Source of the DNA: Candidatus Pacearchaeota archaeon
GTDB taxonomy: Archaea > Nanobdellota > Nanobdellia > Pacearchaeales > GW2011-AR1
Direction of reading: 5' to 3'
Length of the DNA stretch: 64,000 nucleotides
NCBI GenBank assembly: GCA_023144035.1
Contig: JAGLGM010000001.1
Span: 1,091-65,090 of the forward strand
The notes under the pieces were generated by a model. The model was not told the DNA's origin. It worked only from the letters and a program-made list of their open reading frames with translations, and did not search any database. Below are positions 1-64,000 of the stretch, piece after piece (position 1 is the first letter of the stretch; each line of letters opens with the position of its first letter). Made by a program: the position numbers and the translations under genes.

Positions 1-696
1 TAAAGTATTATGTAATCGCTGAATCAATTTCCCATAGATTTTATTAAAAGGAGAATCTGGTTGTAACCCTAATAACTTAACCACCTCATCAAATTTATTT
101 TGGGTATTTGAATGATCTGCCCAGATTCTTAAATTATACAAATAAAAAAAAGGCGCAATAATATTTGAATCATCAAAAAGAATTTCTTTAAAAAATATTC
201 CTAATATTTTAATACCTCCAAGTTTTGAATCAAACTCTATCTGTTTAGAATCCAAATAAGAAATGAATTTATCCTTATTTATTGTCTCTATAAATTTCTC
301 ATGGAGGTCGCTGATTATTCTTTTAAAATCTTCCTTATTGTTAAATGTTATTCTTTTATATGCAGAACACATCTTTAATAAGTCATCAATCTGGACTAAA
401 TCAAAATTAAACATTTTAAAACCAAATTTTTCTTGAAATTCAATATTTATCTTGTTTAATAATAGAAATAACTTAACTTCTAAAATACTCTCTGTGAATA
501 TTGCATCCAACTGTCCTTTTTTAAAATCTGATTCTATATTTTTATCTGAAATTACATTATATGGTTTTAAAATTAATTTTAATTTGTCAGGTAATCTTTG
601 TAAGTCTCCCAACCAAAAAATTACATGGTCTTGGGAATTTATACCAAAAGGAATGGAATCATCTTCAAAAATTAAAGCCCCATATGTTTCACTCAT
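1..696 (-). CDS. hypothetical protein, N-terminal part (gene continues beyond window start)
   Basis: Manual translation of minus strand from ATG at 696 gives protein-like sequence MSETYGALIFEDDSIPFGINSQDHVIFWLGDLQRLPDKL... with no stop before position 1; the listed + ORF 452..712 lies antisense to it. Confidence 0.5.
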   Translation of the reverse strand, partial: MSETYGALIFEDDSIPFGINSQDHVIFWLGDLQRLPDKLKLILKPYNVISDKNIESDFKKGQLDAIFTESILEVKLFLLLNKINIEFQEKFGFKMFNFDLVQIDDLLKMCSAYKRITFNNKEDFKRIISDLHEKFIETINKDKFISYLDSKQIEFDSKLGGIKILGIFFKEILFDDSNIIAPFFYLYNLRIWADHSNTQNKFDEVVKLLGLQPDSPFNKIYGKLIQRLHNTL

Positions 697-845
697 AAAT
701 TCACAACTATAATTTTGGGAATAAATAAACGTAATTAGAGCTTCTTTTTCAAAATATACTGGCGTTAAAAAATTATCTCTTTGAGGGGAATAATCTTCTG
801 CGGAATCATAAATAAACTCAATTAACATTTTAATAAATATTATTT

Positions 846-1541
846 TTATTTCAATAAATCTGAAATTTTCTCTAATTCTTTTTTAATTGTGTAACATTCA
901 TGTTGGAATGATTGAATAAAATTCTTATTCAAAATTATTTCTTTTTCATCTTTTCCTTGTTTATATTTTATAAAATACACTCTTTTTTTGTTATCAAAAT
1001 CCCCTAAGATGTGTGCAACTTGATTTCTAATCTCTTGAATCCACTTAATTTTTTCATAAAAATTTTTACTAATATCTTTTAAATTCATTCTTACAAGCAC
1101 CTTCCTCTTTTGCTCAAAAGAAAAAAACTCTTTTCTTAAGACATCTTTCTCAAACTTTTCTTTTTTATCTTGATCTTCAAGATAATACTCTTTTATTATT
1201 TTATCCAAGAGATATTCTATTTCTATTGCTTCTCTTATGATTATTCCAAGAATAGTAGAATAGGTAGAAATTTCTTCAATAGCGATAGGAATTTGAGCCT
1301 TTTCAATCTCAAAAGAATCATAATCAATTTCATCATCTTCTCCATCATAAATAGAGGGAACCTCAAACAAACCATGAAATCCACATTCTCCACACTCATA
1401 GGGATGGTTAAATCCCGCGTCATAATCTGCCTGTTGCCCTTCAGTCATCTCTCCTTGATCTAATTCTTCCATCTGATTTTTACATTTTGGACAAATAATT
1501 ATATGTTCTCCTGGCAAAAATTCTTCTCCATCTCCCATCAA
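846..1541 (-). CDS. zinc-ribbon plus HEPN-like (Abi-type, IRNQVAH = Rx4H) domain protein
   Basis: N-terminal CPKC...CGEC ribbon, acidic linker, C-terminal helical domain with EIRNQVAH motif typical of AbiD/F-like HEPN domains. Confidence 0.55.
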   Translation of the reverse strand: MMGDGEEFLPGEHIIICPKCKNQMEELDQGEMTEGQQADYDAGFNHPYECGECGFHGLFEVPSIYDGEDDEIDYDSFEIEKAQIPIAIEEISTYSTILGIIIREAIEIEYLLDKIIKEYYLEDQDKKEKFEKDVLRKEFFSFEQKRKVLVRMNLKDISKNFYEKIKWIQEIRNQVAHILGDFDNKKRVYFIKYKQGKDEKEIILNKNFIQSFQHECYTIKKELEKISDLLK

Positions 1542-1609
1542 TCTCCCAAGAATTACTTGATTTTATAGTTTTCTCTTTAGAAACACCCACGCCAAAAGAG
1601 TAGGGAAAG

Positions 1610-2239
1610 TTATCCATACTTTTCATTGTAATATTTATCAAAATTTTCTCTTTCTTTTTCATTATCTTTATTTTTTAAAATAGGAATATATGATTCAAAG
1701 TCCTTTTTTATTTCTTTTAAAAATAAAGAAGGATCCACTGTAATCCATTCTTCCCCATCAATATTGAATGTAAAAAAAGGAACACTTAAACCATATCTTA
1801 GGAGAGCACCTTTCCTTGTCATTCCGTCATGGAAAAGTCCGTGTCTTATTTTATCAATGAAATATTTGAGAATACTTTCTTCAGTAGTGGGAAAAATTCT
1901 TTTTAATGCTCTTTCTAACATCTCTGTGCTTTCTCCTTGTGATACTCTCCCTTCCCTAAATTGTTGATTCCCTTCAAGATAATTCACACAAATCATTAAG
2001 ACAATAAACTCTGAATTTTTTTCTTTTGTTAATTTTTCTGCAAAATCAAGAAACCATCCTTTTACCCTGTCTTCATAGATTAAAATATTTGTTTCTATAT
2101 TTTCTTCCAAAATTTTATCAACTTCATAAGGTTCTTTTTCAGATTTTAAAGTAATAATTTTATTTGAGAATTCAGGACTTTTATAATAATTGGGACTAAG
2201 AGAACCAACGCCTTTCACAATCAGAATTTTATCTTCCAT
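1610..2239 (-). CDS. hypothetical protein, possible HEPN-like C-terminal half (KIRHGLFH)
   Basis: 209-aa ORF, start 2 nt after stop of upstream gene; R-x4-H motif in helical C-terminal half. Confidence 0.45.
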   Translation of the reverse strand: MEDKILIVKGVGSLSPNYYKSPEFSNKIITLKSEKEPYEVDKILEENIETNILIYEDRVKGWFLDFAEKLTKEKNSEFIVLMICVNYLEGNQQFREGRVSQGESTEMLERALKRIFPTTEESILKYFIDKIRHGLFHDGMTRKGALLRYGLSVPFFTFNIDGEEWITVDPSLFLKEIKKDFESYIPILKNKDNEKERENFDKYYNEKYG

Positions 2240-2241
2240 TT

Positions 2242-2706
2242 TTATTCCTCCTTCTCTAAATAACCACTAACTCTGTTTTGTTTAGATTCTAAAGCCTTTT
2301 TTAATAACTCAACCCCTTTATTATTCTTACACCAATTATGTTTTATTAGGGAAGAATTTGTTAACTCTCTTTGATTCTTTTCTTTATTAAAATTTGATTT
2401 TTGATAAAATTTTTCTGAGGGCATACAAAAGAAATCTCCAGTATTTATATTGTGACAAACTATAAAAAAATTAAAGTTTGGTTTGAAGTCTTTTATAAAA
2501 AAGACATCTTCATCACTTTGAATATCTCTACTTTTAACTTGAATTTCTACCAGTCCCCCTTCTCTATCTTTAATTATTAAATCTGTTCCAGTATCTACTA
2601 CTGGCACAAAGACATCAAAATCATTTTTTAACAACTCAGAAATAATGTGGTATTCTATTGCTTTACCTTTTTTTGTATTATTTTTTGTTATCATTTTTAA
2701 AACCAT
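2242..2706 (-). CDS. PD-(D/E)xK nuclease-fold protein (Hjc/restriction endonuclease-like)
   Basis: AIEYHIISE...VDTGTDLII...LVEIQVK matches E / D / ExK arrangement of PD-(D/E)xK nucleases. Confidence 0.5.
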   Translation of the reverse strand: MVLKMITKNNTKKGKAIEYHIISELLKNDFDVFVPVVDTGTDLIIKDREGGLVEIQVKSRDIQSDEDVFFIKDFKPNFNFFIVCHNINTGDFFCMPSEKFYQKSNFNKEKNQRELTNSSLIKHNWCKNNKGVELLKKALESKQNRVSGYLEKEE

Positions 2707-3382
2707 ATTTAATTAAGATAATTGTTCTTGAAAAAGCCCATAACAGAGCTCCTGTTGAAAAAAATATAAAAATAAATTTAATTATTTTGTGAAATAGATT
2801 GGATTCAAGATAAACTTCTCCTTGTGGAAATAAAACAATAGTTTGTTTTTTATCAATTCCTTCTTGAGTTATACAAGTATTCTCACTTATAATCCAAATA
2901 CAATCAGATTTATTCACTATTTTAGGTAAAAGTTCAATTTCAGGAATTTCAAGATCAAATTCATATCTTAAATTAAATGTTATCTTTGAACCTTCTTTTG
3001 AAATTTTAAAACACTTTTTTCCAACTATGTTATAATATTCCCCTTTATTATAACTTGCATAAAAGCTTTGATTTGTTAGAGATTTATCTTTCTCAAAACA
3101 AATTCTATCTCTAGCATTTCCCAAATAAATGATCTTCCAAAAAATACTATTAAAATCCCCTGAAACTACATCTTCTTGAGTTAAATCAAATGAACCAATA
3201 TTAAGATAAGTTGTATCATTTTCTTTAATTTTTTCAACATCGTTTGAATATATTTTCAAATCAGGGAGAATGAAAAAATTAATGTATAAAGCGCATAAAA
3301 AGATAATTAAAAATATTAATATTTTTGATTTTTTGTTCCAAAGTCTTTTGATTTTCTTCATACTCTTATAAGTTTTGGGCAA
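2678..3382 (-). CDS. membrane-anchored hypothetical protein (N- and C-terminal TM segments)
   Basis: 234-aa ORF, hydrophobic segments at both ends, overlaps start of downstream nuclease-like gene (operon). Confidence 0.45.
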   Translation of the reverse strand: MPKTYKSMKKIKRLWNKKSKILIFLIIFLCALYINFFILPDLKIYSNDVEKIKENDTTYLNIGSFDLTQEDVVSGDFNSIFWKIIYLGNARDRICFEKDKSLTNQSFYASYNKGEYYNIVGKKCFKISKEGSKITFNLRYEFDLEIPEIELLPKIVNKSDCIWIISENTCITQEGIDKKQTIVLFPQGEVYLESNLFHKIIKFIFIFFSTGALLWAFSRTIILIKYGFKNDNKK

Positions 3383-3460
3383 TTTTATAGTTTTCTATAT
3401 TAAATGAAATAATCTTTAGAATTGCATAAAATACTTAAGGGTTTTTATAAATAAAAAAAT

Positions 3461-4282
3461 ATGGAAGAGAAATATAAAATTTCAATGGAAGAATTAATTT
3501 TACTTTTACTTGCATTCTTTTTCTTTTTTGTAATGTTCATTTTTTTAATAAAAATGAATTTTTTAATTTATTTTTTCTTTTTTTTAGTCTCTGCCACACT
3601 TATTCTCCTTTTTCCTATATTTTTAAAAAATAAATTACATAGAAGGTTTTTACTAAAGTGTTCACTTTTTCCGATATTTTTTATTTTGATTTTGATCTTT
3701 GTCCTATTTTGTTTTAATAATTATGAAGAAAAGGGTCAAAATTTAATCCCTTACGAAATAGAATTTGATGCATACATTGTAAATAATTCTATTACTCCTG
3801 GAAAACTTAATATGGATTTATTAAAAGCAAACGAAATATGGAATGAGCAGAATATCTTTTTGAGAATTAAAGAAACATTTTATATTGAAGAAATAGATTT
3901 CCTTGAAGAATCTTTTTTATTAAATGTAGATGCTACTAATAAATCAGAATGTTTAAAATATAATGAGATCATTTCATTTTCTAATAAAAGTGAACTAAGA
4001 TTAATTTTGCTTGATTCGGAGTCTAATCACAGAGGAAGAGGATGTATTTGTGGATGTGATTCAATAGTTGTTGATATTAAAAAAGAATTATCTCTTGATT
4101 TGACTGGATGGAACATTGCACATGAATTTGGCCATCTTTTTGGGCAGTTTGATATAAAAAATAGGTATAATTTAATGTGTGATCAACTTAAAGTAATAAA
4201 ACCTTCTTTCTTAAATAAAAAACAAATTTACTCACTGACAAGAAATACTTTTATATCGTCTTCAGTTAAAATTTATAATTAA
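3461..4282 (+). CDS. membrane-anchored putative zinc metallopeptidase (HExxH)
   Basis: Multi-TM N-terminus; IAHEFGHLFG contains HExxH zinc-binding motif. Confidence 0.5.
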   Translation: MEEKYKISMEELILLLLAFFFFFVMFIFLIKMNFLIYFFFFLVSATLILLFPIFLKNKLHRRFLLKCSLFPIFFILILIFVLFCFNNYEEKGQNLIPYEIEFDAYIVNNSITPGKLNMDLLKANEIWNEQNIFLRIKETFYIEEIDFLEESFLLNVDATNKSECLKYNEIISFSNKSELRLILLDSESNHRGRGCICGCDSIVVDIKKELSLDLTGWNIAHEFGHLFGQFDIKNRYNLMCDQLKVIKPSFLNKKQIYSLTRNTFISSSVKIYN

Positions 4283-4298
4283 TAAATTTTATTAAGAT

Positions 4299-4511
4299 TT
4301 ATTTTAATTTAGTCCTTGCATTTACTTTAACAAATCTTAAGTCTTTTTCTAAATAAATTATCCTATCTCCAGTTGTAAGGTCGGGTTTTATACCTCTTTG
4401 AGAAGAAGAATGCTCACATTCCTTAAATTCTTGTAAGTTTTTAAGTTCAAATAAATTTTTAAGACATTTATTTATTTTTGATATAAGTTTTTTATGTTGT
4501 TGCTTATTCAT
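4299..4511 (-). CDS. small hypothetical protein
   Basis: 70-aa ORF 43 nt downstream of serine recombinase gene. Confidence 0.3.
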   Translation of the reverse strand: MNKQQHKKLISKINKCLKNLFELKNLQEFKECEHSSSQRGIKPDLTTGDRIIYLEKDLRFVKVNARTKLK

Positions 4512-4554
4512 TTTGTTTTTAATACCTCTATATTCTAAATAAAAACGTCCGTTT

Positions 4555-5112
4555 TTAATTAATTTGTGATTCTTGTTTTTTACCTTTAAAACCTACATTT
4601 TTTAGCATACCCCTTTTTAATCCAATGTCCGACCTTCTTTTACGTGATTTTTTATCTTTTCCTCTCTTTCCAATTTTATGTTTATTTTTACTTGCTTGAA
4701 GACCTGCTTTTGTTCTTTCAGATATTTTCTCACGTTCTATTTTTGCAATTGTTGAAATGATTGATAAAACAACATCTTTGAATTGCCCAACACTCTTAAA
4801 ATATTGTTCTTGATAACTTTCCCATTCAATTCCTAAATTTTCAAGTTCTTTTAATTTTTGTAATGTGAATAAAGTTCCTGCCCTTGAAAATCTTGAGAGA
4901 TCCCAGAATAAAACCAAATCAAACAATCTTTTATGAGCATCTTTAAACATCTTATCATAAGAAGGTCTGTTTGTCTCTTTTCCTGAGATCACATCTATAT
5001 ATTCCCTAAAAATCTCATAATTGCATTTTTTACAATATTCTCTAAGTTGAAGTAACTGGTTGTTTACTTCTTGCTTATCTGTGCTTACCCTAACATATAT
5101 TCCTATTTTCAT
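4555..5112 (-). CDS. serine recombinase (resolvase/invertase family), small form
   Basis: N-terminal IGIYVRVSTDKQ catalytic motif of serine recombinases; basic C-terminal tail without obvious HTH. Confidence 0.75.
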   Translation of the reverse strand: MKIGIYVRVSTDKQEVNNQLLQLREYCKKCNYEIFREYIDVISGKETNRPSYDKMFKDAHKRLFDLVLFWDLSRFSRAGTLFTLQKLKELENLGIEWESYQEQYFKSVGQFKDVVLSIISTIAKIEREKISERTKAGLQASKNKHKIGKRGKDKKSRKRRSDIGLKRGMLKNVGFKGKKQESQIN

Positions 5113-5188
5113 TTTTATGTGTTATTTTTAGTCTCCCACTTTATTAAACCTCTTTACATACTTATTGAAAGTGTCTTTGTATGTCCTA

Positions 5189-5527
5189 TTATAATAGCTT
5201 GATATAATCTCTAAATTGATTTTGATATTTATTCTTTATTATATGTTTCATGCTTACAATCTTTTTCATATACATTATATAAATAACACACTTTATTTTA
5301 TCACTTCCTAATTTGTTACAATTTAGAACACTTCTAACTTCTTTATAGATGTCTGTTATTATTGCTTCTCTCTTTGGCTCCCCAGTTAAAAACAAATAAA
5401 TAATATCAAAGATCAATCTATCAAGGGTTGTCAAAACCATGCTATTCCCTTTTCTTAATTTAATTCTTTTATAGGATTGTGGCCTGATTAATTTGTAGAA
5501 TTCATCTACTATGATATAATCCCTCAT
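5189..5527 (-). CDS. hypothetical protein
   Basis: 112-aa ORF, start/stop coupled with upstream ORF. Confidence 0.35.
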   Translation of the reverse strand: MRDYIIVDEFYKLIRPQSYKRIKLRKGNSMVLTTLDRLIFDIIYLFLTGEPKREAIITDIYKEVRSVLNCNKLGSDKIKCVIYIMYMKKIVSMKHIIKNKYQNQFRDYIKLL

Positions 5528-5976
5528 TATAAAAATTCAGAAGGAGTATACTCTTCTTCCTCCCCTTCATTATCTTTAACGTCTTCTTCATTGTCTTCGT
5601 TTCCAGAAACCAATTCAGAGTTATATTTTTCTTTATTTTCTTCATCTAAGTTTTCAATCTTCTTTGAAATGTGTGATTCTATTTCCTTTATTCCTTTTTT
5701 AATTGCTTCATCAATATCTTTTAAGAAATCTTTTTTTGTTTTATCTATTTGTTTTTTTAATTTTTCAATATCTTTTTTGAAAGCTTTTACTTCGGAATTT
5801 TTTTCATTAACTTTTTTATTTTCCAAACCTTTAAGATTTCTTGATATTTTTTGGATCTCTTTTAATTTATCTTGTGTGATAAATTCTCCATTAAGTGTTT
5901 TAAGAAATCCTAAGAGATCTCTTTCTTCAACCAGTTTCTTTTCCCCATGCCATATAAAGTTTTTTTCAAATACCAT
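5527..5976 (-). CDS. hypothetical coiled-coil/acidic protein
   Basis: 149-aa ORF, K/E-rich heptad-like sequence, acidic C-terminus. Confidence 0.4.
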   Translation of the reverse strand: MVFEKNFIWHGEKKLVEERDLLGFLKTLNGEFITQDKLKEIQKISRNLKGLENKKVNEKNSEVKAFKKDIEKLKKQIDKTKKDFLKDIDEAIKKGIKEIESHISKKIENLDEENKEKYNSELVSGNEDNEEDVKDNEGEEEEYTPSEFL

Positions 5977-6026
5977 TTTATTGATTATAAAAAGCCACAG
6001 AAAAATTAATTGTGGCCAATCTCAAA

Positions 6027-6212
6027 TTATGCAGATTTTTTTGAATGCGCATCATCAATAACAATTTCTGCAACTCTTTCAGCAAAGTTGAGGATGAATT
6101 CGTGATGTTTTAGAAAATCAAATAAACTAAACCCTCCTTCTGTTTCTTCTTTCAAAGTAAACCATAAAGCATTTTCTATTTGTTTTTCACTAATTATTTC
6201 TTTTGATGTCAT
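6027..6212 (-). CDS. small hypothetical protein
   Basis: 61-aa ORF. Confidence 0.25.
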   Translation of the reverse strand: MTSKEIISEKQIENALWFTLKEETEGGFSLFDFLKHHEFILNFAERVAEIVIDDAHSKKSA

Positions 6213-6338
6213 TATTTTTTAACCTCCTTTTTAACTTTGTTAAAAATTCTGTGAATCTATTTAACATGCAATTTTTTTGATAAATTTCTTTAACTTGTTC
6301 TAATTTATTCATTTCACAAAATAATTTTGATTTATTTT

Positions 6339-6557
6339 TCATGGTTTATTGAAAAATGATTTAGTTACGTTAAAAATATTTTTTGTAAATGCCTGAGTTT
6401 GATTAGAATAATCTTTCATAATTGTTGTGTTTGTTGCTTTTTCAATTAAGAAAACTGAGGTTGGTTTTCCTAAAACAAATATATCAAAAATCCACCATAG
6501 GATATATAGTATTATTAAAATAACTGCTACTTGAACGATTCCTTTTTTATTTTTCAT
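6339..6557 (-). CDS. small membrane protein
   Basis: 72-aa ORF with one TM helix. Confidence 0.3.
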   Translation of the reverse strand: MKNKKGIVQVAVILIILYILWWIFDIFVLGKPTSVFLIEKATNTTIMKDYSNQTQAFTKNIFNVTKSFFNKP

Positions 6558-8307
6558 CTTTTTTAGAACCCTCTAATTTAATTTCATCGTCACATTCGTC
6601 ACCTTTCGTCACATTCGTCACACTTTTGATTTTTTTCTTTATTAATTCGTCACCTTTCGTCACACTTTTAGATGGATTCGTCACAAGGATTTCTTTATTT
6701 AAGAGTAATTGTGATGATTGTGATGATTGTGATAAATTATTTACTAAATTTGGGCAGATAGGGTTAATAATTGATTCAAAAATTATAGAATTGATAATAT
6801 ATTTTGCTCCATCTCTATCTTTTGGTTCTTTATATTCTCTAAAACCAAGATTATCTATTTTAGTTGAAAATCCTTTTTCTCTAGAAACATTTTCAGAACC
6901 ATACAAATCAATATATTTCTTTCTAACTTCTTTAGGCCTAATAATATCCGTGTCTTGAATAATATCTTTTATAATTTTCAGAATTTTATAATCAAAACTA
7001 TCTTCTGGAATAAAATCTTCTCTCCTTTGTCCAGACATTTTTTCAGCAAAAGTAGAAATTTCTAAAAATAATTCATCATCAATTAATTTTGATATTGCTA
7101 AAAGGGGTTTCCAAATTTGTAAATCTCTTTTTTTTAATTTTAAATCAGAATAAAAGGATTCATTTCTATAATTTATTTCAATATTTTTCCAATACTTTAA
7201 AGAAAATAAATAAAGGTAATCTCTAATCATAGACCATTCTATATCTGAATCTACAATTTCCATTTCCCCTCTTGAATCTGTATTTGGACTTCTTGTACAT
7301 ATTTGAGTTATACATCTACTTTCAGTTGCTCCAAATAAACCCTTAATAGAAGAAATCATACAAGGAGAAAAAGTATTATAATAAATTGTCTTAAATCTGT
7401 TATTAATTTTTTCTACCCTCGGAACAGCTGAACCTTTCTTATAACTCCCATTAATTAATTCTACCCTGTTATCTGGCTCCATTTGTCCTTGATTCCATCT
7501 AAATAATTTCTCTGCTTCATCAAAATATTTAGTTGGTCTTTTCTCATGAGATTCTCTAAATAATGTTGCTTCACTTGGATTAATCATTATTCCAGTAGAA
7601 TTAAAAGAAAGATTTTTGCTAATTTCCATTCTTTTACTCTTTGCTGTTTCTTGCATACCTCTTTTCTCAGAAATAGGAAAAGCATCAAATAATTGATAAA
7701 AATAAGTTCCAATATCCCAAAGACTATTTATTTTATTCCAAATTGGGTTGTGTTCAAAAATATATTTGCCATATTGCTTTTCAACTTTATCAAAAAGTTC
7801 TTTAGGTTCTAAATCTGGAGTTTCACCTTCTCCTTTCAAAAATTCATTTATAGATTCTAAACTCCATCTCAAATTAATATTGTCTGGAACAACATCAAAT
7901 TTTATTTTATGTTCTTGCTCCATCTCTTTAGTAACTTCTAAAATATTTCTATCTGAAGAAATAATTACTGGTTTCCAAATTTGTTCTTTTGAAACAACTT
8001 CTCCAACTTTATTAGTCACAGGTTCATTTTTAGGCAAATAAATTCCATATCCAAAAAGATTCTCATTAAATTTTGTTTGAGTGAATGTTCTTGTTTTATG
8101 TACATCATCTTCATTAAAAATATAATTAATCATAATTTTCTTCTTTCTATCTAAATCTAAAGGAGAAACTTTTACATCCACTTGTCCAATTTTAACTTCG
8201 TCTTTAATTCCTTTAAGAACTATTGAACCATCATTCTTAATTTCAGAATGTTTCTCTAAGTCTTCTTTCAACATTTTAGAATATTTCCTTTTATCTTTTT
8301 TATTCAT
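6547..8307 (-). CDS. large hypothetical protein of integrated element (possible replication-associated)
   Basis: 586-aa ORF; no recognisable catalytic motif; 3' end carries phased GTGACGA repeats. Confidence 0.55.
   Translation of the reverse strand: MNKKDKRKYSKMLKEDLEKHSEIKNDGSIVLKGIKDEVKIGQVDVKVSPLDLDRKKKIMINYIFNEDDVHKTRTFTQTKFNENLFGYGIYLPKNEPVTNKVGEVVSKEQIWKPVIISSDRNILEVTKEMEQEHKIKFDVVPDNINLRWSLESINEFLKGEGETPDLEPKELFDKVEKQYGKYIFEHNPIWNKINSLWDIGTYFYQLFDAFPISEKRGMQETAKSKRMEISKNLSFNSTGIMINPSEATLFRESHEKRPTKYFDEAEKLFRWNQGQMEPDNRVELINGSYKKGSAVPRVEKINNRFKTIYYNTFSPCMISSIKGLFGATESRCITQICTRSPNTDSRGEMEIVDSDIEWSMIRDYLYLFSLKYWKNIEINYRNESFYSDLKLKKRDLQIWKPLLAISKLIDDELFLEISTFAEKMSGQRREDFIPEDSFDYKILKIIKDIIQDTDIIRPKEVRKKYIDLYGSENVSREKGFSTKIDNLGFREYKEPKDRDGAKYIINSIIFESIINPICPNLVNNLSQSSQSSQLLLNKEILVTNPSKSVTKGDELIKKKIKSVTNVTKGDECDDEIKLEGSKKDEK
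6584..6730. repeat. seven GTGACGA/TCGTCAC copies at ~10-bp phasing plus 3x GTGATGATT
   Basis: TCGTCAC at ~6587, 6597, 6607, 6617, 6657, 6667, 6678; tgtgatgattgtgatgattgtgata at ~6705-6730; inside the C-terminal coding region of 6547..8307. Confidence 0.6.
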
Positions 8308-8642
8308 CCTTTCTTTTCTCCAAATTTATGCTTTTTAGAAGCTAAAATAGATAGTTTACCCCCAATATCTAAAGATGTTAAGAGCTTGTGTAAGAGTTCT
8401 TGTTGCTTATTTATAGATTCAATTAGGTTATTTATGTCTTGAGCATTGAAATCCTTTATTTTTAAAGAAACATAATTTTTTAAAAGACATTCTAAGTTTT
8501 CAAAAAACCAAAAAGGCCGATCATCTTTTAAGAGAATCCATTGAAATTTATCTGCACTAAAAGAGTATCGTTGATCTAATTTAATAACCATTTGAAGAAA
8601 CCTCCTGAATAGAGGAAATTGCATCTTTAGACAATGAAACAC
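8304..8642 (-). CDS. hypothetical protein
   Basis: 112-aa ORF overlapping neighbour. Confidence 0.3.
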   Translation of the reverse strand: MFHCLKMQFPLFRRFLQMVIKLDQRYSFSADKFQWILLKDDRPFWFFENLECLLKNYVSLKIKDFNAQDINNLIESINKQQELLHKLLTSLDIGGKLSILASKKHKFGEKKG

Positions 8643-8766
8643 GATTGCCCCGAATATCTAAGAGATCCAAACTATTTTCATCTGCATCTAAAACCTCTCC
8701 AATGTAATAGTAATCGTTTTTAAGAATTATTTTAATTCTAAGTCCAATATAATTAATTAAGTTCAT
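8581..8766 (-). CDS. small protein with Sm-like sequence pattern
   Basis: IKIILKNDYYYIGEVLDADENSLDLLDIRGNRVSLSKDAISSI resembles Sm1/Sm2 motif spacing; weak. Confidence 0.25.
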   Translation of the reverse strand: MNLINYIGLRIKIILKNDYYYIGEVLDADENSLDLLDIRGNRVSLSKDAISSIQEVSSNGY

Positions 8767-8887
8767 TTTTATTAAATTTTAAGATTTATCCACCTCTTTA
8801 TGAATTTTAATTTTTTCTCTGGCTTCTTTTGAATCTTTTATGAATCTATTTGCTTTTTCCTTGAGATCTTCTATATTTAGAAAAGGA

Positions 8888-9031
8888 TTATTTTGATTTT
8901 CCATTTTTCTCTAAAAACTCCTTTATTGCTATTTTTATTACATTAGATCTAGAGCGGGATTCATTTTTGGCAATTTTATCTAATCTTTTTAAAAATTCCT
9001 TATCTATTTGGAAAGAGACTAAATTATTCAT
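8888..9031 (-). CDS. ribbon-helix-helix (CopG/Arc-like) DNA-binding protein, 47 aa
   Basis: Manually translated MNNLVSFQIDKEFLKRLDKIAKNESRSRSNVIKIAIKEFLEKNGKSK; beta-strand then two helices typical of RHH; below ORF-track length cutoff. Confidence 0.5.
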   Translation of the reverse strand: MNNLVSFQIDKEFLKRLDKIAKNESRSRSNVIKIAIKEFLEKNGKSK

Positions 9032-9102
9032 AGTTCATAATATTTAGTTAAGTTTATAAACTATTATTTATTTAATAAATAATAGAAATTAAATAACAGT
9101 TT

Positions 9103-9885
9103 TTGGTTAAAATGGACAAAAAAATCACAGGACAAAACCTCATAGTAGCAAACAAAAACAAAGAAATTGTTGAACATCTTTTTACCAATTATCATAGTAG
9201 ATCAGAGATATATGCAAAGATAGACCCCAAAGGGTATGACCAATATAAAAAAAGCTTAATAATTAGAGACATCCAAGGAGGAATTAAACCAAAGCCAAGA
9301 AAAGCAAAACATTATTCTAAAACACCCATCAACAATAAAATTGTTGAGGCTTTCAAAATATTTTATGCAGAAGGATTTCTAATACAACAAAAACCAATCC
9401 AATATAGGAAACAACCCAGTAAAACAGGAAAATTATACTCTTACCCTATTAAAAGATATAAATTAAATCCCAATTTTTTCTTTGATTATGTTAAAAAAGA
9501 GTTAAAAGGAAATTATTTTACTAAAAAAGAAATACTTGAAATAAGATTTTATCTTGATAATCCCAATATTAGAAAAATGATAGTTAAGAATTATAATAAA
9601 CAAAATAATTTAATAGAAAAAATAAAATATTTTTTACTTGATTTTTACGTGATTTCTGAAACCGATTTTTATTTTAGATTTTTTTCTGAAACAATCACTA
9701 ATTATAAAGAATTATTAAAATTAAATGAAAAAGGGAAAAATTCAAATATTTTATGGAGATTAAGTGATTATGAAATAGGAGGAGAAAAAGAACAAACCAA
9801 AATAAAAAAAGATATAGGGAAAAAAATTAAACTTTTATTTGGATTTGATGGAAAATTAACAAAAGAATTTTCTTCTTTATTCTAA
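9103..9885 (+). CDS. hypothetical protein
   Basis: 260-aa ORF converging on integrase gene. Confidence 0.45.
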   Translation: MVKMDKKITGQNLIVANKNKEIVEHLFTNYHSRSEIYAKIDPKGYDQYKKSLIIRDIQGGIKPKPRKAKHYSKTPINNKIVEAFKIFYAEGFLIQQKPIQYRKQPSKTGKLYSYPIKRYKLNPNFFFDYVKKELKGNYFTKKEILEIRFYLDNPNIRKMIVKNYNKQNNLIEKIKYFLLDFYVISETDFYFRFFSETITNYKELLKLNEKGKNSNILWRLSDYEIGGEKEQTKIKKDIGKKIKLLFGFDGKLTKEFSSLF

Positions 9886-11109
9886 TTTAATCTTAACTTC
9901 TTTATTCATTTTGAATCCTTCTTCAAGAACTTTTTTTAACAACTCTTTTACTTGATCTAAATCTTCTTTTTGTCTTTCCATTCTCTGTCCAACAAGTTTT
10001 TCTCTTTGTTTACTTTCTTCTAATTCATCTTTAACATCTTCAAGATTGTTATTATAATGAACTTTTTTAGCCCTTTTACGATTAATTGCAAGATAATTTA
10101 TATAAGATTCTAACCATTTGCTTTGAGGGGAATGTCCAAGTCTAAGATTTATGTCTTCAACATGCCATCCTTGAGAAAATAAATAACAGGCCATACCAGA
10201 TCTCAAATCTTTCCAAGAAGGTTTCTCTCCTTCGGGTTCACATTTAACTCCTGCTCTTTTAACAACACTATCAAATATTTGCAAAGCTTGTCTGTATTTA
10301 AAACTAAAAATAAAATCATCTTCTTTAAAGGGTACTGCTTTTCTTCTAATCATTCCTTTTTCATCCCTATATTCTGTTTCTTTTCCATATTTAAAAAGTG
10401 CATCTAAAAATCTTAATGTTTCAGGATAAATAGTTGGTTCGCTTCTTGTTTGTCTACTTCTTTTTAGATTTTCTTTAGGAAGATAAACTAAATATTCTTC
10501 TTGTTTTGTATCTCTATTTAATTGTCTCTTAAAATGTTTAACTCTCAATTCTAAAAGAGCAGTAATATTTTCACCAAGATCCCAAGCTAACCAAAATAAA
10601 GCATAATGTTGTGGCTTATGAAGAAAGTTTAACATTCTTTTGAATCCTTCTTCATTAATAAACCGAACTTGTTTTTTTCTTTTATCTGTGAAAAACTCTA
10701 AAGCATTTTCTACAACATCACTTAATCCTGCAAGTTTAAATGGTTTGGACTTGAAGACTTTATTATAATAACCTCTTCTATCTTCAAATCTCCTTCCAGA
10801 ACGATTTTTAATTTTACCATCTTCTAAATCATTATAGACTTGTTTAATTTCTTTTTCAGTTAATTTATTCCAGGCTTTATTTTTAAACCAATTATTCACA
10901 TTTCTAAATTTATTGATATAACCATAAAGAGTTTTATATGAAGACTCATCAATCTTAGGGAGACCATTTTGCCTTTTTAGTTTCTCTTCTTCCCATGCAA
11001 AAAATTTGTTAAACAAATCACGATTATATTTTATAATAGAATTATCTTCTAAAAGAGCTTTTTTTGTTTTCTTATATCTATCTTCAAAACTCATAAAATC
11101 ACTACACAA
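9877..11109 (-). CDS. tyrosine recombinase / phage-type integrase
   Basis: C-terminal boxes DLRSGMACYLFSQG and RLGHSPQSKWLESYINYL (LGH...Y) ; gene abuts 3' end of tRNA-Asp. Confidence 0.8.
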   Translation of the reverse strand: MCSDFMSFEDRYKKTKKALLEDNSIIKYNRDLFNKFFAWEEEKLKRQNGLPKIDESSYKTLYGYINKFRNVNNWFKNKAWNKLTEKEIKQVYNDLEDGKIKNRSGRRFEDRRGYYNKVFKSKPFKLAGLSDVVENALEFFTDKRKKQVRFINEEGFKRMLNFLHKPQHYALFWLAWDLGENITALLELRVKHFKRQLNRDTKQEEYLVYLPKENLKRSRQTRSEPTIYPETLRFLDALFKYGKETEYRDEKGMIRRKAVPFKEDDFIFSFKYRQALQIFDSVVKRAGVKCEPEGEKPSWKDLRSGMACYLFSQGWHVEDINLRLGHSPQSKWLESYINYLAINRKRAKKVHYNNNLEDVKDELEESKQREKLVGQRMERQKEDLDQVKELLKKVLEEGFKMNKEVKIKLE

Positions 11110-11151
11110 AAGGTATTTTTAAACTCTCCTATTGTGCAGTGTCTTACGCCA

Positions 11152-11223
11152 CGCCCACGCCGGGAATCGAACCCGGGTTGCATCCGCGACAGGGATGAGT
11201 CATAGCCGTTAGACCACGTAGGC
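11152..11223 (-). tRNA. tRNA-Asp (anticodon GUC)
   Basis: Hand-folded cloverleaf: acceptor GCCUACG/CGUGGGC, anticodon stem CAUCC/GGAUG with loop CUGUCGC, T-arm CCGGG-UUCGAUU-CCCGG, discriminator G, no encoded CCA. Confidence 0.8.
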
Positions 11224-11278
11224 TTGTTTTCTTTGCTTAAGTGGTGTCAGCCAAAATCTCATAAAGATGTTCTGAGCA

Positions 11279-11291
11279 AGACCACGTAGGC
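11279..11291 (-). repeat. 13-bp direct copy of tRNA-Asp 5' end (GCCTACGTGGTCT) 55 bp upstream of the tRNA
   Basis: agaccacgtaggc occurs at 11211..11223 (tRNA 5' end) and again at 11279..11291; TATA-like TTATATA lies ~25 bp upstream of the distal copy. Confidence 0.6.
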
Positions 11292-11345
11292 ACAATGATA
11301 ATTATCTATATAAGAATTAATTTTTAAACCTTACTATCAATTTAC

Positions 11346-11600
11346 TTAAATAAAAACTAAGTAAAAGTTTTCTCTTTTTCCAATTTTTGTCACTAAAAAT
11401 ACTTCTTTTACTTTTTGCAATTGAATTCTATAATTTCCTGTTCTTATTCTGAACTCCTGATTTTTATTTTTTAATTTTATTACATCTACTTTTCCACCTT
11501 CTTTAAATTTTCTTAATGTAAAAAGAATTTTCTGTTGTATTCTAGCATTTAATTTTTCCAATTGTTTTTTCGAATTCTTAGAAAATTCTATGTTAACCAT
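11346..11600 (-). CDS. relE: RelE/ParE-family toxin
   Basis: 84 aa; EFRIRTGNYRIQL...VTKIGKR pattern of RelE/ParE fold; ATGA-type overlap with upstream antitoxin. Confidence 0.65.
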   Translation of the reverse strand: MVNIEFSKNSKKQLEKLNARIQQKILFTLRKFKEGGKVDVIKLKNKNQEFRIRTGNYRIQLQKVKEVFLVTKIGKRENFYLVFI

Positions 11601-11836
11601 TAGAAACCAAGTTCTTTTTCAACTTCTTCAAGAGTAAAAGTCTCTCCCCTTTCAAATTCTTTTCTTGAAATTTCCATATCTTTTTTTGCCTCTTTTGATA
11701 ATTCTAAATGAGGTTCAATAAAATCCCAAAGAATATCTTCATAACTATCTCCTTCTTCTTTAAATTTCTTTAAAGCATTTAATAAATCAGAACTAATTCT
11801 AATTGATGTTTGATTTTGCATATTATATGTATGCAT
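11600..11836 (-). CDS. antitoxin (RHH / VapB-like PF02697-type, SYEDIL motif)
   Basis: 78 aa; SIRISSDLLNALKK...GDSYEDILWDF; immediately upstream of and overlapping RelE-like gene. Confidence 0.55.
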   Translation of the reverse strand: MHTYNMQNQTSIRISSDLLNALKKFKEEGDSYEDILWDFIEPHLELSKEAKKDMEISRKEFERGETFTLEEVEKELGF

Positions 11837-11932
11837 GAAGTATATTTAAACTTTACTGATTACCTTTAGAACTTCTTAATTTTTGTTTCATATAAAAAAT
11901 AAAATAAAAAAATATATTTTTTGTCTAAATTA

Positions 11933-12442
11933 TTACAATTTATTATAAATCCATGCAAATAACCATGTTGCTATAAATCCGTCAATAAATGAATAAATTG
12001 CTCCAAGAAATGCTCCAAATATACTGATTTTATATCCTAAGAAACCATAGATTTGAACTAAAAAACCAGAATAACTAGACGCATAATTTGGCCAAATTAT
12101 TGCACAAATAGTTAAAATAAATGCACATAAAGCTGTTAAAATTCCTCCAGCTAATCCGAATTTCAAAGTATTTAATTTTCCAAGTTTTGTCATTTTATTT
12201 ACCTCCTTTTCCACCATTTTGATTAAACTGTAAATAATACAAATCATAAGATAGATACGAATCACAAACAAAATAATAAGAAACAAAAGAAATTCATTTC
12301 CTATAAACACTCCTTCAAAATTTCTCATGAAACTATAAATAGAATTACGTAAAAGTATTGAGATTATCCACAAAATAATTATTTTTAAAATTCTTTTTTT
12401 ACCTACTAAAAACCAATTATCAAGTCTTTCTTTTTTAATCAT
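11933..12442 (-). CDS. membrane protein (paralog A)
   Basis: 169 aa, 4 TM segments, shares LDNWFL N-terminus with neighbour. Confidence 0.45.
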   Translation of the reverse strand: MIKKERLDNWFLVGKKRILKIIILWIISILLRNSIYSFMRNFEGVFIGNEFLLFLIILFVIRIYLMICIIYSLIKMVEKEVNKMTKLGKLNTLKFGLAGGILTALCAFILTICAIIWPNYASSYSGFLVQIYGFLGYKISIFGAFLGAIYSFIDGFIATWLFAWIYNKL

Positions 12443-12948
12443 TTTAATTTCTTTTTTATTAATTTGATTAAACTATAAAATACTAATGTGCATGCAATAA
12501 ATATCCCAGTTAACATAAATCCCATTTCAGAATTAATAATGTTAAATTTTATTATAAGTACAATTACAGCAACTCCTAAAATAAATGAAATAATCATTCT
12601 TGTAACAAACTTTGATTCAAACAAAGTCTTATTCTTTATCATTTTAATTAAAGTATAAATAAAACAAACTATAAAATAAATAGGAATTATAATAACAGCT
12701 ATGATAAAAAAGAAAGGTTCATCTCCCCCTGTTGAATCAAAATAATTTTTAAAAATTGCATAAAAAAGATTATGTAATACTATTGCTAAAAACCACCCTA
12801 CAATAATTATCCAAGCTTTTTTCCAAGTTAATAAAAACCAATTATCAAGCTTCTTCTTTTTTTGTTTATTTTTCATTTTTATTAATATAATCTCTAAAAT
12901 TAATAACCTATCCTTTAAATTTTGATTTTCTTGTTTTCCGTGTAGCAA
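12439..12948 (-). CDS. membrane protein (paralog B)
   Basis: 169 aa tandem paralog, overlapping start/stop with paralog A. Confidence 0.45.
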   Translation of the reverse strand: MLHGKQENQNLKDRLLILEIILIKMKNKQKKKKLDNWFLLTWKKAWIIIVGWFLAIVLHNLFYAIFKNYFDSTGGDEPFFFIIAVIIIPIYFIVCFIYTLIKMIKNKTLFESKFVTRMIISFILGVAVIVLIIKFNIINSEMGFMLTGIFIACTLVFYSLIKLIKKKLK

Positions 12949-13077
12949 TTCTAACTAATCTTTTCCAATTTTTGTAAGCACCTTTATTAAATTCTTTTAA
13001 AAGATCAATATGAGCCACATAATTTTTTAAAGGAAAATTTTTTGAATTAGGTAATGCAGATAATGATTTTTCTAAAT

Positions 13078-13395
13078 TCATTTTTTTTTAGAACTTATTT
13101 TATAATTATCTTTTATATATTGTACTCTATATTTTTCTGCTAAGGGAAATTTTTTAATCTCATTATCTGCCTCTATATTTTCTGGAACAGATTCTAAATT
13201 TATTGTTTTTCCATTAACATTAATTTCAGTAATTCCTCCCTCACTTTTCTTTTTAAAATATTTTCTAAAAGGACTATATAAATTCTCAAAAAATTCTTTA
13301 ACTCCAACTTTCCGAGCTATTTTTTCTAACCCTCTATCAATTTTGCTCATAGGTATTAACCTTCTAAGATAAATATACTCATTTCCATCAGACAT
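13078..13395 (-). CDS. hypothetical protein
   Basis: 105-aa ORF 2 nt downstream of serS. Confidence 0.35.
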   Translation of the reverse strand: MSDGNEYIYLRRLIPMSKIDRGLEKIARKVGVKEFFENLYSPFRKYFKKKSEGGITEINVNGKTINLESVPENIEADNEIKKFPLAEKYRVQYIKDNYKISSKKK

Positions 13396-13396
13396 T

Positions 13397-14686
13397 TTAT
13401 TTTTTATTTACCTCTTTTTTAATAACTTTTTTTCCACCCATATATTTCCATAACACCTTAGGTATCTTTATACTTCCGTCTTTTTGTTGATTATTTTCCA
13501 TTATAGCAACTATTGCTCTAGAAGTTGCAATAACAGTATTATTCAAAGTATGAGCATAATATCTCTTTCCTTTATCTTCAATTTTAATATTTAATCTTCT
13601 TGCTTGAGCTTCTTCCATATTTGTTAATGAAGTTATTTCAAAATATTTTTTCTGTCTTGGACTCCAAGCCTCTAAATCACATGATTTTGTTTTTAAATCT
13701 GCTAAATCACCTGAACAACATTCTAAAACTCTAACAGGAATCTCTAATACTTTAAATAAATCCAATGAAAACTTTAACATTTTATCATACCATTTATAAG
13801 AATCTTCTGGCTCACAAACCACAACCATTTCTTGTTTATTGAATTGATGTGTTCTATAAATTCCTTTTTCATCAATTCCATGAGAACCAATTTCTTTCCT
13901 AAAACACATACTATATGCAGTTTGTTTAATTGGAAGTTCTTTTTTCTTAACTACTTTATTTATGAATTGACCTATTAAAGGATGTTCAGATGTTGCAATT
14001 AAATACAAATCTTCTCCGTCAACTTTGTAAGCCATTTGTTTAATTTCTGCATGAGAATAAACTCCGCTTAAAATTTCTTTTCGAATCATTAATGGAGGTT
14101 CCACATATTCAAAATCTTGTTTAACCATAAAATCTCTTGCAAAGTTTATCAAAGCCATATTCAATAAAGCTAAATCTCCTTTAAGAAAATAAAATCCTTT
14201 TCCAGAAGTTTTTGTAGAAGTGTCAAAATCAAGCATTCCTAAAGATTCACCAAGTTCAACATGACTTTTTACAGAAAAACTAAATTTCTTTGATTTACCA
14301 ATTTTTTTAATTTCTTTATTTTCTTTATCAGATTTTCCAATAGGAACACTTTTATGAATTATATTTGGAATCTTAAACATAATTTCTTTAATTTCTTTTT
14401 CAAGTTTTTTCCTTTTTTCTTGAGATTTTTCAATTTTTTTTGGAATTTCTTTAGCTTTTTTAATTAAAGTAGAAGCATCTTTCTTATTTTTCTTAGCTTG
14501 ATTAATTTCTTTAGAAATCTTATTCCTTTCACTTCGCAATCCATCTTCATTATATTTTAATTTCCTCCATTCTTCATCTAATTTCTTAATCTTATCTACA
14601 AGAGGAAGTTTTTCATTTTGATGTTTCTTTTTTATATTTTCCTTAACTAATTCTGGATTTTCCCTGATAAGTTTCATATCAATCAT
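13397..14686 (-). CDS. serS: seryl-tRNA synthetase
   Basis: N-terminal coiled-coil arm; class II motifs FRKEIGSHGIDEKGIYRTHQFNKQE and C-terminal motif 3 region. Confidence 0.9.
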   Translation of the reverse strand: MIDMKLIRENPELVKENIKKKHQNEKLPLVDKIKKLDEEWRKLKYNEDGLRSERNKISKEINQAKKNKKDASTLIKKAKEIPKKIEKSQEKRKKLEKEIKEIMFKIPNIIHKSVPIGKSDKENKEIKKIGKSKKFSFSVKSHVELGESLGMLDFDTSTKTSGKGFYFLKGDLALLNMALINFARDFMVKQDFEYVEPPLMIRKEILSGVYSHAEIKQMAYKVDGEDLYLIATSEHPLIGQFINKVVKKKELPIKQTAYSMCFRKEIGSHGIDEKGIYRTHQFNKQEMVVVCEPEDSYKWYDKMLKFSLDLFKVLEIPVRVLECCSGDLADLKTKSCDLEAWSPRQKKYFEITSLTNMEEAQARRLNIKIEDKGKRYYAHTLNNTVIATSRAIVAIMENNQQKDGSIKIPKVLWKYMGGKKVIKKEVNKK

Positions 14687-14770
14687 ATTTCAATTAAAGA
14701 AATATTATATTTAAATCTTCTCCAAACCTTTAAAAATATCAATTACCCTATAATTCTATTGAGGTGAACA

Positions 14771-15424
14771 ATGACTCTTACAACAGAAATTACAGAAGCT
14801 TATAATTTATTCATAGCATCTTTACCACAGTGGGCACAAAGTTTTATTTCATTCTTTTTATTAGCTATTTTAATTTTAATTTATGCTATTTTTATTTGGA
14901 AATTTTATAGGTGGATTTCAACTAAAAATCTTTTAGAATTAAATCTTAATAAATACAACAAATCGCAACACCCTGCAACCTCAAAAATGCTCGCAGGTAT
15001 CTTTTACCTATTAGAATATATTATAATTTTACCATTTTTAATTTTCTTTTGGTTTTTAATATTTACAATATTTTTATTAGTATTAACTGAAGGTTTACCT
15101 GTAGGAACTTTATTAATTATCTCTGCAACAATTATCGCTGCAATTAGAATGACTGCTTATTATAATGAAGATTTGTCAAAAGATCTTGCAAAACTAGTTC
15201 CCTTTACATTATTAGGAGTTTCAATAATTAATCCTGATTTCTTTAATATAGGTAGAATAATTTCTCAAGTAAGTGAAATACCTCAATTTATTACACATAT
15301 AGCTTTCTACCTTATTTTTATAGTTGGTTTAGAAATTGTATTAAGAATTTTTGAATTTGCATTTTCAATATTTAATTTATCAGATGAAGAAATAAAACCT
15401 CAAGTAGAACAAACAACACAATAA
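14771..15424 (+). CDS. membrane protein
   Basis: 217 aa, multiple TM helices. Confidence 0.45.
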   Translation: MTLTTEITEAYNLFIASLPQWAQSFISFFLLAILILIYAIFIWKFYRWISTKNLLELNLNKYNKSQHPATSKMLAGIFYLLEYIIILPFLIFFWFLIFTIFLLVLTEGLPVGTLLIISATIIAAIRMTAYYNEDLSKDLAKLVPFTLLGVSIINPDFFNIGRIISQVSEIPQFITHIAFYLIFIVGLEIVLRIFEFAFSIFNLSDEEIKPQVEQTTQ

Positions 15425-15516
15425 TTAATTTTTAAAGTCTTAACCCTATCTGGGAGTTGACTAGTTTAGGCATTTACTAAGAGGAGTAGAGATTTATGCA
15501 TCGATTATGCCATAAA

Positions 15517-16023
15517 TTACTTTTTAGAGTATTTATCTGGTCTCTGGAAAGAGTGATGAAAATTCAATTTAATAGATGAATGATACGGCTTATTATTTAG
15601 AATAATCTTGCCTTCTCTGTTCATATTGTAAGATTGTACAATTCCACCAAGAGTTTCTGATTGCCCAGAGCCAGACCAATTCAATTGTATAATCCCTTTC
15701 TCATAAATAGACTTGATTTGGAGATCCACTTCATTTCGGGACAGAAGTTGACCCATATCAATTTTATTGTCTATTATCTTCCAAAAAAGCCTATCTTCGG
15801 GAGCATATTTTCCAGTAATCTTTCTACTTCTTACAGAAAAACTTAGTTCTGAACCCAAATCATGGCTCGCTTGCCTGTACCAATGATTAAAGTTATTCAT
15901 TATGTCATTGTATACCCCTACAACTTCCTGAGTATATCCTATTTCTTCTGGATTTTTGAATAGTTTTGCCTCAGGAAATAACTCCTCAAGTGTAAACTTT
16001 CTTTGTTTATTTTTAATTGTCAT
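15517..16023 (-). CDS. hypothetical protein
   Basis: 168-aa ORF, no recognised motif. Confidence 0.4.
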   Translation of the reverse strand: MTIKNKQRKFTLEELFPEAKLFKNPEEIGYTQEVVGVYNDIMNNFNHWYRQASHDLGSELSFSVRSRKITGKYAPEDRLFWKIIDNKIDMGQLLSRNEVDLQIKSIYEKGIIQLNWSGSGQSETLGGIVQSYNMNREGKIILNNKPYHSSIKLNFHHSFQRPDKYSKK

Positions 16024-16108
16024 AATTTAGTTATAGGTTTGTACTATTTAAATACTACTCTCCCCCTTCAGGAGAACATTTATATACTTTCAAATATATA
16101 AAGAATTA

Positions 16109-16846
16109 ATGATTCGTGAAAAATTACAAAAAGTAGGATTTACTATTGGAGAAAGTGAAATTTATGAGTTACTTGTAGAATCTGGAGAAACAAAAGCAGG
16201 AACATTAATTAAACAAGCAAACATCACTAGTTCAAAGGTTTACAATGTTCTACAAAGATTAATTTATAAAGGATTAGTAAGCTTCGTTGAAAAAGAAGGA
16301 ATTAAATATTATCAAGCAACACCTCCTGAACGCCTTAATGATTTTCTTGAAGAAAAAAAGATTGAAATTACAGAAACACAAGATGAGATGAATAAAATAA
16401 TTAATTTAATTGAACAAAAAAACAAAGATACGAAAGAAAAAAATACAGTTAGAATGTATTTAGGTAAACAAGGACCAAAAATTGTCCTTAAAGAATTAGC
16501 AGAAGCAAGCGTAGAAGAAAAATACAATTATGGTTATGGAACTCAAGATAACCCTTTTCTTGAAATGTTTCCTCATGATATGAAGGAATTTTTTGAAGCA
16601 GAAAAGAAATACAAATTAAAAACACAAATATTATTTGCCAAAGGAAAAAAACAAAAACAACCAAACGCAGATATTAGATATATCTCTTCTGAATTTATAA
16701 CTCCTGTAAGAACAATGATTGCAGGAAATAAGTTATTCATGATTGATTTCACAGATAAAATAACTTCAATTATTATTGAAAATAAATCTATTGCACAAAG
16801 TTATAAAGAACACTTTAGATTGTTATGGAAAATAGCTAAGAAATAA
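16109..16846 (+). CDS. TrmB-family transcriptional regulator
   Basis: N-terminal wHTH VGFTIGESEIYELLVESGETKAGTLIKQANITSSKVYNVLQRLIYKGLVS like TrmB. Confidence 0.6.
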   Translation: MIREKLQKVGFTIGESEIYELLVESGETKAGTLIKQANITSSKVYNVLQRLIYKGLVSFVEKEGIKYYQATPPERLNDFLEEKKIEITETQDEMNKIINLIEQKNKDTKEKNTVRMYLGKQGPKIVLKELAEASVEEKYNYGYGTQDNPFLEMFPHDMKEFFEAEKKYKLKTQILFAKGKKQKQPNADIRYISSEFITPVRTMIAGNKLFMIDFTDKITSIIIENKSIAQSYKEHFRLLWKIAKK

Positions 16847-16873
16847 CTCCCGCTCCGAGCGTTAAAAAAATAA

Positions 16874-18580
16874 TTAATTTCTCTCAACTTCAGGATGTTC
16901 ATGTCCTTTTTTTGCAATTTCTTTTAATGTTTTAATATGCTTTTCTTTTTCTAATTTATATTCACTTCTATTTATTTTCAAATCTTTAAGCATCTTTGCA
17001 ACATATTCTCCTCCTAAAAAATGAGGAGTTAAAACATAATTTGCCCCCTCCTTATATAAATCCAATGCATCCTTAATTGTATGTGCTCTCACAATAATAA
17101 CTGCTTTATTATTAACTGCTCTTACGTTTTCTATTAAAAGTGCATTTGTTTCAAAATCAGGAATTGTTGAAACAGCCATTTTTATTTTGCTTAATTCTAA
17201 TGTTTTTAAAAATTCTGTATCATCTACATCTCCATATATACAAGGAATATTAAACTTCTGTAAATCAGAAACAGTACTAGGATTAAAATCAACAACAAGA
17301 TATTTTTCTTTTATTTTCTTAAATGATTTTAAAATACTAAATCCAATTCTATTATACCCAAATAAAACAGAATCATATTTTAGCTTAATTTCCTTTTCTT
17401 TCCTAACTTTTTTTCTCTCAAATATAGAAAGATATTTAGAAAAATAAGGATAAATTTTATCAGAATATAACATAAGATATGTAGAACCTGAGATAGTTAT
17501 CAAACCTACAATTGTAACAAGAGATAATATTTCCTGAGTCAAGTGACCTACACTAACTCCTAAAGCTATAAGGATTAAAGAAAATTCACTTATTTGAGCT
17601 ACTGTAAACCCTGCCTGAAACCCTGTCCTTTTTTTGTAACCAAGTAAGCCCATTAAAGTCATAACAATAAGAGGATTTCCAATAAGAATAAACAATGAAA
17701 GAAAAATTGCAGGAACTATTAATTGACCCATATTTCCAAAAACCATTTGTGATCCAAGAAGTATAAAAAATAAAATAATAAAAAAGTCTCTTAAAGGTCT
17801 CATCTTTGAACTAACTTCATAATGATATGGTGAAATTGAAAGTGTAATACCTGCTATTAAAGCACCAATTTCCATTGAAAATCCAATGTAATGAAATAAT
17901 GCAGCTAAACCTAATCCCCATCCAATTGAAAATAAAAATAAAAGTTCTTGAGATTTCGCAAAGAATTTAGATAAACGAGGTAAAAGATAAATTACTATTA
18001 ATACAAAAATTCCAATTGCTACAACTCCAAAAATAGCAGTTTCTAATGTTAAACTAATCTTATTTAATTTACCTGAAAAAGAAGAAATTACCATTAAAAG
18101 AATTATGACAAAAACATCTTGAACTAATAAAAAACCAATTGAAATCTTTCCATACAATTTCTCTAAATCATTTTTATCAGATAATAATTTCATAATTATA
18201 ATTGTACTACTAAATGCAAGAGCCAAAGAAATATATAGAGAAACAATTGTTGAAAAACCTAATAAAAATTTACTTATAAAAAAACCAATCAAAGATGTAA
18301 AAGTAATCTGACCAATTCCAGTTATTAAAGAAACTTTACCAACCTCTTTTATAACTTTAGGACTTAAACTTAAACCAACAATAAAAAGAAGAAACGCTAC
18401 ACCTATTTGTGCAAACACTGAAATTGTTTCTGTTGACTTAACAATATTAAGAAAATAAGGACTCACAATTATACCAGTTAAAATATATCCTATAATTAAA
18501 GGTTGTTTTAATAATCTCATTAAACCTGCGATTAAAACAGCTATTACAATAATTAAACTCAATTCTATAAATACTTCCAT
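16874..18580 (-). CDS. CPA2 cation/H+ antiporter (Kef-type) with C-terminal RCK/TrkA-N domain
   Basis: ~12 TM N-terminal Na+/H+ exchanger-like domain; C-terminal Rossmann VLFGYNRIGFSILKS... Confidence 0.8.
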   Translation of the reverse strand: MEVFIELSLIIVIAVLIAGLMRLLKQPLIIGYILTGIIVSPYFLNIVKSTETISVFAQIGVAFLLFIVGLSLSPKVIKEVGKVSLITGIGQITFTSLIGFFISKFLLGFSTIVSLYISLALAFSSTIIIMKLLSDKNDLEKLYGKISIGFLLVQDVFVIILLMVISSFSGKLNKISLTLETAIFGVVAIGIFVLIVIYLLPRLSKFFAKSQELLFLFSIGWGLGLAALFHYIGFSMEIGALIAGITLSISPYHYEVSSKMRPLRDFFIILFFILLGSQMVFGNMGQLIVPAIFLSLFILIGNPLIVMTLMGLLGYKKRTGFQAGFTVAQISEFSLILIALGVSVGHLTQEILSLVTIVGLITISGSTYLMLYSDKIYPYFSKYLSIFERKKVRKEKEIKLKYDSVLFGYNRIGFSILKSFKKIKEKYLVVDFNPSTVSDLQKFNIPCIYGDVDDTEFLKTLELSKIKMAVSTIPDFETNALLIENVRAVNNKAVIIVRAHTIKDALDLYKEGANYVLTPHFLGGEYVAKMLKDLKINRSEYKLEKEKHIKTLKEIAKKGHEHPEVERN

Positions 18581-18637
18581 AAATTACATCCTCTTATGTT
18601 GTAAAAAAGAGAAATATAGTATAAAAATGTTTTGAGG

Positions 18638-18829
18638 TTAAGGAGCCTTCTTTTTATAATCAAGATAAATCTGGCATTCAGGATAATCTGTACAAACACA
18701 ACTTAAATATTTTTTTTCTTTATTAGAAGAATCTTCATTTTTTGATCTTAAAAGACACACACGTTTATCAAAAAAAAAGGCTATAAAAGGACAATTCTCA
18801 TTTACTTTATCATCTAATTTAAGATTCAT
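18638..18829 (-). CDS. small zinc-ribbon protein (topoisomerase-type C4 finger-like)
   Basis: CPF...C...SCVCTDYPEC resembles GCSxYPxC zinc ribbon. Confidence 0.3.
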   Translation of the reverse strand: MNLKLDDKVNENCPFIAFFFDKRVCLLRSKNEDSSNKEKKYLSCVCTDYPECQIYLDYKKKAP

Positions 18830-18911
18830 ATCTTATTTATCTTCTTTATATTTATAATTATTTGGATACAATAAACAATAAGTTTTTAAACTATTTTTCA
18901 AACTTTATCAT

Positions 18912-19220
18912 ATGCCAAAAGTAAGAATCAAATTAAATAGTACAGATATAAATATGCTTAATGATGTTTGTAATTCTATTAAAGATATTTCAAAAAAAGT
19001 AGGAATAACTATGAGTGGGCCTGTTCCTCTCCCTACAAAAAAACTTAAAATAACTACAAGAAAATCACCTTGTGGAGACGGTACTGCAACTTTTGATAGA
19101 TTTGAAATGAGAATTCATAAAAGATTAATCGACCTTCCAGCAAATGAAAAAGTACTTCACCACATTATGAGAATGCAAATTCCAAAACCTGTTAATATAA
19201 AAATAGAAATGAAAGATTAA
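18912..19220 (+). CDS. rps10: 30S ribosomal protein S10 (uS10)
   Basis: KIRIKL...LPTKK...TVLRSPHVDKKSRE-like pattern: VRIKLNSTDINMLNDVCNSI...GPVPLPTKKLKITTRKSPCGDGTATFDRFEMRIHKRLIDL. Confidence 0.85.
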   Translation: MPKVRIKLNSTDINMLNDVCNSIKDISKKVGITMSGPVPLPTKKLKITTRKSPCGDGTATFDRFEMRIHKRLIDLPANEKVLHHIMRMQIPKPVNIKIEMKD

Positions 19221-19265
19221 TTTTAATCACAATAATATTTTTTAATTCTAAAAACAATTAATTTT

Positions 19266-19634
19266 ATGCCATATACTAATCGTGCACTTGAATTTATTTT
19301 AAAAGAAGCTAAAAAGCATGGACAAGAAGGATGGTATGTTGATATTTTTGATGATGTTACAGATTTAGGTGAATTTGATATTTATGAAGCATTAGACACT
19401 TTCGATGAAGCTCATATAGATTTTCCATGTGTAAAATGTGAAAAACTTTTTGATGTTGAATATCTTAACCCACATGAACCTTATTTAAACCATTGTAGTA
19501 AATGTATTGAAGAAGAGGAACAAGAAAAAGGATTACAGAAATATTTTAACTCACTAAGAGAAAAAGGATTATTAGAAGAACACAGTGAATGGATAATAAA
19601 ATTATATCCTGAATTTCAAAAATATCTTAATTAA
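19266..19634 (+). CDS. hypothetical zinc-ribbon protein
   Basis: CVKC...CSKC pair. Confidence 0.4.
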   Translation: MPYTNRALEFILKEAKKHGQEGWYVDIFDDVTDLGEFDIYEALDTFDEAHIDFPCVKCEKLFDVEYLNPHEPYLNHCSKCIEEEEQEKGLQKYFNSLREKGLLEEHSEWIIKLYPEFQKYLN

Positions 19635-19676
19635 TTATAATAAACATTTAAAAAACTCTTTTAATTTATAACACAC

Positions 19677-20252
19677 ATGAAAAAGAGGAATTCAAAAAAG
19701 AATAAAACAATAACATTTATAATTGTATTAATTTTAATCTTAATTGCAGTATTTGGAGTTGTTAAATTAACTGGAAATTCTGTAGAAAATAAAATGACAA
19801 AAGTAACACTTGAAACAAATCACGGAAACATTGTAATTAATTTATATTCTGATATGCCAATAACAACAGGAAACTTTGAAAAACTTGTTAAAGATGGTTT
19901 TTATGACAATGTTATATTTCACAGAATAATTGATGGTTTTATGCTTCAAGGTGGAGACCCAACTGGAACAGGAGCAGGAGGACCAGGATATAATATTGAA
20001 GATGAATTTACTCATGCAGGTGGAAACAAAAATGACCATGGAACAATATCAATGGCAAATGCAGGACCAAACACTGGAGGCAGTCAATTTTTTATTAATT
20101 TAGTAGACAATAATTTCTTGGATACAAAACACCCAGTATTTGGAAAAGTTGTAGAAGGAATGGATGTTGTTGATGCAATTGCAAAAGTTCCAAAAAATGC
20201 TCAAGACAAACCTTTAGAAGATGTTATAATTATCAAAGCTATTGTTAACTAA
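19677..20252 (+). CDS. cyclophilin-type peptidyl-prolyl cis-trans isomerase with N-terminal TM anchor
   Basis: FHRIIDGFMLQGGDP...GGSQFFINL signature of cyclophilins. Confidence 0.85.
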   Translation: MKKRNSKKNKTITFIIVLILILIAVFGVVKLTGNSVENKMTKVTLETNHGNIVINLYSDMPITTGNFEKLVKDGFYDNVIFHRIIDGFMLQGGDPTGTGAGGPGYNIEDEFTHAGGNKNDHGTISMANAGPNTGGSQFFINLVDNNFLDTKHPVFGKVVEGMDVVDAIAKVPKNAQDKPLEDVIIIKAIVN

Positions 20253-20253
20253 T
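20205..20253. repeat. 49-bp direct repeat copy 1 (3' end of cyclophilin gene)
   Basis: gacaaacctttagaagatgttataattatcaaagctattgttaactaat identical to 21333..21381; 20-bp subcopy at 20654..20673. Confidence 0.85.
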
Positions 20254-20279
20254 AATAATTCTTAAAAAGAATAAACAGC

Positions 20280-20672
20280 TTGAATTTTTATATGGATGTT
20301 ATCTACATGAAATCACCTAGTGAAATAGATTACTATATTGTAAATAAAAATTTTATGGAAATAATTTCTATTTCTAAAGATTATCTTTTTGTAATGGCCG
20401 AAGATGAAGCCATAACAGAGGGAGCTTATAAAACAATCAATATAAATAAAAAGATTTTTGAAAAAATGAAAAATCTTGCAATAGATAATAAAAGAAAGGA
20501 ACTAACAGATATTTTAAAAGAGGTTCACAATAAAAACAAAGAAATCTTAGAAAATCCACACTTACAACTAAGGATAGAAGAATCAAGATATGATCATAAT
20601 TCTGAACAGCTCGAACAAAAAAAACAAAGTTTCATAGACCACTATAAAAAAAGCAAAGCTATTGTTAACTAA
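20280..20672 (+). CDS. hypothetical protein (ends in 20-bp repeat, C-terminus KAIVN shared with cyclophilin)
   Basis: 130-aa ORF inside repeat-bounded cassette. Confidence 0.4.
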   Translation: MNFYMDVIYMKSPSEIDYYIVNKNFMEIISISKDYLFVMAEDEAITEGAYKTININKKIFEKMKNLAIDNKRKELTDILKEVHNKNKEILENPHLQLRIEESRYDHNSEQLEQKKQSFIDHYKKSKAIVN

Positions 20673-21014
20673 TTATAATAATTTAATTGTCTTTAATTCT
20701 TCTTTTAAATAAGTAATTCTTTTCACCACAATCCCCCAAATCCTATCCAAACCAACTTCAAAATAAGAATGAATAAGAATGTTTTTGAAATTTGAAAGTT
20801 CTTCCCAAGGAAATGATTTATTAATATCTCTAACTGATTTTGGAATATTTTTAACAGCTTCTCCAATAATTTCTAATCTTCTAATTACTGCATCTTGTAA
20901 TTTTGTATCTTCTTTAAATTGTTCTTTGGAGACACCTTTTGTATATTCTTCAAGTTTATCTAAACATTCTTTTATATCTCCAAGAAATAATTTATAATTT
21001 CTACTCTTTCTCAT
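20673..21014 (-). CDS. hepT: HepT (DUF86, HEPN) toxin
   Basis: RRLEIIGEAVKNIP and KNILIHSY (Rx4HxY-type) motifs; overlaps upstream MntA gene. Confidence 0.7.
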   Translation of the reverse strand: MRKSRNYKLFLGDIKECLDKLEEYTKGVSKEQFKEDTKLQDAVIRRLEIIGEAVKNIPKSVRDINKSFPWEELSNFKNILIHSYFEVGLDRIWGIVVKRITYLKEELKTIKLL

Positions 21015-21315
21015 AAATTAATACCTCTTCTTTTAGAATAGGGTTTTTTAATTCAGATCTAATTGTTTCATATTCAACTAAATCCACTTTTTTTTTAAGA
21101 ACTTTTTCTAATTCAATTTTAATTCTAATAACATCCAATAAATCGATATCTTTTTCTAGCTCAACTAAAAGATCCACATCACTATTCTTTTTTTGTTCCC
21201 CACGAACATAACTCCCAAAAATCCCTGCTTTGATTACATTATTTTTTATAAGAATAGGAAGTATTATTTTTCTAATTTCTTGAACTGAATTAACCATATA
21301 AACAATAAATAACAC
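21001..21315 (-). CDS. mntA: MntA minimal nucleotidyltransferase antitoxin
   Basis: GSYVRGEQKKNSDVDLLVEL = GSx(9-13)DxD NTase motif. Confidence 0.75.
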   Translation of the reverse strand: MLFIVYMVNSVQEIRKIILPILIKNNVIKAGIFGSYVRGEQKKNSDVDLLVELEKDIDLLDVIRIKIELEKVLKKKVDLVEYETIRSELKNPILKEEVLIYEKE

Positions 21316-21332
21316 AAGTTTTTAAGTTTATT

Positions 21333-21381
21333 GACAAACCTTTAGAAGATGTTATAATTATCAAAGCTATTGTTAACTAAT
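21333..21381. repeat. 49-bp direct repeat copy 2
   Basis: identical to 20205..20253. Confidence 0.85.
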
Positions 21382-21605
21382 TCTTTTCTCATCTCATAAC
21401 CATATGATTCAACATTATCTTTTTGTTGTTTTTTTAAACATGAATTAGCACAACAATAAAGAAGAATAAATGCCATTCCAATCCCAAATGAAGATACCAA
21501 ACGCTTTTTTCTAACTTTTTTCTCAAGTGGATTTACACGTTTCTCTTTACTAACTTTAAATCTATCATCAATTTTATGTGAAAAGTTTTTACCTACGTAT
21601 ATCAT
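21342..21605 (-). CDS. small hypothetical membrane protein (C-terminus read through repeat)
   Basis: 87-aa ORF; last 12 codons lie inside repeat copy 2. Confidence 0.25.
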   Translation of the reverse strand: MIYVGKNFSHKIDDRFKVSKEKRVNPLEKKVRKKRLVSSFGIGMAFILLYCCANSCLKKQQKDNVESYGYEMRKELVNNSFDNYNIF

Positions 21606-21749
21606 TTTTCATAAAAGAATCCATCTCCTTGAACATTTTGTCCATAATTAAAAAAATAAGAAATAATTCTTTTTAATTATTTGTATTCTATTAAGACAAT
21701 TCTATTATTATACAAAAACATTTAAATATCTCTTACATTTAAATAAATC

Positions 21750-22109
21750 ATGGAAAAAGATATTGGAAAAATAAACAAAGGAGAATTTCAAGGTTCTGTA
21801 ACTGAAATAGTTGTTGGAATCAGAGAATACAAAGGCAGAGTTGGTATTGACATAAGAGAATTTGTTACAGGTGAAAAATATACTGGTCCTACAAAAAAAG
21901 GATTAAGAATCCCTGCAGATAATTTTCAGGAATTTAAAGAAATGGTTAATTCTATAGATGAAGCAGATTTACAACCTTCTGAACCTAGCTCTGAAGAAAA
22001 TCTAGAACAACCTGCAGACCAAGAAACTTTAGATAAAAAACCAGCAGAAGATACACCTAAAGAAGACTCTAAAGAAAAAGAGCCTGATGCAGAAATGCCT
22101 GATTATTAG
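21750..22109 (+). CDS. PC4/Sub1-like ssDNA-binding domain protein with acidic tail
   Basis: GRVGIDIREFV...GPTKKGLRIPADNFQEF resembles PC4 C-terminal domain (IDIREYW...KGISL). Confidence 0.5.
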   Translation: MEKDIGKINKGEFQGSVTEIVVGIREYKGRVGIDIREFVTGEKYTGPTKKGLRIPADNFQEFKEMVNSIDEADLQPSEPSSEENLEQPADQETLDKKPAEDTPKEDSKEKEPDAEMPDY

Positions 22110-22236
22110 TTATTCTAAAAGATTTTTTAGAATAGAATTTAACTAATAAATAAAATGTATTTCCAATAGTTTTGTAACTACTTTTAAATGAAAAATATAT
22201 AGGAAGATTTATAAACAACATAATTCTCAAAAAATC

Positions 22237-23286
22237 ATGATAAGCTTAAAAAAATATGTAAACAAAAGCACATTTCCAGTATCACTATTAAACATAAATA
22301 AAATAGTTGGGAAAAACCAAAATAGCTACATCTTCTCAATTGCAAACATTGCAAATAAAATTAAAGGTAATCAAAAGATATGGGGAATCAATGCTTTTAA
22401 TTATGCTAAAGAAGTTGGAGAAACTCAAGTAGCAGGAGCTAATGCTTTTAATTATGCTAAAGAAGTTGGAGAAATTCAATGGGCACTATTTAATGGAGCA
22501 AATATTGCTAAAGAAGTTAAAGAAAATCAAATAGCAGGAGCTAATGTTTTTAATTATGCTGAAGAAGTTGGAGAAATTCAATGGGCACTATTTAATGGAG
22601 CAAATATTGCAAATAAAATTAAAGACAATCAAAAGACATGGGGAATCAATGCTTTTAATTATGCTAAAGAAGTTGGAAGGGATCAAGGAGCAGGAGCTAA
22701 TGTTTTTAATTATGCTGAAGAAGTTGGAAGGGATCAAGGAGCAGTAATCTTTACATTACTTAATTATGCTAAAGAAGTTGGAGAAAATCAAGGGTCAGTC
22801 TTTAATGCTTTTAATTATGCTGAAGAAGTTGGAAGGGATCAAGGAGCAGTAATTAATGGAGCAAATATTGCTAAAGAAGTTGGAAGAGATCAAGGAGCAG
22901 TAATTAATGGAGCAAATATTGCTAAAGAAGTTGGAAGAGATCAAGGGCCAGTAATCTTTACATTACTTAATTATGCTAATAAAGCAAAAAAGCAAAAAAA
23001 TGCTTTAGTTAATATTACTAAGTCTACAGGAACAAAACAAAAAGGAGTAATTAATTATTCTCCTTTAACGGGAATTAACTTATGGCAAGATCTTCCATCT
23101 AAAATAAATTCTGCAAAAAAGAAATTTGAAAAAAAATATTTAACTCTTGAAGATAATATCAAAGAAGAAGTAATAAATGATTTAGCAAATTCTAAACAAG
23201 GTTTAATAAAATCTCTTTTTAATTACAATACAAAAAGAAATTTAGTAAAAAGAGAAGCAAGAAAATATTTGATGAACAATAAATAA
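22237..23286 (+). CDS. tandem-repeat protein (~18-20-aa units GANxxNYAKEVG...)
   Basis: About 12 units of 54-60 bp, some adjacent units identical over 54 bp (22852..22959). Confidence 0.5.
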   Translation: MISLKKYVNKSTFPVSLLNINKIVGKNQNSYIFSIANIANKIKGNQKIWGINAFNYAKEVGETQVAGANAFNYAKEVGEIQWALFNGANIAKEVKENQIAGANVFNYAEEVGEIQWALFNGANIANKIKDNQKTWGINAFNYAKEVGRDQGAGANVFNYAEEVGRDQGAVIFTLLNYAKEVGENQGSVFNAFNYAEEVGRDQGAVINGANIAKEVGRDQGAVINGANIAKEVGRDQGPVIFTLLNYANKAKKQKNALVNITKSTGTKQKGVINYSPLTGINLWQDLPSKINSAKKKFEKKYLTLEDNIKEEVINDLANSKQGLIKSLFNYNTKRNLVKREARKYLMNNK

Positions 23287-23467
23287 TTATATTTTAAAAC
23301 TTAATTCTAAGTATTTTGAATAAGTATTCAAAAGGAAATGTAAAACTTCCATTTGTCCTCGAACTATTTAAAATTTTCAAAAATAAAACAAAACATTTAA
23401 ATAGTATTATGAATATGTATTCATAACGTATAACGTTACAAAATAAATAAATTAGGAGAAATAAAAA

Positions 23468-23638
23468 ATGCCAAATAAAGACAAAACAGGACCAGAAAGA
23501 AAAGGACCTAAAACAGGAAAACAGCTTGGAAATTGTGAAGGAGCAGAACCTAATGAAACTGCACCAAGAAACGAAGCTGGAAGAAGACCTAGAAGAAACT
23601 TAGGAAGAGGATTAGGTAGAGGAAGACAAGATGCCTAG
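23468..23638 (+). CDS. small Gly/Arg-rich protein, DUF5320-like
   Basis: MPNKDKTGPERKGPKTGKQLGNCEG... matches MPxxDxTGP...GPxTG...C pattern; overlaps start of DUF134 gene. Confidence 0.4.
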   Translation: MPNKDKTGPERKGPKTGKQLGNCEGAEPNETAPRNEAGRRPRRNLGRGLGRGRQDA

Positions 23639-23909
23639 ACCCTGTAAAAGAAGGAGAGTAAGGGGCCGGCCAAACTCTTCTTATTTCAAACCAGCAGGAA
23701 TTCCTATAAATTCTTTAAAAGAATCTATCTTAACTTTAGATGAATTTGAAGCTATAAGATTAATTGATCTTGAAGAAGTCTCACAAGAAAAAGCTGCAGA
23801 CAAAATGCAAATCTCTCAACCTACTTTATCAAGAATATTAAAATCTGCAAGAAAAAAAATATCTGACTCATTAATTAATGGAAAAGCAATTAAGATAGAA
23901 AAGAATTGA
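23631..23909 (+). CDS. DUF134/UPF0251 predicted DNA-binding protein
   Basis: MPRPCKRRRVRGRP...FKPAGIP...LTLDEFEAIRLIDLEEVSQEKAADKMQISQPTLSRIL. Confidence 0.6.
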   Translation: MPRPCKRRRVRGRPNSSYFKPAGIPINSLKESILTLDEFEAIRLIDLEEVSQEKAADKMQISQPTLSRILKSARKKISDSLINGKAIKIEKN

Positions 23910-23957
23910 AACTAATTTCTTCCAAACATTTAAAAAAAGAATTCAATAATTATATTA

Positions 23958-24293
23958 ATGAAAAAAAGAAGTTGGGTGACAGCAATAGTTATTTTTATAG
24001 TTATAATTTTAGCAATTATGATTATGACTAAACCTCATCCTGAAACAAATATGGAAGTAGCAAAATGTATTGGAGAAAATTCAAAATTATATATTCAATT
24101 AGGATGTCATGCTTGTGAGCTTCAAGAAGATATGTTTGGAGACAATTATCAATATTTAACTGTAATTGATTGTTGGTTTGAAAGTGATAAATGTGTTGGA
24201 ATTGAAGTTACTCCAACTTGGATAATTAAAGGAAGTAAATATACTGGGATTCAAGAAATCTCAACCTTACAAGAACTAACAGGATGTACATAA
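23958..24293 (+). CDS. membrane-anchored thioredoxin-like protein (CHAC = CxxC)
   Basis: N-terminal TM then LGCHACE. Confidence 0.4.
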   Translation: MKKRSWVTAIVIFIVIILAIMIMTKPHPETNMEVAKCIGENSKLYIQLGCHACELQEDMFGDNYQYLTVIDCWFESDKCVGIEVTPTWIIKGSKYTGIQEISTLQELTGCT

Positions 24294-24294
24294 G

Positions 24295-24990
24295 ATGTCA
24301 GAAATTTTAAGAATAACAGGACTTGCACTTGCCGATGCTATAAACCCTTGTGCAATTGCAGTTTTAACAATGGTATTAGTTTCAATTTTAATTGAAAATC
24401 CAAAAGGAAAAAAAAGAGTATTATATTCTGGTTTAGCTTTTGTTTTAGCAGTTTATATTGGTTATTTTGTTTATGGAGGAATAATTGTTCAATTCTTTAG
24501 AGTTTTTGGAACTTTCCTAAGAGTAAATTCAATATATGTTTACAAAGGGCTTGCTTTCTTAGCAATGATATTAGGTGCACTAAACATAAAAGATTTCTTT
24601 TATTATAAAAAAGGAAGTTTTGCAACTGAAATGCCTTTATTTATGAGGCCAAAAGTGAAAAAAATTATTGGAAAAATAACTTCACCAAAAGGAGCATTTA
24701 TAATCGGATTTATTGTAACACTTTTCTTACTTCCATGTACAATGGGACCTTTAGTAATAGCAGGAGGATCTATTGCTGAATTAAGTTTCATTGCATCATC
24801 AGCTTGGCTACTTTACTATAATTTATTATTTGTTCTACCAATGTTAGCAATAACTTTAATTGTTTATTTTGGATTTTCAAAAGTTGAAGATGTTTCTGGT
24901 TGGAAAGAAAGAAACATAAAGAAACTACATCTTATCGCAGGATTATTATTATTCCTTATGGGAGTAGCTTTATTAATCGGTTGGATATAA
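24295..24990 (+). CDS. CcdA/DsbD-like disulfide-transfer membrane protein
   Basis: 6 TM, conserved Cys in TM1 (AINPCAI) and TM4 (LLPCTMGP) as in CcdA family; start 2 nt after thioredoxin-like gene. Confidence 0.45.
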   Translation: MSEILRITGLALADAINPCAIAVLTMVLVSILIENPKGKKRVLYSGLAFVLAVYIGYFVYGGIIVQFFRVFGTFLRVNSIYVYKGLAFLAMILGALNIKDFFYYKKGSFATEMPLFMRPKVKKIIGKITSPKGAFIIGFIVTLFLLPCTMGPLVIAGGSIAELSFIASSAWLLYYNLLFVLPMLAITLIVYFGFSKVEDVSGWKERNIKKLHLIAGLLLFLMGVALLIGWI

Positions 24991-25011
24991 AAATATTTAA
25001 AAATTATTACA

Positions 25012-25308
25012 TCAATAACTAGGCATTAATTTATTGTGTCCAAATTGAATAACTAAATCTATGTTGGGTTTTATCTTTTCTATTCCAACAGGAGTATCAC
25101 AAGCTCCAAAACAACTTCCAAGCCAAATTAGAAATTCTGCTTTTGTCTGTTCTTCAAGATAATCTACAATAGCAGTTGCATATTGTTTAAGTCCATCTGG
25201 AAATTGAAGCAAGACTAATTTTGCTTTTGCTTTTCTTATTTTACCGACGACAACTTCTAATTCTAAATTATATTTTTCTTCTAGTTCTACTAATGTTTTT
25301 TTCCTCAT
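25012..25308 (-). pseudogene. Dph2 (diphthamide synthesis) N-terminal fragment only, 98 aa
   Basis: LVLLQFPDGL...IWLGSCFGACD...LVIQFGHNKL matches Dph2 N-terminus; full-length Dph2 is ~330 aa, ORF stops after 98. Confidence 0.4.
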
Positions 25309-25431
25309 AGAAAATCAAGTTTTACTTTATTTTTATAATTTTTGGCCACATTAAAAACCTTAATTTTGTTGCCATTTTATAATAAAGATATTAAATAGAA
25401 AGCTTTAAATATCCAATAAAACTCTATATTC

Positions 25432-25620
25432 TGTCTCACTTCGGTGGGGCATGGAGAGTTTTGGACTTCGGTTCTTTGCTCTCCACTTATATTCATTTGG
25501 CTTCGGTCAAGTGATCGGGAGGGATTAGACTTCGGTTTTTTCTTTCCCACTTATATTCATTTGGCTTCGGTCAAGTGATCGGGGGTTAGACTTCGGTTTT
25601 TCTCCCACCTATATTCTTTC
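25432..25620. repeat. tandem 61-64-bp repeat (about 2.5 units) with multiple C-UUCG-G hairpins
   Basis: units start at 25464, 25528, 25589; shared core gacttcggtt...ccacttatattcatttggcttcggtcaagtgatcggg; GC-rich relative to surroundings. Confidence 0.7.
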
Positions 25621-25662
25621 AATTTTCAAAAGATTTTTAACTGATTTATCTCTATCTTTTCT

Positions 25663-27465
25663 ATGACAACCCAAACAAAAACCAGACAACCCATAGTAAC
25701 TGTATGTGGACATGTTGATCATGGAAAAACATCTATCCTAGACTGTCTTAGAAATAGCTGTGTCCAAGAAGGAGAAAAAGGAGGAATAACTCAAAGAATA
25801 TCCTTTACTTCATATCCTATGAGCCAGATGAAAACTGCTTGCCCTTTAATAGATAGTTCAGGTATAAAAATAAACATTCCTGGATTCTTATTAATTGATA
25901 CTCCTGGACATGCTGCTTTTACAAATTTAAGAAAAAGAGGAGGAAGTTTAGCTGATTTAGCAATATTAGTAATTGATATAAATGAAGGTATAAAACCTCA
26001 AACAGCAGAAGTAATTCAAATTCTAAAACTTCATAAAACTCCTTTTATAATTGCTTTAAATAAAATAGACAATATTTCTGGTTGGAGGCCTCCATCTTCA
26101 GAGGTCATCCCAGGGGGAAGAAAACAAGATAAAGATTTAAAGAAAAATATTGAATCTCAATCTCAAAATATTAAACAAACTTTTGATGAAAGATACATGT
26201 CTTTAATAGGTGCTTTACACAGCCATGGATTTGATTCAGATTTATTTTATAATATCAAAGATTTTTCAAAAAAAATAGCATTAGTACCTTGTTCTGCAAG
26301 AACTCATGAAGGAATTCCAGAATTAATAATGATGTTGTGTGGTTTAAGTCAAAAATATTTAGCAGACAAACTAATATTAGGAAAAGATGCAAAAGGAGTT
26401 ATGTTAGAGATTAAAAAAGAAAAATCAACTAATTATATTGAATCAATATTATATGATGGAGTATTATCAAAAACAGATGAAATAGCTATTGCAAATCTTG
26501 AAGGAGAGCCTATTATTACTAAAATCAGAATTCTTGAAGAAATAGAACCTTTATGTTTTAAATTTAAACCAAAAGAGAAGGTTCAAGCTTCAACAGGATT
26601 AAGGCTACAACTTATTAATCCAAAAGGAATTTCCTCTGGAGAAAAAACAGAGATTCTTCCTGGCATGCCTTTTGTACTCTATAAAGGAAATAAAGAAAAA
26701 ATAAAAGAAACTTTCAAAAAAGAAGTTTCTGAAAGCATTAAAACAGATAAACAAGGAATCATAGCAAAAGCAGATTCATTAGGAAGTTTAGAAGCTCTTT
26801 TAGCTTTATTAAAACAAGAAAAAATACCTGTTGTAAAAGCAGGAATTGGAAACATAAATAAAACAGATATAATCTCAGCAAAAGCAAATTTAGAAATTAA
26901 TGAATTAGATGCTGTAATTGTAGGATTTAATATTTCAATTGACGAAGAAGTAAAGGAAATGAAAGGAAATATTAAAATTCTAACAGAAGATGTTGTATAT
27001 AAATTAATTGAAAACATAACTGAATTTAGAGAAGAAAAAAGAAAAGAAATTGAGAAAAAAAGAATGATGGGATTAACAACGATTTGTAAACTTAAAATTT
27101 TACATCAACATATTTTTAGAAATACAAAACCAGCAATATTTGGAGTAAAAATAGAGGCAGGTAAATTAATTTCAGGATTAAATTTAATTAATGAAAAAAA
27201 TGAAAAAGTTGCAAGAGTTAAAAATATTCAATCTGAAAATAAATCTGTTCAAGAATCAAAAGAAGGTACAGAAGTAGCTATTTCACTTCCAGGAGTAAAT
27301 TATGAAAGGCAATTAAAAGATAATAATGTACTTTATTCAGAACTTGGAGAATCCCAATTTAGAAACTTCAAGAAAAACAAGGATTTACTTTCACAAAATG
27401 AAATAAAAATTTTGCAGGAAATAGCAGAACTTAAGCGAGAAACAAATGCTGATTGGGGACAATAA
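25663..27465 (+). CDS. infB: translation initiation factor aIF5B (IF2 homolog)
   Basis: G1 VCGHVDHGKTS, G3 DTPGHAAF, G4 NKID; 600 aa. Confidence 0.9.
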   Translation: MTTQTKTRQPIVTVCGHVDHGKTSILDCLRNSCVQEGEKGGITQRISFTSYPMSQMKTACPLIDSSGIKINIPGFLLIDTPGHAAFTNLRKRGGSLADLAILVIDINEGIKPQTAEVIQILKLHKTPFIIALNKIDNISGWRPPSSEVIPGGRKQDKDLKKNIESQSQNIKQTFDERYMSLIGALHSHGFDSDLFYNIKDFSKKIALVPCSARTHEGIPELIMMLCGLSQKYLADKLILGKDAKGVMLEIKKEKSTNYIESILYDGVLSKTDEIAIANLEGEPIITKIRILEEIEPLCFKFKPKEKVQASTGLRLQLINPKGISSGEKTEILPGMPFVLYKGNKEKIKETFKKEVSESIKTDKQGIIAKADSLGSLEALLALLKQEKIPVVKAGIGNINKTDIISAKANLEINELDAVIVGFNISIDEEVKEMKGNIKILTEDVVYKLIENITEFREEKRKEIEKKRMMGLTTICKLKILHQHIFRNTKPAIFGVKIEAGKLISGLNLINEKNEKVARVKNIQSENKSVQESKEGTEVAISLPGVNYERQLKDNNVLYSELGESQFRNFKKNKDLLSQNEIKILQEIAELKRETNADWGQ

Positions 27466-27495
27466 CTTTAAAAGTATTAATCACGATATAGAAAC

Positions 27496-28239
27496 ATGCC
27501 AAAAAAAGGTTTAAAAAAAACACTAATTATTTCTGTTACACTTATTATTATTGCAATAATAATTTTAATTGCTGTTAAAAATCCACTTGCAACAAATACA
27601 ATAAATGTTGAAGGTTCTGCGACAATTAATGTAATACCTAATTTAGTAACTATTTATTTTAATATAGAAACTTCAGGAGATACAACTGCAGAAGCAAGTG
27701 AAGCAAATACAGAAATTGTTGAAGAATTAAAAAATTCTTTAATTTCTTTAGGAATAGAAAAAGAAAACCTAATTACCCAAAATTATAATGTTTATCAAGA
27801 TTATGATTGGATTAATAATATAAGAATAGAAAAAGGATACAAAACAACACATTCTATAAAAATTGAGATTTGTACAGGAGAAACAGAAAAAATAGGAGAA
27901 ATTATAGATGCTGGAACTCAAGTGGGGGCTACAATTAATTATATAAATTTTGAACTAACTTCAGACTTACAAAACCAATATAAAGCAGAAGCAATGCATT
28001 TAGCAGCAGAAGATGCAAGAATGAAAGCAGAAGCAATAGCAGAAGGTTTAGATAAAAAAGTTGGAAGGCTTGTTTCAGTTTCTACAAGTAATTTTGATTA
28101 TTCTCCTTGGGGACTTTATGAATCAACAGGATTAGCTATGACAGAAAATGCAATAGAAGCAAAAGTTGCAACAACAAATATTCAACCAGGAGAACAAGAA
28201 ATCTACGGACAAATTACTGCTGTGTTTAAGTTAAGATAA
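27496..28239 (+). CDS. SIMPL/DUF541 domain protein with N-terminal TM anchor
   Basis: 247 aa; INVEGSATINVIPNLVTIYFNIETSGDTTAEASEAN... pattern of SIMPL domain. Confidence 0.55.
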   Translation: MPKKGLKKTLIISVTLIIIAIIILIAVKNPLATNTINVEGSATINVIPNLVTIYFNIETSGDTTAEASEANTEIVEELKNSLISLGIEKENLITQNYNVYQDYDWINNIRIEKGYKTTHSIKIEICTGETEKIGEIIDAGTQVGATINYINFELTSDLQNQYKAEAMHLAAEDARMKAEAIAEGLDKKVGRLVSVSTSNFDYSPWGLYESTGLAMTENAIEAKVATTNIQPGEQEIYGQITAVFKLR

Positions 28240-28281
28240 TTCTTTAACAAACTTTAAAAACCTCTTAAAATACAACTTAAT

Positions 28282-28728
28282 ATGTTTAAAATAAATATTG
28301 CAGAAAAATCAGGGAAAACCTATAAATTAGAAACAGAAGCTGAAGCTTTAATTGAAAAAACAATTCATGATAAAGTGGATGGTAAAGATATTTCTGAAGA
28401 TTTAGCAGGATATGAATTTGAAATTACTGGAGCTAGTGATAAATCTGGATTTACTGTAATGAAAGATGTTGAAGGCTTTGGAAAAAAGAAAGTATTATTA
28501 GAATATGGAAAAGGTATGAGAAAAAGACCTAGAAGAGAAGGTAAAAAGAAACAAACAACTCCTACTCCAAAAGGATTAAGATTAAGAAAAACAGTTAGAG
28601 GAAAAATTATTTCTCAAGATATAATTCAAATTAATTTAAAATTATTAAAAGAAGGAAATAAAAAACTTTCAGAAATATTTCCAGATCAAAATAAGGCAAA
28701 AGAAGTTCAAAAAAAAGGAAAAAAATAA
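28282..28728 (+). CDS. rps6e: 30S ribosomal protein S6e
   Basis: MFKINIAEKSGKTYKLE...GYEFEITGASDKSGF...RKRPRREGKKK typical S6e. Confidence 0.8.
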   Translation: MFKINIAEKSGKTYKLETEAEALIEKTIHDKVDGKDISEDLAGYEFEITGASDKSGFTVMKDVEGFGKKKVLLEYGKGMRKRPRREGKKKQTTPTPKGLRLRKTVRGKIISQDIIQINLKLLKEGNKKLSEIFPDQNKAKEVQKKGKK

Positions 28729-28783
28729 TCCGTAATTCTTAAATACTCCTTTAACGTAACAAAATTAAAAGAAAAGATATATA

Positions 28784-28850
28784 AATTGAAAAATAAAGGG
28801 GTATTTAAATTGAAAAATAAAGGGGTATTTAAATTGAAAAACAAGGGATT
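28784..28850. repeat. 24-bp tandem repeat x2.7 (attgaaaaataaaggggtatttaa), each unit with AAGGGG + TTG start
   Basis: seen directly; generates KNKGVFKL repeats at N-terminus of ORF 28786..29601. Confidence 0.7.
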
Positions 28851-29601
28851 AATTATTTTCTTGATAATTATTATGTTAAATTTTTCTGGTTTTGTAACAT
28901 CTATGGATTCAAATGAAAAACCAATTATCACTATTAGTATACTTGATTTTGAATCTCCAGCAAAATTAGGAGATTTTATGGATTTTCAATATTCTTTAGG
29001 AGGTGTCTCAGGTATAAATGACGGGCTTAACATTAACTTTGAGATAGAAAAAAATGAAAAAATAATTTCTTCTGGCTCTGACGCAATTTATCTTAATAAT
29101 ACTCAAGAAGAAATAATAAATACAAAAGTATTTCTTCCTTCAAACTTGGAATCTGGAGTTTATAAATTAAAAATAAATGTAAATTATGAAAATTATAGTG
29201 CAGAATCATACAGAACAATTGAAATAAAAGTTACAAGAGGTATTGCATCAATATCATCTAATAATGAAAATTTAAAAATTTATATTATTATTTTTTTATT
29301 AATCCTTCTAGTATTTTTAACCCTGACTTTTATATATAAATTTGAAAAAAGAAAAATAAATAAGGTTTTTATTAAAGAAAAAAAATTTATTAAAAAACAC
29401 AGATTATCTGTTTTAACATTAGGTTTATTCTTAATTTTAGGAATAATAATATATTATTTAAAATTAATTAATGCTTTACTCGGAGTCCCAATCGCTGTTT
29501 ATTATTCATTTTTAGGGATTTTTTTATTAATCTTCTTAATTAATATTGGTTGTAAAAACAAATATATTAAAAAATTGATTTTTAGAAGAAAAAAAAGATA
29601 A
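28786..29601 (+). CDS. membrane protein, mini-paralog of giant-protein C-terminal module (TTG start; true start may be TTG at ~28834)
   Basis: ILDFESPAKLGDFMDFQYSLGGV...YRTIEIKV aligns with ITNFESPVKLGEFFEFTYLLKGM...HRTIEIEV of 29911..42819; then TM, KFEKRKINKVFIKEKKFIKKH, two TM and RRKKR end. Confidence 0.55.
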   Translation: MKNKGVFKLKNKGVFKLKNKGLIIFLIIIMLNFSGFVTSMDSNEKPIITISILDFESPAKLGDFMDFQYSLGGVSGINDGLNINFEIEKNEKIISSGSDAIYLNNTQEEIINTKVFLPSNLESGVYKLKINVNYENYSAESYRTIEIKVTRGIASISSNNENLKIYIIIFLLILLVFLTLTFIYKFEKRKINKVFIKEKKFIKKHRLSVLTLGLFLILGIIIYYLKLINALLGVPIAVYYSFLGIFLLIFLINIGCKNKYIKKLIFRRKKR

Positions 29602-29726
29602 AATAATTCTAAAATTATTAAAAAAAAATAGGTTTTAAAAAGTTATCTTGCCTTATTTTTAATATAAAAAGGGGAATGGGATATAAAAACAAACTATTTA
29701 TTCATAAATTTTATGATACAAAAACC

Positions 29727-29760
29727 TTTATAATCCCTAGTTACTTAGTTACTTAGTAAC
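29727..29760 (+). promoter_or_regulatory. TATA-like TTTATAAT plus 3x TAGTTACT/TAGTAACC repeats forming inverted repeat GTTACT-t-AGTAAC, ending 2 nt before ATG
   Basis: TATA at 29727..29734 about 29 bp upstream of ATG 29763 (leaderless geometry); IR at 29748..29760. Confidence 0.5.
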
Positions 29761-29762
29761 CT

Positions 29763-29909
29763 ATGAAATCCAAAACAATTAAGATAAAAGAGGAAAATTA
29801 TAAATGGCTTCTTAAGATAGCTTCAGATATTCAAAAAAAAGTCGGGAGACCTGTTTCATTTGATGAGGCACTGACAAAAATAAAAAAGGAAAATAAGGAA
29901 AAAAAATAA
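29763..29909 (+). CDS. 48-aa RHH/VapB-like (PF02697-type) DNA-binding protein directly upstream of giant gene
   Basis: MKSKTIKIKEENYKWLLKIASDIQKKVGRPVSFDEALTKI; same pattern as 11600..11836 and 47302..47511 proteins; stop 2 nt before giant-gene ATG. Confidence 0.5.
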   Translation: MKSKTIKIKEENYKWLLKIASDIQKKVGRPVSFDEALTKIKKENKEKK

Positions 29910-29910
29910 A

Positions 29911-32900
29911 ATGAGCTATAAAGGGGTTATAAAATTTAGGAGAGTGAAAATCAAAAAAGATCCTCTTCCAAAAGAAAAAATCATATTCTCTATTTTTTTA
30001 GGACTTTTTTTCTTTATTCTTATGGTATCTTTTTTTAATAATGCAAATCTTTGGAATACAGGAAGTGTAATTTCTGAAAATACAGGAGAATCAAAAAATA
30101 CAGCTATTATAAATTTTGTAATTGAATTAACAGATGCTAAGCATTTAGATTTTAATAAAAATTTTATATCAAATATTTATGAAGAAGTGAGAGAATTAGA
30201 CAATATTTGGAGCAAACAAATTTCTTCTGAAGAATATATTAGAGTAACTTTTGAAGAAAACTTAACTTCAAAAAAAGATATTACAATTTATCCAAGAATA
30301 ATTTCAGGAGATCCAAGAATTGAAGTTTATGAAACAAATGAAACACAATTAATTGCTGAATTTACAAATCTTATTTCAAACGAATATAACAAGGTTTTCT
30401 TGACAAAACTTATAGGAAAGCAAGATACATTTGATTTATTGATTTTAGGAGGAAGTTTAATCATTGATCACATTATTGATCCTGAAGAAATATTAACTCC
30501 TCTTTTACATGCAAACAGCCAATTAAATTCAGTGGCTCTAGATTCTGCCCAAATAACTGCAATTACATCTGATGATGCAAGTGATATTACAATTGGCAAA
30601 GCAATAATCTTAACAGTAGAAATGAGTGAATTGTCAGGAACAATAGATACTCTAACTGACGCAAACTGTAGCTTAGTTTATTCAACAGCAACAAGCTATC
30701 CTGCTGACTCTATAACTTTTGAAGTTTATGATAGTTTTGGAGGAAACCAAGTAGCTATTTCAACTCTTCCAGCTTCTGATGGAGTTGATTCATTAGTTCA
30801 TCTTTTAGATTTAGAAACAACAGGTTTGGCAGCCTCAGAAGTTACTACAATGGTAGTTTATGTAACAAATACTATTGCAGCAAAAGGTTATAATCTTTTA
30901 GTAGATCAAATATATTGTACTATTGATTACACAGAAGCAGTACCAAACACTCCTCCAACACTTTCAGGACTTCCAGAGGTCAATGATGATGAGGATTTTG
31001 GAACAAATAATTCAGTAATGGATTTATGGGATTATGCTTCTGATGCTGAAGATGCTGATAGTGTATTAACATATGGGATTAATAGTGAAAGCGAAACCTC
31101 AATTGTAGATTGTGATATCTATGATTCTCATTATATTACCTGTACTTCTCAAGCAAATGCTTCAGGTTACAGTGATGTGAATGTTTCTGTAACAGATACA
31201 GGAGGATTAAAAGATAGTGATGTATTTAGATTTACAGTTAATACTATCAATGATGATCCTTGGTCAGATTCAATTGCAAATCCTGCATCAATAAATGAAG
31301 ATTCAGGACTTAATGACAATATTGTAAGTATAACTACAATAAACACTGCATTTAGAGATGTTGAAGAGGACCAATCTCCAACAAGTTGTACTATTGCTTC
31401 TGAAACAGACACGACTGCAGTTGATTGTGAAGTAGATGGAAGCTATAATGTAGATTGTACTACTCAGGCAAATCAGTCAGGAAGCAATATAGTAACATTA
31501 AACTGTTGTGATTCTGGAAGTTCATGCACTGATATGGATACTTTTACAGTAACAGTAGATGCTGTAAATGACAATCCTTGGAATGATGGGTTGTCTAATC
31601 CAGGCAATGTTAATGAAGATTCAGGACTTGCTGATAATATAATTACAAAAGCAACACTAGACAACACATTCAGAGATGTTGAAGAGGACCAATCTCCAAC
31701 AAGTTATGCTATTCAAAGCCAGACAGGAAGTTCAATAATAAATTGTGCATTAGATGGAAGCAATAATATAGACTGCACTACTCAAGCAAATCAGTCAGGA
31801 AGTAATATAGTAACAGTAAGATTATCTGACAGCGGAACATTATATACAGAAATGACATTCACAATCACAGTAGATTCTATAAATGACCAACCATGGGTTG
31901 ACGGCTTATCAGACCCAACAAATTTAAGTTATAATTCTGGATTAAATCAAGATGTTATTTCCTCAACAGAAATTGATGATAATTTTAGAGATGTAGAAAA
32001 TGACCAAAACCCATCAAGCGTGGTTATATTATCTCAAACCCATACTGAAATAGTTAATTGTGAATTAGATGGACATGCTTTAGATTGTACAACTCAAACA
32101 AACCAGCATGGAATCTCTACTGTTACACTAAATTACACCGACGCTGAAGGATTAAGCATAACAGATTCCATGGATATAAGCATAACACCAGACACAACAA
32201 CACCAACAATCCAAGTTCAATCTCCGACAAATAATTCTTATACAGTATCTACAATTTATTTCAATGCTACTGCGAGTGAAACTATAGATACATGGATTGT
32301 AAATTATAATGGAACAAATATAACCCACACTATCAATACTTCACTAGAAGTTGAAGATGGAAACCATAACCTATTGTTGTATGCTAATGATTCTGCTAAT
32401 AATTTTGGATTAAATGATACAATTTACTTTACTGTAGATACTCAAGAACCAAGTTTAAGCAATGAATTTTCTAATGAAACAGAAATATCACAAAATGAAT
32501 TGTTCTGCCTAAATATAACTGTAACAGATTCTCTAAATTCAATTGATACTGTCTATGCAGAAGTTTGGGATACTAGTTCTTGGGCAAATTATTCAATGTC
32601 CGAAGATGGAACATCTTGTAGTGGAACTTCTATTGATGGAATTTATGGTGTAGAAATAATTGGAAGCAATGTAGGATTATGGAATTATAGTAAGGTTTAT
32701 GCAAATGATAGCTTAAATAATTTAAACAGTTATGATTTTTCAGATTTAACAATAAATGTAACTGCTCCTGCAGATTCTACTTATCCTCAATTTGCAAATT
32801 TCCAAACATATCCTTCAAATAATTCAGAATATTCTCTAAATTATAATTATCAATTTAATTCAACAATAACTTTTACTAATTCAACAGTTTATCTAAGTTT

Positions 32901-35900
32901 TAATGGGGAAAATTATAGTGCAACAAATGATACAGTAGATAATTTTTATGTTAATACTGGATCTATATCAGCAGGAACTTATGATTATTTTTGGTGGAGT
33001 TATGGAAATGGTTCTTTAAAAAATTATAATCAAAGTAACACAAAAGATTATACTATTGCAACAAATAATTCTGATTGTCAAGTATTATTTAATGAAACAT
33101 CTTCACTTGAATATGGAAATAGTTTTAGAGTATACACAGATTGTGACTCAACTTTTACACTTTATAAAAATGGAACAACAATAGATAATAATTCAGAACA
33201 AAATTTAGGAGCAGATGCTTATAATTTCACAGTTCAAAGAGCAGATGCTACAAACTATACAAATTATTATGATGAAGCACAGTTTATAATAAGTCAAGCT
33301 ACTCCTGTTATGACATATTATCTAAATAGTGTACAAAATAATATTTCACTTAATTATCCAGGAACAATTAATGCATCAGCGTATACAACAGTTGGAACAA
33401 TAAACATTTACAGAAATGGAACAAGTGTAACAAGTGAAAATAATTTAGATATTAATCTTGTTGCAGGATATTATGAATATTTATTTAATGTTACAGGTAA
33501 TGCAAATTACTCAGATGTTTCAAATGAATATTTATACTTTGAACTTAACCAAAGCACATCTGATTGTCAAGTATTATTTAATGAAACATCTTCACTTGAA
33601 TATGGAAATAGTTTTAGAGTATACACAGATTGTGACTCAACTTTTACACTTTATAAAAATGGAACAACAATAGAGAATAATTCAGAACAAAATTTAGGAG
33701 CAGATGCTTATAATTTCACAGTTCAAAGAGCAGATGCTACAAACTATACAAATTATTATGATGAAGTACAATTTATAATAAATCAAGCAATTGGAGAAGT
33801 AGCTACATATATTGATAACTTAAGAAATAATAATTCTGTGCTTTTAAATACTGAAAGATGGCTTAATGCAACTATTATAAATCCTAATTCTGGTAATATA
33901 AAATTATATTATGATGATAATCTAATAAATCAAGGAAATTCCCCTTTATCTAATCTAACTAATTTTACTAGCGAAGGAGTATTTAATATAAGTGCTATTT
34001 ATGATGGAAATGAAAATTATACTTCAGATATTGAAACTTGGTGGGTTACAGTAAGTTCAGATTCTGCACCTACAATAAATATAATTTATCCAGAAAATAC
34101 ATTTTACAACACAGACATAATTGTTTTAAATTATACAGTTGTGGACGATATAGACTTAAGCCATTGTTGGTATAGTTTGAATAATGGAACTACTAATTCT
34201 TCTTTTGATTCTAATTGTGCTAATGTAACAGGATTAACTGCAAATCAAGGAAGCAATACTTGGTTTGTATATGCAAATGATTCAATAGGACAAGAAAGTT
34301 TAGACTTTGTAACCTTTACAAAAGACACTATTTATCCAAACTTTACAAGTTATGAAAAAAACCCAGCAACACCAAATGAAGACCAAGATATTCAAGTTAA
34401 TGTTACAATAACAGAATCAAATATAGATAAAGTTATTTTAGAATGGGACTCTACAAACTATACTATCACAACTTCAAATAATAATGAATATTATTTTACA
34501 ATTAACAACGGAAACTATACAGCACATGATTCTGTAACATATTATTGGTATGCAAATGACACTGCAGGAAATATAAATAAATCAACACAACAATCTTTTA
34601 CAGTTGCAAATCAAATACCCTCGGTCTCAGCGCCAGAAGTAAATAACACAACTCCTTATACTAATGATTTAATTTCATGTAACTCAGGAACTTTCTCTGA
34701 TGATGATGCAGAAGATACTGAACAAGCAAGATATTTTAAGTGGTATGACACAGATGTTGAAATTTCAGGGCAAACTTCTCAAACTTTAGATTTAACAACA
34801 GCTGGATTGGACAAAGGAGATGTAATCTTATGTTCAATAAGAGTTTATGACGGGTATGATAATTCTTCATATCAAAACTCAAGTAATTCGGCAACAATAC
34901 AAAATTCTAATCCAATTATTTCAAATTTACAAACAACTGTAAGTTGGAATGCTAATGGTTCAACTTATACATATGATTATGAAGTCACAGATTTAGATTC
35001 TGATTCTTTTATATGGTATGATAACACAACTTTATTTAATATAAATTCTGGAACAGGTGTAATTTCAGATATACCTACAGAAAATGAAGCAGGAACTTAT
35101 TTAATTGAAATAAATGTTTCAGATGGAACAGTTAATACAACAGATATTTTTAGTTATACAATAAATGATGTGGGTTCTCCAAACATAGATTTCCAACCGC
35201 CAACAGAAACAAACGAATCCCAATTAACAAGAGATTACATACAAGTAAATATAACTGCTTCTGACAGCATTGGAATAGATACAATAACAATTTATTTATA
35301 CAATCAAACATCTCTTGTAAATGAGACAACAAATCCAACTTCACCTTACTTTGTTAACTTTACAAATTTACCAGATGAATTTTATTATTTCAACGCCACT
35401 GTTAATGATACTTCTGGAAATACAAATCAAACAGAAACAATAACTGTTTCAACAGATACAGGAGCTCCAACAATAAATTCTGTGGCTCCTACAGAAACTT
35501 CAGGAATTCACAAGAACCAAAACTATGTTGAAGTAAATGTTACTGCTTCTGACCCTAATCTTGATAAAATTATTATAAGATTATATAATTCAGCACATAC
35601 ACAAATAGACTCAACTACAACATCATCTTCTCCGAATTTTGCAAATTTCACAGGATTAAATAATGGATTATATTATTATAATGTCACAGCTAATGATACT
35701 TTTGGAAATACTGATTCATTAGAAACAAAGAATATTACTTTAGATACAACAAAGCCATCTGTGTTATATAACCCAAGTACAGATGCAGATAATTCTTTTG
35801 TAAACAGAAACTGGATTTTAATAAACATATCAGCAAATGATACTAATTTAGATTCTGCGAGAATGGAATTTGATTCAACAAATGAAACTTTTGCTAACAA

Positions 35901-38900
35901 TGACGAAAATAATTACTGGGAAAACAAAACTTCACTTTCTAATGGAGATTATAGTTTTTATAGTTGGGCAAATGATAGTGCTGAAAATTACAATTTTACA
36001 ACAACAAGAACTGTAACAGTTGATACAATAAATCCTCTAATTGATTTTGCTATAGAAACTTCCATAAATAACTCAAATTTATCACAAAATTATATTTTTG
36101 TAAATGCAACTCTCACAGAAACAAATTTCCAAAATATTACTTATAAATTATATAATTCAACCTCATTAGTAAATGAAACAATTTACACAACCCAAACATT
36201 AAACATCAACTGGACATTACTACCAAATGAAATTTATACATATAATATAACAACTTCTGATAAAGCTTCAAATTTAAATTCAACTGCGACAAGAACAATA
36301 ACATTAGATACTGTACTTCCTCAACTAAATATAATTTATCCTCAAAGTAACACTTATACTGTAGATATCACTCAGTTAAATTATACTTATACAGAAACAA
36401 TTCCAGACAAATGCTGGTGGTCAAATAATTCTGGAATATGGAATTCCTCACTGCAAACCTGCGGAACAAATTGGACAGGATTAACATCAAATGAAGGAAG
36501 CAATACATGGACAATTTATATGAATGACTCAGCAGGAAATGAAAATTCAACAAGTGTTATCTTTACAAAAGACACTGCTTATCCTGCTGTAACAATAAAC
36601 TCTCCCCTTAATCAAACTTATGATACAACCACTATATTATTTAATGTAACAGCAACAGATGGGGGAGGAATAAGTGCTTGTGAGTATAGTTTAAGTGATG
36701 GTTTAGACAATAATTCAATGAGTCAATCAGGAAATTTCTGGACAGCCACAAACTCGTCTATGATTCAGGGTTCTCATACTGTTAATTTTTATTGTAATGA
36801 TAGTTCTGGAAATTTAAATGACACAAAACAAGAGACTTTCTTTATAGATTCAATTTATCCATTAATATCTTTTACAACAGGAACAGAAAATAATGATACT
36901 AGTCTTGTTAGAAATTGGATTTTTGCAAATGTAACAGTAACAGAAAATAACTTTGAAAATATAACTTATATACTTTACAATTCTACTGAAGAAGTTAATA
37001 CAACAACTTATACTACAGAAATAAAAGAAATAAACTGGACTGGCTTATCAGATGAGGTCTATACTTATAATGTAACAATCTGTGATCTTGTAAATAAATG
37101 TAACACAACTGAAACAAGAACAATAAGATTAGATACTTCAAATCCAGAAATTTACTATAATCCAAACACAGATTCAAATAATTCTTTTGTAAATAAAAAC
37201 TGGGTTTTCATAAATATAACAGCTTCTGATTTAACTAAAGATTCAGTTAGATTAGAATGGGGTGGAACAAATGAAACTTTTAGTAATTCAGATGGAGATT
37301 TATACTGGGAAAATAAAACAGGATTATCAGAAACAGTATACAATTTCTATGCATGGATAAATGATTCTTCAGGAAATTTAAATTCAACTGCGACAAGAAC
37401 AGTTACAATTGATCTCACAAAACCTTCAATAACAAATCTTGTGGAATCTCCTACTGACCCTACAAGCTGGACATCATCATCAACTTATCAATTTAATGCA
37501 ACAATCACAGACACAAACTTAGATACTGTTTTAATTGAATTTGACAATGTAAATTATACTCCAACAAAAACAGGAGATGTTTATAATTTAACATTAAATA
37601 ATCTAGTTGCTGGAAACTACAATTATTATTGGTATGCTAATGATTCTGCAGGAAATGTTAATCAAACTTCAGATAGTTACACTATAAATAAAAATACAGA
37701 AAATTGCCAAATTCTTTTCAATGAATCTTCTCCTCAAACTTATCCTGCAACTTTTTTAGTTTATACAGATTGTAATTCTGATTTTACTTTAACAAAAAAT
37801 GGAACCACAATCTCAAATAATACTGAACAAATCCTATCTGCAAGTGCTTATAATTTTAGTGTTCAAAGAACTGACACAGTAAATTACTCAAATACAATTG
37901 ATGAATCACAATTTATTGTAAATCAAGCAACAGGAAATATCACTTTATTAATTAATGATTCTGCATTAAATCAATCAGGACCTTATGGCACACAAACAAA
38001 TGTAAGTGCAACAACTTCTTACGGAAGTGTTACTTTATATAGAAATGAAACAGAAATTACAAGCGAGAATAATGTTTATGTAACCCTTGCAGCAAATTAT
38101 TATAATTATACAGCATATTCTTCAGGAGACCAAAATCACAGTTCTGCCTCAATAACAAAATTTGTTACAATCACAAAAACAAACAGTGAAATAAATTTAA
38201 CATTAAATGAAACAAGAGGAAATATTACAATAGTTCAAGATTCTGAAATTTATCTTAATACAACAACAATTTCAGGAGATTCTAGCGCTACATTAAAAAT
38301 GTATGACTCTGGCACACTAATTAATCAAGGAAATTCCCCAATTATTAATTTAACCACTTTTAGTTCGGTTGGAGAATTTAATATTACTGGGATTTATGTT
38401 GAAAGTGAAAATTTCACAGGATATTCTGAAACATGGTGGGTAAATGTAACAGAAACCCCTGACACAGAAAATCCAAGTGTTGCTTCCCTAACTAAAACCC
38501 CTTCTAGTCCTACAACTTATTCCCTAAGTCAAATTTATGAATTTAATGCTACTATAACTGATAATAGAAATATCCATACAGTTTTGATTGAATTTGACGG
38601 AACAAACTATACTCCAACAAACCTCGTAGGAAATATTTATAATTTTACCATAAATAACTTATCAGTTGGAAATTATAATTATAGATGGTATGCAAATGAT
38701 ACTTCTGGAAACATGAATAGTACTGAAAATAGTTCTTATATAATAAATCAAGCCACACCTTCTTTAAGTTTAAATGCAAACCCAAGCTGGTCAGAAACTT
38801 ACCTAACACAAACAACTGTAACTGGCTCTGAATGTCCTGCACAATTAACAAGCGAATGTAAATTATATAGAAATGATACAGGAATTGTAGATAATCCTAA

Positions 38901-41900
38901 TATTGTAACACTTGGTGTTGGAATTTACAATTATACTTATAATACAACAGGAAATACAAATTATACTTCTTACTCAAATTCCAGCAATCTAATAATATCT
39001 CAAAATACAGGTTCGTGTAGTATTGTATTTAATGAATCTTCTAGTATAACTTATCCTTCAACATTTAAAGTTTGGACAAATTGCACTTCTGACTTTATTT
39101 TATACAGAAACCAAACAACAATAGATAATAATTCAGAACAAAATTTAGGAGCAGGAGCTTACAACTTTACAGTTATGAGAACAGATGCTACAAACTATAC
39201 AAATTATTATGATGAACAAATATTCCAAATTAACAAAGCAACAGGAGAAGTAGCTACTTATATTGATAATCAACAAAGCAATAAATCTCTTGAACAATAT
39301 ACAGAAATTTATCTCAATGCTACTTTAGAAACTGGAACAGGAAATATTAAACTTTATAACAATGAAACCTTAATTAATCAAGGCTCTTCCCCTTTAAACA
39401 ATTTAACAAACTTTACAATTATAGGACTATATAATATTACTACAATTTATGATGGAAATGAAAATTATACTTCAGATATTGAAACTTGGTGGGTTAATGT
39501 TACAGAAGCAGATGTAACTCCACCACAAATATCAATAATTTATCCACAAAATATTTCTTATTCTGAAATTCAAACGCAATTAAATTACACAGCATCAGAT
39601 AATTTTGGATTAAATTTATGTTGGTATTCGGTAGATAATGGACAAACAAATACAACAAAAAATTGTAATGAAAATATTACTGGCTTAAATTCTGGACAAG
39701 GAAGTTCAACATGGAATGTTTATGCAAATGATTCAAAAAATAATTTAAATTTCTCATCAGTCACATTTTTTGTTGACAGTATTCTTCCTACAATTCAATT
39801 TGAATCTCCAACAGAAACTTCTGGAAATTCTCTGGGAAAAAATTATCTACAAGTTAATGTAACTGCAAGCGATGATAATCTTAACACTATAACATTTTAC
39901 CTTTACAATTCAACATCTTTGGTAAATGAAACATCCTATCTTAGTTTTCCTTATTTTATTAATTACACAGGACTTTCAGCAGAAACTTATTACTTTAATG
40001 CAACAGCAAATGATACTCTTGGAAATAATATCTCAACAGAAACACGAAATATTTCTTTAGTTTTACCAGAATTAACAATCTATAAACCAAATAATGAAAC
40101 TTATATATCTAGTAAAGATATTCCATTAAGATACTCTGCTGAATATGAAGATTATGTATGGTATAATATTAACCAAACAGAAAATATAACAATAACAGGT
40201 AATACAACATTTAACACAACTCAAGGACAACATACACTTTATTTATATGCTAACAATACACTTGGCGAAACAGTAAAAAATGTGAGCTTCAGTGTTGATA
40301 TAGCTAAATTTGTAGTCTTTTATAATGAATTTAAAGATGAAGGAAGCTCAACAGATTTTAATCAATCTTCTTATGAAGATATACAAAATTTAAGTGATAT
40401 AGTTCTTGAAAATGCAGATTATGGAAAAATAGAATTTAATGAAATAATAAATTTAACAGATGATACAAATATAAGTGATAATGAAGCTGATCTTGATACT
40501 TATATAAATATTTCTTCTAATTTGATTGAAATAGATTCAACAGTATTACCTAATTTTAATAAATCTGCTACTCTTTATTTATACAATCTAACATTTATAA
40601 CTCCAAGAATTTTGAAAGATGGAGTAATATGCCCTTCAACAATTTGCACTCAGCAAAGCTATTCTGGAGGAACATTAATATTCAATGTTACAGGATTTAC
40701 AACTTATTCTGCAGAAGAAATTCCTGGAACTCCTACTACTCCTATTACTCCTACTTCTACTTCAACAGGAGGTGGCTGGAGTATTGAATGTATTAAAGAT
40801 TCTGATTGTGAAGAAGAAGACCAAGTTTGTCTAAATAGTAAATGTGTAAAACTTTTCGACATAAAAATAACTAATTTTGAATCTCCTGTAAAATTAGGTG
40901 AATTTTTTGAATTTACTTATTTATTAAAAGGGATGGCAAATATAAGTGGAGATGTTCAAGTTTTATTCTGGATTGAAAAAGAAGGGGAAAGTGTAACTTC
41001 TGGTTCAGATGTAATTTACGTAGGAAATTTTGAAGAAAAAATAGAAACTACAAAAATATTTTTACCAAGCACAGTAGCTTCAGGAACATATCAATTTTTT
41101 GTTAAACTAAACTATGAAGGTTATACAGTTCAATCACACAGAACAATAGAAATAGAAGTTGAAGGAGAAATAGCAAAAATAACCTCGATTGAAGAAATTA
41201 ATTTCCTTAAAAAATATGTAATTTCTTTTTTAATTGGTTTAGCAATACTTATCTTAGGACTCATATTTTACATAGAAAGAAAGAAAATAAAAGAAAAATT
41301 CCTACAAGAAGAAAAATGTATTAAAAAACATAAAACTTCAATCTTAGTATTTTGTTTGTTCCTTGTAATAGGTATTTTAGCTTATTATTTAAAATTATTT
41401 GATTTAGCTGCCAAAACCATTCTCAAATTAATAAAAAGCCCCTATCTTTTTTATATTTTAGGAGCAATTATTCTCTTAATTATTTTAAAGAGATTAATAA
41501 CAATTGCGAAAAAAAGAGAGTTTGTTAATAAATTTAAAAAATGGAAAAACAAAAGAAGAATAAAGAAAAGACTAAAAAAGAAATACAAATCAGAAGTTAA
41601 AAAAATTAAAAAACATCTAAAAACAGTTACAAAAATTCGTGCTGAAAGAAAACAAGAAGCAAGACGCAAACATCGAAAAGAGTATATAAAAGCATTAATT
41701 AGATTCAGAATAAGGAAAAAGAAAAAAGCTACTTCTAAAAAGAGAAAAAAGAAAATTAAAAAATCCCATAAGTTAAAAAGAGAAAAATTTAAAGCAAAAC
41801 TAAAAAAGAAGATTCAGAAATTCTTCTTCAAATTATCTAAATTAAAAATTCTCAAAAAACACAAAGAAAAAATCAAAGAAAAAAGAAAAATAAATAAACC

Positions 41901-42819
41901 TAGGAAAAAGGAAAAAGGAAAGTTCATCAAACGAATAAAAAAACCAATCAAATATTTGAATAACAAATTTAACCAAGTAGGTTTGTTTTTATTAAGAAAA
42001 GAGAAAACTCTTACTAAAGAAGAAAAATTATTATTTAAGAAAATAAAAAAACAAATAAAACAAAATCATAATCATGTTTTTAGATTATTAAAAAAGGAAT
42101 TTAAAAAAAATAATCCTAAAGAAATTCTACAAGAATTCGAAGAAAAGTTTATTAAAACAGGTAAGTTATCGAAAAAACATCTTAAAACTTTGATAGAAAT
42201 TATAAAAGCAGAAATAATTCTTAAAACAAAAAAATTACAAACAGAAATTAAAAAAGACAGTTTAAAAATTAATCACCAAATTAACAAAGTAACTAAAAAT
42301 TCAGCAGAATTGATTAATGATTTTCTTGAACAAGTTCACAAACCTAAATTAATTTCTGTTCAAAAAGAGAAAAAAAGATTAAAGAAATATAAAAAATATA
42401 TTACAAAATTATTTTTTATTAAAAAAACAAGAAAAAGAACAAAAGAAAAAAGAAGATTCTATTCTAAAAAAATTAAATTAATAAAACAATTCAGAAAAAA
42501 AGTTTTGAGAGATATTAAAAAAATTGGGAAAAATACCAATAAATTTCCTAGAAAAAGTAAAAAAAGATTAAAGAAATATAAAAAGTATCTTACAAAATTA
42601 TTTTTTATTAAAAAAGTAAGAAAAAAACAAAAGAGAAAACAAAAAAAACTAAAAAAATTCTTTGAGAAATTCGTTAAAAAAGAAAAGAAAGGACATAAAT
42701 TAATAATGAATTTTTTCAAAAAAGATTTAAATATTAAAAAAATGAAAAAGAAGAAATTAAATCTGCTTACATGGTTAAAGACATGGTTAAAAAAACAAGA
42801 AAAGAAAAAATTTGATTAA
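29911..42819 (+). CDS. giant surface protein (4302 aa): N-terminal signal anchor, cadherin-like VNDNPW repeats, many Ig/fibronectin-like repeats with dense N-x-S/T sequons, Thr/Pro linker, C-terminal TM anchor and ~440-aa poly-Lys/Arg cytoplasmic tail
   Basis: uninterrupted 12.9 kb ORF; VNDNPW/VNDQPW motifs at 31.2-32.0 kb; PGTPTTPITPTSTST linker ~40.7 kb; TM ~41.2 kb; K/R-rich 41.5-42.8 kb. Confidence 0.85.
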   Translation: MSYKGVIKFRRVKIKKDPLPKEKIIFSIFLGLFFFILMVSFFNNANLWNTGSVISENTGESKNTAIINFVIELTDAKHLDFNKNFISNIYEEVRELDNIWSKQISSEEYIRVTFEENLTSKKDITIYPRIISGDPRIEVYETNETQLIAEFTNLISNEYNKVFLTKLIGKQDTFDLLILGGSLIIDHIIDPEEILTPLLHANSQLNSVALDSAQITAITSDDASDITIGKAIILTVEMSELSGTIDTLTDANCSLVYSTATSYPADSITFEVYDSFGGNQVAISTLPASDGVDSLVHLLDLETTGLAASEVTTMVVYVTNTIAAKGYNLLVDQIYCTIDYTEAVPNTPPTLSGLPEVNDDEDFGTNNSVMDLWDYASDAEDADSVLTYGINSESETSIVDCDIYDSHYITCTSQANASGYSDVNVSVTDTGGLKDSDVFRFTVNTINDDPWSDSIANPASINEDSGLNDNIVSITTINTAFRDVEEDQSPTSCTIASETDTTAVDCEVDGSYNVDCTTQANQSGSNIVTLNCCDSGSSCTDMDTFTVTVDAVNDNPWNDGLSNPGNVNEDSGLADNIITKATLDNTFRDVEEDQSPTSYAIQSQTGSSIINCALDGSNNIDCTTQANQSGSNIVTVRLSDSGTLYTEMTFTITVDSINDQPWVDGLSDPTNLSYNSGLNQDVISSTEIDDNFRDVENDQNPSSVVILSQTHTEIVNCELDGHALDCTTQTNQHGISTVTLNYTDAEGLSITDSMDISITPDTTTPTIQVQSPTNNSYTVSTIYFNATASETIDTWIVNYNGTNITHTINTSLEVEDGNHNLLLYANDSANNFGLNDTIYFTVDTQEPSLSNEFSNETEISQNELFCLNITVTDSLNSIDTVYAEVWDTSSWANYSMSEDGTSCSGTSIDGIYGVEIIGSNVGLWNYSKVYANDSLNNLNSYDFSDLTINVTAPADSTYPQFANFQTYPSNNSEYSLNYNYQFNSTITFTNSTVYLSFNGENYSATNDTVDNFYVNTGSISAGTYDYFWWSYGNGSLKNYNQSNTKDYTIATNNSDCQVLFNETSSLEYGNSFRVYTDCDSTFTLYKNGTTIDNNSEQNLGADAYNFTVQRADATNYTNYYDEAQFIISQATPVMTYYLNSVQNNISLNYPGTINASAYTTVGTINIYRNGTSVTSENNLDINLVAGYYEYLFNVTGNANYSDVSNEYLYFELNQSTSDCQVLFNETSSLEYGNSFRVYTDCDSTFTLYKNGTTIENNSEQNLGADAYNFTVQRADATNYTNYYDEVQFIINQAIGEVATYIDNLRNNNSVLLNTERWLNATIINPNSGNIKLYYDDNLINQGNSPLSNLTNFTSEGVFNISAIYDGNENYTSDIETWWVTVSSDSAPTINIIYPENTFYNTDIIVLNYTVVDDIDLSHCWYSLNNGTTNSSFDSNCANVTGLTANQGSNTWFVYANDSIGQESLDFVTFTKDTIYPNFTSYEKNPATPNEDQDIQVNVTITESNIDKVILEWDSTNYTITTSNNNEYYFTINNGNYTAHDSVTYYWYANDTAGNINKSTQQSFTVANQIPSVSAPEVNNTTPYTNDLISCNSGTFSDDDAEDTEQARYFKWYDTDVEISGQTSQTLDLTTAGLDKGDVILCSIRVYDGYDNSSYQNSSNSATIQNSNPIISNLQTTVSWNANGSTYTYDYEVTDLDSDSFIWYDNTTLFNINSGTGVISDIPTENEAGTYLIEINVSDGTVNTTDIFSYTINDVGSPNIDFQPPTETNESQLTRDYIQVNITASDSIGIDTITIYLYNQTSLVNETTNPTSPYFVNFTNLPDEFYYFNATVNDTSGNTNQTETITVSTDTGAPTINSVAPTETSGIHKNQNYVEVNVTASDPNLDKIIIRLYNSAHTQIDSTTTSSSPNFANFTGLNNGLYYYNVTANDTFGNTDSLETKNITLDTTKPSVLYNPSTDADNSFVNRNWILINISANDTNLDSARMEFDSTNETFANNDENNYWENKTSLSNGDYSFYSWANDSAENYNFTTTRTVTVDTINPLIDFAIETSINNSNLSQNYIFVNATLTETNFQNITYKLYNSTSLVNETIYTTQTLNINWTLLPNEIYTYNITTSDKASNLNSTATRTITLDTVLPQLNIIYPQSNTYTVDITQLNYTYTETIPDKCWWSNNSGIWNSSLQTCGTNWTGLTSNEGSNTWTIYMNDSAGNENSTSVIFTKDTAYPAVTINSPLNQTYDTTTILFNVTATDGGGISACEYSLSDGLDNNSMSQSGNFWTATNSSMIQGSHTVNFYCNDSSGNLNDTKQETFFIDSIYPLISFTTGTENNDTSLVRNWIFANVTVTENNFENITYILYNSTEEVNTTTYTTEIKEINWTGLSDEVYTYNVTICDLVNKCNTTETRTIRLDTSNPEIYYNPNTDSNNSFVNKNWVFINITASDLTKDSVRLEWGGTNETFSNSDGDLYWENKTGLSETVYNFYAWINDSSGNLNSTATRTVTIDLTKPSITNLVESPTDPTSWTSSSTYQFNATITDTNLDTVLIEFDNVNYTPTKTGDVYNLTLNNLVAGNYNYYWYANDSAGNVNQTSDSYTINKNTENCQILFNESSPQTYPATFLVYTDCNSDFTLTKNGTTISNNTEQILSASAYNFSVQRTDTVNYSNTIDESQFIVNQATGNITLLINDSALNQSGPYGTQTNVSATTSYGSVTLYRNETEITSENNVYVTLAANYYNYTAYSSGDQNHSSASITKFVTITKTNSEINLTLNETRGNITIVQDSEIYLNTTTISGDSSATLKMYDSGTLINQGNSPIINLTTFSSVGEFNITGIYVESENFTGYSETWWVNVTETPDTENPSVASLTKTPSSPTTYSLSQIYEFNATITDNRNIHTVLIEFDGTNYTPTNLVGNIYNFTINNLSVGNYNYRWYANDTSGNMNSTENSSYIINQATPSLSLNANPSWSETYLTQTTVTGSECPAQLTSECKLYRNDTGIVDNPNIVTLGVGIYNYTYNTTGNTNYTSYSNSSNLIISQNTGSCSIVFNESSSITYPSTFKVWTNCTSDFILYRNQTTIDNNSEQNLGAGAYNFTVMRTDATNYTNYYDEQIFQINKATGEVATYIDNQQSNKSLEQYTEIYLNATLETGTGNIKLYNNETLINQGSSPLNNLTNFTIIGLYNITTIYDGNENYTSDIETWWVNVTEADVTPPQISIIYPQNISYSEIQTQLNYTASDNFGLNLCWYSVDNGQTNTTKNCNENITGLNSGQGSSTWNVYANDSKNNLNFSSVTFFVDSILPTIQFESPTETSGNSLGKNYLQVNVTASDDNLNTITFYLYNSTSLVNETSYLSFPYFINYTGLSAETYYFNATANDTLGNNISTETRNISLVLPELTIYKPNNETYISSKDIPLRYSAEYEDYVWYNINQTENITITGNTTFNTTQGQHTLYLYANNTLGETVKNVSFSVDIAKFVVFYNEFKDEGSSTDFNQSSYEDIQNLSDIVLENADYGKIEFNEIINLTDDTNISDNEADLDTYINISSNLIEIDSTVLPNFNKSATLYLYNLTFITPRILKDGVICPSTICTQQSYSGGTLIFNVTGFTTYSAEEIPGTPTTPITPTSTSTGGGWSIECIKDSDCEEEDQVCLNSKCVKLFDIKITNFESPVKLGEFFEFTYLLKGMANISGDVQVLFWIEKEGESVTSGSDVIYVGNFEEKIETTKIFLPSTVASGTYQFFVKLNYEGYTVQSHRTIEIEVEGEIAKITSIEEINFLKKYVISFLIGLAILILGLIFYIERKKIKEKFLQEEKCIKKHKTSILVFCLFLVIGILAYYLKLFDLAAKTILKLIKSPYLFYILGAIILLIILKRLITIAKKREFVNKFKKWKNKRRIKKRLKKKYKSEVKKIKKHLKTVTKIRAERKQEARRKHRKEYIKALIRFRIRKKKKATSKKRKKKIKKSHKLKREKFKAKLKKKIQKFFFKLSKLKILKKHKEKIKEKRKINKPRKKEKGKFIKRIKKPIKYLNNKFNQVGLFLLRKEKTLTKEEKLLFKKIKKQIKQNHNHVFRLLKKEFKKNNPKEILQEFEEKFIKTGKLSKKHLKTLIEIIKAEIILKTKKLQTEIKKDSLKINHQINKVTKNSAELINDFLEQVHKPKLISVQKEKKRLKKYKKYITKLFFIKKTRKRTKEKRRFYSKKIKLIKQFRKKVLRDIKKIGKNTNKFPRKSKKRLKKYKKYLTKLFFIKKVRKKQKRKQKKLKKFFEKFVKKEKKGHKLIMNFFKKDLNIKKMKKKKLNLLTWLKTWLKKQEKKKFD
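33070..33766. repeat. recent internal duplication in giant gene (208 bp x2, ~5 mismatches, period 489 bp)
   Basis: 33070..33277 vs 33559..33766 near-identical; more divergent copies near 37.7 and 39.0 kb. Confidence 0.85.
41500..42819. repeat. low-complexity Lys/Arg-rich coding region with internal repeats (KKRLKKYKKYxTKLFFIKK x2)
   Basis: 42370..42430 vs 42565..42625 similar; AAA/AAG-dominated. Confidence 0.7.
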
Positions 42820-42834
42820 TAAATATCTTTAAAA

Positions 42835-43215
42835 TTATCTCTCTATAAATTGTGCCCCTTTAGCAGATAATGAATATTGTGTATGTCCTTCAAGTGTATT
42901 TAAAAATCCTTTGTGGACACAAACACCCACTCCAATTGCAATACTGTCTAGTTCGCTATACACCTTTGAATCATATGGATTTAAAATCTTTGATTCATCA
43001 CTTTCTATAGCTTCAATATAAGGTTCAATCTCTAATTTTCTCATTCCTTTCCAAATTTCAGAAATTCTTCTATTAAGAAAACCACCTTCTGTTTCTTTCC
43101 AATATAATAAAACACGGGCAGCTTTTTTTGCAGAAATCTCTTTAACAAAAATATTGTCTTGAAGACCTGATTGAAAATGTTTTGTTAAATCATTTCTTTT
43201 CTCTGCTAAATCCAT
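42835..43215 (-). CDS. hypothetical protein
   Basis: 126-aa ORF. Confidence 0.4.
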   Translation of the reverse strand: MDLAEKRNDLTKHFQSGLQDNIFVKEISAKKAARVLLYWKETEGGFLNRRISEIWKGMRKLEIEPYIEAIESDESKILNPYDSKVYSELDSIAIGVGVCVHKGFLNTLEGHTQYSLSAKGAQFIER

Positions 43216-43292
43216 AAAGAAGAATAAAAAAGACTATTAATAAAGATTATTGCAATCAAAAACATTATAAAGCGCATCAAGTATTTATTCTC

Positions 43293-44480
43293 ATGACAAA
43301 CAAATTACCAGAACTTAATGTAGGTGTTGTTGGACATATTGACCATGGAAAAACAACTTTACTTAGCCAACTTACTGGAAAGTTTACAGACACTCATTCT
43401 GAAGAATTAAAGAGAGGAATTACAATAAAATTAGGTTATGCAGATATGACTATTTACAAAGATGGAAATAATTATAATATAAATAAAAAAGGAACTGCTC
43501 AAAGATATGTTAGTTTTATAGATGCACCAGGTCATGAAATGCTTATGGCAACTATGCTTTCTGGAGCTGCAACAATGGATGCAGCAATTTTAGTAATAGC
43601 TGCAAATGAAGGAATTAAACCTCAAACACAAGAACATTTTATGGCTTTACAAGCAAAAAAAATAAAAAATATAATAGTAGTTCAAAACAAAATTGATTTA
43701 GTAACTAAAGAACAAGCTTTAGAAAACTATAAATTAATTAAAGAATTTCTTAAAGGAAGTTTATCTGAAGATGCTCCAATAATTCCTATTTCAGCTCAAC
43801 AAGGAATAAACATTGATAAAATATTAGAAGAACTTTGCAAATTAGAGATTCCAAAAAGAGATGACACAACTGAACCAATTTTTTTAGTAGCCAGAAGTTT
43901 TGATATTAATAAGCCAGGATCTTTAATTTTAAATTTAAAGGGAGGAGTTTTAGGTGGAATTCTTAAAAAAGGTAAATTAAAAGTAGGAGATGAAATTGAA
44001 ATAAAACCTGGATTAAATATTAAAAAAGCAAATCAACAAACTTATGAAACTTTAACAACAAAAATATTATCTTTACACAAAGGAAAAGATTCTGTAAAAG
44101 AAGTTTCACCTGGAGTAAGTATTTCAATTGAAACAGAACTTGATCCTTTTTTAACAAAAACAGATTCATTAACAGGCTGTCTTGTATCTATAAAAGGAAA
44201 ACTTCCAGAAATAAGTCATAGTATAAAATTAAAAACAAATTTATTTGATAAAGTTTTAGGAACAGCAGAACATCAAGAAGTTGAACCATTAAAAACAAAA
44301 GAAATGTTAATGTTAAGTGTAAATACAACAATTACTGTTGGAACAATTGAAAAAGTGAGTGAAAAAGAATTAGAATTGTCTTTGAATATTCCAATTGTTG
44401 CATTAAAAGGAGACAATGTTGGTATTGCAAGAAACATTGATGGGCACTGGAGATTAATCGGCTTTGGAGAAATAATTTAA
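43293..44480 (+). CDS. eif2g: translation initiation factor aIF2 gamma subunit
   Basis: VGVVGHIDHGKTTL, HSEELKRGITIKLGYA, DAPGHE, NKID; three-domain EF-Tu-like 395 aa; no zinc knuckle. Confidence 0.85.
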   Translation: MTNKLPELNVGVVGHIDHGKTTLLSQLTGKFTDTHSEELKRGITIKLGYADMTIYKDGNNYNINKKGTAQRYVSFIDAPGHEMLMATMLSGAATMDAAILVIAANEGIKPQTQEHFMALQAKKIKNIIVVQNKIDLVTKEQALENYKLIKEFLKGSLSEDAPIIPISAQQGINIDKILEELCKLEIPKRDDTTEPIFLVARSFDINKPGSLILNLKGGVLGGILKKGKLKVGDEIEIKPGLNIKKANQQTYETLTTKILSLHKGKDSVKEVSPGVSISIETELDPFLTKTDSLTGCLVSIKGKLPEISHSIKLKTNLFDKVLGTAEHQEVEPLKTKEMLMLSVNTTITVGTIEKVSEKELELSLNIPIVALKGDNVGIARNIDGHWRLIGFGEII

Positions 44481-44591
44481 CAGTGACAATTTTGTAAATT
44501 AATAACAGCTTTTAAGTTATCGAATTGAGATAATTTAATAACAACAAATATCTAAAGTAATCTTTATAAACATCTTATCCTTAAATAAAAT

Positions 44592-46040
44592 ATGAAAAAT
44601 ATTTGGATGTTTTTATTCTTAGCACTATTTTTAGTTAGCATGGCTGGATTAACTTTAGCAGAAGAAAATTGTACAGATACTGATGGAGGAATTGATTATT
44701 ATACAAAAGGAGTAATTAATACTAATATAGGACAATATGCTGGAATGAATTTAGAGGATTCTTGTAATGCAAATGAGGTTTGGGTTCATGAAAAGTATTG
44801 CAATGAAGATGGAACTGTTGGTTTTGAAGATTATGCCTGTGCTAATGAAGATAAAGTTTGTAAAGATGGCGCTTGCGTTGAAGTGGAAAGCAATCTTGGT
44901 TGCCGGGGACTTCGGTGCGATCTTTTTCTTTATCAGGAAGTAAATTTAGATATTTGTGAGGAAGAATTCATTTTTAAGTTGAGGGGCGTGAGTGAATCAG
45001 ACGATGGAGAAATTTATGAGGTCTTTTTTGATTTTGGAGGGGTCGAAGAAATTAAATCTCAAGAACTTAGAGAAGGAGATGAATTTGAATATAATGATTT
45101 AGAAAATGGAGAAGTTGTTTTTAAAGTAAAAGCCTTGAGAGAAGGATTTATTCCTTATGAAGATTATTTTGCATTTGAATATATTGAAAAATGTTTCCAA
45201 GAGCCCTATTGTATAGATAATGATGGAGGCATAAATTATTATGAGATGGGACAAATTGATACTAATATGGAACAATATGCTGGAATGAATTTAAAGGATT
45301 CTTGTAATGCAGATGGTGTTTGGTTGCATGAAAAGTATTGTAATGAAGATGGAACTGTTGGGTTCAAAGATCATGCTTGTGCCAATGAAGGTAAAATTTG
45401 TATAGATGGTGCTTGTGTAAATGAAACAGAAGAAAATGATTCTGACGATAATGATGTAAATGAAAATGGAACAAGAAAAGTTAAATTAAATATAAAAAAT
45501 AGATTAAGAATTAATCAATCAGAAATTCCTGAAGGATGCACTGCATCTGGTTCTACATTAAAATGTAATGTTGATGGAGGAAGAGTAATGGCTGTTTTTG
45601 CTGGAAACTCTGGAAACACAATATTTCAAGTAAAAGGAATTAATGCTTCAACAAAAGTTGAATTATACAAAGAAAATGATTCTTTTTACGGGGTTTTAGA
45701 AAATAATGAAACATTTTTAATTAATTATTTTCCAGATGAAATTAAAGAAATAGTAAGAAACAGAATTAATGTAAGTGATAATGAGGATGAAACAATTGAA
45801 TTAGATGAAAAAGGAATATACCAAGTTCAAACTAAGAAAAGAGCAAGATTATTTTATTTAGTTCCTGTAAAAGAAAAAATAAAAACTCAAGTCGACCCTG
45901 AAACAGGAGAAATAATCAAAACAAGAAATCCTTGGTGGGGATTCTTAGCTAAAGATATCATAGATGTAGATGATAACACAGATGATGATTCTGACAATGA
46001 AGAAGATAATGAGACAGAAGAAGGTAACGAATCAATTTAA
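44592..46040 (+). CDS. secreted Cys-rich protein with duplicated 6-Cys module and acidic C-terminal tail
   Basis: signal peptide; module CTDTDGGIDYY...CNEDGTVGFEDYACANEDKVCKDGACV repeated at ~45.2 kb (~85% nt identity). Confidence 0.55.
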   Translation: MKNIWMFLFLALFLVSMAGLTLAEENCTDTDGGIDYYTKGVINTNIGQYAGMNLEDSCNANEVWVHEKYCNEDGTVGFEDYACANEDKVCKDGACVEVESNLGCRGLRCDLFLYQEVNLDICEEEFIFKLRGVSESDDGEIYEVFFDFGGVEEIKSQELREGDEFEYNDLENGEVVFKVKALREGFIPYEDYFAFEYIEKCFQEPYCIDNDGGINYYEMGQIDTNMEQYAGMNLKDSCNADGVWLHEKYCNEDGTVGFKDHACANEGKICIDGACVNETEENDSDDNDVNENGTRKVKLNIKNRLRINQSEIPEGCTASGSTLKCNVDGGRVMAVFAGNSGNTIFQVKGINASTKVELYKENDSFYGVLENNETFLINYFPDEIKEIVRNRINVSDNEDETIELDEKGIYQVQTKKRARLFYLVPVKEKIKTQVDPETGEIIKTRNPWWGFLAKDIIDVDDNTDDDSDNEEDNETEEGNESI

Positions 46041-46088
46041 TATTTCTAAAACAATAAACCTTATATATTATTAAATTACGTAGTATTA

Positions 46089-46394
46089 ATGGTATTAAGA
46101 GCATATATTAATTTAAAATATCATCATGATAAGATACAAATTGATTATTGGATGTCAATAGACCATAGAAATAATTTCAAGACAGCTGGAATTTTTTCTT
46201 CATGTAAAGGTCTTAGAGAAGCAAAAAATAGACTTTTAAGTATTCTTGAAAAAAGCCATGAAAAAGAAATTAAAATAAGTAGAAATATAAAAATATATTC
46301 AAAATTAAAAGCATATTCTCAAATAAAATTAGAGGATTTTAAAAAACTTAAAGAGTTTTTAATTAAAAGTAGACCAGATATAAAATTTAAATAA
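46089..46394 (+). CDS. hypothetical protein
   Basis: 101-aa ORF. Confidence 0.35.
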   Translation: MVLRAYINLKYHHDKIQIDYWMSIDHRNNFKTAGIFSSCKGLREAKNRLLSILEKSHEKEIKISRNIKIYSKLKAYSQIKLEDFKKLKEFLIKSRPDIKFK

Positions 46395-46455
46395 TTAATT
46401 TAATACTTTTAAGAACATAATATTTATAACCTCTATTTCTTTTTTTAATCTTACA

Positions 46456-47253
46456 ATGGCTGTATATTCACATTCTAGACTAAATATGTTTGAACAATGC
46501 CCTCTTAGATATAAATACAGATATATTGATAAAAAGAAACCAGATATTGAAAAAACAATTGAAGCTCATTTAGGAAGTATAGTTCATGATGTTCTAGAAT
46601 TAATTTATATTGAAGCAAAAAATAATAAAGTTTTAACAATAGATGAAATAATAAATTATTACTCAGAAAATTGGCAAAAAGATTATTCTGAAGATATTTT
46701 AGTTGTAAAAGACAACAAAACAGTTAAAGATTATTTTAACTTAGGTGTTGAATTTTTAGTGAGTTATTACAACACCCACCAACCGTTTAAAGACGGAACA
46801 ATGGAATGTGAAAAAAGGATTTGGATAAATCTTGATGAAGCAGGAAAATATAAATTAATGGGATTTATTGATAGATTAGTTTATAATTTTGAAACAAAAG
46901 AATATGAAGTTCATGATTATAAAACAGCAAACAGTCTTCCTACTCAAGAAAAAATAGATAATGATAAACAATTAGCTCTTTATTCAATTGCAATCAAAAA
47001 TTTATTTGGACATGATAAAGAAGTTGTTTTAATTTGGCATTATTTGGCTCATAATAAAAAAATAGAATCTCGAAGAACAAACGAACAACTTCAACAACTT
47101 AAAGAAGAAACTTTAAAATTAATAGATGAAATAGAAGCAACAAAAACTTTCCCACATAATAAATCTCCTCTTTGTGGTTGGTGCCAATTTAAACCTAGTT
47201 GTGAAGCTTGGAAATCAGAAATCCAAAGACCTTTAGATATTTATGGTGATTAA
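46456..47253 (+). CDS. Cas4-like PD-(D/E)xK nuclease with 4-Cys cluster (solo, no CRISPR context)
   Basis: N-terminal SRLNMFEQCPLRYKYRY, GFIDRL, EVHDYKT (D/ExK), QLALYSIA (QxxxY), C-terminal CGWCQFKPSC. Confidence 0.65.
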   Translation: MAVYSHSRLNMFEQCPLRYKYRYIDKKKPDIEKTIEAHLGSIVHDVLELIYIEAKNNKVLTIDEIINYYSENWQKDYSEDILVVKDNKTVKDYFNLGVEFLVSYYNTHQPFKDGTMECEKRIWINLDEAGKYKLMGFIDRLVYNFETKEYEVHDYKTANSLPTQEKIDNDKQLALYSIAIKNLFGHDKEVVLIWHYLAHNKKIESRRTNEQLQQLKEETLKLIDEIEATKTFPHNKSPLCGWCQFKPSCEAWKSEIQRPLDIYGD

Positions 47254-47301
47254 TAAAAGAAATATTTAAATACTATAGCCACTATAGTTGTTATAGGTAA
47301 A

Positions 47302-47511
47302 ATGGAAACATCAACAATTCAGTTAAGCAAAGAAACAAAAAAGAAAATCTCATCTTTTGGAGCAAAAGGAGAAAGTTATGAAGATATACTTTTGAGATTA
47401 TATAAAAGTGCTGTTGAAAGACAACTCCATGATTTTTTATATAAAGAAGATGATAATTTTATTTCTATAGAAAAAGCACTTAATAAGGCCAAGAAAAAAT
47501 GGCAAAAGTAG
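47302..47511 (+). CDS. VapB-like (PF02697-type) antitoxin, ESYEDIL motif
   Basis: TIQLSKETKKKISSFGAKGESYEDILLRLYK; overlaps downstream gene. Confidence 0.45.
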   Translation: METSTIQLSKETKKKISSFGAKGESYEDILLRLYKSAVERQLHDFLYKEDDNFISIEKALNKAKKKWQK

Positions 47512-47846
47512 AAATTACAAAAAGTCTCGAGAAAAAAATAAACAAAAAATTTAAAGCTGAATCTATAAAAGTATTTGAGTTGCTTTATTCTTTAAAAGAA
47601 AATCCAAAAAAAGGAAAATTATTAGGAAATATCGGAGAAATTGTTCTGAAAGAAATTAAGTATAAATCATTTAGATTTTATTTTATAACAAATGGATATA
47701 AATTAAGGATTTTTAAAATAGAAGAACTAACAGACTTATTAATAAGATTTGTGAGAATGTCTAATAAAAAAGAACAACAAAAAGTTATAAATGAAATAAA
47801 AAATGTTTTGAGGAAAATTGAAAAAGAAAAACCTTTAGACCTTTGA
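47499..47846 (+). CDS. putative toxin partner (RelE-like beta-strand pattern, uncertain)
   Basis: 115 aa; KYKSFRFYFITNGYKLRIFKI; no PIN acidic residues. Confidence 0.35.
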   Translation: MAKVEITKSLEKKINKKFKAESIKVFELLYSLKENPKKGKLLGNIGEIVLKEIKYKSFRFYFITNGYKLRIFKIEELTDLLIRFVRMSNKKEQQKVINEIKNVLRKIEKEKPLDL

Positions 47847-47880
47847 GATAATTAATTTTTATTTTCTAAAGCACGTTTTT

Positions 47881-48318
47881 TCAACATTGCAAATTCTGTA
47901 TCCTTTTTTCACTAATTGGAGATCCATTGTAATTCGGCTTTTCTTCACATGTTGGACAATAAGGAACTTGTTCATATTCACACTTACCTGAACCAGACAT
48001 AGGAAAAGGCCCATCATGTATTGGGTGAGCAACTTCTATAGCTAAAATTTCTGAATCACAATCTAAACAAACAAAATCTTCTCCATTATTCATATAAATT
48101 ATATTTGAACCAATTTTTTTATTATATTCAATTCCGTCTTTAATTGCAACTTCAGGTTTAAAAGTACTCCAAGAAGGAACTTCAAAAATCTTAAATTCTA
48201 AATTAAGTTTCTTAACTTTATCTGATAATTCTTTCTCTGACATATAAATTTCATTCAAAATCAGTTTATAAAAATTATGAAACAATAAAAGATATATTAA
48301 TATAATATTATACAACAA
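47881..48318 (-). CDS. Cys-rich zinc-ribbon hypothetical protein
   Basis: CLDCD...CEYEQVPYCPTCE. Confidence 0.4.
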   Translation of the reverse strand: MLYNIILIYLLLFHNFYKLILNEIYMSEKELSDKVKKLNLEFKIFEVPSWSTFKPEVAIKDGIEYNKKIGSNIIYMNNGEDFVCLDCDSEILAIEVAHPIHDGPFPMSGSGKCEYEQVPYCPTCEEKPNYNGSPISEKRIQNLQC

Positions 48319-48374
48319 TAATCCTTAAAAAGTTAAATTTATATAACAAATATTATTAATGTAAATATAAAAAA

Positions 48375-49064
48375 ATGTGTTTCACTCCAATAGTTTCTAT
48401 TTCAATAGCAATAGTTGAATTTACATTAGCAAGCATTCTTTTACTCTTTTTCCCAAAATCTGAATTTAGGAATTTTTTTGCTATCTTTATTTATTTGCTT
48501 GGTCTTTATCAGTTTACTGAATTTATGCTTTGTTCTGGAAATGCTATTTTTTGGGCCATGGCTGGTTTTGTGACATATAGTTTTTTACCTGCAATTTCTT
48601 TACACGCTGTTTTAAGAATTTTTAAAAAAAAGTTTAATATTATTTGGGTTTATCTTATTCCTTCTTTTGCAAGCTTCTTTGCAATTATAACCCCTGGATT
48701 TATTATTAAAGCAAGTTGTGAAAAATATTTCATTAGTGTTGAAACAATTATGACTTCTTCACCATCTTTATTGTTATTAATATCATTTATGATTTATATT
48801 GCATATTATTTTGGTTTCTTATTTTTTGTTTATTTTATTATTCTTAAAGATTATTCAAAACAAAAAAATAAAATTAAAAGAGAAATTGAATTAATAGAAA
48901 TGATAAGTATTTTACTTATGGTAATTCCAACATTAGTTTTACTTATTATTTTCCCTGTATTTGGAATAATGTTTCCCTCTGTTTTATGTGCATTTGGAAT
49001 CTTTGTTGCTATTTCTGCATTTATAGGGGTTTATTTAAAAAATAAACTAAAAAAGAAAAAATAA
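48375..49064 (+). CDS. polytopic membrane protein
   Basis: 229 aa, ~7 TM. Confidence 0.5.
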   Translation: MCFTPIVSISIAIVEFTLASILLLFFPKSEFRNFFAIFIYLLGLYQFTEFMLCSGNAIFWAMAGFVTYSFLPAISLHAVLRIFKKKFNIIWVYLIPSFASFFAIITPGFIIKASCEKYFISVETIMTSSPSLLLLISFMIYIAYYFGFLFFVYFIILKDYSKQKNKIKREIELIEMISILLMVIPTLVLLIIFPVFGIMFPSVLCAFGIFVAISAFIGVYLKNKLKKKK

Positions 49065-49320
49065 AGAATTACTCTTTTTTTGCTTTCATTTTACCACAAG
49101 CTTCTTTTAACTCACATCTATTACAAATACCTGAATTTTCAGACCATTCTTTTGTGCCAAAACAACTTTTTTCTGTTTGTTTGCTCTGTAATTGACTTTT
49201 ATTCATTAAAAAGCGTCTCATTCACGCTTTATATAACCTTACATTTGGATTAAATTAGAAATTTTAATAAGGAAGATACATCACAACAATACTTAAAAAT
49301 TCTTATTTTATTAAGATTTT

Positions 49321-49668
49321 ATGGGAGATTTAGAAAACTTATCTCAAACAGAAATACAAACTACTGAAAAAATACAAGAATTATTAAAAATACTTTCTGA
49401 CAAAAAATGTAGAAATCCAAAAGGAAAGAATTTATCAATTTTTTCTAAAAAAGATCATTATCATTTACCTTCATCTCAAAAAAATGTAAGAATTATAGAT
49501 ACTTGTAAAATGACTAAAAAACATCCTTTTTATATAAGATATTTTGCAAGGCAAGAATTAAAAGAAATTTACAAAGAATTATCTGATGGACAAGAAAAAA
49601 ATCAAGTAAAAGATATGCTTTCAAAAACTGGAGTTTATAATTGTCTTATGAAAAAAATTGGTTTATGA
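49321..49668 (+). CDS. hypothetical protein
   Basis: 115-aa ORF. Confidence 0.35.
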   Translation: MGDLENLSQTEIQTTEKIQELLKILSDKKCRNPKGKNLSIFSKKDHYHLPSSQKNVRIIDTCKMTKKHPFYIRYFARQELKEIYKELSDGQEKNQVKDMLSKTGVYNCLMKKIGL

Positions 49669-49712
49669 TTATTGGTTTTTGAGGGTTAAATAAAAAATTA
49701 AAAAGAAAAAAG

Positions 49713-50015
49713 CTAATCTTGAGAATTTAAGATTCTCTCTTCTGTTTCATCTGAGAAATCTAAAAATAAAGGATATTTAAGATATGTCTTAAATTTTGTC
49801 CTAAAAATTTCATCTTGTTCTCTAACATAATTAACTACCATTTTTAATCCTTTATTACATTTTTGATTATCAGCCATATAAATTGCTAATTCTTTTGGAT
49901 TCATTGTTCTTAATCTTTTTAAAACAGAAGATTCCAAATTTTCTGTATTAGGATTTTCAAATAAAGAAACCAACTCTTCCACAGATTTAGGATAATTCAT
50001 CATTCTGTCAACCAT
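49713..50015 (-). CDS. small hypothetical protein with conserved upstream motif
   Basis: 100 aa; motif TTCTAGTATAATAATACTTAAA ~30 bp upstream. Confidence 0.4.
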   Translation of the reverse strand: MVDRMMNYPKSVEELVSLFENPNTENLESSVLKRLRTMNPKELAIYMADNQKCNKGLKMVVNYVREQDEIFRTKFKTYLKYPLFLDFSDETEERILNSQD

Positions 50016-50041
50016 ACCTTTTATTCTATCTTATTATTTAA

Positions 50042-50060
50042 GTATTATTATACTAGAATT
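50042..50060 (-). promoter_or_regulatory. promoter-like motif copy 1 (GTATTATTATACTAGAATT on + strand)
   Basis: shared with 50293..50320 and 50627..50650. Confidence 0.45.
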
Positions 50061-50262
50061 ATTCATCCTTCTTCTTAAAATTATAATTAAGTAAATTTTG
50101 AACTATTTGTTCTTCCATAACTACTCTGGCTTCTAACATTTTTGAGGGAGGCATAGCAAGACAATTAGATATAAATTTCTTATAAACTTCCTTATTTTTT
50201 TCTATATATTTAACTGCCTTTTCATAAGACATATAACCTATATTTTTTAAATTGTTAAGCAT
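50059..50262 (-). CDS. small hypothetical protein with conserved upstream motif
   Basis: 67 aa. Confidence 0.4.
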   Translation of the reverse strand: MLNNLKNIGYMSYEKAVKYIEKNKEVYKKFISNCLAMPPSKMLEARVVMEEQIVQNLLNYNFKKKDE

Positions 50263-50292
50263 ATATTTTTAAGTTAAAGGACTTTTTTAAAT

Positions 50293-50320
50293 ATTATTAT
50301 ACTAGAATCAATCATTCATC
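50293..50320 (-). promoter_or_regulatory. promoter-like motif copy 2, also carries 19-bp copy of gyrA 3' end (50302..50320)
   Basis: tattattatactagaatcaatcattcatc; ctagaatcaatcattcatc identical to 53751..53769. Confidence 0.5.
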
Positions 50321-50348
50321 ACAATTATTGTTAGAAATCTTACAAAAT

Positions 50349-50600
50349 TTATTTTACTAGCCCTTTTAATTCATTTGCAACTTCTTCTGAAAGATTCTTA
50401 CACATTATTAAAAATTTTCCATCAATTGACTTTGTAATAACCTGACCATCATTTTTTAGATAAAAACATGCTGATTTTTCTTTTTGGTCTATTTGTATAT
50501 TTTCTTTTATTTTATCTAAATAATCTGTTATTCCACCTATTTGCATAACACTGCATACTAAAGATCCTTGATATATCCAATTGACTTTTTCTAAACTCAT
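50349..50600 (-). CDS. small hypothetical protein with conserved upstream motif
   Basis: 83 aa. Confidence 0.4.
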   Translation of the reverse strand: MSLEKVNWIYQGSLVCSVMQIGGITDYLDKIKENIQIDQKEKSACFYLKNDGQVITKSIDGKFLIMCKNLSEEVANELKGLVK

Positions 50601-50626
50601 ACAAAATCCATCAATCCTTTATTTTT

Positions 50627-50650
50627 AAAGATTATTATACTAGAACTAAT
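50627..50650 (-). promoter_or_regulatory. promoter-like motif copy 3
   Basis: agattattatactagaactaat ~45 bp upstream of ATG 50600. Confidence 0.45.
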
Positions 50651-50697
50651 AGAGGTTAAGAAGGAAATTATTTAAGTGCAAGGTTCTTAAAAAAGAT

Positions 50698-50883
50698 ATG
50701 AAATATAAAGTACACAAATTGAATCTTAAGTTATCAAAAGAATCTAAGATGTTAGAAAACTTCCTTAATAATTTAAAGGGAGAAGTAGTATCAATAATAC
50801 CTGATGTTAGAAATTTTTTCTTATTTTATGGTGCAAGAGTAAGTTCTGTTATTATTGTTGAAAAGATAAAAGGTAAGAAATAG
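50698..50883 (+). CDS. small hypothetical protein
   Basis: 61-aa ORF. Confidence 0.25.
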   Translation: MKYKVHKLNLKLSKESKMLENFLNNLKGEVVSIIPDVRNFFLFYGARVSSVIIVEKIKGKK

Positions 50884-50927
50884 TTAATTCTAAATATGAT
50901 TGGTTATTAGAGGATTCATGGAAAAAA

Positions 50928-51605
50928 TTATTTAATTTTTGATTCCAAATTGTGGTAAGATTTAGGAATATTTTCTACTTGTTCTATTTGATATTTTTGA
51001 GATTCTTTAGCTTTATTAGGAGTTGCAGAATATATTAAACCCATTGCCCCCATAGACGCAGCAATTAAACCAACTGCAATTGTTTTTTTAATTTTTGAAC
51101 CTTGCCTTTTTACTAAATTAGGATATGATTTTCTATTACATTCTTTTATTCCTGTTAAATCTCTAAAAACATCTATAGAATATCCCATAGGACTTCCATT
51201 AATTCCTCCGAGTATTGAAGCACTTATAGTTCCTATTGCTATTTTCTTGAAATCTAAATCTTCTCCAGCCATTAATTGAGACAAAGTATACATTGGAGGT
51301 GTAATAGCTAAATTCAATGCAAAAGCATACCCTATATCATGAGCATGTTGAACTACTTCTTTTGTTTTATTTGTGATTTTAAACAATTTTTTAGATAAAT
51401 CTCTCCCTTTTCCAAAAACATAACCAAGACCTCCACAAGCAACAATAGTTCCTACTACTCTGGCATTTATTGACATTTCGTCAGACATTCCAGCAACACC
51501 TACTTCAATAGCAGCAAAAAGAGGATGAGATTCTACTAACATTGCAAGAGTATCTACTGCATAAAACTTTGAGTCTTTCTTTATCCAATCTTTAACTTTT
51601 CCCAT
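50928..51605 (-). CDS. hypothetical protein (Gly-rich, amphipathic)
   Basis: 225-aa ORF. Confidence 0.45.
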   Translation of the reverse strand: MGKVKDWIKKDSKFYAVDTLAMLVESHPLFAAIEVGVAGMSDEMSINARVVGTIVACGGLGYVFGKGRDLSKKLFKITNKTKEVVQHAHDIGYAFALNLAITPPMYTLSQLMAGEDLDFKKIAIGTISASILGGINGSPMGYSIDVFRDLTGIKECNRKSYPNLVKRQGSKIKKTIAVGLIAASMGAMGLIYSATPNKAKESQKYQIEQVENIPKSYHNLESKIK

Positions 51606-51686
51606 ATTTCTCTCTTATTCTTTTTACTTATAAATCTTACTAATTATAATCAACAAATATAAAGATCTTAGATTCTTAACTAATTC

Positions 51687-51818
51687 ATGGAAAGAAAAAC
51701 ACTTCTAATAATATTAATAATACTAATTTTAGGAGTAATAGGATTATCTGTTTTCCTTATTTTCCTTAGACAGAGAGCAACTCTTAAAAAACACCTTATT
51801 TTCCCTATAAAAATATAG
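51687..51818 (+). CDS. possible 43-aa single-TM micro-protein
   Basis: MERKTLLIILIILILGVIGLSVFLIFLRQRATLKKHLIFPIKI; below ORF-track cutoff. Confidence 0.25.
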   Translation: MERKTLLIILIILILGVIGLSVFLIFLRQRATLKKHLIFPIKI

Positions 51819-51937
51819 GATAGTGTGTGTGAGCAACACCTTTATAAAGAATAAATCATTTTAATTATTACATCAAAAGCCATGAGGTTCAACCAATGCT
51901 ATTTGGGGGGGCTAATTGGGTGTTACATTCTAACGAA

Positions 51938-52534
51938 TCATTGATGTAACTTTTTCCTTTTATTAAGAAATTTTTCTATATCCTCTAATGTAATATTAAC
52001 ATAAGTATCTAAACGATTCTCAATATCATTTGACATCAATTTGGCATACCTATGTGCTAAAGACCAAGGAGGCAATTTTTGATGTAATGGAACCCCTATT
52101 TTCATTCTTCCTTTCTCTTGCAATAAAAATTTTAAATTTTGGTCTATTATTCGTTCTTTATTAGAAAAATCTCTACAAATTGTTAAAGAAATTTTTTCCT
52201 TTATGTTTAATGATTTAAACAAGTAATAAATAATTATACAATATATTCTAACTTTAAAAGTGCCTCTCTTAGTTTCAAATGAGTTATAAGGATAACGATA
52301 TTTATTTTCTTCCCATTTTTTTACTATTATTTTTATAAGTTCTTCATCGAATCTAAATCCTTTTATTTGACTTTTTCCATTCACACTTTGTTTATTTGCT
52401 ATACAAATAGTATATCTTGGAATAAATAAATCGCTTCCACTAACATCAATTTCAAATTTCATATAAAAGAATATCCCTCCCAGTTTATAAGACTTTGGCG
52501 TTACTTTATTTTTTTCAGAATAAAACCTAATCAC
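51938..52534 (-). CDS. hypothetical protein
   Basis: 198-aa ORF. Confidence 0.4.
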   Translation of the reverse strand: MIRFYSEKNKVTPKSYKLGGIFFYMKFEIDVSGSDLFIPRYTICIANKQSVNGKSQIKGFRFDEELIKIIVKKWEENKYRYPYNSFETKRGTFKVRIYCIIIYYLFKSLNIKEKISLTICRDFSNKERIIDQNLKFLLQEKGRMKIGVPLHQKLPPWSLAHRYAKLMSNDIENRLDTYVNITLEDIEKFLNKRKKLHQ

Positions 52535-52949
52535 AACCCAAATATTTCCTCATATTCCTATTACTCAAATCTTTCTTAGGTTTAGAAAAATGCACATCAT
52601 ATTCCAAACCCATTGAGTGATACACATTTGTCCATTCATTATGGTCAGTTAGATTATCATTATTTATATCAGCTACTAATTTCAATTCATTATATAATTT
52701 ATTTCTTTCATTGAAATATTTAATATTACTATGTACATTGTAAATAAGAAACAAACTCATCGCTCCAATAATTAATAGGCCTTTTAATCTTTCTTTTCTT
52801 GTAAATGTTTTATCTTCTAAATCTGTTTCATGTAAGCTCATCTTTCCCTCATTTATTAAAGAACCTCCTACTTTAATTTTTGTTTTTCCCATTTTAACCT
52901 CCGTACCTTCTGTATTTTTTACACCATCTGAAGAAATTATGAAAGTCAT
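52527..52949 (-). CDS. hypothetical protein with one TM segment
   Basis: 140-aa ORF overlapping neighbours. Confidence 0.4.
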   Translation of the reverse strand: MTFIISSDGVKNTEGTEVKMGKTKIKVGGSLINEGKMSLHETDLEDKTFTRKERLKGLLIIGAMSLFLIYNVHSNIKYFNERNKLYNELKLVADINNDNLTDHNEWTNVYHSMGLEYDVHFSKPKKDLSNRNMRKYLGCD

Positions 52950-53617
52950 TTTTTAATTTCCTTATAGCTTTTTATACATTCTTTAGATAACTCTCCTCTT
53001 CCTAATACTAAATATCTAAAATTACCACTTCTTAATTCACTAGAAAAACCCATGGGAACACTAGAAATTATTACCTCTTTTCCAGCTCTTTTAATTAATT
53101 CCATAGAAGGAATAAAATCGGCATCTCCAGAAAGAAGGATACAACAATCACATTCTTCTTCAATTAAACATTTAGCAATCATATCTACAGCTATTTTCAC
53201 ATCAATTCCTTTTTCTTTTTTTAAAACAGTCCCTAAGGAATCTATAAAGGCAGTTTCTACTGCTGGTTTGCACACTTTACATAAATCTAAAAGCCCTATT
53301 ATCTCTTTTCTCTCAGCAATAATTTCTTTAGTTGAATTTCTTTGCAATTTTCTTACTGTGACTTTAAGCCCTTCTTTTTTTAAATCAGATAAATATTCCA
53401 TATGCCTATAATACATTGTTTGCCCATCTGCAAGACTTGGAACAGAATTATAATATCTTATTTCTACGACATCTAAATCAAACTTTTTAGCAATAAATTT
53501 AGAAAGTTTCCAAAAATCAATATCTGATGGCTTTGAAACCCATTTTTTTACATTATGATACCAATTATTTCCATCTATAAATACAATTACTCTTTTGTTA
53601 GACATATAAAAAAACAA
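52946..53617 (-). CDS. NYN/LabA-like PIN-fold nuclease domain protein
   Basis: VFIDGNNW...GIDVKIAVDMI...ILLSGDADF conserved acidic residues of NYN domain. Confidence 0.65.
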   Translation of the reverse strand: MFFYMSNKRVIVFIDGNNWYHNVKKWVSKPSDIDFWKLSKFIAKKFDLDVVEIRYYNSVPSLADGQTMYYRHMEYLSDLKKEGLKVTVRKLQRNSTKEIIAERKEIIGLLDLCKVCKPAVETAFIDSLGTVLKKEKGIDVKIAVDMIAKCLIEEECDCCILLSGDADFIPSMELIKRAGKEVIISSVPMGFSSELRSGNFRYLVLGRGELSKECIKSYKEIKK

Positions 53618-53750
53618 GGAAAGGATATAAATAAATCTTTCTAGATTATAAGCCCCGCATTCCTCCTATAAAAGAAGTCATACGGGGGATATTATAATAT
53701 ATTATAATCAAATATATTTATAAACCTTACTAAATCCCTTATAAATTTTC

Positions 53751-53769
53751 CTAGAATCAATCATTCATC
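53751..53769. repeat. 19-bp direct repeat (gyrA 3' end, ctagaatcaatcattcatc), partner at 50302..50320
   Basis: exact 19/19 match 3.45 kb apart. Confidence 0.7.
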
Positions 53770-56700
53770 CCCATTGCCATTGTGAACCTTAATCAAATCA
53801 GTCACTTTATCACCTTGTGCAAGCTTAACAATTCTAACACCTTGAGCTGCCCTACCCATTACTCTGATATTCTTTAAAGAAGTCCTTATTACTATTCCTT
53901 TAGCAGTTGTCATTATGATTCCATCTTCTGCATTTACTGACACAGCATTAACAACATCTCCTGTTTTTGTTGATATTTTTAAATTAATAACACCCTTACC
54001 ACCTCTTGCTGTTTTTCTATAATCTTTAACAGCAGTTCTTTTACCATAACCATTTTCAGTAATTGTAAGAATTGCTTCTGTATCTAATATTTCTAAACTT
54101 ACTACTTTATCTTCCTTATCCATTCTAATTCCTGTAACACCATAACTTGCTCTTCCCATATTTCTTATAGAATCAGAATCAAATCTAATTGCTTTTCCTT
54201 TTTGAGTAGCTAGTGAAACTTCTTGACCTTTTTTAACAACTTCTACTCCAATTAAAAAGTCAGAATTATCAACAGGTAAATTAATAGCTTTAATACCTGA
54301 AGCTCTTGGTTTTGCAAAATTACTCAAAGCTATTTTCTTAACCATTCCTTTTTGAGTAGCCATAAATAAATTATCTTCAAAAGTATTTACAGAAATAACA
54401 TTTGTAATTTTCTCATCTTTTAAACTTAAAAGATTAATCAAAGCTTTTCCTTTACTATATTTTTCTGCACTAGGTATATCATATGCTTTAAGCCATAAAA
54501 CCCTTCCTCTTGTAGTAAAGAACATTAAATAATCATGAGTAGAACAAGTAATCAACTGCTTTACAAAATCACCAGTTGCTAAATTACTTCCAATACTTCC
54601 TTTCCCGCCTCTTTTTTGTTCTCTATATTCTTTAACATCCATTCTTTTACAATATCCTTTATCTGTAATAGTCACAACAACTTCTTTTTCTTGAACCAAA
54701 TCTTTCTCAGAAATCTCAGATAATCTTTTCATAACTTGCGTTCTTCTATTGTCTCCATATTTATTCTTTAACTCATTAATTTCTTTTACAATTATTTTTA
54801 AAACTTCCTTAATATCTCCTAAAATCTTTTCATATTCTGCTATTTTTTCTTTCAACTCTTTAGCTTCTTTTTTAAGTTTATCAACTTCTAATGAAGTTAA
54901 TTGCTGTAACTTAGTTTCTAAAACAGCTTGAGCTTGTTTTCTAGTTAATTTAAATTTATTAATCAAACCTTCCAAAGCTTCTGCAGTATTCTTAGATTTT
55001 TTAATTAAAGTTATAACAGCATCTATATTTTTTAAAGCAATTAACATACCTTCAACGATTTCTTGTCTTTCTTTTGCTTTTTTAAGTTCATATTTAACTC
55101 TATTAGTAATCATAATTTTTCTATACTTAACATATTCTTCAACAACTTGTTTTAAATTCATAATCTTTGGTTGTCCGCCTACTAAAGCTAAAAAATTAAC
55201 ATTAAATGAATCTTGAAGTCTAGTATATTTATACAAAGAATTAATAACAAATTTAGAATCTACTCCTTTTCTTAATTCAATAACAATTCTAATCTTTCCT
55301 TTAGAAGATTCATCTCTTAAATCAGAAACATCTTTAATCTTTTTATTTTGAACAAGGTTTGCAATTTGTTCAACTAATGTAGATTTATTTAACATATAAG
55401 GAATCTCTGTAATTACAATTGCTTCTTTTTTCTTGATTGTCTCAGTAGTTAATCTTCCTCTCATTATCATTCTTCCTTTTCCTGTTTTGTATAATTCTTC
55501 CATATCTCCAAAAACAGTTCCACCAGTAGGAAAATCAGGTCCAGTAACAATTTGAGAAAGTTCAGGAATTGTTATATTTGGTTTTTTAATATAAGCAATA
55601 AGAGCATCACATACTTCTGTTAAATTATGTGGAGGAATATTAGTAGCCATACCAACTGCAATACCTGTTGCACCATTTAACATTAATAATGGAATTTTAC
55701 CAGGAAGTAATTCAGGTTCTTTCATTGAATTATCATAATTAGGATTAAACTTTACTGTCTCTTTATCAATATCTTGTAATACTTCCATAGAGATTGGCAT
55801 TAATCTTGTTTCTGTATTATGACTAATAAATCCATTTGAAATAAAAGAATGACAATTGCTATCTACTTTAACAGAATAAACTTTTTGAGAACCTACATCT
55901 TCTATTGAAACAACTCTATCAAATAGATATTGATATGTCAAAAAGAACTCAAATATAGAAGAGTAATCTTCTCCTGTTCTTTGTTTTAAAATTTGGCAGA
56001 TTCTTTCATAATTCTGCCCCATACTAGAATACCTATCAAAATTGTGCTTCATAACAAATTCATCACCAGAATATTTTGCCAATCCCCTAATAAAATCAGA
56101 AATAAAAGGAACAAAATCTGTAGTGGAATAATCTTTTTTATAATTTACAACAACAAATTCTAATTTGGCACTCTTTCTCTGAGAAATAAAACCTATCTCT
56201 TTGTAAAATCTTGAAATATTTCTTTTACTCCTCAAATATAATTTAAAAACATTCTTATATTTATCAAATCTCTTAAAACTTTCTATACCAAATCTTAAGA
56301 AAACTAATTGTAATTGGGTTATAAGTTTTTCACTCATAGAACAACAACTTAGTTCAATCATCTTCTTAGAATAACTTATACTTCCATCTCCTTCAAAATA
56401 AGCTCTTAAAAATGAAGACAAAACTTTCTTTGGGGAAATAAACAATAAATTAGGTATTGTTTTCTTACCAGATTTTACAGCTTCTAATCCAATATTTCTC
56501 AAAAATTCAAGAGTATATCTACAATGACATTCTAATCTAAAATAATCTTTTTTCCCGTATGAACTTGGCTTTCTTTTAAAATTATGTAAAGTGCTATCTG
56601 GAAATAATTTTCTCCATTTTTCTTCAAATATTTTTATTAATTGCTCATCAGAATTACAAAACTCTAACTTGTTTTTAGAAATTGAGCCTTCTGAAATCAG

Positions 56701-58713
56701 TAAACCTAAAATCATTGCTAAATCATTATTTAATTTTTCAGGTAAAATCCTTTTATGTTGATGTTTACTTTTAATTACAGGACAATATTTTTTTAATTCA
56801 ATCTCATTTTCAGGCCAAAAATTATCATTTAACCTATCTAAAACAGTAATATCTCCTTCTTTAATTTGTTCTAACAATTTCCAACAAAAAGCAGGCTTTC
56901 CAAATTCATCCTTTATTAAAGTTAAAACAGGGTGGTTTTTGGTTCCAGTTAAATTATACCCTTTATTTGTAGTTATTTTTATTGTTTCATGCTCTCCTGA
57001 ATCAAACCATTTTGAAGCATTGTTAATTTTTTTGTCTTTACTCATTATCTTTAAATCTATATCTTCTTTAGTTGAAATTTCATCAGCTCTCTGTAAACCT
57101 TTTTCAGTAACAATTAAAGAATCTCCTGCAACACAATATCTCATAGCAGCAGGAGGATCACCGTCAATTGAGTTATGTACAAAAACTCCAGAAGATAAAG
57201 CAAAATTATGTGTCTTATCTACAGTAATATCATAAACAGCAACAAATTCATTTAATAATTCTGTCCTAACAACTTTATGATTTCCATTTAATTCTAAAAG
57301 AACTAAATTTTTACTATCTTGAAAGTATTTTTTAATTCCTAAATCCCAGCTAGTGAAGCTTTTTGTTCCAAAAACTTCTTTTCTCACTCTTTCATAATTT
57401 TCATTATTTATACTTAAATTATTTTCAATAAGATGGCTACATATATTAAGAAACTTTTTCTTTCCAGTAAGATTAGTCTCTCTTTTTTTATTAGAAGCAA
57501 TTATTTTTTCATTAAACAATTTTTTATATTTTGGAATTTGCCACAATCCTTTCATAGTTATAGAAGCTGTTTTTCTTATTTCTTCAATTCTTTCAGGATG
57601 TTCTTTTAAATATTTTTTATTGATTTCACTCAAAGTTATAGTCATTTGTTTCCTATAATCATCTTTTTTCCAATTTTTCAGATTTCTTTCAGACATTCTT
57701 TTAGAATAAGCTTCTCTATTTTTTTTATTACTCCAAAATCTCTTTCTACCTTCATCTAATTTCTTTCTATATTCAGGGTCTGTTTTATGTTTTTGAGAAG
57801 TAAAATTATGGTGAACATTCCAATGTTCTTTCCAAAACATCCTTCTAATATTATCTGGATCATTATTTAATTTATCAAAGTCTACATGATGACGAATCCT
57901 ACCTGTGTTTTTTTGATAAATATTATTGTGTATATTCCAATCATCAGCAAGCATATGTACAAAATCCCAAGAATCTTTTTTTGGTTGAAAAACCATATTA
58001 TAGCCAATAAGTTTTGGATTAGAATCATCTTTTTTTGTAGACAATTTCATATAAACAGGCATTAATGAATCTCCAGAATCTAGATCTTTAGCTTCTTTAT
58101 AACTTCCATCTCTTAACATAAATTTGTGATTTAAAGTACATTTTATTTCTTCACCATTATCTAAAACTACTTTCATAACTTCTGTATTTATTTTGGTCTT
58201 TCTTGGATTTTTAATTTCAGCCATTTTAACATTTAAATCCTCATCAATTGTAAAAGTAAAATTTCTTTTCCCTTGCTTATTTTCTTTTATCAACTCTAAA
58301 AAAGATAAATCTCTTCCATCAGTTAATTTAACTTCAGTATCTGCAGTAAAACAACCAAAATTACCTTGTCCAAATACTAAAGGATATCTTAAAGAAAAAT
58401 TCTGTGCCATTCTAACCATTGCATCATAAACAGCAACATCTCCGTGAGGATGATATTTACCAATAACATCTCCAACTAATCTTGCGGACTTTTTAGTTTG
58501 AGTATTTGGTTTTAAACCCATTTGATTCATTGCATATAAAATTCTTCTTTGAACAGGTTTTAATCCATCTTCAATTGCAGGTATAGCTCGACTAACAATA
58601 ACACTCATAGCATAATCTAAATATGCTTTTTTCATTTCTCCAGTTACTTCTGTATTAACTATTCCTTTTTCCATATCTTTTAACTCTGATTCATCTGCTT
58701 TCTTTGGTGTCAT
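53761..58713 (-). CDS. gyrA: DNA gyrase subunit A with two in-frame inteins (extein ~816 aa)
   Basis: [18 protein letters not shown]|intein|[12 protein letters not shown]|intein|TETRL...[15 protein letters not shown]; C-terminal beta-pinwheel repeats. Confidence 0.9.
55816..57135 (-). mobile_element. gyrA intein 2 (440 aa) with LAGLIDADG homing endonuclease, at classical MRY|TE site after catalytic Tyr
   Basis: starts [13 protein letters not shown] block B, LAGLIDADG-like [12 protein letters not shown] and [12 protein letters not shown], ends FISHN|T. Confidence 0.8.
57172..58353 (-). mobile_element. gyrA intein 1 (394 aa) with HNH-type endonuclease insert, between GNFG and SIDGD
   Basis: starts CFTADTEV, block B TLNH, ends VFVHN|S; internal [33 protein letters not shown]-like; no LAGLIDADG. 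Confidence 0.7.
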
Positions 58714-58834
58714 TTTTTCATTTCCACAAGATTTAAATATATCATTCGCTTAAATATTTTATTAATAGATGAAAGAACTCTGACGAATCCCGTCCCTAGA
58801 GGCGGTTAGTAGGATTGACGAATTCCCGATTCTA

Positions 58835-59293
58835 TTATCTTTTCCTCCTTTCAATATTTAATGTTGTATCAATAATTAAACTCATTTTATATTCCTTTGA
58901 ACCTTTTCTTAATTCACTTTCTTTTACAATTTGAGTTTTTCCACCATCAATAAGATCAATCATTTTTCTAAATTTTCTATATTGATAATCATCAATTGAA
59001 ATAAAGATTATGCAATTATTATTTCTCTTAATAAACTCGAAAACTTCAATAAAAATATCCATATTATCCCTACAACTCTTAATTTTTTTCTTAAACAATA
59101 AAGAATCTATTTTTTCTCTTACAAATAATTTTTTCATAGAATTCAAATATGCTCTCTTGTGTTTTAAATTTTTATAATGTTTTAATTTGGAAATTTTCGG
59201 AAGTAATTCTCTTATTTTACTTTTTTCAATAATATTATAACCAATTAAATTTTCAGAATAATCTATATAAATATAATAATCAAATTCTTTCAT
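58835..59293 (-). CDS. hypothetical protein
   Basis: 152-aa ORF, stop overlaps next gene start. Confidence 0.4.
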   Translation of the reverse strand: MKEFDYYIYIDYSENLIGYNIIEKSKIRELLPKISKLKHYKNLKHKRAYLNSMKKLFVREKIDSLLFKKKIKSCRDNMDIFIEVFEFIKRNNNCIIFISIDDYQYRKFRKMIDLIDGGKTQIVKESELRKGSKEYKMSLIIDTTLNIERRKR

Positions 59294-59730
59294 GCTACTT
59301 CCCCCTTATCTTCAAAGTTTTTAACTAATTTAAAAGATGATTGAATTTTATCACCTAAGCCATCTACAATTTTAATATTAAGTTCATTACAAATTTTTGA
59401 TTCAGGAATATCAGTATTTGTTTCAGTAGAACCTTGTTTTTTTCTATCTCCACCATTTGCAAAAATATTAGGTTTTACTAATTCAAGGGATTTACAAACA
59501 GTTCTATCTGTATCAATACTTACAATTGCTTCACTAACACAACTTAATTCTTGAATAATCTTTTTTCTTTCTTCTGCAAGCATAAACACTTTGCCTTTTT
59601 TCATTTTAGTTTGTTTATCATTATTAACAATTACAACTAAACTATCTCCAAGTGCTCTTGCTAACTTAAATAATTCTATATGTCCAATATGTAATGGGTC
59701 AAAATATCCACTTACTGCTACTTTTGTCAT
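59290..59730 (-). CDS. cytidylyltransferase-like nucleotidyltransferase (TagD/RibL family)
   Basis: VAVSGYFDPLHIGHIELF (HxGH motif) and later FANGGD. Confidence 0.6.
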   Translation of the reverse strand: MTKVAVSGYFDPLHIGHIELFKLARALGDSLVVIVNNDKQTKMKKGKVFMLAEERKKIIQELSCVSEAIVSIDTDRTVCKSLELVKPNIFANGGDRKKQGSTETNTDIPESKICNELNIKIVDGLGDKIQSSFKLVKNFEDKGEVA

Positions 59731-60047
59731 TTTAATTTACTCTCCAACAATGTTTTTTCATAGTTTCTTTCTTCAATTTCATCTTTAATTAAATTAATTC
59801 CTTTCAAACTTAAAGCACCTTTTCCTTCACTAACACGTTCAGCAATATTCTTCATTATGTCTTGAACTCGTTTAGGATAAAATTTTCCTGTATCTATTTG
59901 TTTCTCCATTTCATCAAAACTTTGATTAAGTTCTTCCTTAGTTATTCCATACTTTTTAAGTTCTTCATCAGTTGTACTTGTTACAATATTTTTTAAAGCA
60001 AAATGATAAAGATTTCTTCTCCTTCTTCTCATTCTCATTTCTTTCAT
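59727..60047 (-). CDS. hypothetical protein
   Basis: 106-aa ORF. Confidence 0.35.
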   Translation of the reverse strand: MKEMRMRRRRRNLYHFALKNIVTSTTDEELKKYGITKEELNQSFDEMEKQIDTGKFYPKRVQDIMKNIAERVSEGKGALSLKGINLIKDEIEERNYEKTLLESKLK

Positions 60048-60057
60048 GCAACTTCCT

Positions 60058-60144
60058 CCCCTTTATGCGAAGTTACTACGTCTACGAGCATCATGCTACT
60101 TCTTCTCCCTTTATGCGAAGTTACTACGTCTACGAGCATCATGC
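60058..60144. repeat. tandem duplication: two identical 38-bp units (ccctttatgcgaagttactacgtctacgagcatcatgc) 49 bp apart between two genes
   Basis: 60058..60096 and 60107..60144; each unit on minus strand reads ...GCATGATGCTCGTAGACG...AAAGGG i.e. copies of the stop/RBS/ATG junction. Confidence 0.8.
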
Positions 60145-60453
60145 AACCTCCTCTCCTTTTTCATCTAAGTATTTCATAAATTCATCTTCTGTTAATTCTT
60201 TTTCATTAATATCTGAGCCTATCCATTTACACTTTCTACATTCCCACTCCTTTCCTCCACCTTGTTCTGCATCACTATTACTTAAAACAAGTCCAACATC
60301 ATCACTTCCACATTTAGGACATTCTCTAATCTTGAATGTCTTTCCTGTTTTCTTCTCAGACTTAACTCCTTTTGCTTTTTCATAATCAGCTTTTGAATCA
60401 TATCCTTCTATTATCCAGTCTGGTGTTTTCATTTTTTCTTTTTTCTTTGCCAT
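60139..60453 (-). CDS. zinc-ribbon hypothetical protein
   Basis: CPKCGSDD...CRKCKW. Confidence 0.4.
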   Translation of the reverse strand: MAKKKEKMKTPDWIIEGYDSKADYEKAKGVKSEKKTGKTFKIRECPKCGSDDVGLVLSNSDAEQGGGKEWECRKCKWIGSDINEKELTEDEFMKYLDEKGEEVA

Positions 60454-60454
60454 T

Positions 60455-61036
60455 TTATTTGTTTAATTCTTCTTTTAATTGATTTAAATTTTTAAATAAA
60501 ATCATTTTCATTCCTAATTCTTTTGCAGGAGAAACATTTTCTTCTAAATCATCTATATAAATACATTCTTTTGGTTCAACATCTAACTGTTGTACAACTT
60601 CTTTAAATATTTCAATATTAGGTTTAGCGACTTTAAAATCATAGGAGGTAACAATAACATCAAAAATTTCACCTAAATTATGTTTCTCATTAATCTCTTT
60701 AAACCAATCTTCAAGATGATTAGAAACTAAAGCTAACTTATAATTATCTTTTAGTTTTTTAGCAAATTCTAATACTTCTAATTTAAAATTAAATGAATCT
60801 ATTAACTTAGAACGAAAGGTTTCAGAATCAACTGCTAAAAACTCTGCACATTTTTCCCAAAATACTTTTGAATCAATTTCATTTACTTGTGCTTTAGATC
60901 TATTTTCCTCAGCTAATTTCATAAATTCTTCTGGATCTTTATTTAATTCAAGAGCATAACTTTTACAAAAAGAATCTATTTTTCCGGGAGTACATAAAAC
61001 CCCTCCATAATCAAAAATTATTGCTTTATATTCCAT
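60455..61036 (-). CDS. HAD-superfamily hydrolase
   Basis: motif I IIFDYGGVL, motif III K, motif IV IYIDDLEENV. Confidence 0.65.
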   Translation of the reverse strand: MEYKAIIFDYGGVLCTPGKIDSFCKSYALELNKDPEEFMKLAEENRSKAQVNEIDSKVFWEKCAEFLAVDSETFRSKLIDSFNFKLEVLEFAKKLKDNYKLALVSNHLEDWFKEINEKHNLGEIFDVIVTSYDFKVAKPNIEIFKEVVQQLDVEPKECIYIDDLEENVSPAKELGMKMILFKNLNQLKEELNK

Positions 61037-61053
61037 CTTAAACGTCTAACTCA

Positions 61054-61144
61054 GCCTCCTTTGCATTTTCTTTATGCGAAACATTTCTTTGTGAGCGTCT
61101 ATGAAAATGCTTATACATCAAGCTCTGCCTCCTTTGCATTTTCT
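61054..61144. repeat. 18-20-bp direct repeat of gyrB 3' end (gcctcctttgcattttct) 73 bp apart
   Basis: 61054..61071 downstream of gyrB stop and 61127..61144 inside gyrB C-terminal codons (ENAKEA). Confidence 0.7.
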
Positions 61145-62988
61145 TGAATAAATTCTTTCCTACCTTGAACATCGTCACCCATTAACATTGCAAACACCCT
61201 ATCTGCTTCAACAGCATCCTCAATATATATTTTCTTAATCTTTCTAGTATTAGGATTCATAGTCGTGTCCCAAAGTTGTTGAGAACCCATTTCACCAAGA
61301 CCTTTAAATCTTGTAATATTAGTTGTATTTAATCTTTCCATTGTTCTCTTAAGTTCAGCATCAGAATAAACATAATAATCTTTTTTCTTTCTAATCCTAT
61401 ATAATGGAGGTAAAGCAACATATACATTACCATTTTTAATTAACTCTGGCATAAATCTAAAAAAGAAAGTTAACAACAATGTCTTAATATGTTCACCGTC
61501 AACATCTGCATCACACATAATCACAATTTTATTATATCTTAATCTTTCTAAATTAAATTGATCACCTACTCCTGTTCCAACAGCTGTAATCATATTTGTT
61601 ATTTCTTCACTTGATAATACTTTTATAGGATTTGCTTTTTCAACATTTAATATTTTTCCTTTTAGTGGAAGTATTGCTTGAATTTCTTTATTTCTAGCAT
61701 CTTTGGCAGTTCCTGCAGCTGATAAACCTTCAACAATATAAATTTCAGTATTATCTGCTTTTTTATTTGAACAATCTGCTAATTTACCAGGTAAACCTCC
61801 TAATGAAAAAACATTTTTCCTTCTAACTAATTCTCTTGCTTTTTTAGCAGCTAATCTTGCTTTTGCAGCTTCTGAAACTTTTGACACAATTTTATTTGCA
61901 ATAGTTGGGTTTTCTTCAAAAAACTCTGACAAAGCAGAAGTTACAGCAGAATCTACAAAACCTTTTACTTCAGAATTACCTAACTTTGTTTTAGTCTGTC
62001 CTTCAAATTGAGGATCAGGTATTTTTACACTTACTATAGCTGTTAAACCTTCTCTAACATCATCACCAGATAAATTCCCATTTTTCAAAGTTCCTTTACT
62101 TTTACCATAATCATTAATAACTCTTGTCAAAGCTGTTTTAAAACCAGAAACATGAGTTCCTCCTTCAATAGTATTAATTGTATTTACAAATCCAAAAATA
62201 TTATCTTGATAACCATTATTATATTGAATTGCAATTTCTAAAACAGTTCCACTTATTTCTTTTTTAAAATAAATTGGTTTATGATAAACTTCTTTAGATT
62301 TATTTATCCATTTTACAAATTCCATTAATCCTCCAGAAGCAAAAAATTCAAATTTCTTATCTTTAATTTTATCTTCTAAAGATATTTTTAATCCTGCATT
62401 TAAAAAAGTAATTTCTCTAAACCTAGTTTCTAAAACTTTATAATCAAAATCAACAGTAGAAAATATTTCATCATCAGGCCAAAAAGTAACATCAGTTCCA
62501 GTCTCACTTGTTTTCCCAATTACTTTTAATTTTGTTTTTGTATTTCCTTTAGAATATTCTTGAGAATAAATTTTTCCATCCTTTTTTATATTAGCAATTA
62601 GTTTTTTAGATAAAGCATTTACAACAGAAATCCCTACACCATGTAAACCACCTGAAATTTTATAAGAATCTTTATCAAACTTTCCACCAGCATGTAATTT
62701 AGTTAATGCTACTTCAACAGCAGGAATTTTATAAACAGGATGTTTTTCTATTGGAATTCCTCGCCCATCATCTTCAACTGTTACAGAACCATCTTTATTT
62801 AAAATAACTTTAATTTTTTTACAATGTCCTGCTAAAGCTTCATCAACAGAATTATCAACTACTTCATAAATTAAATGATGTAATCCAGTCTTACCAGTAG
62901 ACCCAATGTACATTGCGGGACGTTTTCTTACCCCCTCAAGACCTTCTAAAACTTTTATTTTTGATGCATCATATGTATTTGCTGCCAT
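61111..62988 (-). CDS. gyrB: DNA gyrase subunit B
   Basis: GHKL ATPase motifs YEVVDNSVDEALAG, DDGRGIP, GLHGVG; Toprim EGDSA-like region; 625 aa, no intein. Confidence 0.9.
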   Translation of the reverse strand: MAANTYDASKIKVLEGLEGVRKRPAMYIGSTGKTGLHHLIYEVVDNSVDEALAGHCKKIKVILNKDGSVTVEDDGRGIPIEKHPVYKIPAVEVALTKLHAGGKFDKDSYKISGGLHGVGISVVNALSKKLIANIKKDGKIYSQEYSKGNTKTKLKVIGKTSETGTDVTFWPDDEIFSTVDFDYKVLETRFREITFLNAGLKISLEDKIKDKKFEFFASGGLMEFVKWINKSKEVYHKPIYFKKEISGTVLEIAIQYNNGYQDNIFGFVNTINTIEGGTHVSGFKTALTRVINDYGKSKGTLKNGNLSGDDVREGLTAIVSVKIPDPQFEGQTKTKLGNSEVKGFVDSAVTSALSEFFEENPTIANKIVSKVSEAAKARLAAKKARELVRRKNVFSLGGLPGKLADCSNKKADNTEIYIVEGLSAAGTAKDARNKEIQAILPLKGKILNVEKANPIKVLSSEEITNMITAVGTGVGDQFNLERLRYNKIVIMCDADVDGEHIKTLLLTFFFRFMPELIKNGNVYVALPPLYRIRKKKDYYVYSDAELKRTMERLNTTNITRFKGLGEMGSQQLWDTTMNPNTRKIKKIYIEDAVEADRVFAMLMGDDVQGRKEFIQENAKEAELDV

Positions 62989-63215
62989 TTTTTCTTATTT
63001 TTCGTTTTGGATAGCTTTTGCTAAATGTTTAGTTTTTGGTATTAATTTCGAGTAAAAATCTACTCTAGATTATTCTTAATTCCACCTAAAAAAAGGTGAA
63101 ATCCTTTATAAATCTTTCTACCTCTAAATTGCATTCACCGTCGATAAAATAGACTAATTTTGCTAATTGACTTAATTACAACAATCTTTAAAAATAATGT
63201 AAATAATCAAAAATT

Positions 63216-63482
63216 ATGAAAAAAATAAGTATTTTTACGATAGTTTTAATATTAATATTAACTACAACCTTGTTTTTTTTATTAACAAATTCTAATAATT
63301 CCTTAAGTTATTATATGCATACAAAAGCTATTTGTAATGATACTAATTTTTGCCAAGATTATATGATTTCATGTGACAAAAATAAATTACTTATGACAAC
63401 TCCAATAACAGGTGCTGCAATACAACTTCCTTTAGATTGGCAAGACCCAAGAAATGAAGTAGATCAAAAATTATGTAATTAA
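63216..63482 (+). CDS. small secreted Cys-containing protein
   Basis: 88 aa, signal-peptide-like N-terminus. Confidence 0.35.
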   Translation: MKKISIFTIVLILILTTTLFFLLTNSNNSLSYYMHTKAICNDTNFCQDYMISCDKNKLLMTTPITGAAIQLPLDWQDPRNEVDQKLCN

Positions 63483-63483
63483 T

Positions 63484-63810
63484 TTATTTTTTAGAAACAG
63501 TTTTATTTTCTTTAGCTTCTGGCTTTAAATTCTCTTTCTTAACTTTTTCTTTCACAACTTCTTTTACTTCTTCTTTTACAACTTCTTTTACTTCTTCTTT
63601 TGGAATTTCAGAAACAACTTCTTCTTTAACTACTTTTGAAACTTTTTTATCTTTCTTATCTTTTAAAATCCATCTAACTTTTCTTCGTTTCATCTTTTTA
63701 TTTTTTCTACACTTTGAAGAACATAAATAATTTATACTTCCATCTTTTCCAACTAAAGTTAATCCTTTTGGAAATTCATAATCTTTACCACAATAAACAC
63801 ATTTAGGCAT
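63484..63810 (-). CDS. rpl24e: 50S ribosomal protein L24e (start at internal MPKC, GGAGGT SD upstream)
   Basis: MPKCVYCGKDYEFPKGLTLVGKDGSINYLCSSKCRKN zinc-ribbon of L24e; K/E-rich tail; listed ORF 63484..63864 has 18 extra N-terminal residues. Confidence 0.7.
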   Translation of the reverse strand: MPKCVYCGKDYEFPKGLTLVGKDGSINYLCSSKCRKNKKMKRRKVRWILKDKKDKKVSKVVKEEVVSEIPKEEVKEVVKEEVKEVVKEKVKKENLKPEAKENKTVSKK

Positions 63811-63991
63811 TTTTACCTCCATAGGTAACAGCCAAGACATATGAGCTACAATCCATAGCACCAATATTAAGAGGTATTAATCCCAGAACATGATAATTAC
63901 TTAAATTTTCTTCTAATTTTTCTGCTTGAAATTTACTTAAAGAAGGAGATTCAATAACTTTATCTGGATTTTTATCAATTTTATTTTTCAT
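63803..63991 (-). CDS. hypothetical protein, possibly C-terminal part of gene continuing beyond window
   Basis: 62-aa ORF at window edge. Confidence 0.2.
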   Translation of the reverse strand: MKNKIDKNPDKVIESPSLSKFQAEKLEENLSNYHVLGLIPLNIGAMDCSSYVLAVTYGGKNA

Positions 63992-64000
63992 GTCTTCAGT

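Follow-up and report, generated by a model that had tools for sequence, protein, structure and literature searches.

A probable patchwork of single-gene, nuclease-type conflict genes integrated at tRNA-Asp in Candidatus Pacearchaeota

The locus described here lies within a 64,000-nucleotide stretch of a Candidatus Pacearchaeota contig, referred to below as the window. An initial annotation had described four minus-strand ORFs, designated here p4, p3, p2 and p1, as a tightly coupled operon, and all four ORFs were found (Table 1). The motifs that had been quoted in support of the individual protein assignments, i.e., AIEYHIISE, VDTGTDLII and EIQVK in p3, KIRHGLFH in p2 and EIRNQVAH in p1, are also present, and the assignments themselves proved mostly right. 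A fifth co-directional gene, p5, which starts 17 nt past p1 (ATG at position 828), had been overlooked; the block therefore does not consist of four genes. Diverged homologues (60-82% identity) are known from other loci for p1, p2, p3 and p5, and these four are therefore considered real genes. The probable true starts of p4, p3 and p1 match the public annotation. The reported coupling holds for the first three genes, as p4 and p3 overlap by 29 nt when measured from the ORF ends (17 nt with the publicly annotated starts) and p3 and p2 are 2 nt apart, but it breaks between p2 and p1, where a gap of 68-71 nt holds an att-like core and a promoter-like 14-mer.

Table 1. Genes, att-like sequences and promoter-like motifs at the tRNA-Asp integration site (window coordinates).
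Feature	Position	Strand	Description
p5	1..828	-	Truncated at the window edge; complete in L001 (284 aa)
p1	846..1541	-	231 aa ORF; likely start ATG 1538 (second Met), 230 aa; zinc ribbon + predicted HEPN-type domain
Promoter-like 14-mer GAAAACTATAAAAT, copy 2	1560..1573	-	TATAAAA centered 26 nt upstream of ATG 1538 (p1)
Internal att-like core GGCGTGGGTGT	1583..1593	-	10/11 bases identical to the tRNA-Asp 3' end core
p2	1610..2239	-	209 aa; predicted HEPN-like fold; R132-x4-H137; final gene ahead of the internal att-like site
p3	2242..2706	-	154 aa ORF; likely start ATG 2694, 150 aa; PDDEXK_5
p4	2678..3382	-	234 aa ORF; likely start ATG 3361, 227 aa; opens putative transcription unit 1
Promoter-like 14-mer GAAAACTATAAAAT, copy 1	3382..3395	-	TATAAAA centered 25 nt upstream of ATG 3361 (p4)
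Serine recombinase (resolvase)	4555..5112	-	Element backbone; Pfam Resolvase E=2.4e-31
Putative tyrosine-type integrase	9877..11109	-	Left end of the element, beside tRNA-Asp
tRNA-Asp(GTC)	11151..11223	-	3' end = attL, core 11151-11161

The genes had been placed in integrated DNA adjoining recombinases, and this is their correct setting, with a tRNA-Asp site, an integrase-like gene and a resolvase gene. The match of the integrase-like protein to Phage_integrase is weak and sub-threshold (E=0.0044), and its assignment is supported by its position beside attL. A 13-mer of the tRNA-Asp 3' end, CGGCGTGGGCGTG, is repeated exactly 40 nt past the p5 stop (positions 11605-11617 of L001, outside the window), and these exact 13-nt direct repeats lie 11.2 kb apart. 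The locus thus shows an integrase-like gene beside a tRNA gene and repeats of the tRNA 3' end that bound the insert, as found in tRNA-targeting integrative elements. No copy as good as the internal att-like core in the gap between p2 and p1 would be expected in shuffled sequence, and the left flank of this core shares homology with the right end of the element that carries p3 in each of two other loci, L021 and L023. Judged from the sequence, the internal core is likely the right end of the element that carries p4, p3 and p2, although this copy, being degenerate, could be an old scar instead of a current element boundary. The insert would then fall into two parts: a segment of approximately 9.6 kb that runs from the integrase gene through the RHH and resolvase genes to p4-p3-p2 and ends at the degenerate att copy, and a segment of approximately 1.65 kb that holds p1 and p5 behind a putative TATA-type promoter of its own, bounded by the internal copy and the distal exact copy. 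When all proteins were searched against Pfam, NCBIfam, PHROGs and PADLOC, informative matches were limited to the resolvase, RHH and, for p3, PDDEXK_5.

GAAAACTATAAAAT occurs in just two exact copies within the window, one upstream of p4 and one upstream of p1. Window-wide, TATA-like motifs peak at -24 to -27 from the first ATG, where they were found for 14 of 42 genes as compared to approximately 2 genes per other bin, and the 25-26 nt spacing of TATAAAA in the two copies agrees with this peak. When up to 2 mismatches are allowed, GAAAACTATAAAAT shows no enrichment (12 matches across the window versus 8.4 expected), and the informative part of this motif is therefore limited to its two exact copies and their spacing. 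These copies suggest that p4-p3-p2 and p1-p5 are two transcription units, each with a putative promoter.

The description of p4 as a membrane protein is borne out by two transmembrane or hydrophobic segments (residues 18-45 and 196-224, by hydropathy). Neither the fetched loci nor viral contigs yielded a p4 homologue, and viral-contig scans also gave no relatives of p1 or p3. The nuclease fold proposed for p3 was recovered as a match to Pfam PDDEXK_5 (PF11645) with 33.6 bits, above the gathering cutoff of 26.1 (E=4.5e-08, residues 10-69); p3 also matches phrog_5018, while sequence and profile searches against the PDB returned nothing meaningful. The match covers the catalytic N-terminal core of PDDEXK_5, and D42 and an E54-x-Q56-x-K58 block were read by eye in p3. 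Only the first part of the profile (62 of 138 positions) is matched and the C-terminal half of p3 differs. Relatives of p3 with 60-91% identity were found in loci L019-L024. One of these, L020, is a related element whose resolvase is 75% identical to the one in the window and which likewise holds a p3 homologue, with 80% identity, yet the genes downstream differ.

For p2, which had been called HEPN-like on the basis of an R-x4-H motif, the motif was found to be invariant in the family, and the structural model, which is of high confidence, has a helix order that fits HEPN. The model shows, as expected of HEPN domains, a four-helix up-down bundle in which the motif ends helix 3, helix 2 bears an acidic residue and helices 2 and 3 are separated by an insert; the N-terminal part forms a beta domain. 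The R and H lie at a helix end, and further invariant acidic residues were found at E56 and E89. Neither p2 nor any of the 35 family members matched Pfam, NCBIfam, PADLOC or PHROG models, and the p2 profile gave no match in the PDB. p2 appears to be the founding member of an uncharacterized DPANN family of 62 members with a predicted HEPN-like fold and an invariant R132-x4-H137. Relatives with 82%, 71%, 63% and 62% identity were found in loci that lack the other four proteins, and the closest ones are solo genes; several close relatives of p2, as well as of p5, lie among housekeeping genes with no evident island. One relative (39% identity) lies within a type I R-M operon, after hsdM or hsdS on either side, overlapping hsdS by 8 nt, and another p2-like gene lies upstream of an MmeI-type enzyme (type IIG R-M). 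In L011 and L012, a 216-aa gene adjoins the p1 relatives; tblastn ruled it out as a possible p2 homologue.

The combination of a zinc ribbon and a HEPN motif reported for p1 is supported by an invariant C4 ribbon (C17, C20, C50 and C53), which carries an invariant MTEGQQADY..GFN insert, and by an invariant R-N-x3-H motif. R172-N173-x3-H177 is invariant in 8 full-length relatives, and the same three residues (R, N and H) show no variation among 38 sequences of the C-terminal domain. An exhaustive profile search yielded 201 relatives, many of which consist of the C-terminal domain alone; two genomic contexts were examined, both on short contigs. A polar residue after the R is typical of HEPN proteins (PMC3710099), and p1 has a conserved Rx4-6H with such a residue. 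The best PDB match of the C-terminal profile is the HEPN domain of Csm6, a weak match (E=0.066) that falls on the catalytic RNkvaH. Other weak matches include the PADLOC models RTasHEPN (E=0.003) and Csm6-like, and Pfam HEPN_RiboL-PSP was found sub-threshold (E=2e-4) in 2 of 10 p1 relatives, both distant. The HEPN assignment of p1 is thus a prediction that draws on the motif and on weak profile matches (E 0.003-0.07).

The fifth protein, p5, consists of an N-terminal beta-rich domain with the motifs FLTPVYF/SETYG/WLGD and a C-terminal helical domain with an invariant R234-x4-H239 at a helix end. The residue after the R is I or L and thus not polar, and the matches of this family include some HEPN proteins and also MtlR. 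Sequence and profile searches against the PDB yielded nothing meaningful, a fold search of BFVD yielded nothing and a search of the phage collection gave no match. The family is broad, with at least 169 members; it occurs in archaea and bacteria and is widespread in the latter, including members from Vreelandella, Alkalimonas and Albidovulum prophages. A scan of genome contigs with a narrow pattern set identified at least 6 loci. Relatives with 69%, 68% and 65% identity are found in loci without the other four proteins. Among the wider family, p5-like genes adjoin GmrSD, lie inside prophage structural modules or, in one case, are followed by a SUKH-1 immunity gene, and one is located immediately 3' of gmtX on a Pseudomonas plasmid, in the cargo slot of a gamma-mobile-trio. 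Homologues of p5 were also found beside tRNA genes in L013 and L033; those in L013 lie between copies of the 3' end of the local tRNA-Asp, while a search for a downstream att copy in L033 found none.

A HEPN assignment therefore has good support in the case of p1 and p2, with weaker support for p5. Profile-profile comparison revealed no relationship among these three Rx4H families, which rules out that p1, p2 and p5 are paralogues. Members of the p2 and p5 alignments matched no Pfam family, and all three families are absent from Pfam and PADLOC. No nucleotidyltransferase domain, as in HEPN-MNT pairs, was found in p1-p5 or in adjacent ORFs. The closest known counterparts are single-gene HEPN proteins of abortive infection and defense, i.e., AbiF/AbiD, AbiJ, AbiU2, AbiV, ApeA and the RiboL-PSP-HEPN clade (PMC3710099), which share with p1, p2 and p5 a compact architecture in which an accessory domain at the N-terminus precedes a helical domain with a conserved Rx4-6H, the typical R-N-x3-H in the case of p1, carriage by mobile elements, vicinity to R-M genes and a predicted stand-alone mode. 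The three proteins differ from this catalogue in that they reach no Pfam or PADLOC model for HEPN or Abi proteins and in that their N-terminal domains, i.e., the MTEGQQADY zinc ribbon of p1, the beta domain of p2 and the FLTPVYF/SETYG/WLGD domain of p5, are undescribed; their activity is a prediction. At least 16 HEPN clades have been linked to R-M operons (PMC3710099). The p2 relative within a type I R-M operon mirrors PrrC-PrrI, in which a HEPN RNase backs up R-M; unlike PrrC/RloC, however, p2 has no ABC-ATPase domain, p2 in the window is not beside R-M genes and its closest relatives are solo. With regard to Csm6/Csx1 of type III CRISPR-Cas, the R-N-x3-H of p1 aligns on the catalytic NLRNKVAHN of Csm6, and p2 has a beta-hairpin directly past its motif, as does Csx1, but a CARF domain and a CRISPR-Cas context are lacking and the similarity to Csm6 is weak and restricted to the motif region.

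The initial annotation had proposed that the four genes form one novel module of defense or abortive infection, which would combine a membrane sensor with a DNase and with HEPN RNases. The genes, with or without p5, are indeed co-directional and closely spaced, their products are all of the nuclease or membrane type and they lie within a mobile element. Co-occurrence elsewhere had been set beforehand as the test that could refute such a module, and it was absent from every locus examined: tblastn found no two of the five proteins together in approximately 29 loci that hold relatives of p1, p2, p3 or p5, including relatives with 80-82% identity. Moreover, the block crosses an att-like junction and contains a second promoter-like motif, both of which part p2 from p1, and the element in L020 has retained p3 while the neighbors of this gene were replaced. 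Searches of the PADLOC-DB v2 system models returned weak matches for p1 (E of at least 0.003) and none for p2, p3, p4 or p5. A single multi-component system is therefore highly improbable. Taking into consideration the att junction, the two promoter-like motifs and the absence of co-occurrence, the region is probably a patchwork of nuclease-type conflict genes, each independent of the others, that mobile elements have brought as cargo to the tRNA-Asp site of the Candidatus Pacearchaeota chromosome.

A smaller module, in which p3 would act with a coupled upstream membrane protein and/or a swappable downstream nuclease-type partner, as in a variable-effector cassette, appears unlikely. A membrane gene overlaps the start of p3 in the window and in L020, L021 and L024, and the gene downstream of p3 varies, being p2 in the window, a 168-aa protein in L020, an HNH endonuclease in L021 (Pfam E=1e-11) and, in L023, a 235-aa protein that contains RNNYIH (the putative motifs of the L020 and L023 proteins were read by eye). 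However, no similarity was detected among the upstream membrane proteins, whose size and topology also vary, and small membrane genes are common across these elements, so that the adjacency may be incidental. In addition, the p3 homologue in L019 has a zinc-ribbon ORF upstream and no same-strand partner downstream, the one in L023 is N-terminally truncated, and the partners in L020 and L023 have no Pfam match. We give about the same low weight to the idea that the genes serve the mobile elements themselves, with p3 as a junction-resolving or homing nuclease and the Rx4H proteins as addiction toxins, competition factors or RNA-processing factors. All five genes do lie in integrated DNA with the cargo at the att-proximal end, the synteny of p3 and the backbone resolvase extends to L020, and the SUKH-1 immunity gene after one p5-like gene is a hallmark of toxin-immunity pairs. 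Against this, no antitoxin-like partner (e.g., MNT) adjoins any of the Rx4H genes, chromosomes retain solo genes closely related to p2 and p5 at sites where no element is recognizable, and the presence of p2-like genes within R-M operons points to defense of the host or the element; the distinction from defense is, in part, semantic. It is even less probable that p2 and/or p5 are not nucleases but helical bundles that use the R and H in ligand or protein binding, like non-catalytic HEPN-like domains or regulators of the MtlR type. The non-polar residue after the R of p5, the presence of MtlR among its matches and the lack of any sequence profile that ties p2 or p5 to a HEPN family would be consistent with this idea, whereas it is opposed by the strict invariance of R and H across 35-41 diverse sequences in each of the two families, at a helix end as in HEPN, by the additional invariant acidic residues of p2 and by genomic contexts that are typical of nuclease toxins.

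Under the patchwork explanation, p3 would be a DNase-fold PDDEXK_5 cargo protein encoded by a gene whose start overlaps the upstream membrane gene p4, and each Rx4H protein would be a self-contained HEPN RNase that combines sensor and effector. Dimerization could form a composite Rx4H active site, which, once triggered, would cleave cellular or invader RNA. By analogy with PrrC-, ApeA- and Abi-type HEPN proteins, the outcome may be protection of the host or of the element through abortive infection or toxin activity. What the analysis shows directly is the structure of the genes, the copies of att, the conservation of each family, the fold models and the absence of co-occurrence; a role in defense, RNase activity and use of the two promoters are what we infer. 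P2/P4 prophage hot spots and integron cassettes represent hot spots of mobile-element cargo. The locus resembles these, as well as the gamma-mobile-trio, in having a fixed backbone (integrase, resolvase and p3) with variable nuclease-type genes at the att-proximal end, and in the occurrence of p5 homologues as short att-flanked units beside tRNA genes. It differs in its DPANN tRNA-Asp site and in that copies of the tRNA 3' end, rather than attC, bound the cassettes. A more far-reaching proposal, which we regard as doubtful at present, is that p2, p1 and p5 represent three new and mechanistically distinct families of single-protein HEPN RNase defense, and that short integrase-less units bounded by the tRNA 3' end shuffle compact defense genes in DPANN archaea as cassettes (p1-p5 here and a single p5 gene in Nanoarchaeota UBA9966), mobilized in trans by same-tRNA integrases of larger elements.

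When nuclease-like genes are tightly packed in a mobile element, their spacing does not in itself demonstrate a multi-component system; what looks like an operon at this locus spans a likely recombination junction. Since DPANN archaea have tiny genomes with few recognized immune systems, compact defense genes are of particular interest in this group. These archaea reportedly favor single-gene systems of compact size (PMC12988326). The locus provides three uncharacterized families whose members bear the catalytic motif that marks HEPN RNases. Among them, the p5 family occupies classic slots of defense and toxin genes, i.e., prophage inserts, gamma-mobile-trio cargo and positions beside GmrSD or a SUKH immunity gene, and its bacterial members can be tested directly in standard phage-challenge assays.

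The four minus-strand open reading frames proposed in the initial annotation (p4, p3, p2 and p1) are present at exactly the coordinates proposed, and all motifs quoted for them were found in their products. By hydropathy analysis, p4 is hydrophobic at residues 18-45 and again at residues 196-224, consistent with the membrane protein proposed; p1, p2 and p3 have no such segment. The tight coupling suggested for these genes holds for p4 and p3, which overlap, and for p3 and p2, which are separated by 2 nt, while the gap between p2 and p1 is 68-71 nt. Moreover, a fifth co-directional gene, p5, had been overlooked; its full-length product, as encoded in the longer public contig L001 (window coordinate = 11539 - L001 coordinate), has 284 aa. 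The earlier observation is confirmed in part, its domain-level reading being largely correct. The GC content of the window is approximately 26%. The p1 sequence is identical to that of a hypothetical protein from a Candidatus Pacearchaeota MAG, and a 241-kb scaffold carries this locus as well.

Features of the p4-p5 locus and of loci carrying relatives (window coordinates unless prefixed)
Feature	Coordinates	Strand	Remarks
p4	2678-3382	-	
p3	2242-2706	-	
p2	1610-2239	-	
p1	846-1541	-	
p5	1-828; complete, L001 10711-11565	-	ATG at 828, 17 nt past p1; exits window edge
tRNA-Asp	11152-11223		at one end of integrated DNA
Integrase-like gene	9877-11109		adjoins tRNA-Asp; weak Pfam match only
Repeat of CGGCGTGGGCGTG	L001 11605-11617		40 nt past p5 stop
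Internal att-like copy, GGCGTGGGTGT	1583-1593		inside p2/p1 gap
GAAAACTATAAAAT	1560-1573		just downstream of internal att copy
GAAAACTATAAAAT	3382-3395		upstream of p4
Overlap of membrane gene with p3 start	2678-2706; L020 5004-5007; L021 242-245; L024 ~886		
Genes near p3 homologues	L023 2433-3140; L023 1174-1761; L020 5459-5965		small proteins
273-aa gene	3461-4282	+	divergent
Direct repeat ATTCGTCACCTTTCGTCACA	6594-6613; 6645-6664		spacing 51 nt
DUF5667 genes	L001 11659-14283; 14997-16577		outside integrated DNA
Sequences upstream of DUF5667 genes	L001 11623-11675; 14979-15031		~53 nt
MazE-like gene and 101-aa gene	L001 14366-14881		
Giant ORF, 4302 aa	29911-42819	+	
Giant ORF, 1650 aa	53761-58713	-	
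Type I R-M operon	L008 1561-9822		
p5-like gene and SUKH-1 gene	L030 375-2087		
p5 homologue at tRNA-Asp	L013 5613-6920		
Intron-containing tRNA	L033 5710-5885		176 nt

The proposal that the four genes form one system was not supported. Loci were gathered for p2 (seven contexts), p1 (two), p5 (approximately fourteen) and p3 (six), and tblastn searches of these loci with all five proteins never found a second component beside any relative, even beside p2 relatives with 82%, 71%, 63% and 62% identity, p5 relatives with 69%, 68% and 65% identity or p3 relatives with 80% identity. The related element in L020, for example, encodes a resolvase that is 75% identical and a p3 that is 80% identical, yet its neighbor genes are different. 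Since the genes never occurred together elsewhere in the gathered loci, the observation that the initial annotation had named as refuting a four-gene system was made. No relatives of p4 were found in the fetched loci or in viral contigs.

Among the individual proteins, p3 scored above the Pfam threshold for PDDEXK_5 over the catalytic core. In p1, the C4 zinc ribbon is invariant and carries a distinctive insert, MTEGQQADY..GFN; the R-N-x3-H motif is likewise invariant. Exhaustive profile searching recovered 201 relatives, of which many represent the C-terminal domain alone, and only R, N and H were invariant among 38 sequences of this domain. The C-terminal profile matched the HEPN domain of Csm6 best among PDB entries, albeit weakly (E=0.066), with the alignment placed on the catalytic motif, and sub-threshold matches to HEPN models were in line with this assignment. 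The p5 family comprises at least 169 proteins, approximately 285 aa long, from a range of bacteria and from DPANN archaea. Its members share a conserved N-terminal domain (FLTPVYF/SETYG/FGIN/WLGD), and R234..H239 (LYDLRLWADH), at the end of a helix, is invariant. The HEPN assignment of p5 is weaker: a non-polar residue follows the R, and generic bundles outrank the HEPN matches. The p1, p2 and p5 families are absent from Pfam, NCBIfam, PADLOC and PHROGs with assigned function, and profile-profile comparison detected no relationship among them.

The last 13 nt of the tRNA-Asp region, CGGCGTGGGCGTG, are repeated exactly past p5, where no chance copies are expected, indicating that the whole block lies inside approximately 11.2 kb of DNA integrated at this tRNA gene. 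This DNA also encodes an RHH protein, a serine recombinase and a 586-aa protein. The 586-aa protein matched no family, its only relative being a weak one in L020, and its C-terminal coding region carries an exact 20-nt direct repeat. The 273-aa gene product has transmembrane segments at its N-terminus and, toward its C-terminus, the motif HEFGH (HExxH), features that suggest a membrane-anchored zinc metalloprotease; it has no Pfam match. Just beyond the integrated DNA, tandem paralogous genes encode secreted Cys-rich DUF5667 proteins, each preceded by a conserved sequence that includes a TATA-like box; between them lie two further genes, one MazE-like and one of 101 aa. Two giant ORFs are found within the window.

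A third att-like copy, matching at 10 of 11 bases (none expected in shuffles), lies between p2 and p1. Its left flank, ccctactctttt, is similar to the matching flanks in L021 and L023, where the exact att core is found downstream of p3 homologues, and this likeness indicates that the internal copy is probably the right end of a family of p3-carrying elements; in L024, the exact core is found at the tRNA-Asp directly upstream of the p3 homologue. The only two exact copies of GAAAACTATAAAAT in the window each place the center of TATAAAA 25-26 nt upstream of a publicly annotated ATG (p4 and p1). Archaeal promoters of leaderless mRNAs have their TATA box at such a distance from the ATG. Relative to the first ATG, TATA-like motifs in the window peak sharply at -24 to -27 (in 14 of the 42 long ORFs, compared to about 2 per other 4-nt bin), which implies that transcripts in this genome may be mostly leaderless. 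From the internal att junction and the two GAAAACTATAAAAT copies with their TATA spacing, we infer that p4-p3-p2 and p1-p5 are two putative transcription units, each in a segment with boundaries of its own; these segments span approximately 9.6 kb (from the integrase end through p2) and 1.65 kb (p1-p5).

Relatives of p2 and p5 are found in settings that are those expected for mobile conflict genes. The type I R-M operon of L008 (hsdR, hsdM, hsdS) has three inserts between hsdM and hsdS. One encodes a Schlafen/AlbA_2-HATPase_c_4-wHTH protein, one consists of two small ORFs, and the third is a p2-like gene with an 8-nt overlap with hsdS; another p2-like gene is found a short distance upstream of an MmeI-type enzyme. 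A p5-like gene adjoins GmrSD, and others are inserted singly into the structural modules of alphaproteobacterial prophages. In a Pseudomonas plasmid, the gene that comes first after gmtX is p5-like in its C-terminal half. In L030, near large serine recombinases, a gene of the SUKH-1 (SMI1/KNR4) immunity family directly follows that for a p5-like protein of 419 aa, which is extended at its N-terminus by a zinc ribbon; the arrangement is toxin-immunity-like. A Nanoarchaeota genome (UBA9966, L013) has its p5 homologue beside tRNA-Asp. The 3' end of this genome's own tRNA is present there in three exact copies (GGCTGAGGC at 5676, 5818 and 6907; 0.01 expected by chance), and the p5 homologue is enclosed by the second and the third. 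Judged by sequence, this is a unit of a single gene, att-flanked and lacking an integrase, and thereby a parallel to the p1-p5 segment. In L033, an intron-containing tRNA (Rfam, 37.2 bits) that was missed by ARAGORN precedes a p5 homologue by 115 nt; a downstream search for a repeat of the tRNA 3' end found none. These settings agree with reports of a linkage of many HEPN clades to R-M operons (PMC3710099) and with the report that DPANN archaea favor compact single-gene systems (PMC12988326).

The best-supported reading is that each of p1, p2 and p5, the proteins with an Rx4H motif, would be a self-contained sensor and HEPN RNase working alone. By analogy with characterized HEPN proteins, each would dimerize and cleave RNA once triggered, with RNase activity, triggers and defense role all putative, and p3 would be an independent DNase-fold protein. 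Less probably, p3 may belong to a smaller module, its partner being either the membrane gene that overlaps it upstream or a nuclease downstream that can be swapped. Four loci show such an overlap between a membrane gene and the start of p3. However, the membrane proteins concerned bear no relation to one another in sequence, size or topology, and the p3 of L023 is truncated. Small proteins encoded near the L020 and L023 homologues of p3 carry R-x-H-type strings read by eye (RNNYIH, CRILWAH and RIQHYLSH) and have no Pfam matches; they may represent further HEPN-like cargo.

The locus contributes three undescribed, putatively HEPN-type families, one of which is widespread. The small cassettes flanked by tRNA 3' end copies in DPANN genomes are also noteworthy.

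Follow-up and report, generated by a model that had tools for sequence, protein, structure and literature searches.

The tRNA-Asp(GUC) gene lies at 11152..11223 on the minus strand of the window, that is, the whole 64,000-nt stretch of Candidatus Pacearchaeota DNA analysed here (ARAGORN; Rfam RF00005, 56.1 bits). The final 11 nt of the tRNA and the 2 nt that follow form a 13-nt sequence, CGGCGTGGGCGTG, at 11150..11162 (minus strand), which we refer to as the attL core. The original prediction placed an integrative element at this tRNA, saw the tRNA 3' end repeated nowhere towards the window start, suspected that the element continues past it and suggested searching the flanking contig for a direct repeat. 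Our search likewise found the tRNA 3' end only once inside the window. Contig L001, which is the same as the window base for base across 18,307 nt and extends beyond the window start, carries an exact copy of CGGCGTGGGCGTG 66-78 nt past position 1 (attR core; L001 18374-18386, window -66..-78, outside the window), matching attL at 13/13 positions. No exact direct repeat shared by the tRNA and the next 14.5 kb downstream is longer than CGGCGTGGGCGTG; the copy number expected for this 13-mer from composition is 9.5e-7, and any 13-nt match arose in 2/2000 shuffles. The direct repeat of the tRNA terminus, together with an adjacent intact tyrosine-recombinase gene, bears out both the element at tRNA-Asp and its continuation beyond the window. 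Because the second copy lies beyond the window start, the element measures 11,228 bp from attL core to attR core and includes the nuclease and HEPN-like genes described below.

The integrase gene was originally given as 9877..11109, 43 bp from the tRNA. An open reading frame indeed spans these positions on the minus strand, but translation most likely begins at the ATG at 11094, 57 nt from the tRNA end (gene at 9877..11094), and three public contigs call the resulting 405-aa product. The protein has a tyrosine-recombinase fold: it matches phrog_1 (E 2.8e-13), and its AF2 model (pLDDT 86) matches Cre, XerA, IntI4 and lambda Int in Foldseek (E ~1e-6). The match to PF00589 (E 0.004) is under the cut-off, and an hhalign comparison of the integrase family with a canonical sister family gave a probability of 97.4%. 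Arg-II (R298), His (H321) and Tyr (Y331) are retained, and the Arg-I position is occupied by Asn176, which is invariant throughout the integrase family.

A 586-aa protein, Rep, is encoded at 6547..8307 on the minus strand. The original prediction recognized its reading frame and the iteron-like array within it and described the protein as unknown, a label that no longer applies. Rep has no match in Pfam, PHROG or NCBIfam, its family being without a Pfam model; on the basis of its predicted fold and of fusions among its homologues, it is predicted to be a replicative helicase of the primase-helicase family, with an MCM/Cch/primase-helicase-like fold. Foldseek searches with the AF2 model (pLDDT 80) returned MCM, SCCmec Cch (5dgk), NrS-1 helicase and PriRep1, and viral primase-helicases matched the fold with E 4.5e-25. 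Fusion to primase-type domains (PrimPol, zf-CHC2 or Toprim) is seen in many homologues, and the helicase region of pXZ1 RepA is 27% identical to Rep over 217 aa (E 5e-7). Rep contains a Walker A motif (G217-x5-K223-S), a Walker B motif (D263-E264) and a disordered C-terminal stretch of 60 aa, and its family comprises 1,559 representatives (E<=1e-10).

The 3' end of rep holds seven copies of GTGACGA (6587..6684, minus strand), arranged as clusters of three and four that flank an A-rich spacer, with spacings of 21, 10, 32, 9, 10 and 9 nt. The array is the sole location of this repeat in the 64 kb, and TGTGACGA occurs five times against 0.09 expected. The copies are translated in two codon phases, and the DNA motif is kept in the rep genes of the related loci L004 and L006 despite a different peptide. 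Most related loci have an equivalent array at the rep 3' end with a motif that varies by lineage, and therefore the GTGACGA array is most likely an iteron replication origin, to judge from these sequence comparisons. Since the iterons lie inside coding sequence, a repeat at the peptide level is still conceivable and may be an alternative. A second short repeat, three copies of CATCACAAT encoding SSQSSQ, was detected by TRF just upstream of the iterons (6708..6733, minus strand), and a comparison of rep tails showed it in L004 and L006 as well.

Several small genes surround rep. A 95-aa ORF (8304..8591, minus strand), called at this length in public contigs, overlaps the rep start with its stop codon, and its product matches phrog_154, "replication initiation protein" (E 1.1e-6). 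Next to it, the ORF for a 61-aa protein (8581..8766, minus strand) was confirmed, and its predicted Sm-like character has weak LSM/LSM14 matches (E 0.04-0.05), so that the protein is possibly Sm-like; tblastn found homologues upstream of Rep in eight related loci, and the L006 protein p60 is 38% identical. The 47-aa protein encoded at 8888..9031 (minus strand) is of the CopG type with an RHH fold, as predicted (PF01402, E 2.5e-8, above the cut-off; PHROG CopG/Arc-like repressors, E 2e-8). Given its position upstream of rep, where L006 has a homologue, it is probably a regulator of transcription or copy number. A 257-aa protein is listed in the gene tables on the plus strand (9112..9885) and has no match in Pfam or NCBIfam; L004 and L006 have genes of similar size in the same place and on the same strand, whose products show no BLASTP similarity to it.

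On the other side of rep, the ORF lists give five small ORFs of 72, 50, 61, 149 and 112 aa (5189..6557, minus strand), none with a significant family match in Pfam or PHROG; the 72-aa product is apparently membrane-spanning and the 149-aa product apparently a coiled coil. They are followed by a small serine recombinase of 185 aa (4555..5112, minus strand), in which the original prediction saw no obvious HTH. We agree: the protein has a resolvase catalytic domain (PF00239, E 2.4e-31) with its Ser10 in a YVRVST motif, no HTH domain was found, NCBIfam matches are restricted to the catalytic domain, and a Lys/Arg-rich C-terminal tail of 40 aa takes the place of the HTH. In 12 related loci, too, Rep has a resolvase gene downstream of it; that of L006 is similarly HTH-less, and that of L004 has a longer C-terminal extension, which may hold an HTH.

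The remaining genes appear to be cargo. Positions 2242..4511 encode a 70-aa ORF, membrane proteins of 273 aa (plus strand) and 227 aa, none of the three with a family match, and a PD-(D/E)XK nuclease (2242..2694; PF11645 PDDEXK_5, E 4.5e-8); the translation of the 273-aa protein contains a HEFGH motif. Two proteins of 209 and 230 aa (846..2239, minus strand) carry the Rx4H motifs RHGLFH and RNQVAH. The original prediction expected HEPN and nuclease genes to belong to the element. Their location within the 11,228-bp span is now established, and the HEPN label rests on these short motifs and one weak profile match (PADLOC RTasHEPN, E 0.003), with no match in Pfam; a possible reading of these sequences is that both are HEPN-type nucleases and, together with the nuclease gene, make up a module for defence or addiction. 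The last gene, encoding 284 aa without a match to any known family, occupies positions 1..828 on the minus strand (L001 17480-18334) and continues 26 nt beyond the window start; attR lies about 40 nt past its stop.

Related elements occupy tRNA-Cys, tRNA-His and tRNA-Asp genes, with repeats of 13-18 nt. Rep-family elements flanked by direct repeats were found beside tRNA-Cys (18-nt repeat, 13.9 kb) and tRNA-His (13-nt repeat, 13.2 kb), L071 and L088/L090 are repeat-flanked too, and the Rep genes of L075/L076 follow tRNA-Asp genes at a distance of about 3 kb downstream. In L004/L005, which have a 77%-identical Rep, the gene order is circularly permuted and CGGCGTGGGCGT lies 57 nt upstream of the integrase with no tRNA; its core thus looks attP-like by sequence. 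The 6.2-kb contig L059 has an 86-nt terminal overlap and is therefore circular. Common across these relatives are the integrase, Rep, RHH or small ORFs and the resolvase, and the remaining cargo is swapped between elements.

Taken together, we consider it very likely that the locus is an 11.2-kb plasmid-like element integrated in the 3' end of tRNA-Asp(GUC) of a DPANN archaeon. It would have entered by site-specific recombination between attP and tRNA-Asp(GUC) inside the 13-bp identity CGGCGTGGGCGTG; the outcome is visible in the sequence, and the reaction, which we infer from it, would be carried out by the adjacent tyrosine recombinase. The tRNA stays intact because the element brings an identical 3' end, the duplicated core would mark the far end of the element, and, with attP located upstream of the integrase gene and not inside it, integration leaves that gene unbroken. 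The excised circle would be replicated by the Rep ring helicase, as its fold, fusions and repeats suggest; Rep would recognize the seven iterons contained in the 3' end of rep and open up the A-rich stretch that separates the two clusters. This copy of Rep is without a primase domain, so its primase would have to come from the host or be an unrecognised product of the element. By analogy with pRN-type plasmids, the CopG-type protein would regulate transcription or copy number; likewise by analogy, the HTH-less serine recombinase would resolve multimers, and the nuclease and the two proteins with HEPN-like motifs may serve defence or addiction.

The element is of an ordinary kind, and the gene families that compose it are poorly catalogued. 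Integrative pRN-type plasmids of Sulfolobus (the pXZ1 and pSSVi/pSSVx kind) are likewise small, archaeal and plasmid-like, insert into tRNA genes and carry a CopG-type RHH gene upstream of the gene for a large replication protein that contains a helicase domain, as in the CopG-RepA layout of pRN1. However, Rep lacks the PrimPol domain that many of its homologues have, no PlrA homologue was seen in the element, a serine resolvase is present and the host is a DPANN archaeon. The SSV-type integrase genes of pXZ1 are split by integration, whereas the integrase gene here is not. MCM- or primase-helicase-encoding integrated elements of the TKV, pTN3 and pT26-2 kinds are found in Thermococcales, Methanococcales and Thaumarchaeota; they target tRNA genes, have short direct repeats and a non-partitioned integrase beside attL, and combine a replicative ring helicase as main replication protein with variable cargo. 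These features match the present element, as does the Rep fold with MCM. In contrast to those, Rep is not an MCM at the sequence level (no Pfam MCM match), the element is smaller, its integrase is of a different family with Asn at Arg-I, and the iteron array lies inside rep. Among bacterial systems, SCCmec Cch (5dgk) aligns with the Rep model over its full length in Foldseek, although with low TM-scores of 0.36-0.40. The catalytic domain of Ccr-type serine recombinases is common to the enzyme here, which is a small resolvase-type protein and not a large Ccr integrase. The Rep-ori modules of staphylococcal pathogenicity islands (SaPIs) have short iterons in two clusters, one on each side of an AT-rich stretch, on the 3' side of rep; the arrangement here is alike but lies inside coding sequence, and in an archaeal element.

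About two-thirds of the element ORFs are without assignable function and several encode membrane proteins; therefore a virus with unrecognised capsid genes is possible, and the element might be the provirus of an undescribed temperate archaeal virus, with virion components among the unassigned small or membrane proteins. The small capsid proteins of archaeal spindle-shaped and pleomorphic viruses are often missed by profiles, and in BFVD proteins of Sulfolobus spindle-shaped viruses and TSPV1 are also among the matches to the Rep fold. We nevertheless regard a provirus as unlikely: no virion genes (capsid, portal, terminase or packaging ATPase) were detected with Pfam and PHROGs, IMG/VR yielded no relative of Rep, the relatives share replication and recombination genes and swap other cargo, and the circular relative is very small at 6.2 kb.

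A similarly improbable, marginally weaker reading holds that the integrase is inactive for want of Arg-I and that the genes persist as a fixed, domesticated island. Besides Asn176, this would agree with the absence of an excised circle (every public contig with the element shows the integrated form, and IMG/VR contains no attP-type junction), with the identity of its sequence in every sample examined and with its host-like base composition (GC 25.9%, against 27.2% in the flanks). However, the Asn, an adjacent Glu and several arginines of the hairpin do not vary across a large and diverse integrase family, a sign that a functional site is under selection. Candidates for a substitute of Arg-I, if there is one, are the invariant R212 and R217. 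Tyrosine recombinases of the CTnDOT type (IntDOT/IntDes), in which the canonical first Arg of the RKHRH pentad is missing or displaced, do function without canonical Arg-I (PMC8138268); no close relationship to them is detectable, and the family here is archaeal with its own N-terminal domain. All ORFs of the element are intact and the att cores are identical. Site occupancy also speaks for the main reading of an integrated plasmid-like element. The 3' half of the tRNA-Asp is common to 13 other DPANN genomes, with the SerRS-containing host neighbourhood upstream in 5/13 (L008, L009, L011, L013, L018). In one of the 13, L008, the same tRNA junction is occupied by an integrase of 84% identity, with different cargo, which argues for recent independent mobility and against a fixed remnant. 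In 11/13 there is no integrase at the junction, and the locus of the remaining genome (L009) stops 3 nt past the tRNA. No empty site of the same species was found.

A degenerate third core, CGGCGTTTGGGCGT, with a 2-nt insertion and a similar right flank, lies about 3.3 kb past attR (L001 21729), and with the att identity as short as 13 bp the history of the site is not simple. That the mobile unit is larger or composite, with attR internal to a tandem array or to an island ending at this third core, which would add DUF5667 paralogues and a MazE-type pair, is the least probable reading: the 75% similarity of the right flank to that of attR, the toxin-antitoxin-like pair in the interval and the three core copies in relatives such as L088, typical of serial integration at one tRNA, are outweighed by the insertion in the third copy where attL and attR match at 13/13, by a similarity that continues into DUF5667 coding sequence and fits a segmental duplication of host paralogues, and by an interval without a recombinase or replication gene.

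On the other side of the tRNA, and outside the element, a 68-nt insertion precedes the gene (11224..11291, minus strand). It consists of 55 unique nt and a second copy of the first 13 nt of the tRNA (GCCTACGTGGTCT), and the spacing of the TTTAAAAA box fits this upstream copy of the tRNA start, as in related genomes without the insertion.

The source genome is a metagenome-assembled genome of Candidatus Pacearchaeota (DPANN) with a G+C content of ~25%, and its source metagenomes are SAMN18200493, SAMN18200494, SAMN18200496 and SRR13892602. All of the ORFs listed in the original prediction are present, and the only tRNA identified in this region by ARAGORN and Rfam is tRNA-Asp(GTC), encoded on the minus strand (11152..11223). 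The 586-aa Rep (6547..8307, minus strand) is identical to NCBI KAI04_00075. A search of the window for the 3' half of the tRNA, allowing up to 3 mismatches, returned only the tRNA itself. Using the 586-aa protein, we retrieved an ENA scaffold (L001) that matches the window base for base over 18,307 nt and reaches 3,454 nt past window position 1 (L001 position = 18308 - window position). When the tRNA with 15 additional nt was compared with the 14.5 kb downstream on this scaffold, the longest exact direct match was CGGCGTGGGCGTG. In the proximal copy, the final 11 nt of the tRNA are followed by 2 further nt (L001 7146-7158, window 11162..11150), and the distal copy lies at L001 18374-18386, 66-78 nt outside the window. 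The direct repeat of the tRNA 3' end that had been expected in the flanking contig therefore exists, with 13 of 13 nt conserved.

This match is improbable by chance. Given the base composition, 9.5e-7 copies of the G+C-rich 13-mer are expected in the searched stretch, and a 13-nt match of any sequence arose in only 2 of 2000 shuffles. The two cores lie 11,228 bp from each other. The final gene in the block (284 aa) ends ~40 nt short of the distal core, and the gene after that core encodes a DUF5667 protein. The element thus spans the DNA from the integrase to window position 1, and the position of the distal core bears out the suspicion that it takes in the nuclease and HEPN-like genes. The predicted attP junction is ...ACGCATCCCT-CGGCGTGGGCGTG-GCGTAAGACACTGC... 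and the predicted attB junction is ...GGTTCGATTCC-CGGCGTGGGCGTG-ATGGGAGATAATTTT.... The region is a tRNA-integrated, plasmid-like element, in line with the integrative element originally proposed.

A degenerate third core, CGGCGTTTGGGCGT, is located ~3.3 kb past attR and ~3.4 kb past the window start (L001 21729-21742, corresponding to 13206-13219 of contig L003). It sits upstream of a third DUF5667 paralogue, and its right flank is 75% similar to that of attR. This third core may have arisen by segmental duplication or may mark an earlier integration. Two DUF5667 paralogues and a MazE-like pair lie in the interval leading up to it.

A scan of species-representative genomes detected the tRNA 3' half in 13 other DPANN genomes, five of which (L008, L009, L011, L013 and L018) carry the SerRS-containing host neighbourhood upstream of the tRNA. 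An integrase follows the tRNA in L008 alone; it is 84% identical to the present one and has the same 40-nt junction sequence, with other genes downstream. The shared junction, the similar integrase and the differing genes indicate that the integrase/att module has been exchanged between elements. The sequence after the tRNA is unrelated and integrase-free in 11 of the 13 genomes, in agreement with the expectation of an empty tRNA-Asp site in related genomes; these 11 are different species, and no exact attB was recovered among them. The locus of L009 stops 3 nt past the tRNA. As a further observation, the L008 locus (JABHWZ010000004.1, 1..4436) encodes small membrane proteins and a GIY-YIG-like protein after the integrase.

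No excised form of the element was found, and IMG/VR contained no match to an attL/attP-type junction. An 11,453-nt Logan contig considered as an excised circle proved to be the integrated form, extending from tRNA +1 to 151 nt past attR. Separately, L012 carries at position 5457 a degenerate copy of the tRNA 3' end, GGTTCTGGGCGCGGGCG, ~80 nt downstream of its tRNA-Asp, and the sequence after this copy equals that directly after the tRNA in L007 (position 600). The L012 copy looks like a small integration scar.

A gap of 57 nt separates the end of the tRNA from the downstream ATG of the integrase (405 aa, 9877..11094, minus strand). The integrase gene remains whole after integration, since attP is located upstream of it. 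NCBI names the protein a site-specific integrase; its match to PF00589 in Pfam is weak (E 0.004), and it matches PHROG integrase family 1 at E 2.8e-13. Searches of PDB sequences with the integrase and with its profile returned no significant match. The AlphaFold (AF2) model has a pLDDT of 86 and was matched by Foldseek, with a probability of 1.0, to Cre, XerA, IntI4, lambda Int and XerH; the predicted structure is a two-domain fold with a Cre/Xer/lambda Int catalytic domain.

R298, H321, Y331, Y334 and W171-D-x-G-E175-N176 are invariant in 37 homologues. R298, H321 and Y331 align with the matching residues of XerD and of a canonical sister family, the L004-type integrases that carry PF00589. 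In a profile-profile alignment with hhalign (probability 97.4%), Asn176 stands opposite R177, the invariant Arg-I in the G-x-R-P-x-E motif of the sister family; the same register was obtained in weaker alignments with XerD and with the L004 integrase alone. The Leu-Arg of canonical tyrosine recombinases is thus replaced by Glu-Asn in all 37 diverse members, and we conclude that this family lacks the canonical first arginine. CTnDOT-type and IntDes recombinases provide a precedent for such a loss (PMC8138268). K211 is invariant and lies in the beta2-beta3 hairpin, a loop in which the alignment is gapped; the hairpin invariants K211, R212 and R217 are candidate substitutes for Arg-I.

Rep had no match in Pfam, PHROGs, NCBIfam or PADLOC, neither Rep nor its profile significantly matched PDB sequences, and no relatives were found in IMG/VR. 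The family itself is large, with 3,038 representatives at E<=1e-3, of which 1,559 remain at E<=1e-10. Many homologues bear N-terminal PrimPol (PF09250), zf-CHC2 (PF01807) or Toprim domains; a primase domain is absent from the present copy. Across 52 homologues, the Walker A residues G217, K223 and S224 and the Walker B pair D263 and E264 vary little or not at all. The P-loop variant of Rep, GMQETAKS, also occurs in the closest relatives and is therefore not a sign of decay. The model of Rep has a pLDDT of 80, and its Foldseek matches include MCM subunits in the PDB (E 2e-6), SCCmec Cch (5dgk), the NrS-1 helicase domain, PriRep1 and the ASFV primase-helicase. Among viral models (BFVD), primase-helicases were matched at E 4.5e-25. 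A different arrangement of the domains keeps the TM-scores of the Rep matches low (0.3-0.56). The C-terminal part of Rep includes a winged-helix region at residues ~440-520. At the sequence level, RepA from the Sulfolobus integrative plasmid pXZ1 is the sole catalogued relative, through its helicase region (E 5e-7). On the basis of its modelled structure, Rep is predicted to be a replicative helicase of the MCM/Cch/SF3 type.

The 3' part of rep contains the iteron-like array. GTGACGA occurs seven times within 98 nt (6587..6684) and nowhere else in the window, in two clusters separated by an A-rich spacer, with spacings of 21, 10, 32, 9, 10 and 9 nt. The array encodes the disordered C-terminal tail of Rep. 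The GTGACGA copies fall in two codon phases, four in phase 0 and the other three in phase 1, and in L004 and L006, two related loci, the DNA motif is kept while the peptide is changed. The use of two phases and the kept motif point to selection at the level of DNA rather than of the peptide. Moreover, the 3' end of rep contains 3-7 motif copies in most of ~70 related loci, almost nowhere else in the locus, and the motifs are lineage-specific (TGACGAA/T, AGTGTAG, TGAAGCA, TGGTGAT and GGGACGA). Judged from sequence, this is the pattern that would be expected of iterons co-evolving with their initiator, and we regard the GTGACGA array as a candidate replication origin.

Other genes of the element were assigned with varying success. 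For a 95-aa ORF that overlaps the start of rep, the PHROG match (E 1.1e-6) is to a family whose annotation reads replication initiation protein, and a 47-aa protein is of the CopG-type RHH class (PF01402, E 2.5e-8). A 61-aa ORF described as Sm-like gave only weak LSM matches; this ORF accompanies Rep in 8 loci. The serine recombinase (185 aa) matches PF00239 at E 2.4e-31 over residues 5-145, with the nucleophilic Ser10 in YVRVST. It matched no HTH family, and residues 146-185 form a Lys/Arg-rich tail (KRGKDKKSRKRR...); the resolvase-type protein lacking an obvious HTH thus combines a complete catalytic domain with a basic tail in place of the HTH. Its homologue in L006 ends in RGGRPKK and that in L004 has a longer C-terminal extension, which may hold an HTH. 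In an AT-rich genome, the basic tail may serve as a minor-groove binding substitute for the HTH. We also observed that the RGGRPKK end of the L006 homologue resembles an AT-hook. A resolvase gene is located downstream of Rep in 12 related loci, and the serine recombinase therefore belongs to the core of the family; its most likely role is multimer resolution.

The cargo comprises a PD-(D/E)XK nuclease (PF11645), membrane proteins and a protein with a HEFGH motif. Rx4H motifs are present in a 209-aa protein (RHGLFH) and a 230-aa protein (RNQVAH), for which Pfam gave no match; the single HEPN-type profile match, to PADLOC RTasHEPN, is weak (E 0.003). Searches of PADLOC, NCBIfam and PHROGs yielded no confident defence or virion assignment for the cargo genes, and profile searches including PHROGs detected no virion proteins among the genes of the element. 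The HEFGH protein (273 aa, 3461..4282, plus strand) has several N-terminal hydrophobic segments and no family match. From these motifs, it may be a membrane zinc metalloprotease.

Elements of the same Rep family adjoin other tRNA genes, namely tRNA-Cys (18-nt repeat, 13.9 kb) and tRNA-His (13-nt repeat, 13.2 kb). In L075/L076, Rep genes lie ~3 kb downstream of tRNA-Asp genes, and L071 and L088/L090 have flanking repeats of 12 nt. The closest relative, L004/L005, has a Rep that is 77% identical. Its integrase is preceded at 57 nt by CGGCGTGGGCGT, with no tRNA there, and its genes run in a circular permutation of the integrated order. Such an arrangement would be as expected for attP on an unintegrated element. 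A circularity check revealed no terminal overlaps in L004 and L006, and the tail of L005 did not overlap the head of L004 in the sequence compared; a circle of ~13.4 kb is possible for L004/L005. L059 (Ga0315273_10040788, 6237 nt) encodes a PrimPol-Rep fusion of the same Rep family and has four copies of GGGACGA at the 3' end of rep. Its 86-nt terminal direct overlap indicates that it is circular, with a size of ~6.15 kb.

In L088/L090, copies of CTCGGCAGGGGCGT were observed at L088 6934, 12605 and 14656 and at L090 115 and 5762, with a small Rep-family element of ~5.7 kb between them. CTCGGCAGGGGCGT resembles a tRNA 3' end, and ARAGORN called no tRNA there. The third, degenerate copy in L088 is 2 kb beyond the element, which suggests serial integration.

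Integrative pRN-type plasmids and the MCM-encoding integrated elements of other archaea are the same kind of element and are well known. Unlike those, the present element has a DPANN host, and its Rep family is absent from, and its integrase family marginally detected in, the curated libraries searched. Current concepts are unchanged; plasmid-like elements that integrate at tRNA genes and encode ring helicases are familiar from other archaea. The points of greatest originality are the candidate iteron origin inside rep, whose motifs differ between lineages, and an integrase family that lacks Arg-I. A bolder proposal, which we hold to be rather improbable, is that these elements represent an undescribed and widespread class of DPANN replicons, in which an in-gene iteron origin co-evolves with a helicase Rep that has no model (~1,500 representative clusters, E<=1e-10) and the integrase works with a remodelled active site, in which an arginine of the hairpin would take over from the Arg-I that Asn has replaced.

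Little is known of the plasmids and viruses of DPANN archaea, which are host-dependent organisms with tiny genomes. The clean 11.2-kb bounds, the candidate origin, the helicase, the integrase and the 13-bp target amount to the minimal parts of a shuttle vector or integration tool, which would serve these uncultivated organisms. Two large families, the helicases (thousands of sequences, no Pfam model) and the integrases that lack the canonical first arginine, are markers of mobile DNA in metagenomes, and would aid the annotation of many short 'unknown' contigs.

The tRNA-Asp gene also differs from its relatives at the 5' side. A 68-nt insertion (11224..11291, minus strand) separates the tRNA from its promoter and consists of 55 unique nt and a duplicate of the first 13 nt of the tRNA (GCCTACGTGGTCT), which recurs 68 nt upstream. 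The archaeal TATA box TTTAAAAA is spaced for the upstream GCCTACGTGGTCT copy, as in relatives without the insertion, which indicates that the 55 nt and the 13-nt duplication now part the promoter from the tRNA. IMG/VR contained no relatives of the 55-nt insert; the leader has no significant fold (z = -0.46), and the tRNA was the only Rfam match over the leader and the whole element. A sigma-70 promoter scan was discarded as inapplicable to archaea. The insertion resembles a duplicated target site or an att scar on the 5' acceptor strand. Under the bolder proposal above, it might be the footprint of recombination there by an integrase with a remodelled active site. Two contigs, L003 and L102, begin exactly at tRNA +1; polymorphism of the 68-nt insertion and co-occurring relatives that share the tRNA sequence explain these starts equally well.

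Between DUF5676 and the tRNA promoter, 11346..11836 (minus strand) encodes a toxin-antitoxin pair, of which the ParE-like toxin has 84 aa and the VapB/RHH-like antitoxin 78 aa. This pair is absent in L011 and L018, where DUF5676 is ~50-100 nt upstream of the tRNA, and is therefore a local insertion. Elsewhere in the window, a dozen or so tandem units (repeat families D1/D2; period 51/54 nt) occupy 22346..23004, probably a repetitive coding region. The many dispersed repeats of 100-230 nt at 31200..40100 (families D3, D4, D7-D12, D17 and D19) suggest very large repetitive surface or adhesin-like genes. Finally, a 49-nt sequence is present in two exact copies 1128 nt apart (20205-20253 and 21333-21381) and in a third, 65% identical copy at 20625-20673, and all three end in AAAGCTATTGTTAACTAAT.

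Follow-up and report, generated by a model that had tools for sequence, protein, structure and literature searches.

The window analysed here, a stretch of 64,000 nucleotides (64 kb), contains a variable spot between a PPIase gene and a PC4-like gene, in which copies of the PPIase 3' end lie next to small genes that include a HepT/MntA toxin-antitoxin (TA) pair. The host is a tiny uncultured Candidatus Pacearchaeota (DPANN) archaeon represented by a MAG. The features of the locus are the following.

19677..20252, + strand: cyclophilin-type peptidyl-prolyl isomerase (PPIase) gene (Pfam PF00160, E 2.6e-50)
20205..20253, + strand: copy 1 (R1) of the 49-nt repeat, made up of the last 15 codons of the PPIase gene, its stop codon and 1 nt
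20254..20291, + strand: native spacer between the PPIase and 130-aa genes (taataattcttaaaaag..cttgaatttttatgg), the same in the relatives L165 and L166
20292..20672, + strand: conserved hypothetical gene of the '130-aa' family, with its last 6 codons and stop from the PPIase tail
20654..20673, + strand: 20-nt core copy (c), a piece of the PPIase tail that is joined in frame to the 130-aa gene and borders the HepT stop codon
20673..21014, − strand: HepT-like HEPN toxin gene, 113 aa (Pfam PF01934, E 1.1e-26, profile positions 1-120 of 120)
21001..21297, − strand: MntA nucleotidyltransferase antitoxin gene, 98 aa, from ATG 21297 (Pfam PF18765/PF01909)
21316..21335, − strand: conserved upstream element of the mntA-hepT operon, AAGTTTTTAAGTTTATTGAC, its last 3 nt inside copy 2
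21333..21381, + strand: copy 2 (R2) of the 49-nt repeat, non-coding on the + strand; the 87-aa gene of the − strand draws its final 13 codons and stop codon from it
21342..21605, − strand: 87-aa small protein gene, with one homologue, P0134 (76 aa, 45% identity, E 3e-8)
21750..22109, + strand: PC4-like gene (Pfam PF02229), the conserved right-hand border of the variable spot

The PPIase gene is syntenic with S10 in relatives; its product has the native C-terminus ..DKPLEDVIIIKAIVN before the stop codon, and the C-terminal motif DKPLEDVxIIKAxxx is kept in the best 30 homologues listed. The reading frame of the 130-aa gene opens at TTG 20280, and its 12 homologues (49-73% identity) favour ATG 20292 as the start, which gives 126 aa. 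On the opposite strand, mntA lies upstream of hepT in one operon, the two genes overlapping by 14 nt (21001-21014). The Pfam match of MntA was obtained on the minus-strand ORF 21001-21315 (E 9e-19), the gene length from ATG 21297 is supported by homologues of at least 75% identity, which are 98 aa in every case, and the translation shows the GSx10DxD motif GSYVRGEQKKNSDVD. HepT shares 67% amino acid identity with the HepT of L169 and weakly matches the Shewanella HepT structures 5YEP/6M6U; its only candidate for an R-x4-6-H motif is K77-N-I-L-I-H82, which has Lys for Arg, lies outside the residue-level alignments to characterised HepT and is identical in L169. Judged from its sequence, the pair is a HepT/MntA type VII toxin-antitoxin of predicted activity. 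The upstream element AAGTTTTTAAGTTTATTGAC, identical in L177 and matching at 19/20 positions in L169, is probably an archaeal promoter, and the 87-aa protein is probably a membrane protein. The variable region has the PC4 gene on its right in L003, L004, L165, L166, L169, L174 and L177.

Several points of the first-pass annotation, which had been made without database searches, are borne out by this gene content. The HepT/MntA pair that it had proposed is confirmed by the Pfam profile matches, and no recombinase ORF lies within 20254-21332, as it had stated. The PPIase and the 130-aa ORF are indeed the two proteins that both end in KAIVN before the stop codon, and the 87-aa minus-strand ORF does overlap copy 2, from which its 13 C-terminal codons and stop derive. 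No intI-like gene is present at the locus. The G+C content is ~25% throughout, the insert included, and the idea that the insert is a compositional anomaly was rejected on this ground.

The 49-mer GACAAACCTTTAGAAGATGTTATAATTATCAAAGCTATTGTTAACTAAT at 20205-20253 recurs at 21333-21381 with 100% identity, and its 3' 20 nt, the core CAAAGCTATTGTTAACTAAT, has an extra copy at 20654-20673; the perfect 49-bp direct repeats (49/49) and the nested 20-bp repeat had thus been correctly described. With up to 3 mismatches allowed, the core gives exactly 3 matches across the 64 kb against 0.02 expected, the 29-nt left part of the 49-mer gives exactly 2 in the window against 0.00 expected, and nothing else in the window resembles the 49-mer. 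The copies are unequal in length (49/20/49) and all lie within 1.1 kb. Downstream of each full copy comes a variable (AAT)n and then TCTT (copy 1, ..CTAAT-AATAAT-TCTT; copy 2, ..CTAAT-TCTT), which implies that the duplicated block takes in the first bases of the native downstream spacer; the length of the target duplication is 46-49 nt. The three copies have the lineage-specific bases GCT ATT GTT AAC in common, and the PPIase tails of relatives differ from that of the window at 8-10 of 49 positions. No inverted repeats were found in or around the core, and neither terminal inverted repeats (at 20254/21332 or 20674/21332) nor a transposase are present.

The first reading had proposed a search for other occurrences of the core. 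Run on the window, on 185,579 species-representative genomes and on viral contigs (IMG/VR), it returned none beyond the three copies; the promoter element had no match in the species-representative genomes or the viral contigs. At ~160 PPIase loci from genome and metagenome collections, we also compared the 3'-terminal 60 nt of the gene with the following 5 kb. A tail duplicate of >15 nt was found only in the window's own contigs, and we therefore rejected the possibility that tail duplication is a general feature of PPIase genes. Tail-like motifs in the variable regions of relatives (core, up to 6 mismatches) occur just at the background rate of 0.48 per kb and were likewise dismissed. Elsewhere in the 64 kb, no other tail-type repeats around small modules were found, and no S10-tail duplication is visible around an extra 122-aa gene.

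The three blocks of the locus correspond to alternative arrangements in relatives, and the 20-nt overlap equals k-1 at k=21; both would be expected if strain variants with a common PPIase tail had been concatenated during metagenome assembly. Such an artefact is nevertheless barely conceivable. Seven contigs carry the window's PPIase and eight the 87-aa protein; the same arrangement appears in nearly all of them, from ENA, NCBI and Logan assemblies, and among the 87-aa contigs it is found in 7 of 8, the exception being one short fragment. The assembly of a second sample separately recovered both junction sets, that is, PPIase, copy 1, 130-aa gene, core and HepT on one contig (L002) and MntA start, copy 2, 87-aa gene and PC4 on another (L176), so that all junctions of the locus exist in independent assemblies. 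The repeats are also shorter than a usual short sequencing read. We therefore rejected the artefact. Among the contigs with identical PPIase or identical 87-aa protein, none represents a second haplotype of the species.

Comparison with relatives identifies loci without the insert. In L174, PPIase is directly followed by a 76-aa homologue of the 87-aa protein and PC4, the 76-aa gene being convergent with PPIase with a 4-nt overlap; L165 and L170 carry PPIase, the 130-aa gene and PC4 without the TA pair, and L003 and L004 carry PPIase and then other genes, again without the pair. Moreover, each block of the window has its counterpart: R1, spacer and 130-aa gene form the arrangement of L165, L166 and L170-L173; core and HepT/MntA correspond to PPIase tail and HepT/MntA in L169; and R2, TCTT, 87-aa gene and PC4 correspond to the PPIase tail, AATTCTT, 76-aa homologue and PC4 of L174. 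Every core copy thus heads a block that lies directly 3' of PPIase in some relative.

The 130-aa gene is immediately 3' of PPIase in L165 and L170-L173, and in L166, where the contig holds just the last 21 nt of PPIase, a 130-aa homologue follows. The first-pass interpretation of this gene as an inserted cassette does not stand, since it belongs to a conserved 12-member family and is the neighbour of PPIase, with the same spacer, in several relatives. Native members of the family end in (P/A)IL(D/N) before the stop (for example, ..KSEPILD and ..KSKAILD in the alignment), and the window's gene is the sole one in which the last 20 nt are replaced by the PPIase tail (KAIVN). In every relative, CCAACA comes after the native tail, whereas the PPIase core followed by HepT occurs in the window only, with a CAAAGC microhomology at the join between 130-aa gene and core. 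Native tails match the PPIase tail at 12-14 of 21 positions, which places them among the highest-ranking ~5% of 470 gene tails; such a resemblance is only suggestive of an old PPIase-tail copy at the end of the family.

Three TA-bearing relatives were inspected. In L169, the PPIase tail is directly followed by the pair and abuts the HepT stop as the core does in the window, with a 2-nt difference; in L177, the pair has a PPIase tail on both sides, the two tails being 63% identical to each other. The junction between promoter and tail, ttattGAC|, is common to the window and L177: after AAGTTTTTAAG(T/C)TTATTGAC, the window continues with AAACCTTTAGAAG.. and L177 with GCTTCTAGAAGATGTTGTG..AATTAA, a PPIase tail, whereas L169 has AAAATGAATTTTAATTAAT and then the native spacer. 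The GACAAA-ATGAATTTTAATTAAT of L169 together with this spacer is more likely a decayed tail. The 6-nt microhomology GACAAA, to which L169 had drawn our attention as proof of illegitimate recombination because it comes after the conserved promoter element there with no obvious tail, was weakened as an argument by the full PPIase tail that follows ttattGAC in L177. At the nucleotide level, the window and L177 are 87.2% identical over mntA and promoter and 88.8% over PC4; between the window and L169, identities are 81.3% for mntA, 79.4% for hepT, 83.5% for S10 and 78.7% for PPIase. The TA genes have diverged in step with the host genes, and the MntA protein search found no TA relative in the viral contigs of IMG/VR.

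The diverged tails of relatives, the 63% identity in L177 and the lineage-specific bases shared by the window's copies together indicate that the identity of the copies is recent and the duplication old; the TA insertion and the tail duplication are old, and only the perfect identity is recent. The proposal of an HepT/MntA insertion bracketed by a duplicate of the PPIase 3' end is supported by the 49/49 repeats and the insert-free relatives, while a simple recent insertion is not supported, given the same junction in L177, its probably decayed form in L169 and the host-like divergence of the TA genes. The first-pass annotation had taken an empty site as the sign of insertion and relatives with the same duplicated arrangement but no sign of an empty site as pointing to an ancient tandem gene duplication. 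Both were found: empty sites exist, and so do relatives in which the arrangement is duplicated.

We favour, with a probability of roughly one half, the explanation that the repeats are copies of the PPIase 3' end that act as scars and substrates of recombination in a variable PPIase-PC4 spot of this Pacearchaeota lineage. The data point to ordinary recombination scars, not to a new cassette-insertion system, and they suggest that the perfect identity stems from recent events between tail copies, namely homologous or unequal recombination or gene conversion. From the observed colinearities, shared junction, co-divergence with host genes and empty sites, we infer an order of events, a recombination pathway and a role for addiction. 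In an old event, the mntA-hepT operon would have come to lie at the 3' end of PPIase and the PPIase tail would have been duplicated, the right-hand tail becoming fixed beside the operon promoter at the junction ttattGAC|tail. The TA module would then have been passed on vertically and repeatedly lost in relatives, plausibly through recombination between the two tails, a loss that the addictive property of the TA module would counter. Within the species, alternative versions of the locus (PPIase-130-aa gene, PPIase tail-HepT/MntA and PPIase tail-87-aa gene) may have been joined end to end at the PPIase-tail copies by homologous or unequal crossing-over or by gene conversion, and a homeologous or microhomology join between the own tail of the 130-aa gene (..AAAGCAAT..TAA) and the PPIase tail (CAAAGCTATT..TAA) may have completed the arrangement. 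The outcome would be three identical core copies, for which a dedicated recombinase would be unnecessary.

This recombination model requires at least two events, whose order is not reconstructible from the data. The 49/49 identity at an old junction needs the extra assumption of a crossover at the extreme left of R2 or of a conversion tract spanning R2. The uniform arrangement of the contigs with identical PPIase or 87-aa protein, which yielded no second haplotype, also speaks against the model. Furthermore, a homology of 49 nt, and still more so of 20 nt, is short for RecA/RadA-type recombination, and a junction common to three lineages is also predicted by a site-specific mechanism with a fixed crossover point.

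Such a mechanism is close to what the first-pass annotation had in mind when it described two successive site-specific insertions that regenerate the target site. Here the PPIase tail would be an attachment site for a recombinase encoded elsewhere, and the HepT/MntA and 130-aa units would be recombinase-less tandem cassettes, like cis-mobilizable elements, with the site regenerated at each integration. The direct repeats do reproduce the target gene's 3' end, and a third copy separates two units; relatives have insert-free sites; the window and L177, and probably L169 as well, share one position of the cargo|tail junction; and the TA pair follows PPIase in L169 and the 130-aa gene in the window. 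The architecture also fits CIME accretion (PMC5704250) and the tandem ssrA islands of Dehalococcoides (PMC3146451), and a tyrosine-integrase-like ORF and a serine recombinase are encoded 9-16 kb away. We nonetheless consider this explanation unlikely. No integrase lies beside PPIase in the inspected loci of nine close relatives (including L003, L004, L165, L166, L169, L170, L174 and L177); inverted-repeat arms are missing from the core, of which neither the window nor the genome and viral collections contain a further copy; the copies are of unequal length; and ~160 other PPIase loci have no tail duplicate. The co-divergence of the TA and host genes means that there is no sign of recent transfer, and mobility, in the form of the same element in unrelated hosts or sites, was not detected in these collections. 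The 130-aa gene and its spacer are the ancestral neighbour of PPIase, with a native tail only 12-14/21 like that of PPIase. The integrase-like ORF (9877-11109) abuts tRNA-Asp, which is its likelier target; the window has no second tRNA fragment, no connection to the PPIase tail was found, and this candidate link was rejected. Lacking inverted-repeat arms, other copies, a nearby integrase or duplicates at the loci and in the collections covered, the core bears no mark of an attachment site, and the site-specific proposal is not supported. It is rather doubtful that the PPIase tail is a true attachment site in Pacearchaeota, at which small recombinase-less cassettes are inserted, stacked and excised by a recombinase from elsewhere in the genome. 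In that case, the TA pair, the 130-aa and 87-aa genes and the 121-aa and 27x-aa genes of relatives would all be cassettes, and the tail-like end of the 130-aa family, always beside CCAACA, would be an older, decayed copy of the site. The locus would then be a cassette platform, integron-like or CIME-like, of a kind undescribed in archaea, which present evidence does not favour.

The recent identity of the copies could also have arisen in place, if an old arrangement had its three copies homogenised by short-tract conversion from the functional PPIase tail without any exchange between haplotypes. The age of the junction (L177, L169) set against copies identical down to lineage-specific bases, the confinement of all copies to 1.1 kb and the failure to find an alternative haplotype among contigs with identical PPIase or 87-aa protein agree with this. 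However, in-place conversion explains neither the 130-aa gene between PPIase and the TA pair, given the opposite order in L169, nor the contiguity of R2 with the 87-aa block exactly as for the real PPIase tail in L174; conversion tracts of 20 and 49 nt that stop exactly at block borders would be unusual, and these repeats have drifted apart unchecked in L177 (63%) and have decayed in L169. We regard it as quite improbable. A recent de novo insertion with a long target duplication, independent of the events in L169 and L177, is very unlikely. It could have proceeded by homology-facilitated illegitimate recombination (PPIase as anchor, closure at the GACAAA microhomology) or by staggered-break repair, and it would account for the perfect identity of the copies; GACAAA (or GAC), common to the TA upstream element of L169/L177 and the start of the PPIase tail, is a possible microhomology, and another, CAAAGC, is present at the 130-aa gene/core join. 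Against it stands the PPIase tail that L177 carries at precisely this promoter junction, since independent events are unlikely to have struck one and the same nucleotide; in addition, the divergence of the TA genes matches that of the host genes, and no donor was found.

Under the favoured recombination-scar explanation, the locus is a clean, small example of gene-content turnover in very compact DPANN archaeal genomes, in which the 3' end of a housekeeping gene is copied and travels with a toxin-antitoxin module. The tail copies would provide portable homology through which neighbouring blocks can be stacked, swapped and lost without harm to the flanking genes. The locus also illustrates that the age of an insertion cannot be read from the perfection of its repeats alone; here only the identity is recent, at a junction that is old.

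Host recombination between short direct repeats is documented to move integrase-less islands (PMC5426353), and the microcin H47 island of E. coli is such an islet (PMC5426353, PMC3191183). Similar to these islets, the locus has a small cargo, direct repeats at its ends and no internal recombinase, and excision would leave a single repeat. Unlike in those islets, the repeat consists of coding sequence from the 3' end of a housekeeping gene, the host is a DPANN archaeon, and the cargo is apparently vertically inherited, with no excision or mobility observed. Tandem accretion of CIMEs at the 3' end of a target gene has been described in the ICESt1/ICESt3 family (PMC5704250), and tandem ssrA islands in Dehalococcoides (PMC3146451). 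As in these systems, attL-/attR-like repeats formed by the target gene 3' end surround a third, internal copy, no integrase lies inside and the target gene stays intact; in contrast to them, the relatives' loci inspected show no cognate integrase and no related element with an integrase at the site, each unit is one gene or operon (0.4-0.7 kb), and the 130-aa 'unit' is an ancestral neighbour, not an acquired element. The locus also resembles integron cassettes in being a row of small, promoter-poor units, each with a similar short end, beside a fixed point, but intI and imperfect inverted repeats of the attC type are absent, a gene tail serves as the repeat, and the TA unit has its own predicted promoter and the opposite orientation.

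The TA cargo itself can be compared with HepT-MntA of Shewanella oneidensis, a type VII TA system (PDB 5YEP/6M6U) in which MntA AMPylates HepT and free HepT is toxic (PMC7641770). The pair in the window has the same two-gene operon, with mntA upstream of and overlapping hepT, the HepT-like and MNT Pfam domains and the GSx10DxD motif, and it differs in carrying K-N-x-L-I-H, kept in the HepT of L169, as its candidate for the canonical R-x4-6-H.

The 49-mer GACAAACCTTTAGAAGATGTTATAATTATCAAAGCTATTGTTAACTAAT occupies positions 20205-20253 and 21333-21381, with 0 mismatches between the two copies, and its final 20 nt (the core) are present a third time at 20654-20673, as the first-pass annotation had described. 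When the core and the 29-nt left part were searched with up to three mismatches, no further matches were found in the 64 kb, in which chance would provide 0.02 and 0.00 matches, respectively; the G+C content is uniform at ~25%. Among named proteins, the closest match comes from a Candidatus Pacearchaeota MAG. ORF and Pfam annotation also confirmed the gene content proposed earlier:

19677-20252, cyclophilin (PPIase) gene
Ending at 20672, 130-aa ORF
20673-21014, minus strand, HepT
21001-21297/21315, minus strand, MntA
21342-21605, minus strand, 87-aa ORF, its final 13 codons within copy 2 of the 49-mer

An assembly artefact was excluded: the gene order is the same in nearly all contigs on record (7 with the PPIase and 8 with the 87-aa protein), and two separate contigs from a second sample, L002 and L176, together cross all junctions.

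Every core copy is the head of a block that directly follows the PPIase gene in some relative, as is evident from the matches of the three blocks in L165/L170-L173, L169 and L174. The 130-aa ORF, whose protein has 12 homologues at 49-73% identity, is a genuine conserved gene. Its homologue lies directly after the PPIase gene in L165 and L170-L173, with a spacer as in the window, and the same spacer precedes it in L166, a contig that holds just the last 21 nt of the PPIase gene. In each of these relatives the protein ends in ..(P/A)IL(D/N)* and the stop codon is followed by CCAACA; only in the window does the gene carry PPIase-derived last 20 nt, with the HepT stop directly after. For the 87-aa ORF there is a single homologue, of 76 aa (45% identity, E 3e-8). 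In L174 this gene and the PPIase gene are convergent and share 4 nt, and next comes a PC4 gene with 89% nucleotide identity to that of the window. Positions 21333-21620 are colinear with the PPIase tail and 76-aa gene of L174, including a few post-tail spacer bases (TCTT). Still other genes occupy the PPIase-PC4 spot in L003 and L004; since different genes follow the PPIase among relatives, this interval is a variable spot, and the versions lacking the insert that the first-pass annotation had suggested looking for do exist. In L169, two adjoining tRNA-Ser genes (GGA, CGA; 2769-2933), another insertion at this spot, lie within the PPIase/130-aa spacer, which is short in other lineages.

The toxin-antitoxin (TA) cargo is an ordinary HepT/MntA pair, which we compared with three TA-bearing relatives. 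L169 encodes HepT and MntA of 113 and 98 aa, as does the window, and in both loci the two genes look intact. In L169 the PPIase stop is immediately followed by HepT/MntA and then by the 130-aa homologue, the opposite of the window order, and its junction of PPIase tail and HepT aligns base for base, except for 2 nt, with the window's junction of core and HepT. Where the R-x4-6-H motif is expected, the HepT proteins of these two lineages, ~20% diverged in nucleotides, both have Lys rather than Arg (K-N-x-L-I-H, within FKN(I/L)LIHSY; window 20673-21014, L169 1918-2259). The MntA closest to that of the window (84% aa identity) is found in L177, which contains, in the window's orientation, a residual PPIase tail, nine remaining codons of HepT, MntA, the conserved probable promoter element AAGTTTTTAAGTTTATTGAC, a second PPIase tail, CCAACA and PC4. 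This second tail immediately follows AAGTTTTTAAGTTTATTGAC, giving the same junction of promoter and tail as in the window; in L169, this element is followed by AAAATGAATTTTAATTAAT, presumably a decayed tail, and the native spacer. At 2004-2100 of L177 (minus-strand reading), HepT is cut to its first 9 codons beside a tail remnant that lacks the PPIase body, leaving the intact MntA as an orphan antitoxin, and an NYN-domain gene stands in place of the PPIase region.

Divergence of the TA genes is as large as that of host genes, both against L177 (mntA with promoter, 87.2% nucleotide identity; PC4, 88.8%) and against L169 (mntA, 81.3%, and hepT, 79.4%; S10, 83.5%, and PPIase, 78.7%). Together with the shared promoter-tail junction, this indicates that the TA module, right-hand tail copy included, has long been resident and inherited vertically, with losses in several lineages. 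Identity between the two tails of L177 is only 63%, and relatives' PPIase tails show 8-10 differences from that of the window over 49 positions, whereas the window's three copies are identical and have the lineage-specific bases GCT ATT GTT AAC in common. Because 49 unchanged positions at ~10% pairwise divergence would, by our estimate, arise by chance in <1% of cases, the identity of the window's copies must be recent.

The simplest and most likely reading is recombination for which the tail copies provided the homology. Exchange between a haplotype carrying TA-tail and one with PPIase-tail-87aa, through unequal or homologous crossing-over or through gene conversion, would mean that copy 2 is the original PPIase tail and has kept its original neighbour. 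The 130-aa gene would have been fused to the core and HepT by a join, homeologous or at microhomology, of its own tail (AGTAAAGCAATCTTAGATTAA in L170, for example) with the PPIase tail, ATCAAAGCTATTGTTAACTAA. Several event orders yield the observed arrangement; one path among them would be a circle formed by recombination between core and native tail, followed by integration at the PPIase tail. Recombination between flanking tails would also cleanly delete the TA pair, which fits its patchy distribution. HepT is an RNase neutralised through MntA-mediated AMPylation (PMC7641770), and the addictive property of such a pair would be expected to oppose this deletion.

In-place gene conversion alone would leave the block order unexplained, and a fresh insertion that created a long target duplication is at odds with the shared promoter-tail junction. 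Accretion through a trans-acting site-specific recombinase, as in CIMEs (PMC5704250; cf. ssrA islands, PMC3146451), is a less likely alternative with which the architecture and fixed junction are compatible. The locus resembles both CIME-type accretion at a gene 3' end and integrase-less islets with short direct repeats at their ends, such as the E. coli H47 island (PMC5426353). However, the recombinase feature that defines CIME-type accretion was sought at the locus and not found, no integrase occurs at the PPIase site in any relative inspected, and the core lacks inverted-repeat arms. Nor did the further core copies that the first-pass annotation had suggested searching for turn up in the window, 185,579 species-representative genomes or viral contigs; the tail duplication is absent from ~160 other PPIase loci, and nothing indicates that the TA module has moved horizontally. 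We consider it unlikely that the cyclophilin tail is an attachment site for recombinase-less cassettes in Pacearchaeota. Read as recombination between tail copies, the locus offers a well-resolved case, in a DPANN archaeon, of turnover driven by recombination at a duplicated gene tail.

The S10-PPIase interval is a second small variable spot: the window has a 122-aa ORFan (19266-19634) with no visible flanking repeat, L169 has an unrelated 102-aa gene, and S10 and PPIase abut in L003, L004 and L165 and lie ~80 nt apart in L170. Elsewhere, an ORF block without Pfam matches (846-11223) may be an integrated element; the 3' part of tRNA-Asp has no second copy in the window. It includes:

4555-5112, minus strand, serine recombinase
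9877-11109, minus strand, 410-aa ORF, weakly tyrosine-integrase-like, abutting tRNA-Asp
11152-11223, minus strand, tRNA-Asp

A non-coding region upstream of the IF-2 gene (25430-25610) has G+C above its surroundings and contains five CTTCGG hairpin-like motifs as well as two tandem copies, at 25461-25519 and 25525-25583, of a ~64-nt unit (90% identity). It matches no Rfam family at the gathering threshold and is a candidate structured RNA. A 349-aa protein (22237-23286) with about ten 17-aa (51-nt) tandem repeats (..NAFNYAKEVGE.Q..) had no convincing family match. Two giant ORFs probably encode surface proteins:

29911-42819, 4302 aa, many diverged internal repeats
53761-58713, 1650 aa, one 49-nt internal repeat, 73% identical

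Finally, a 32-nt intergenic motif (..TTTAAGTATTATTATACTAGAAT..) occurs three times within 50030-50648, at spacings of 249 and 338 nt, and its copies may be promoter or regulatory repeats.
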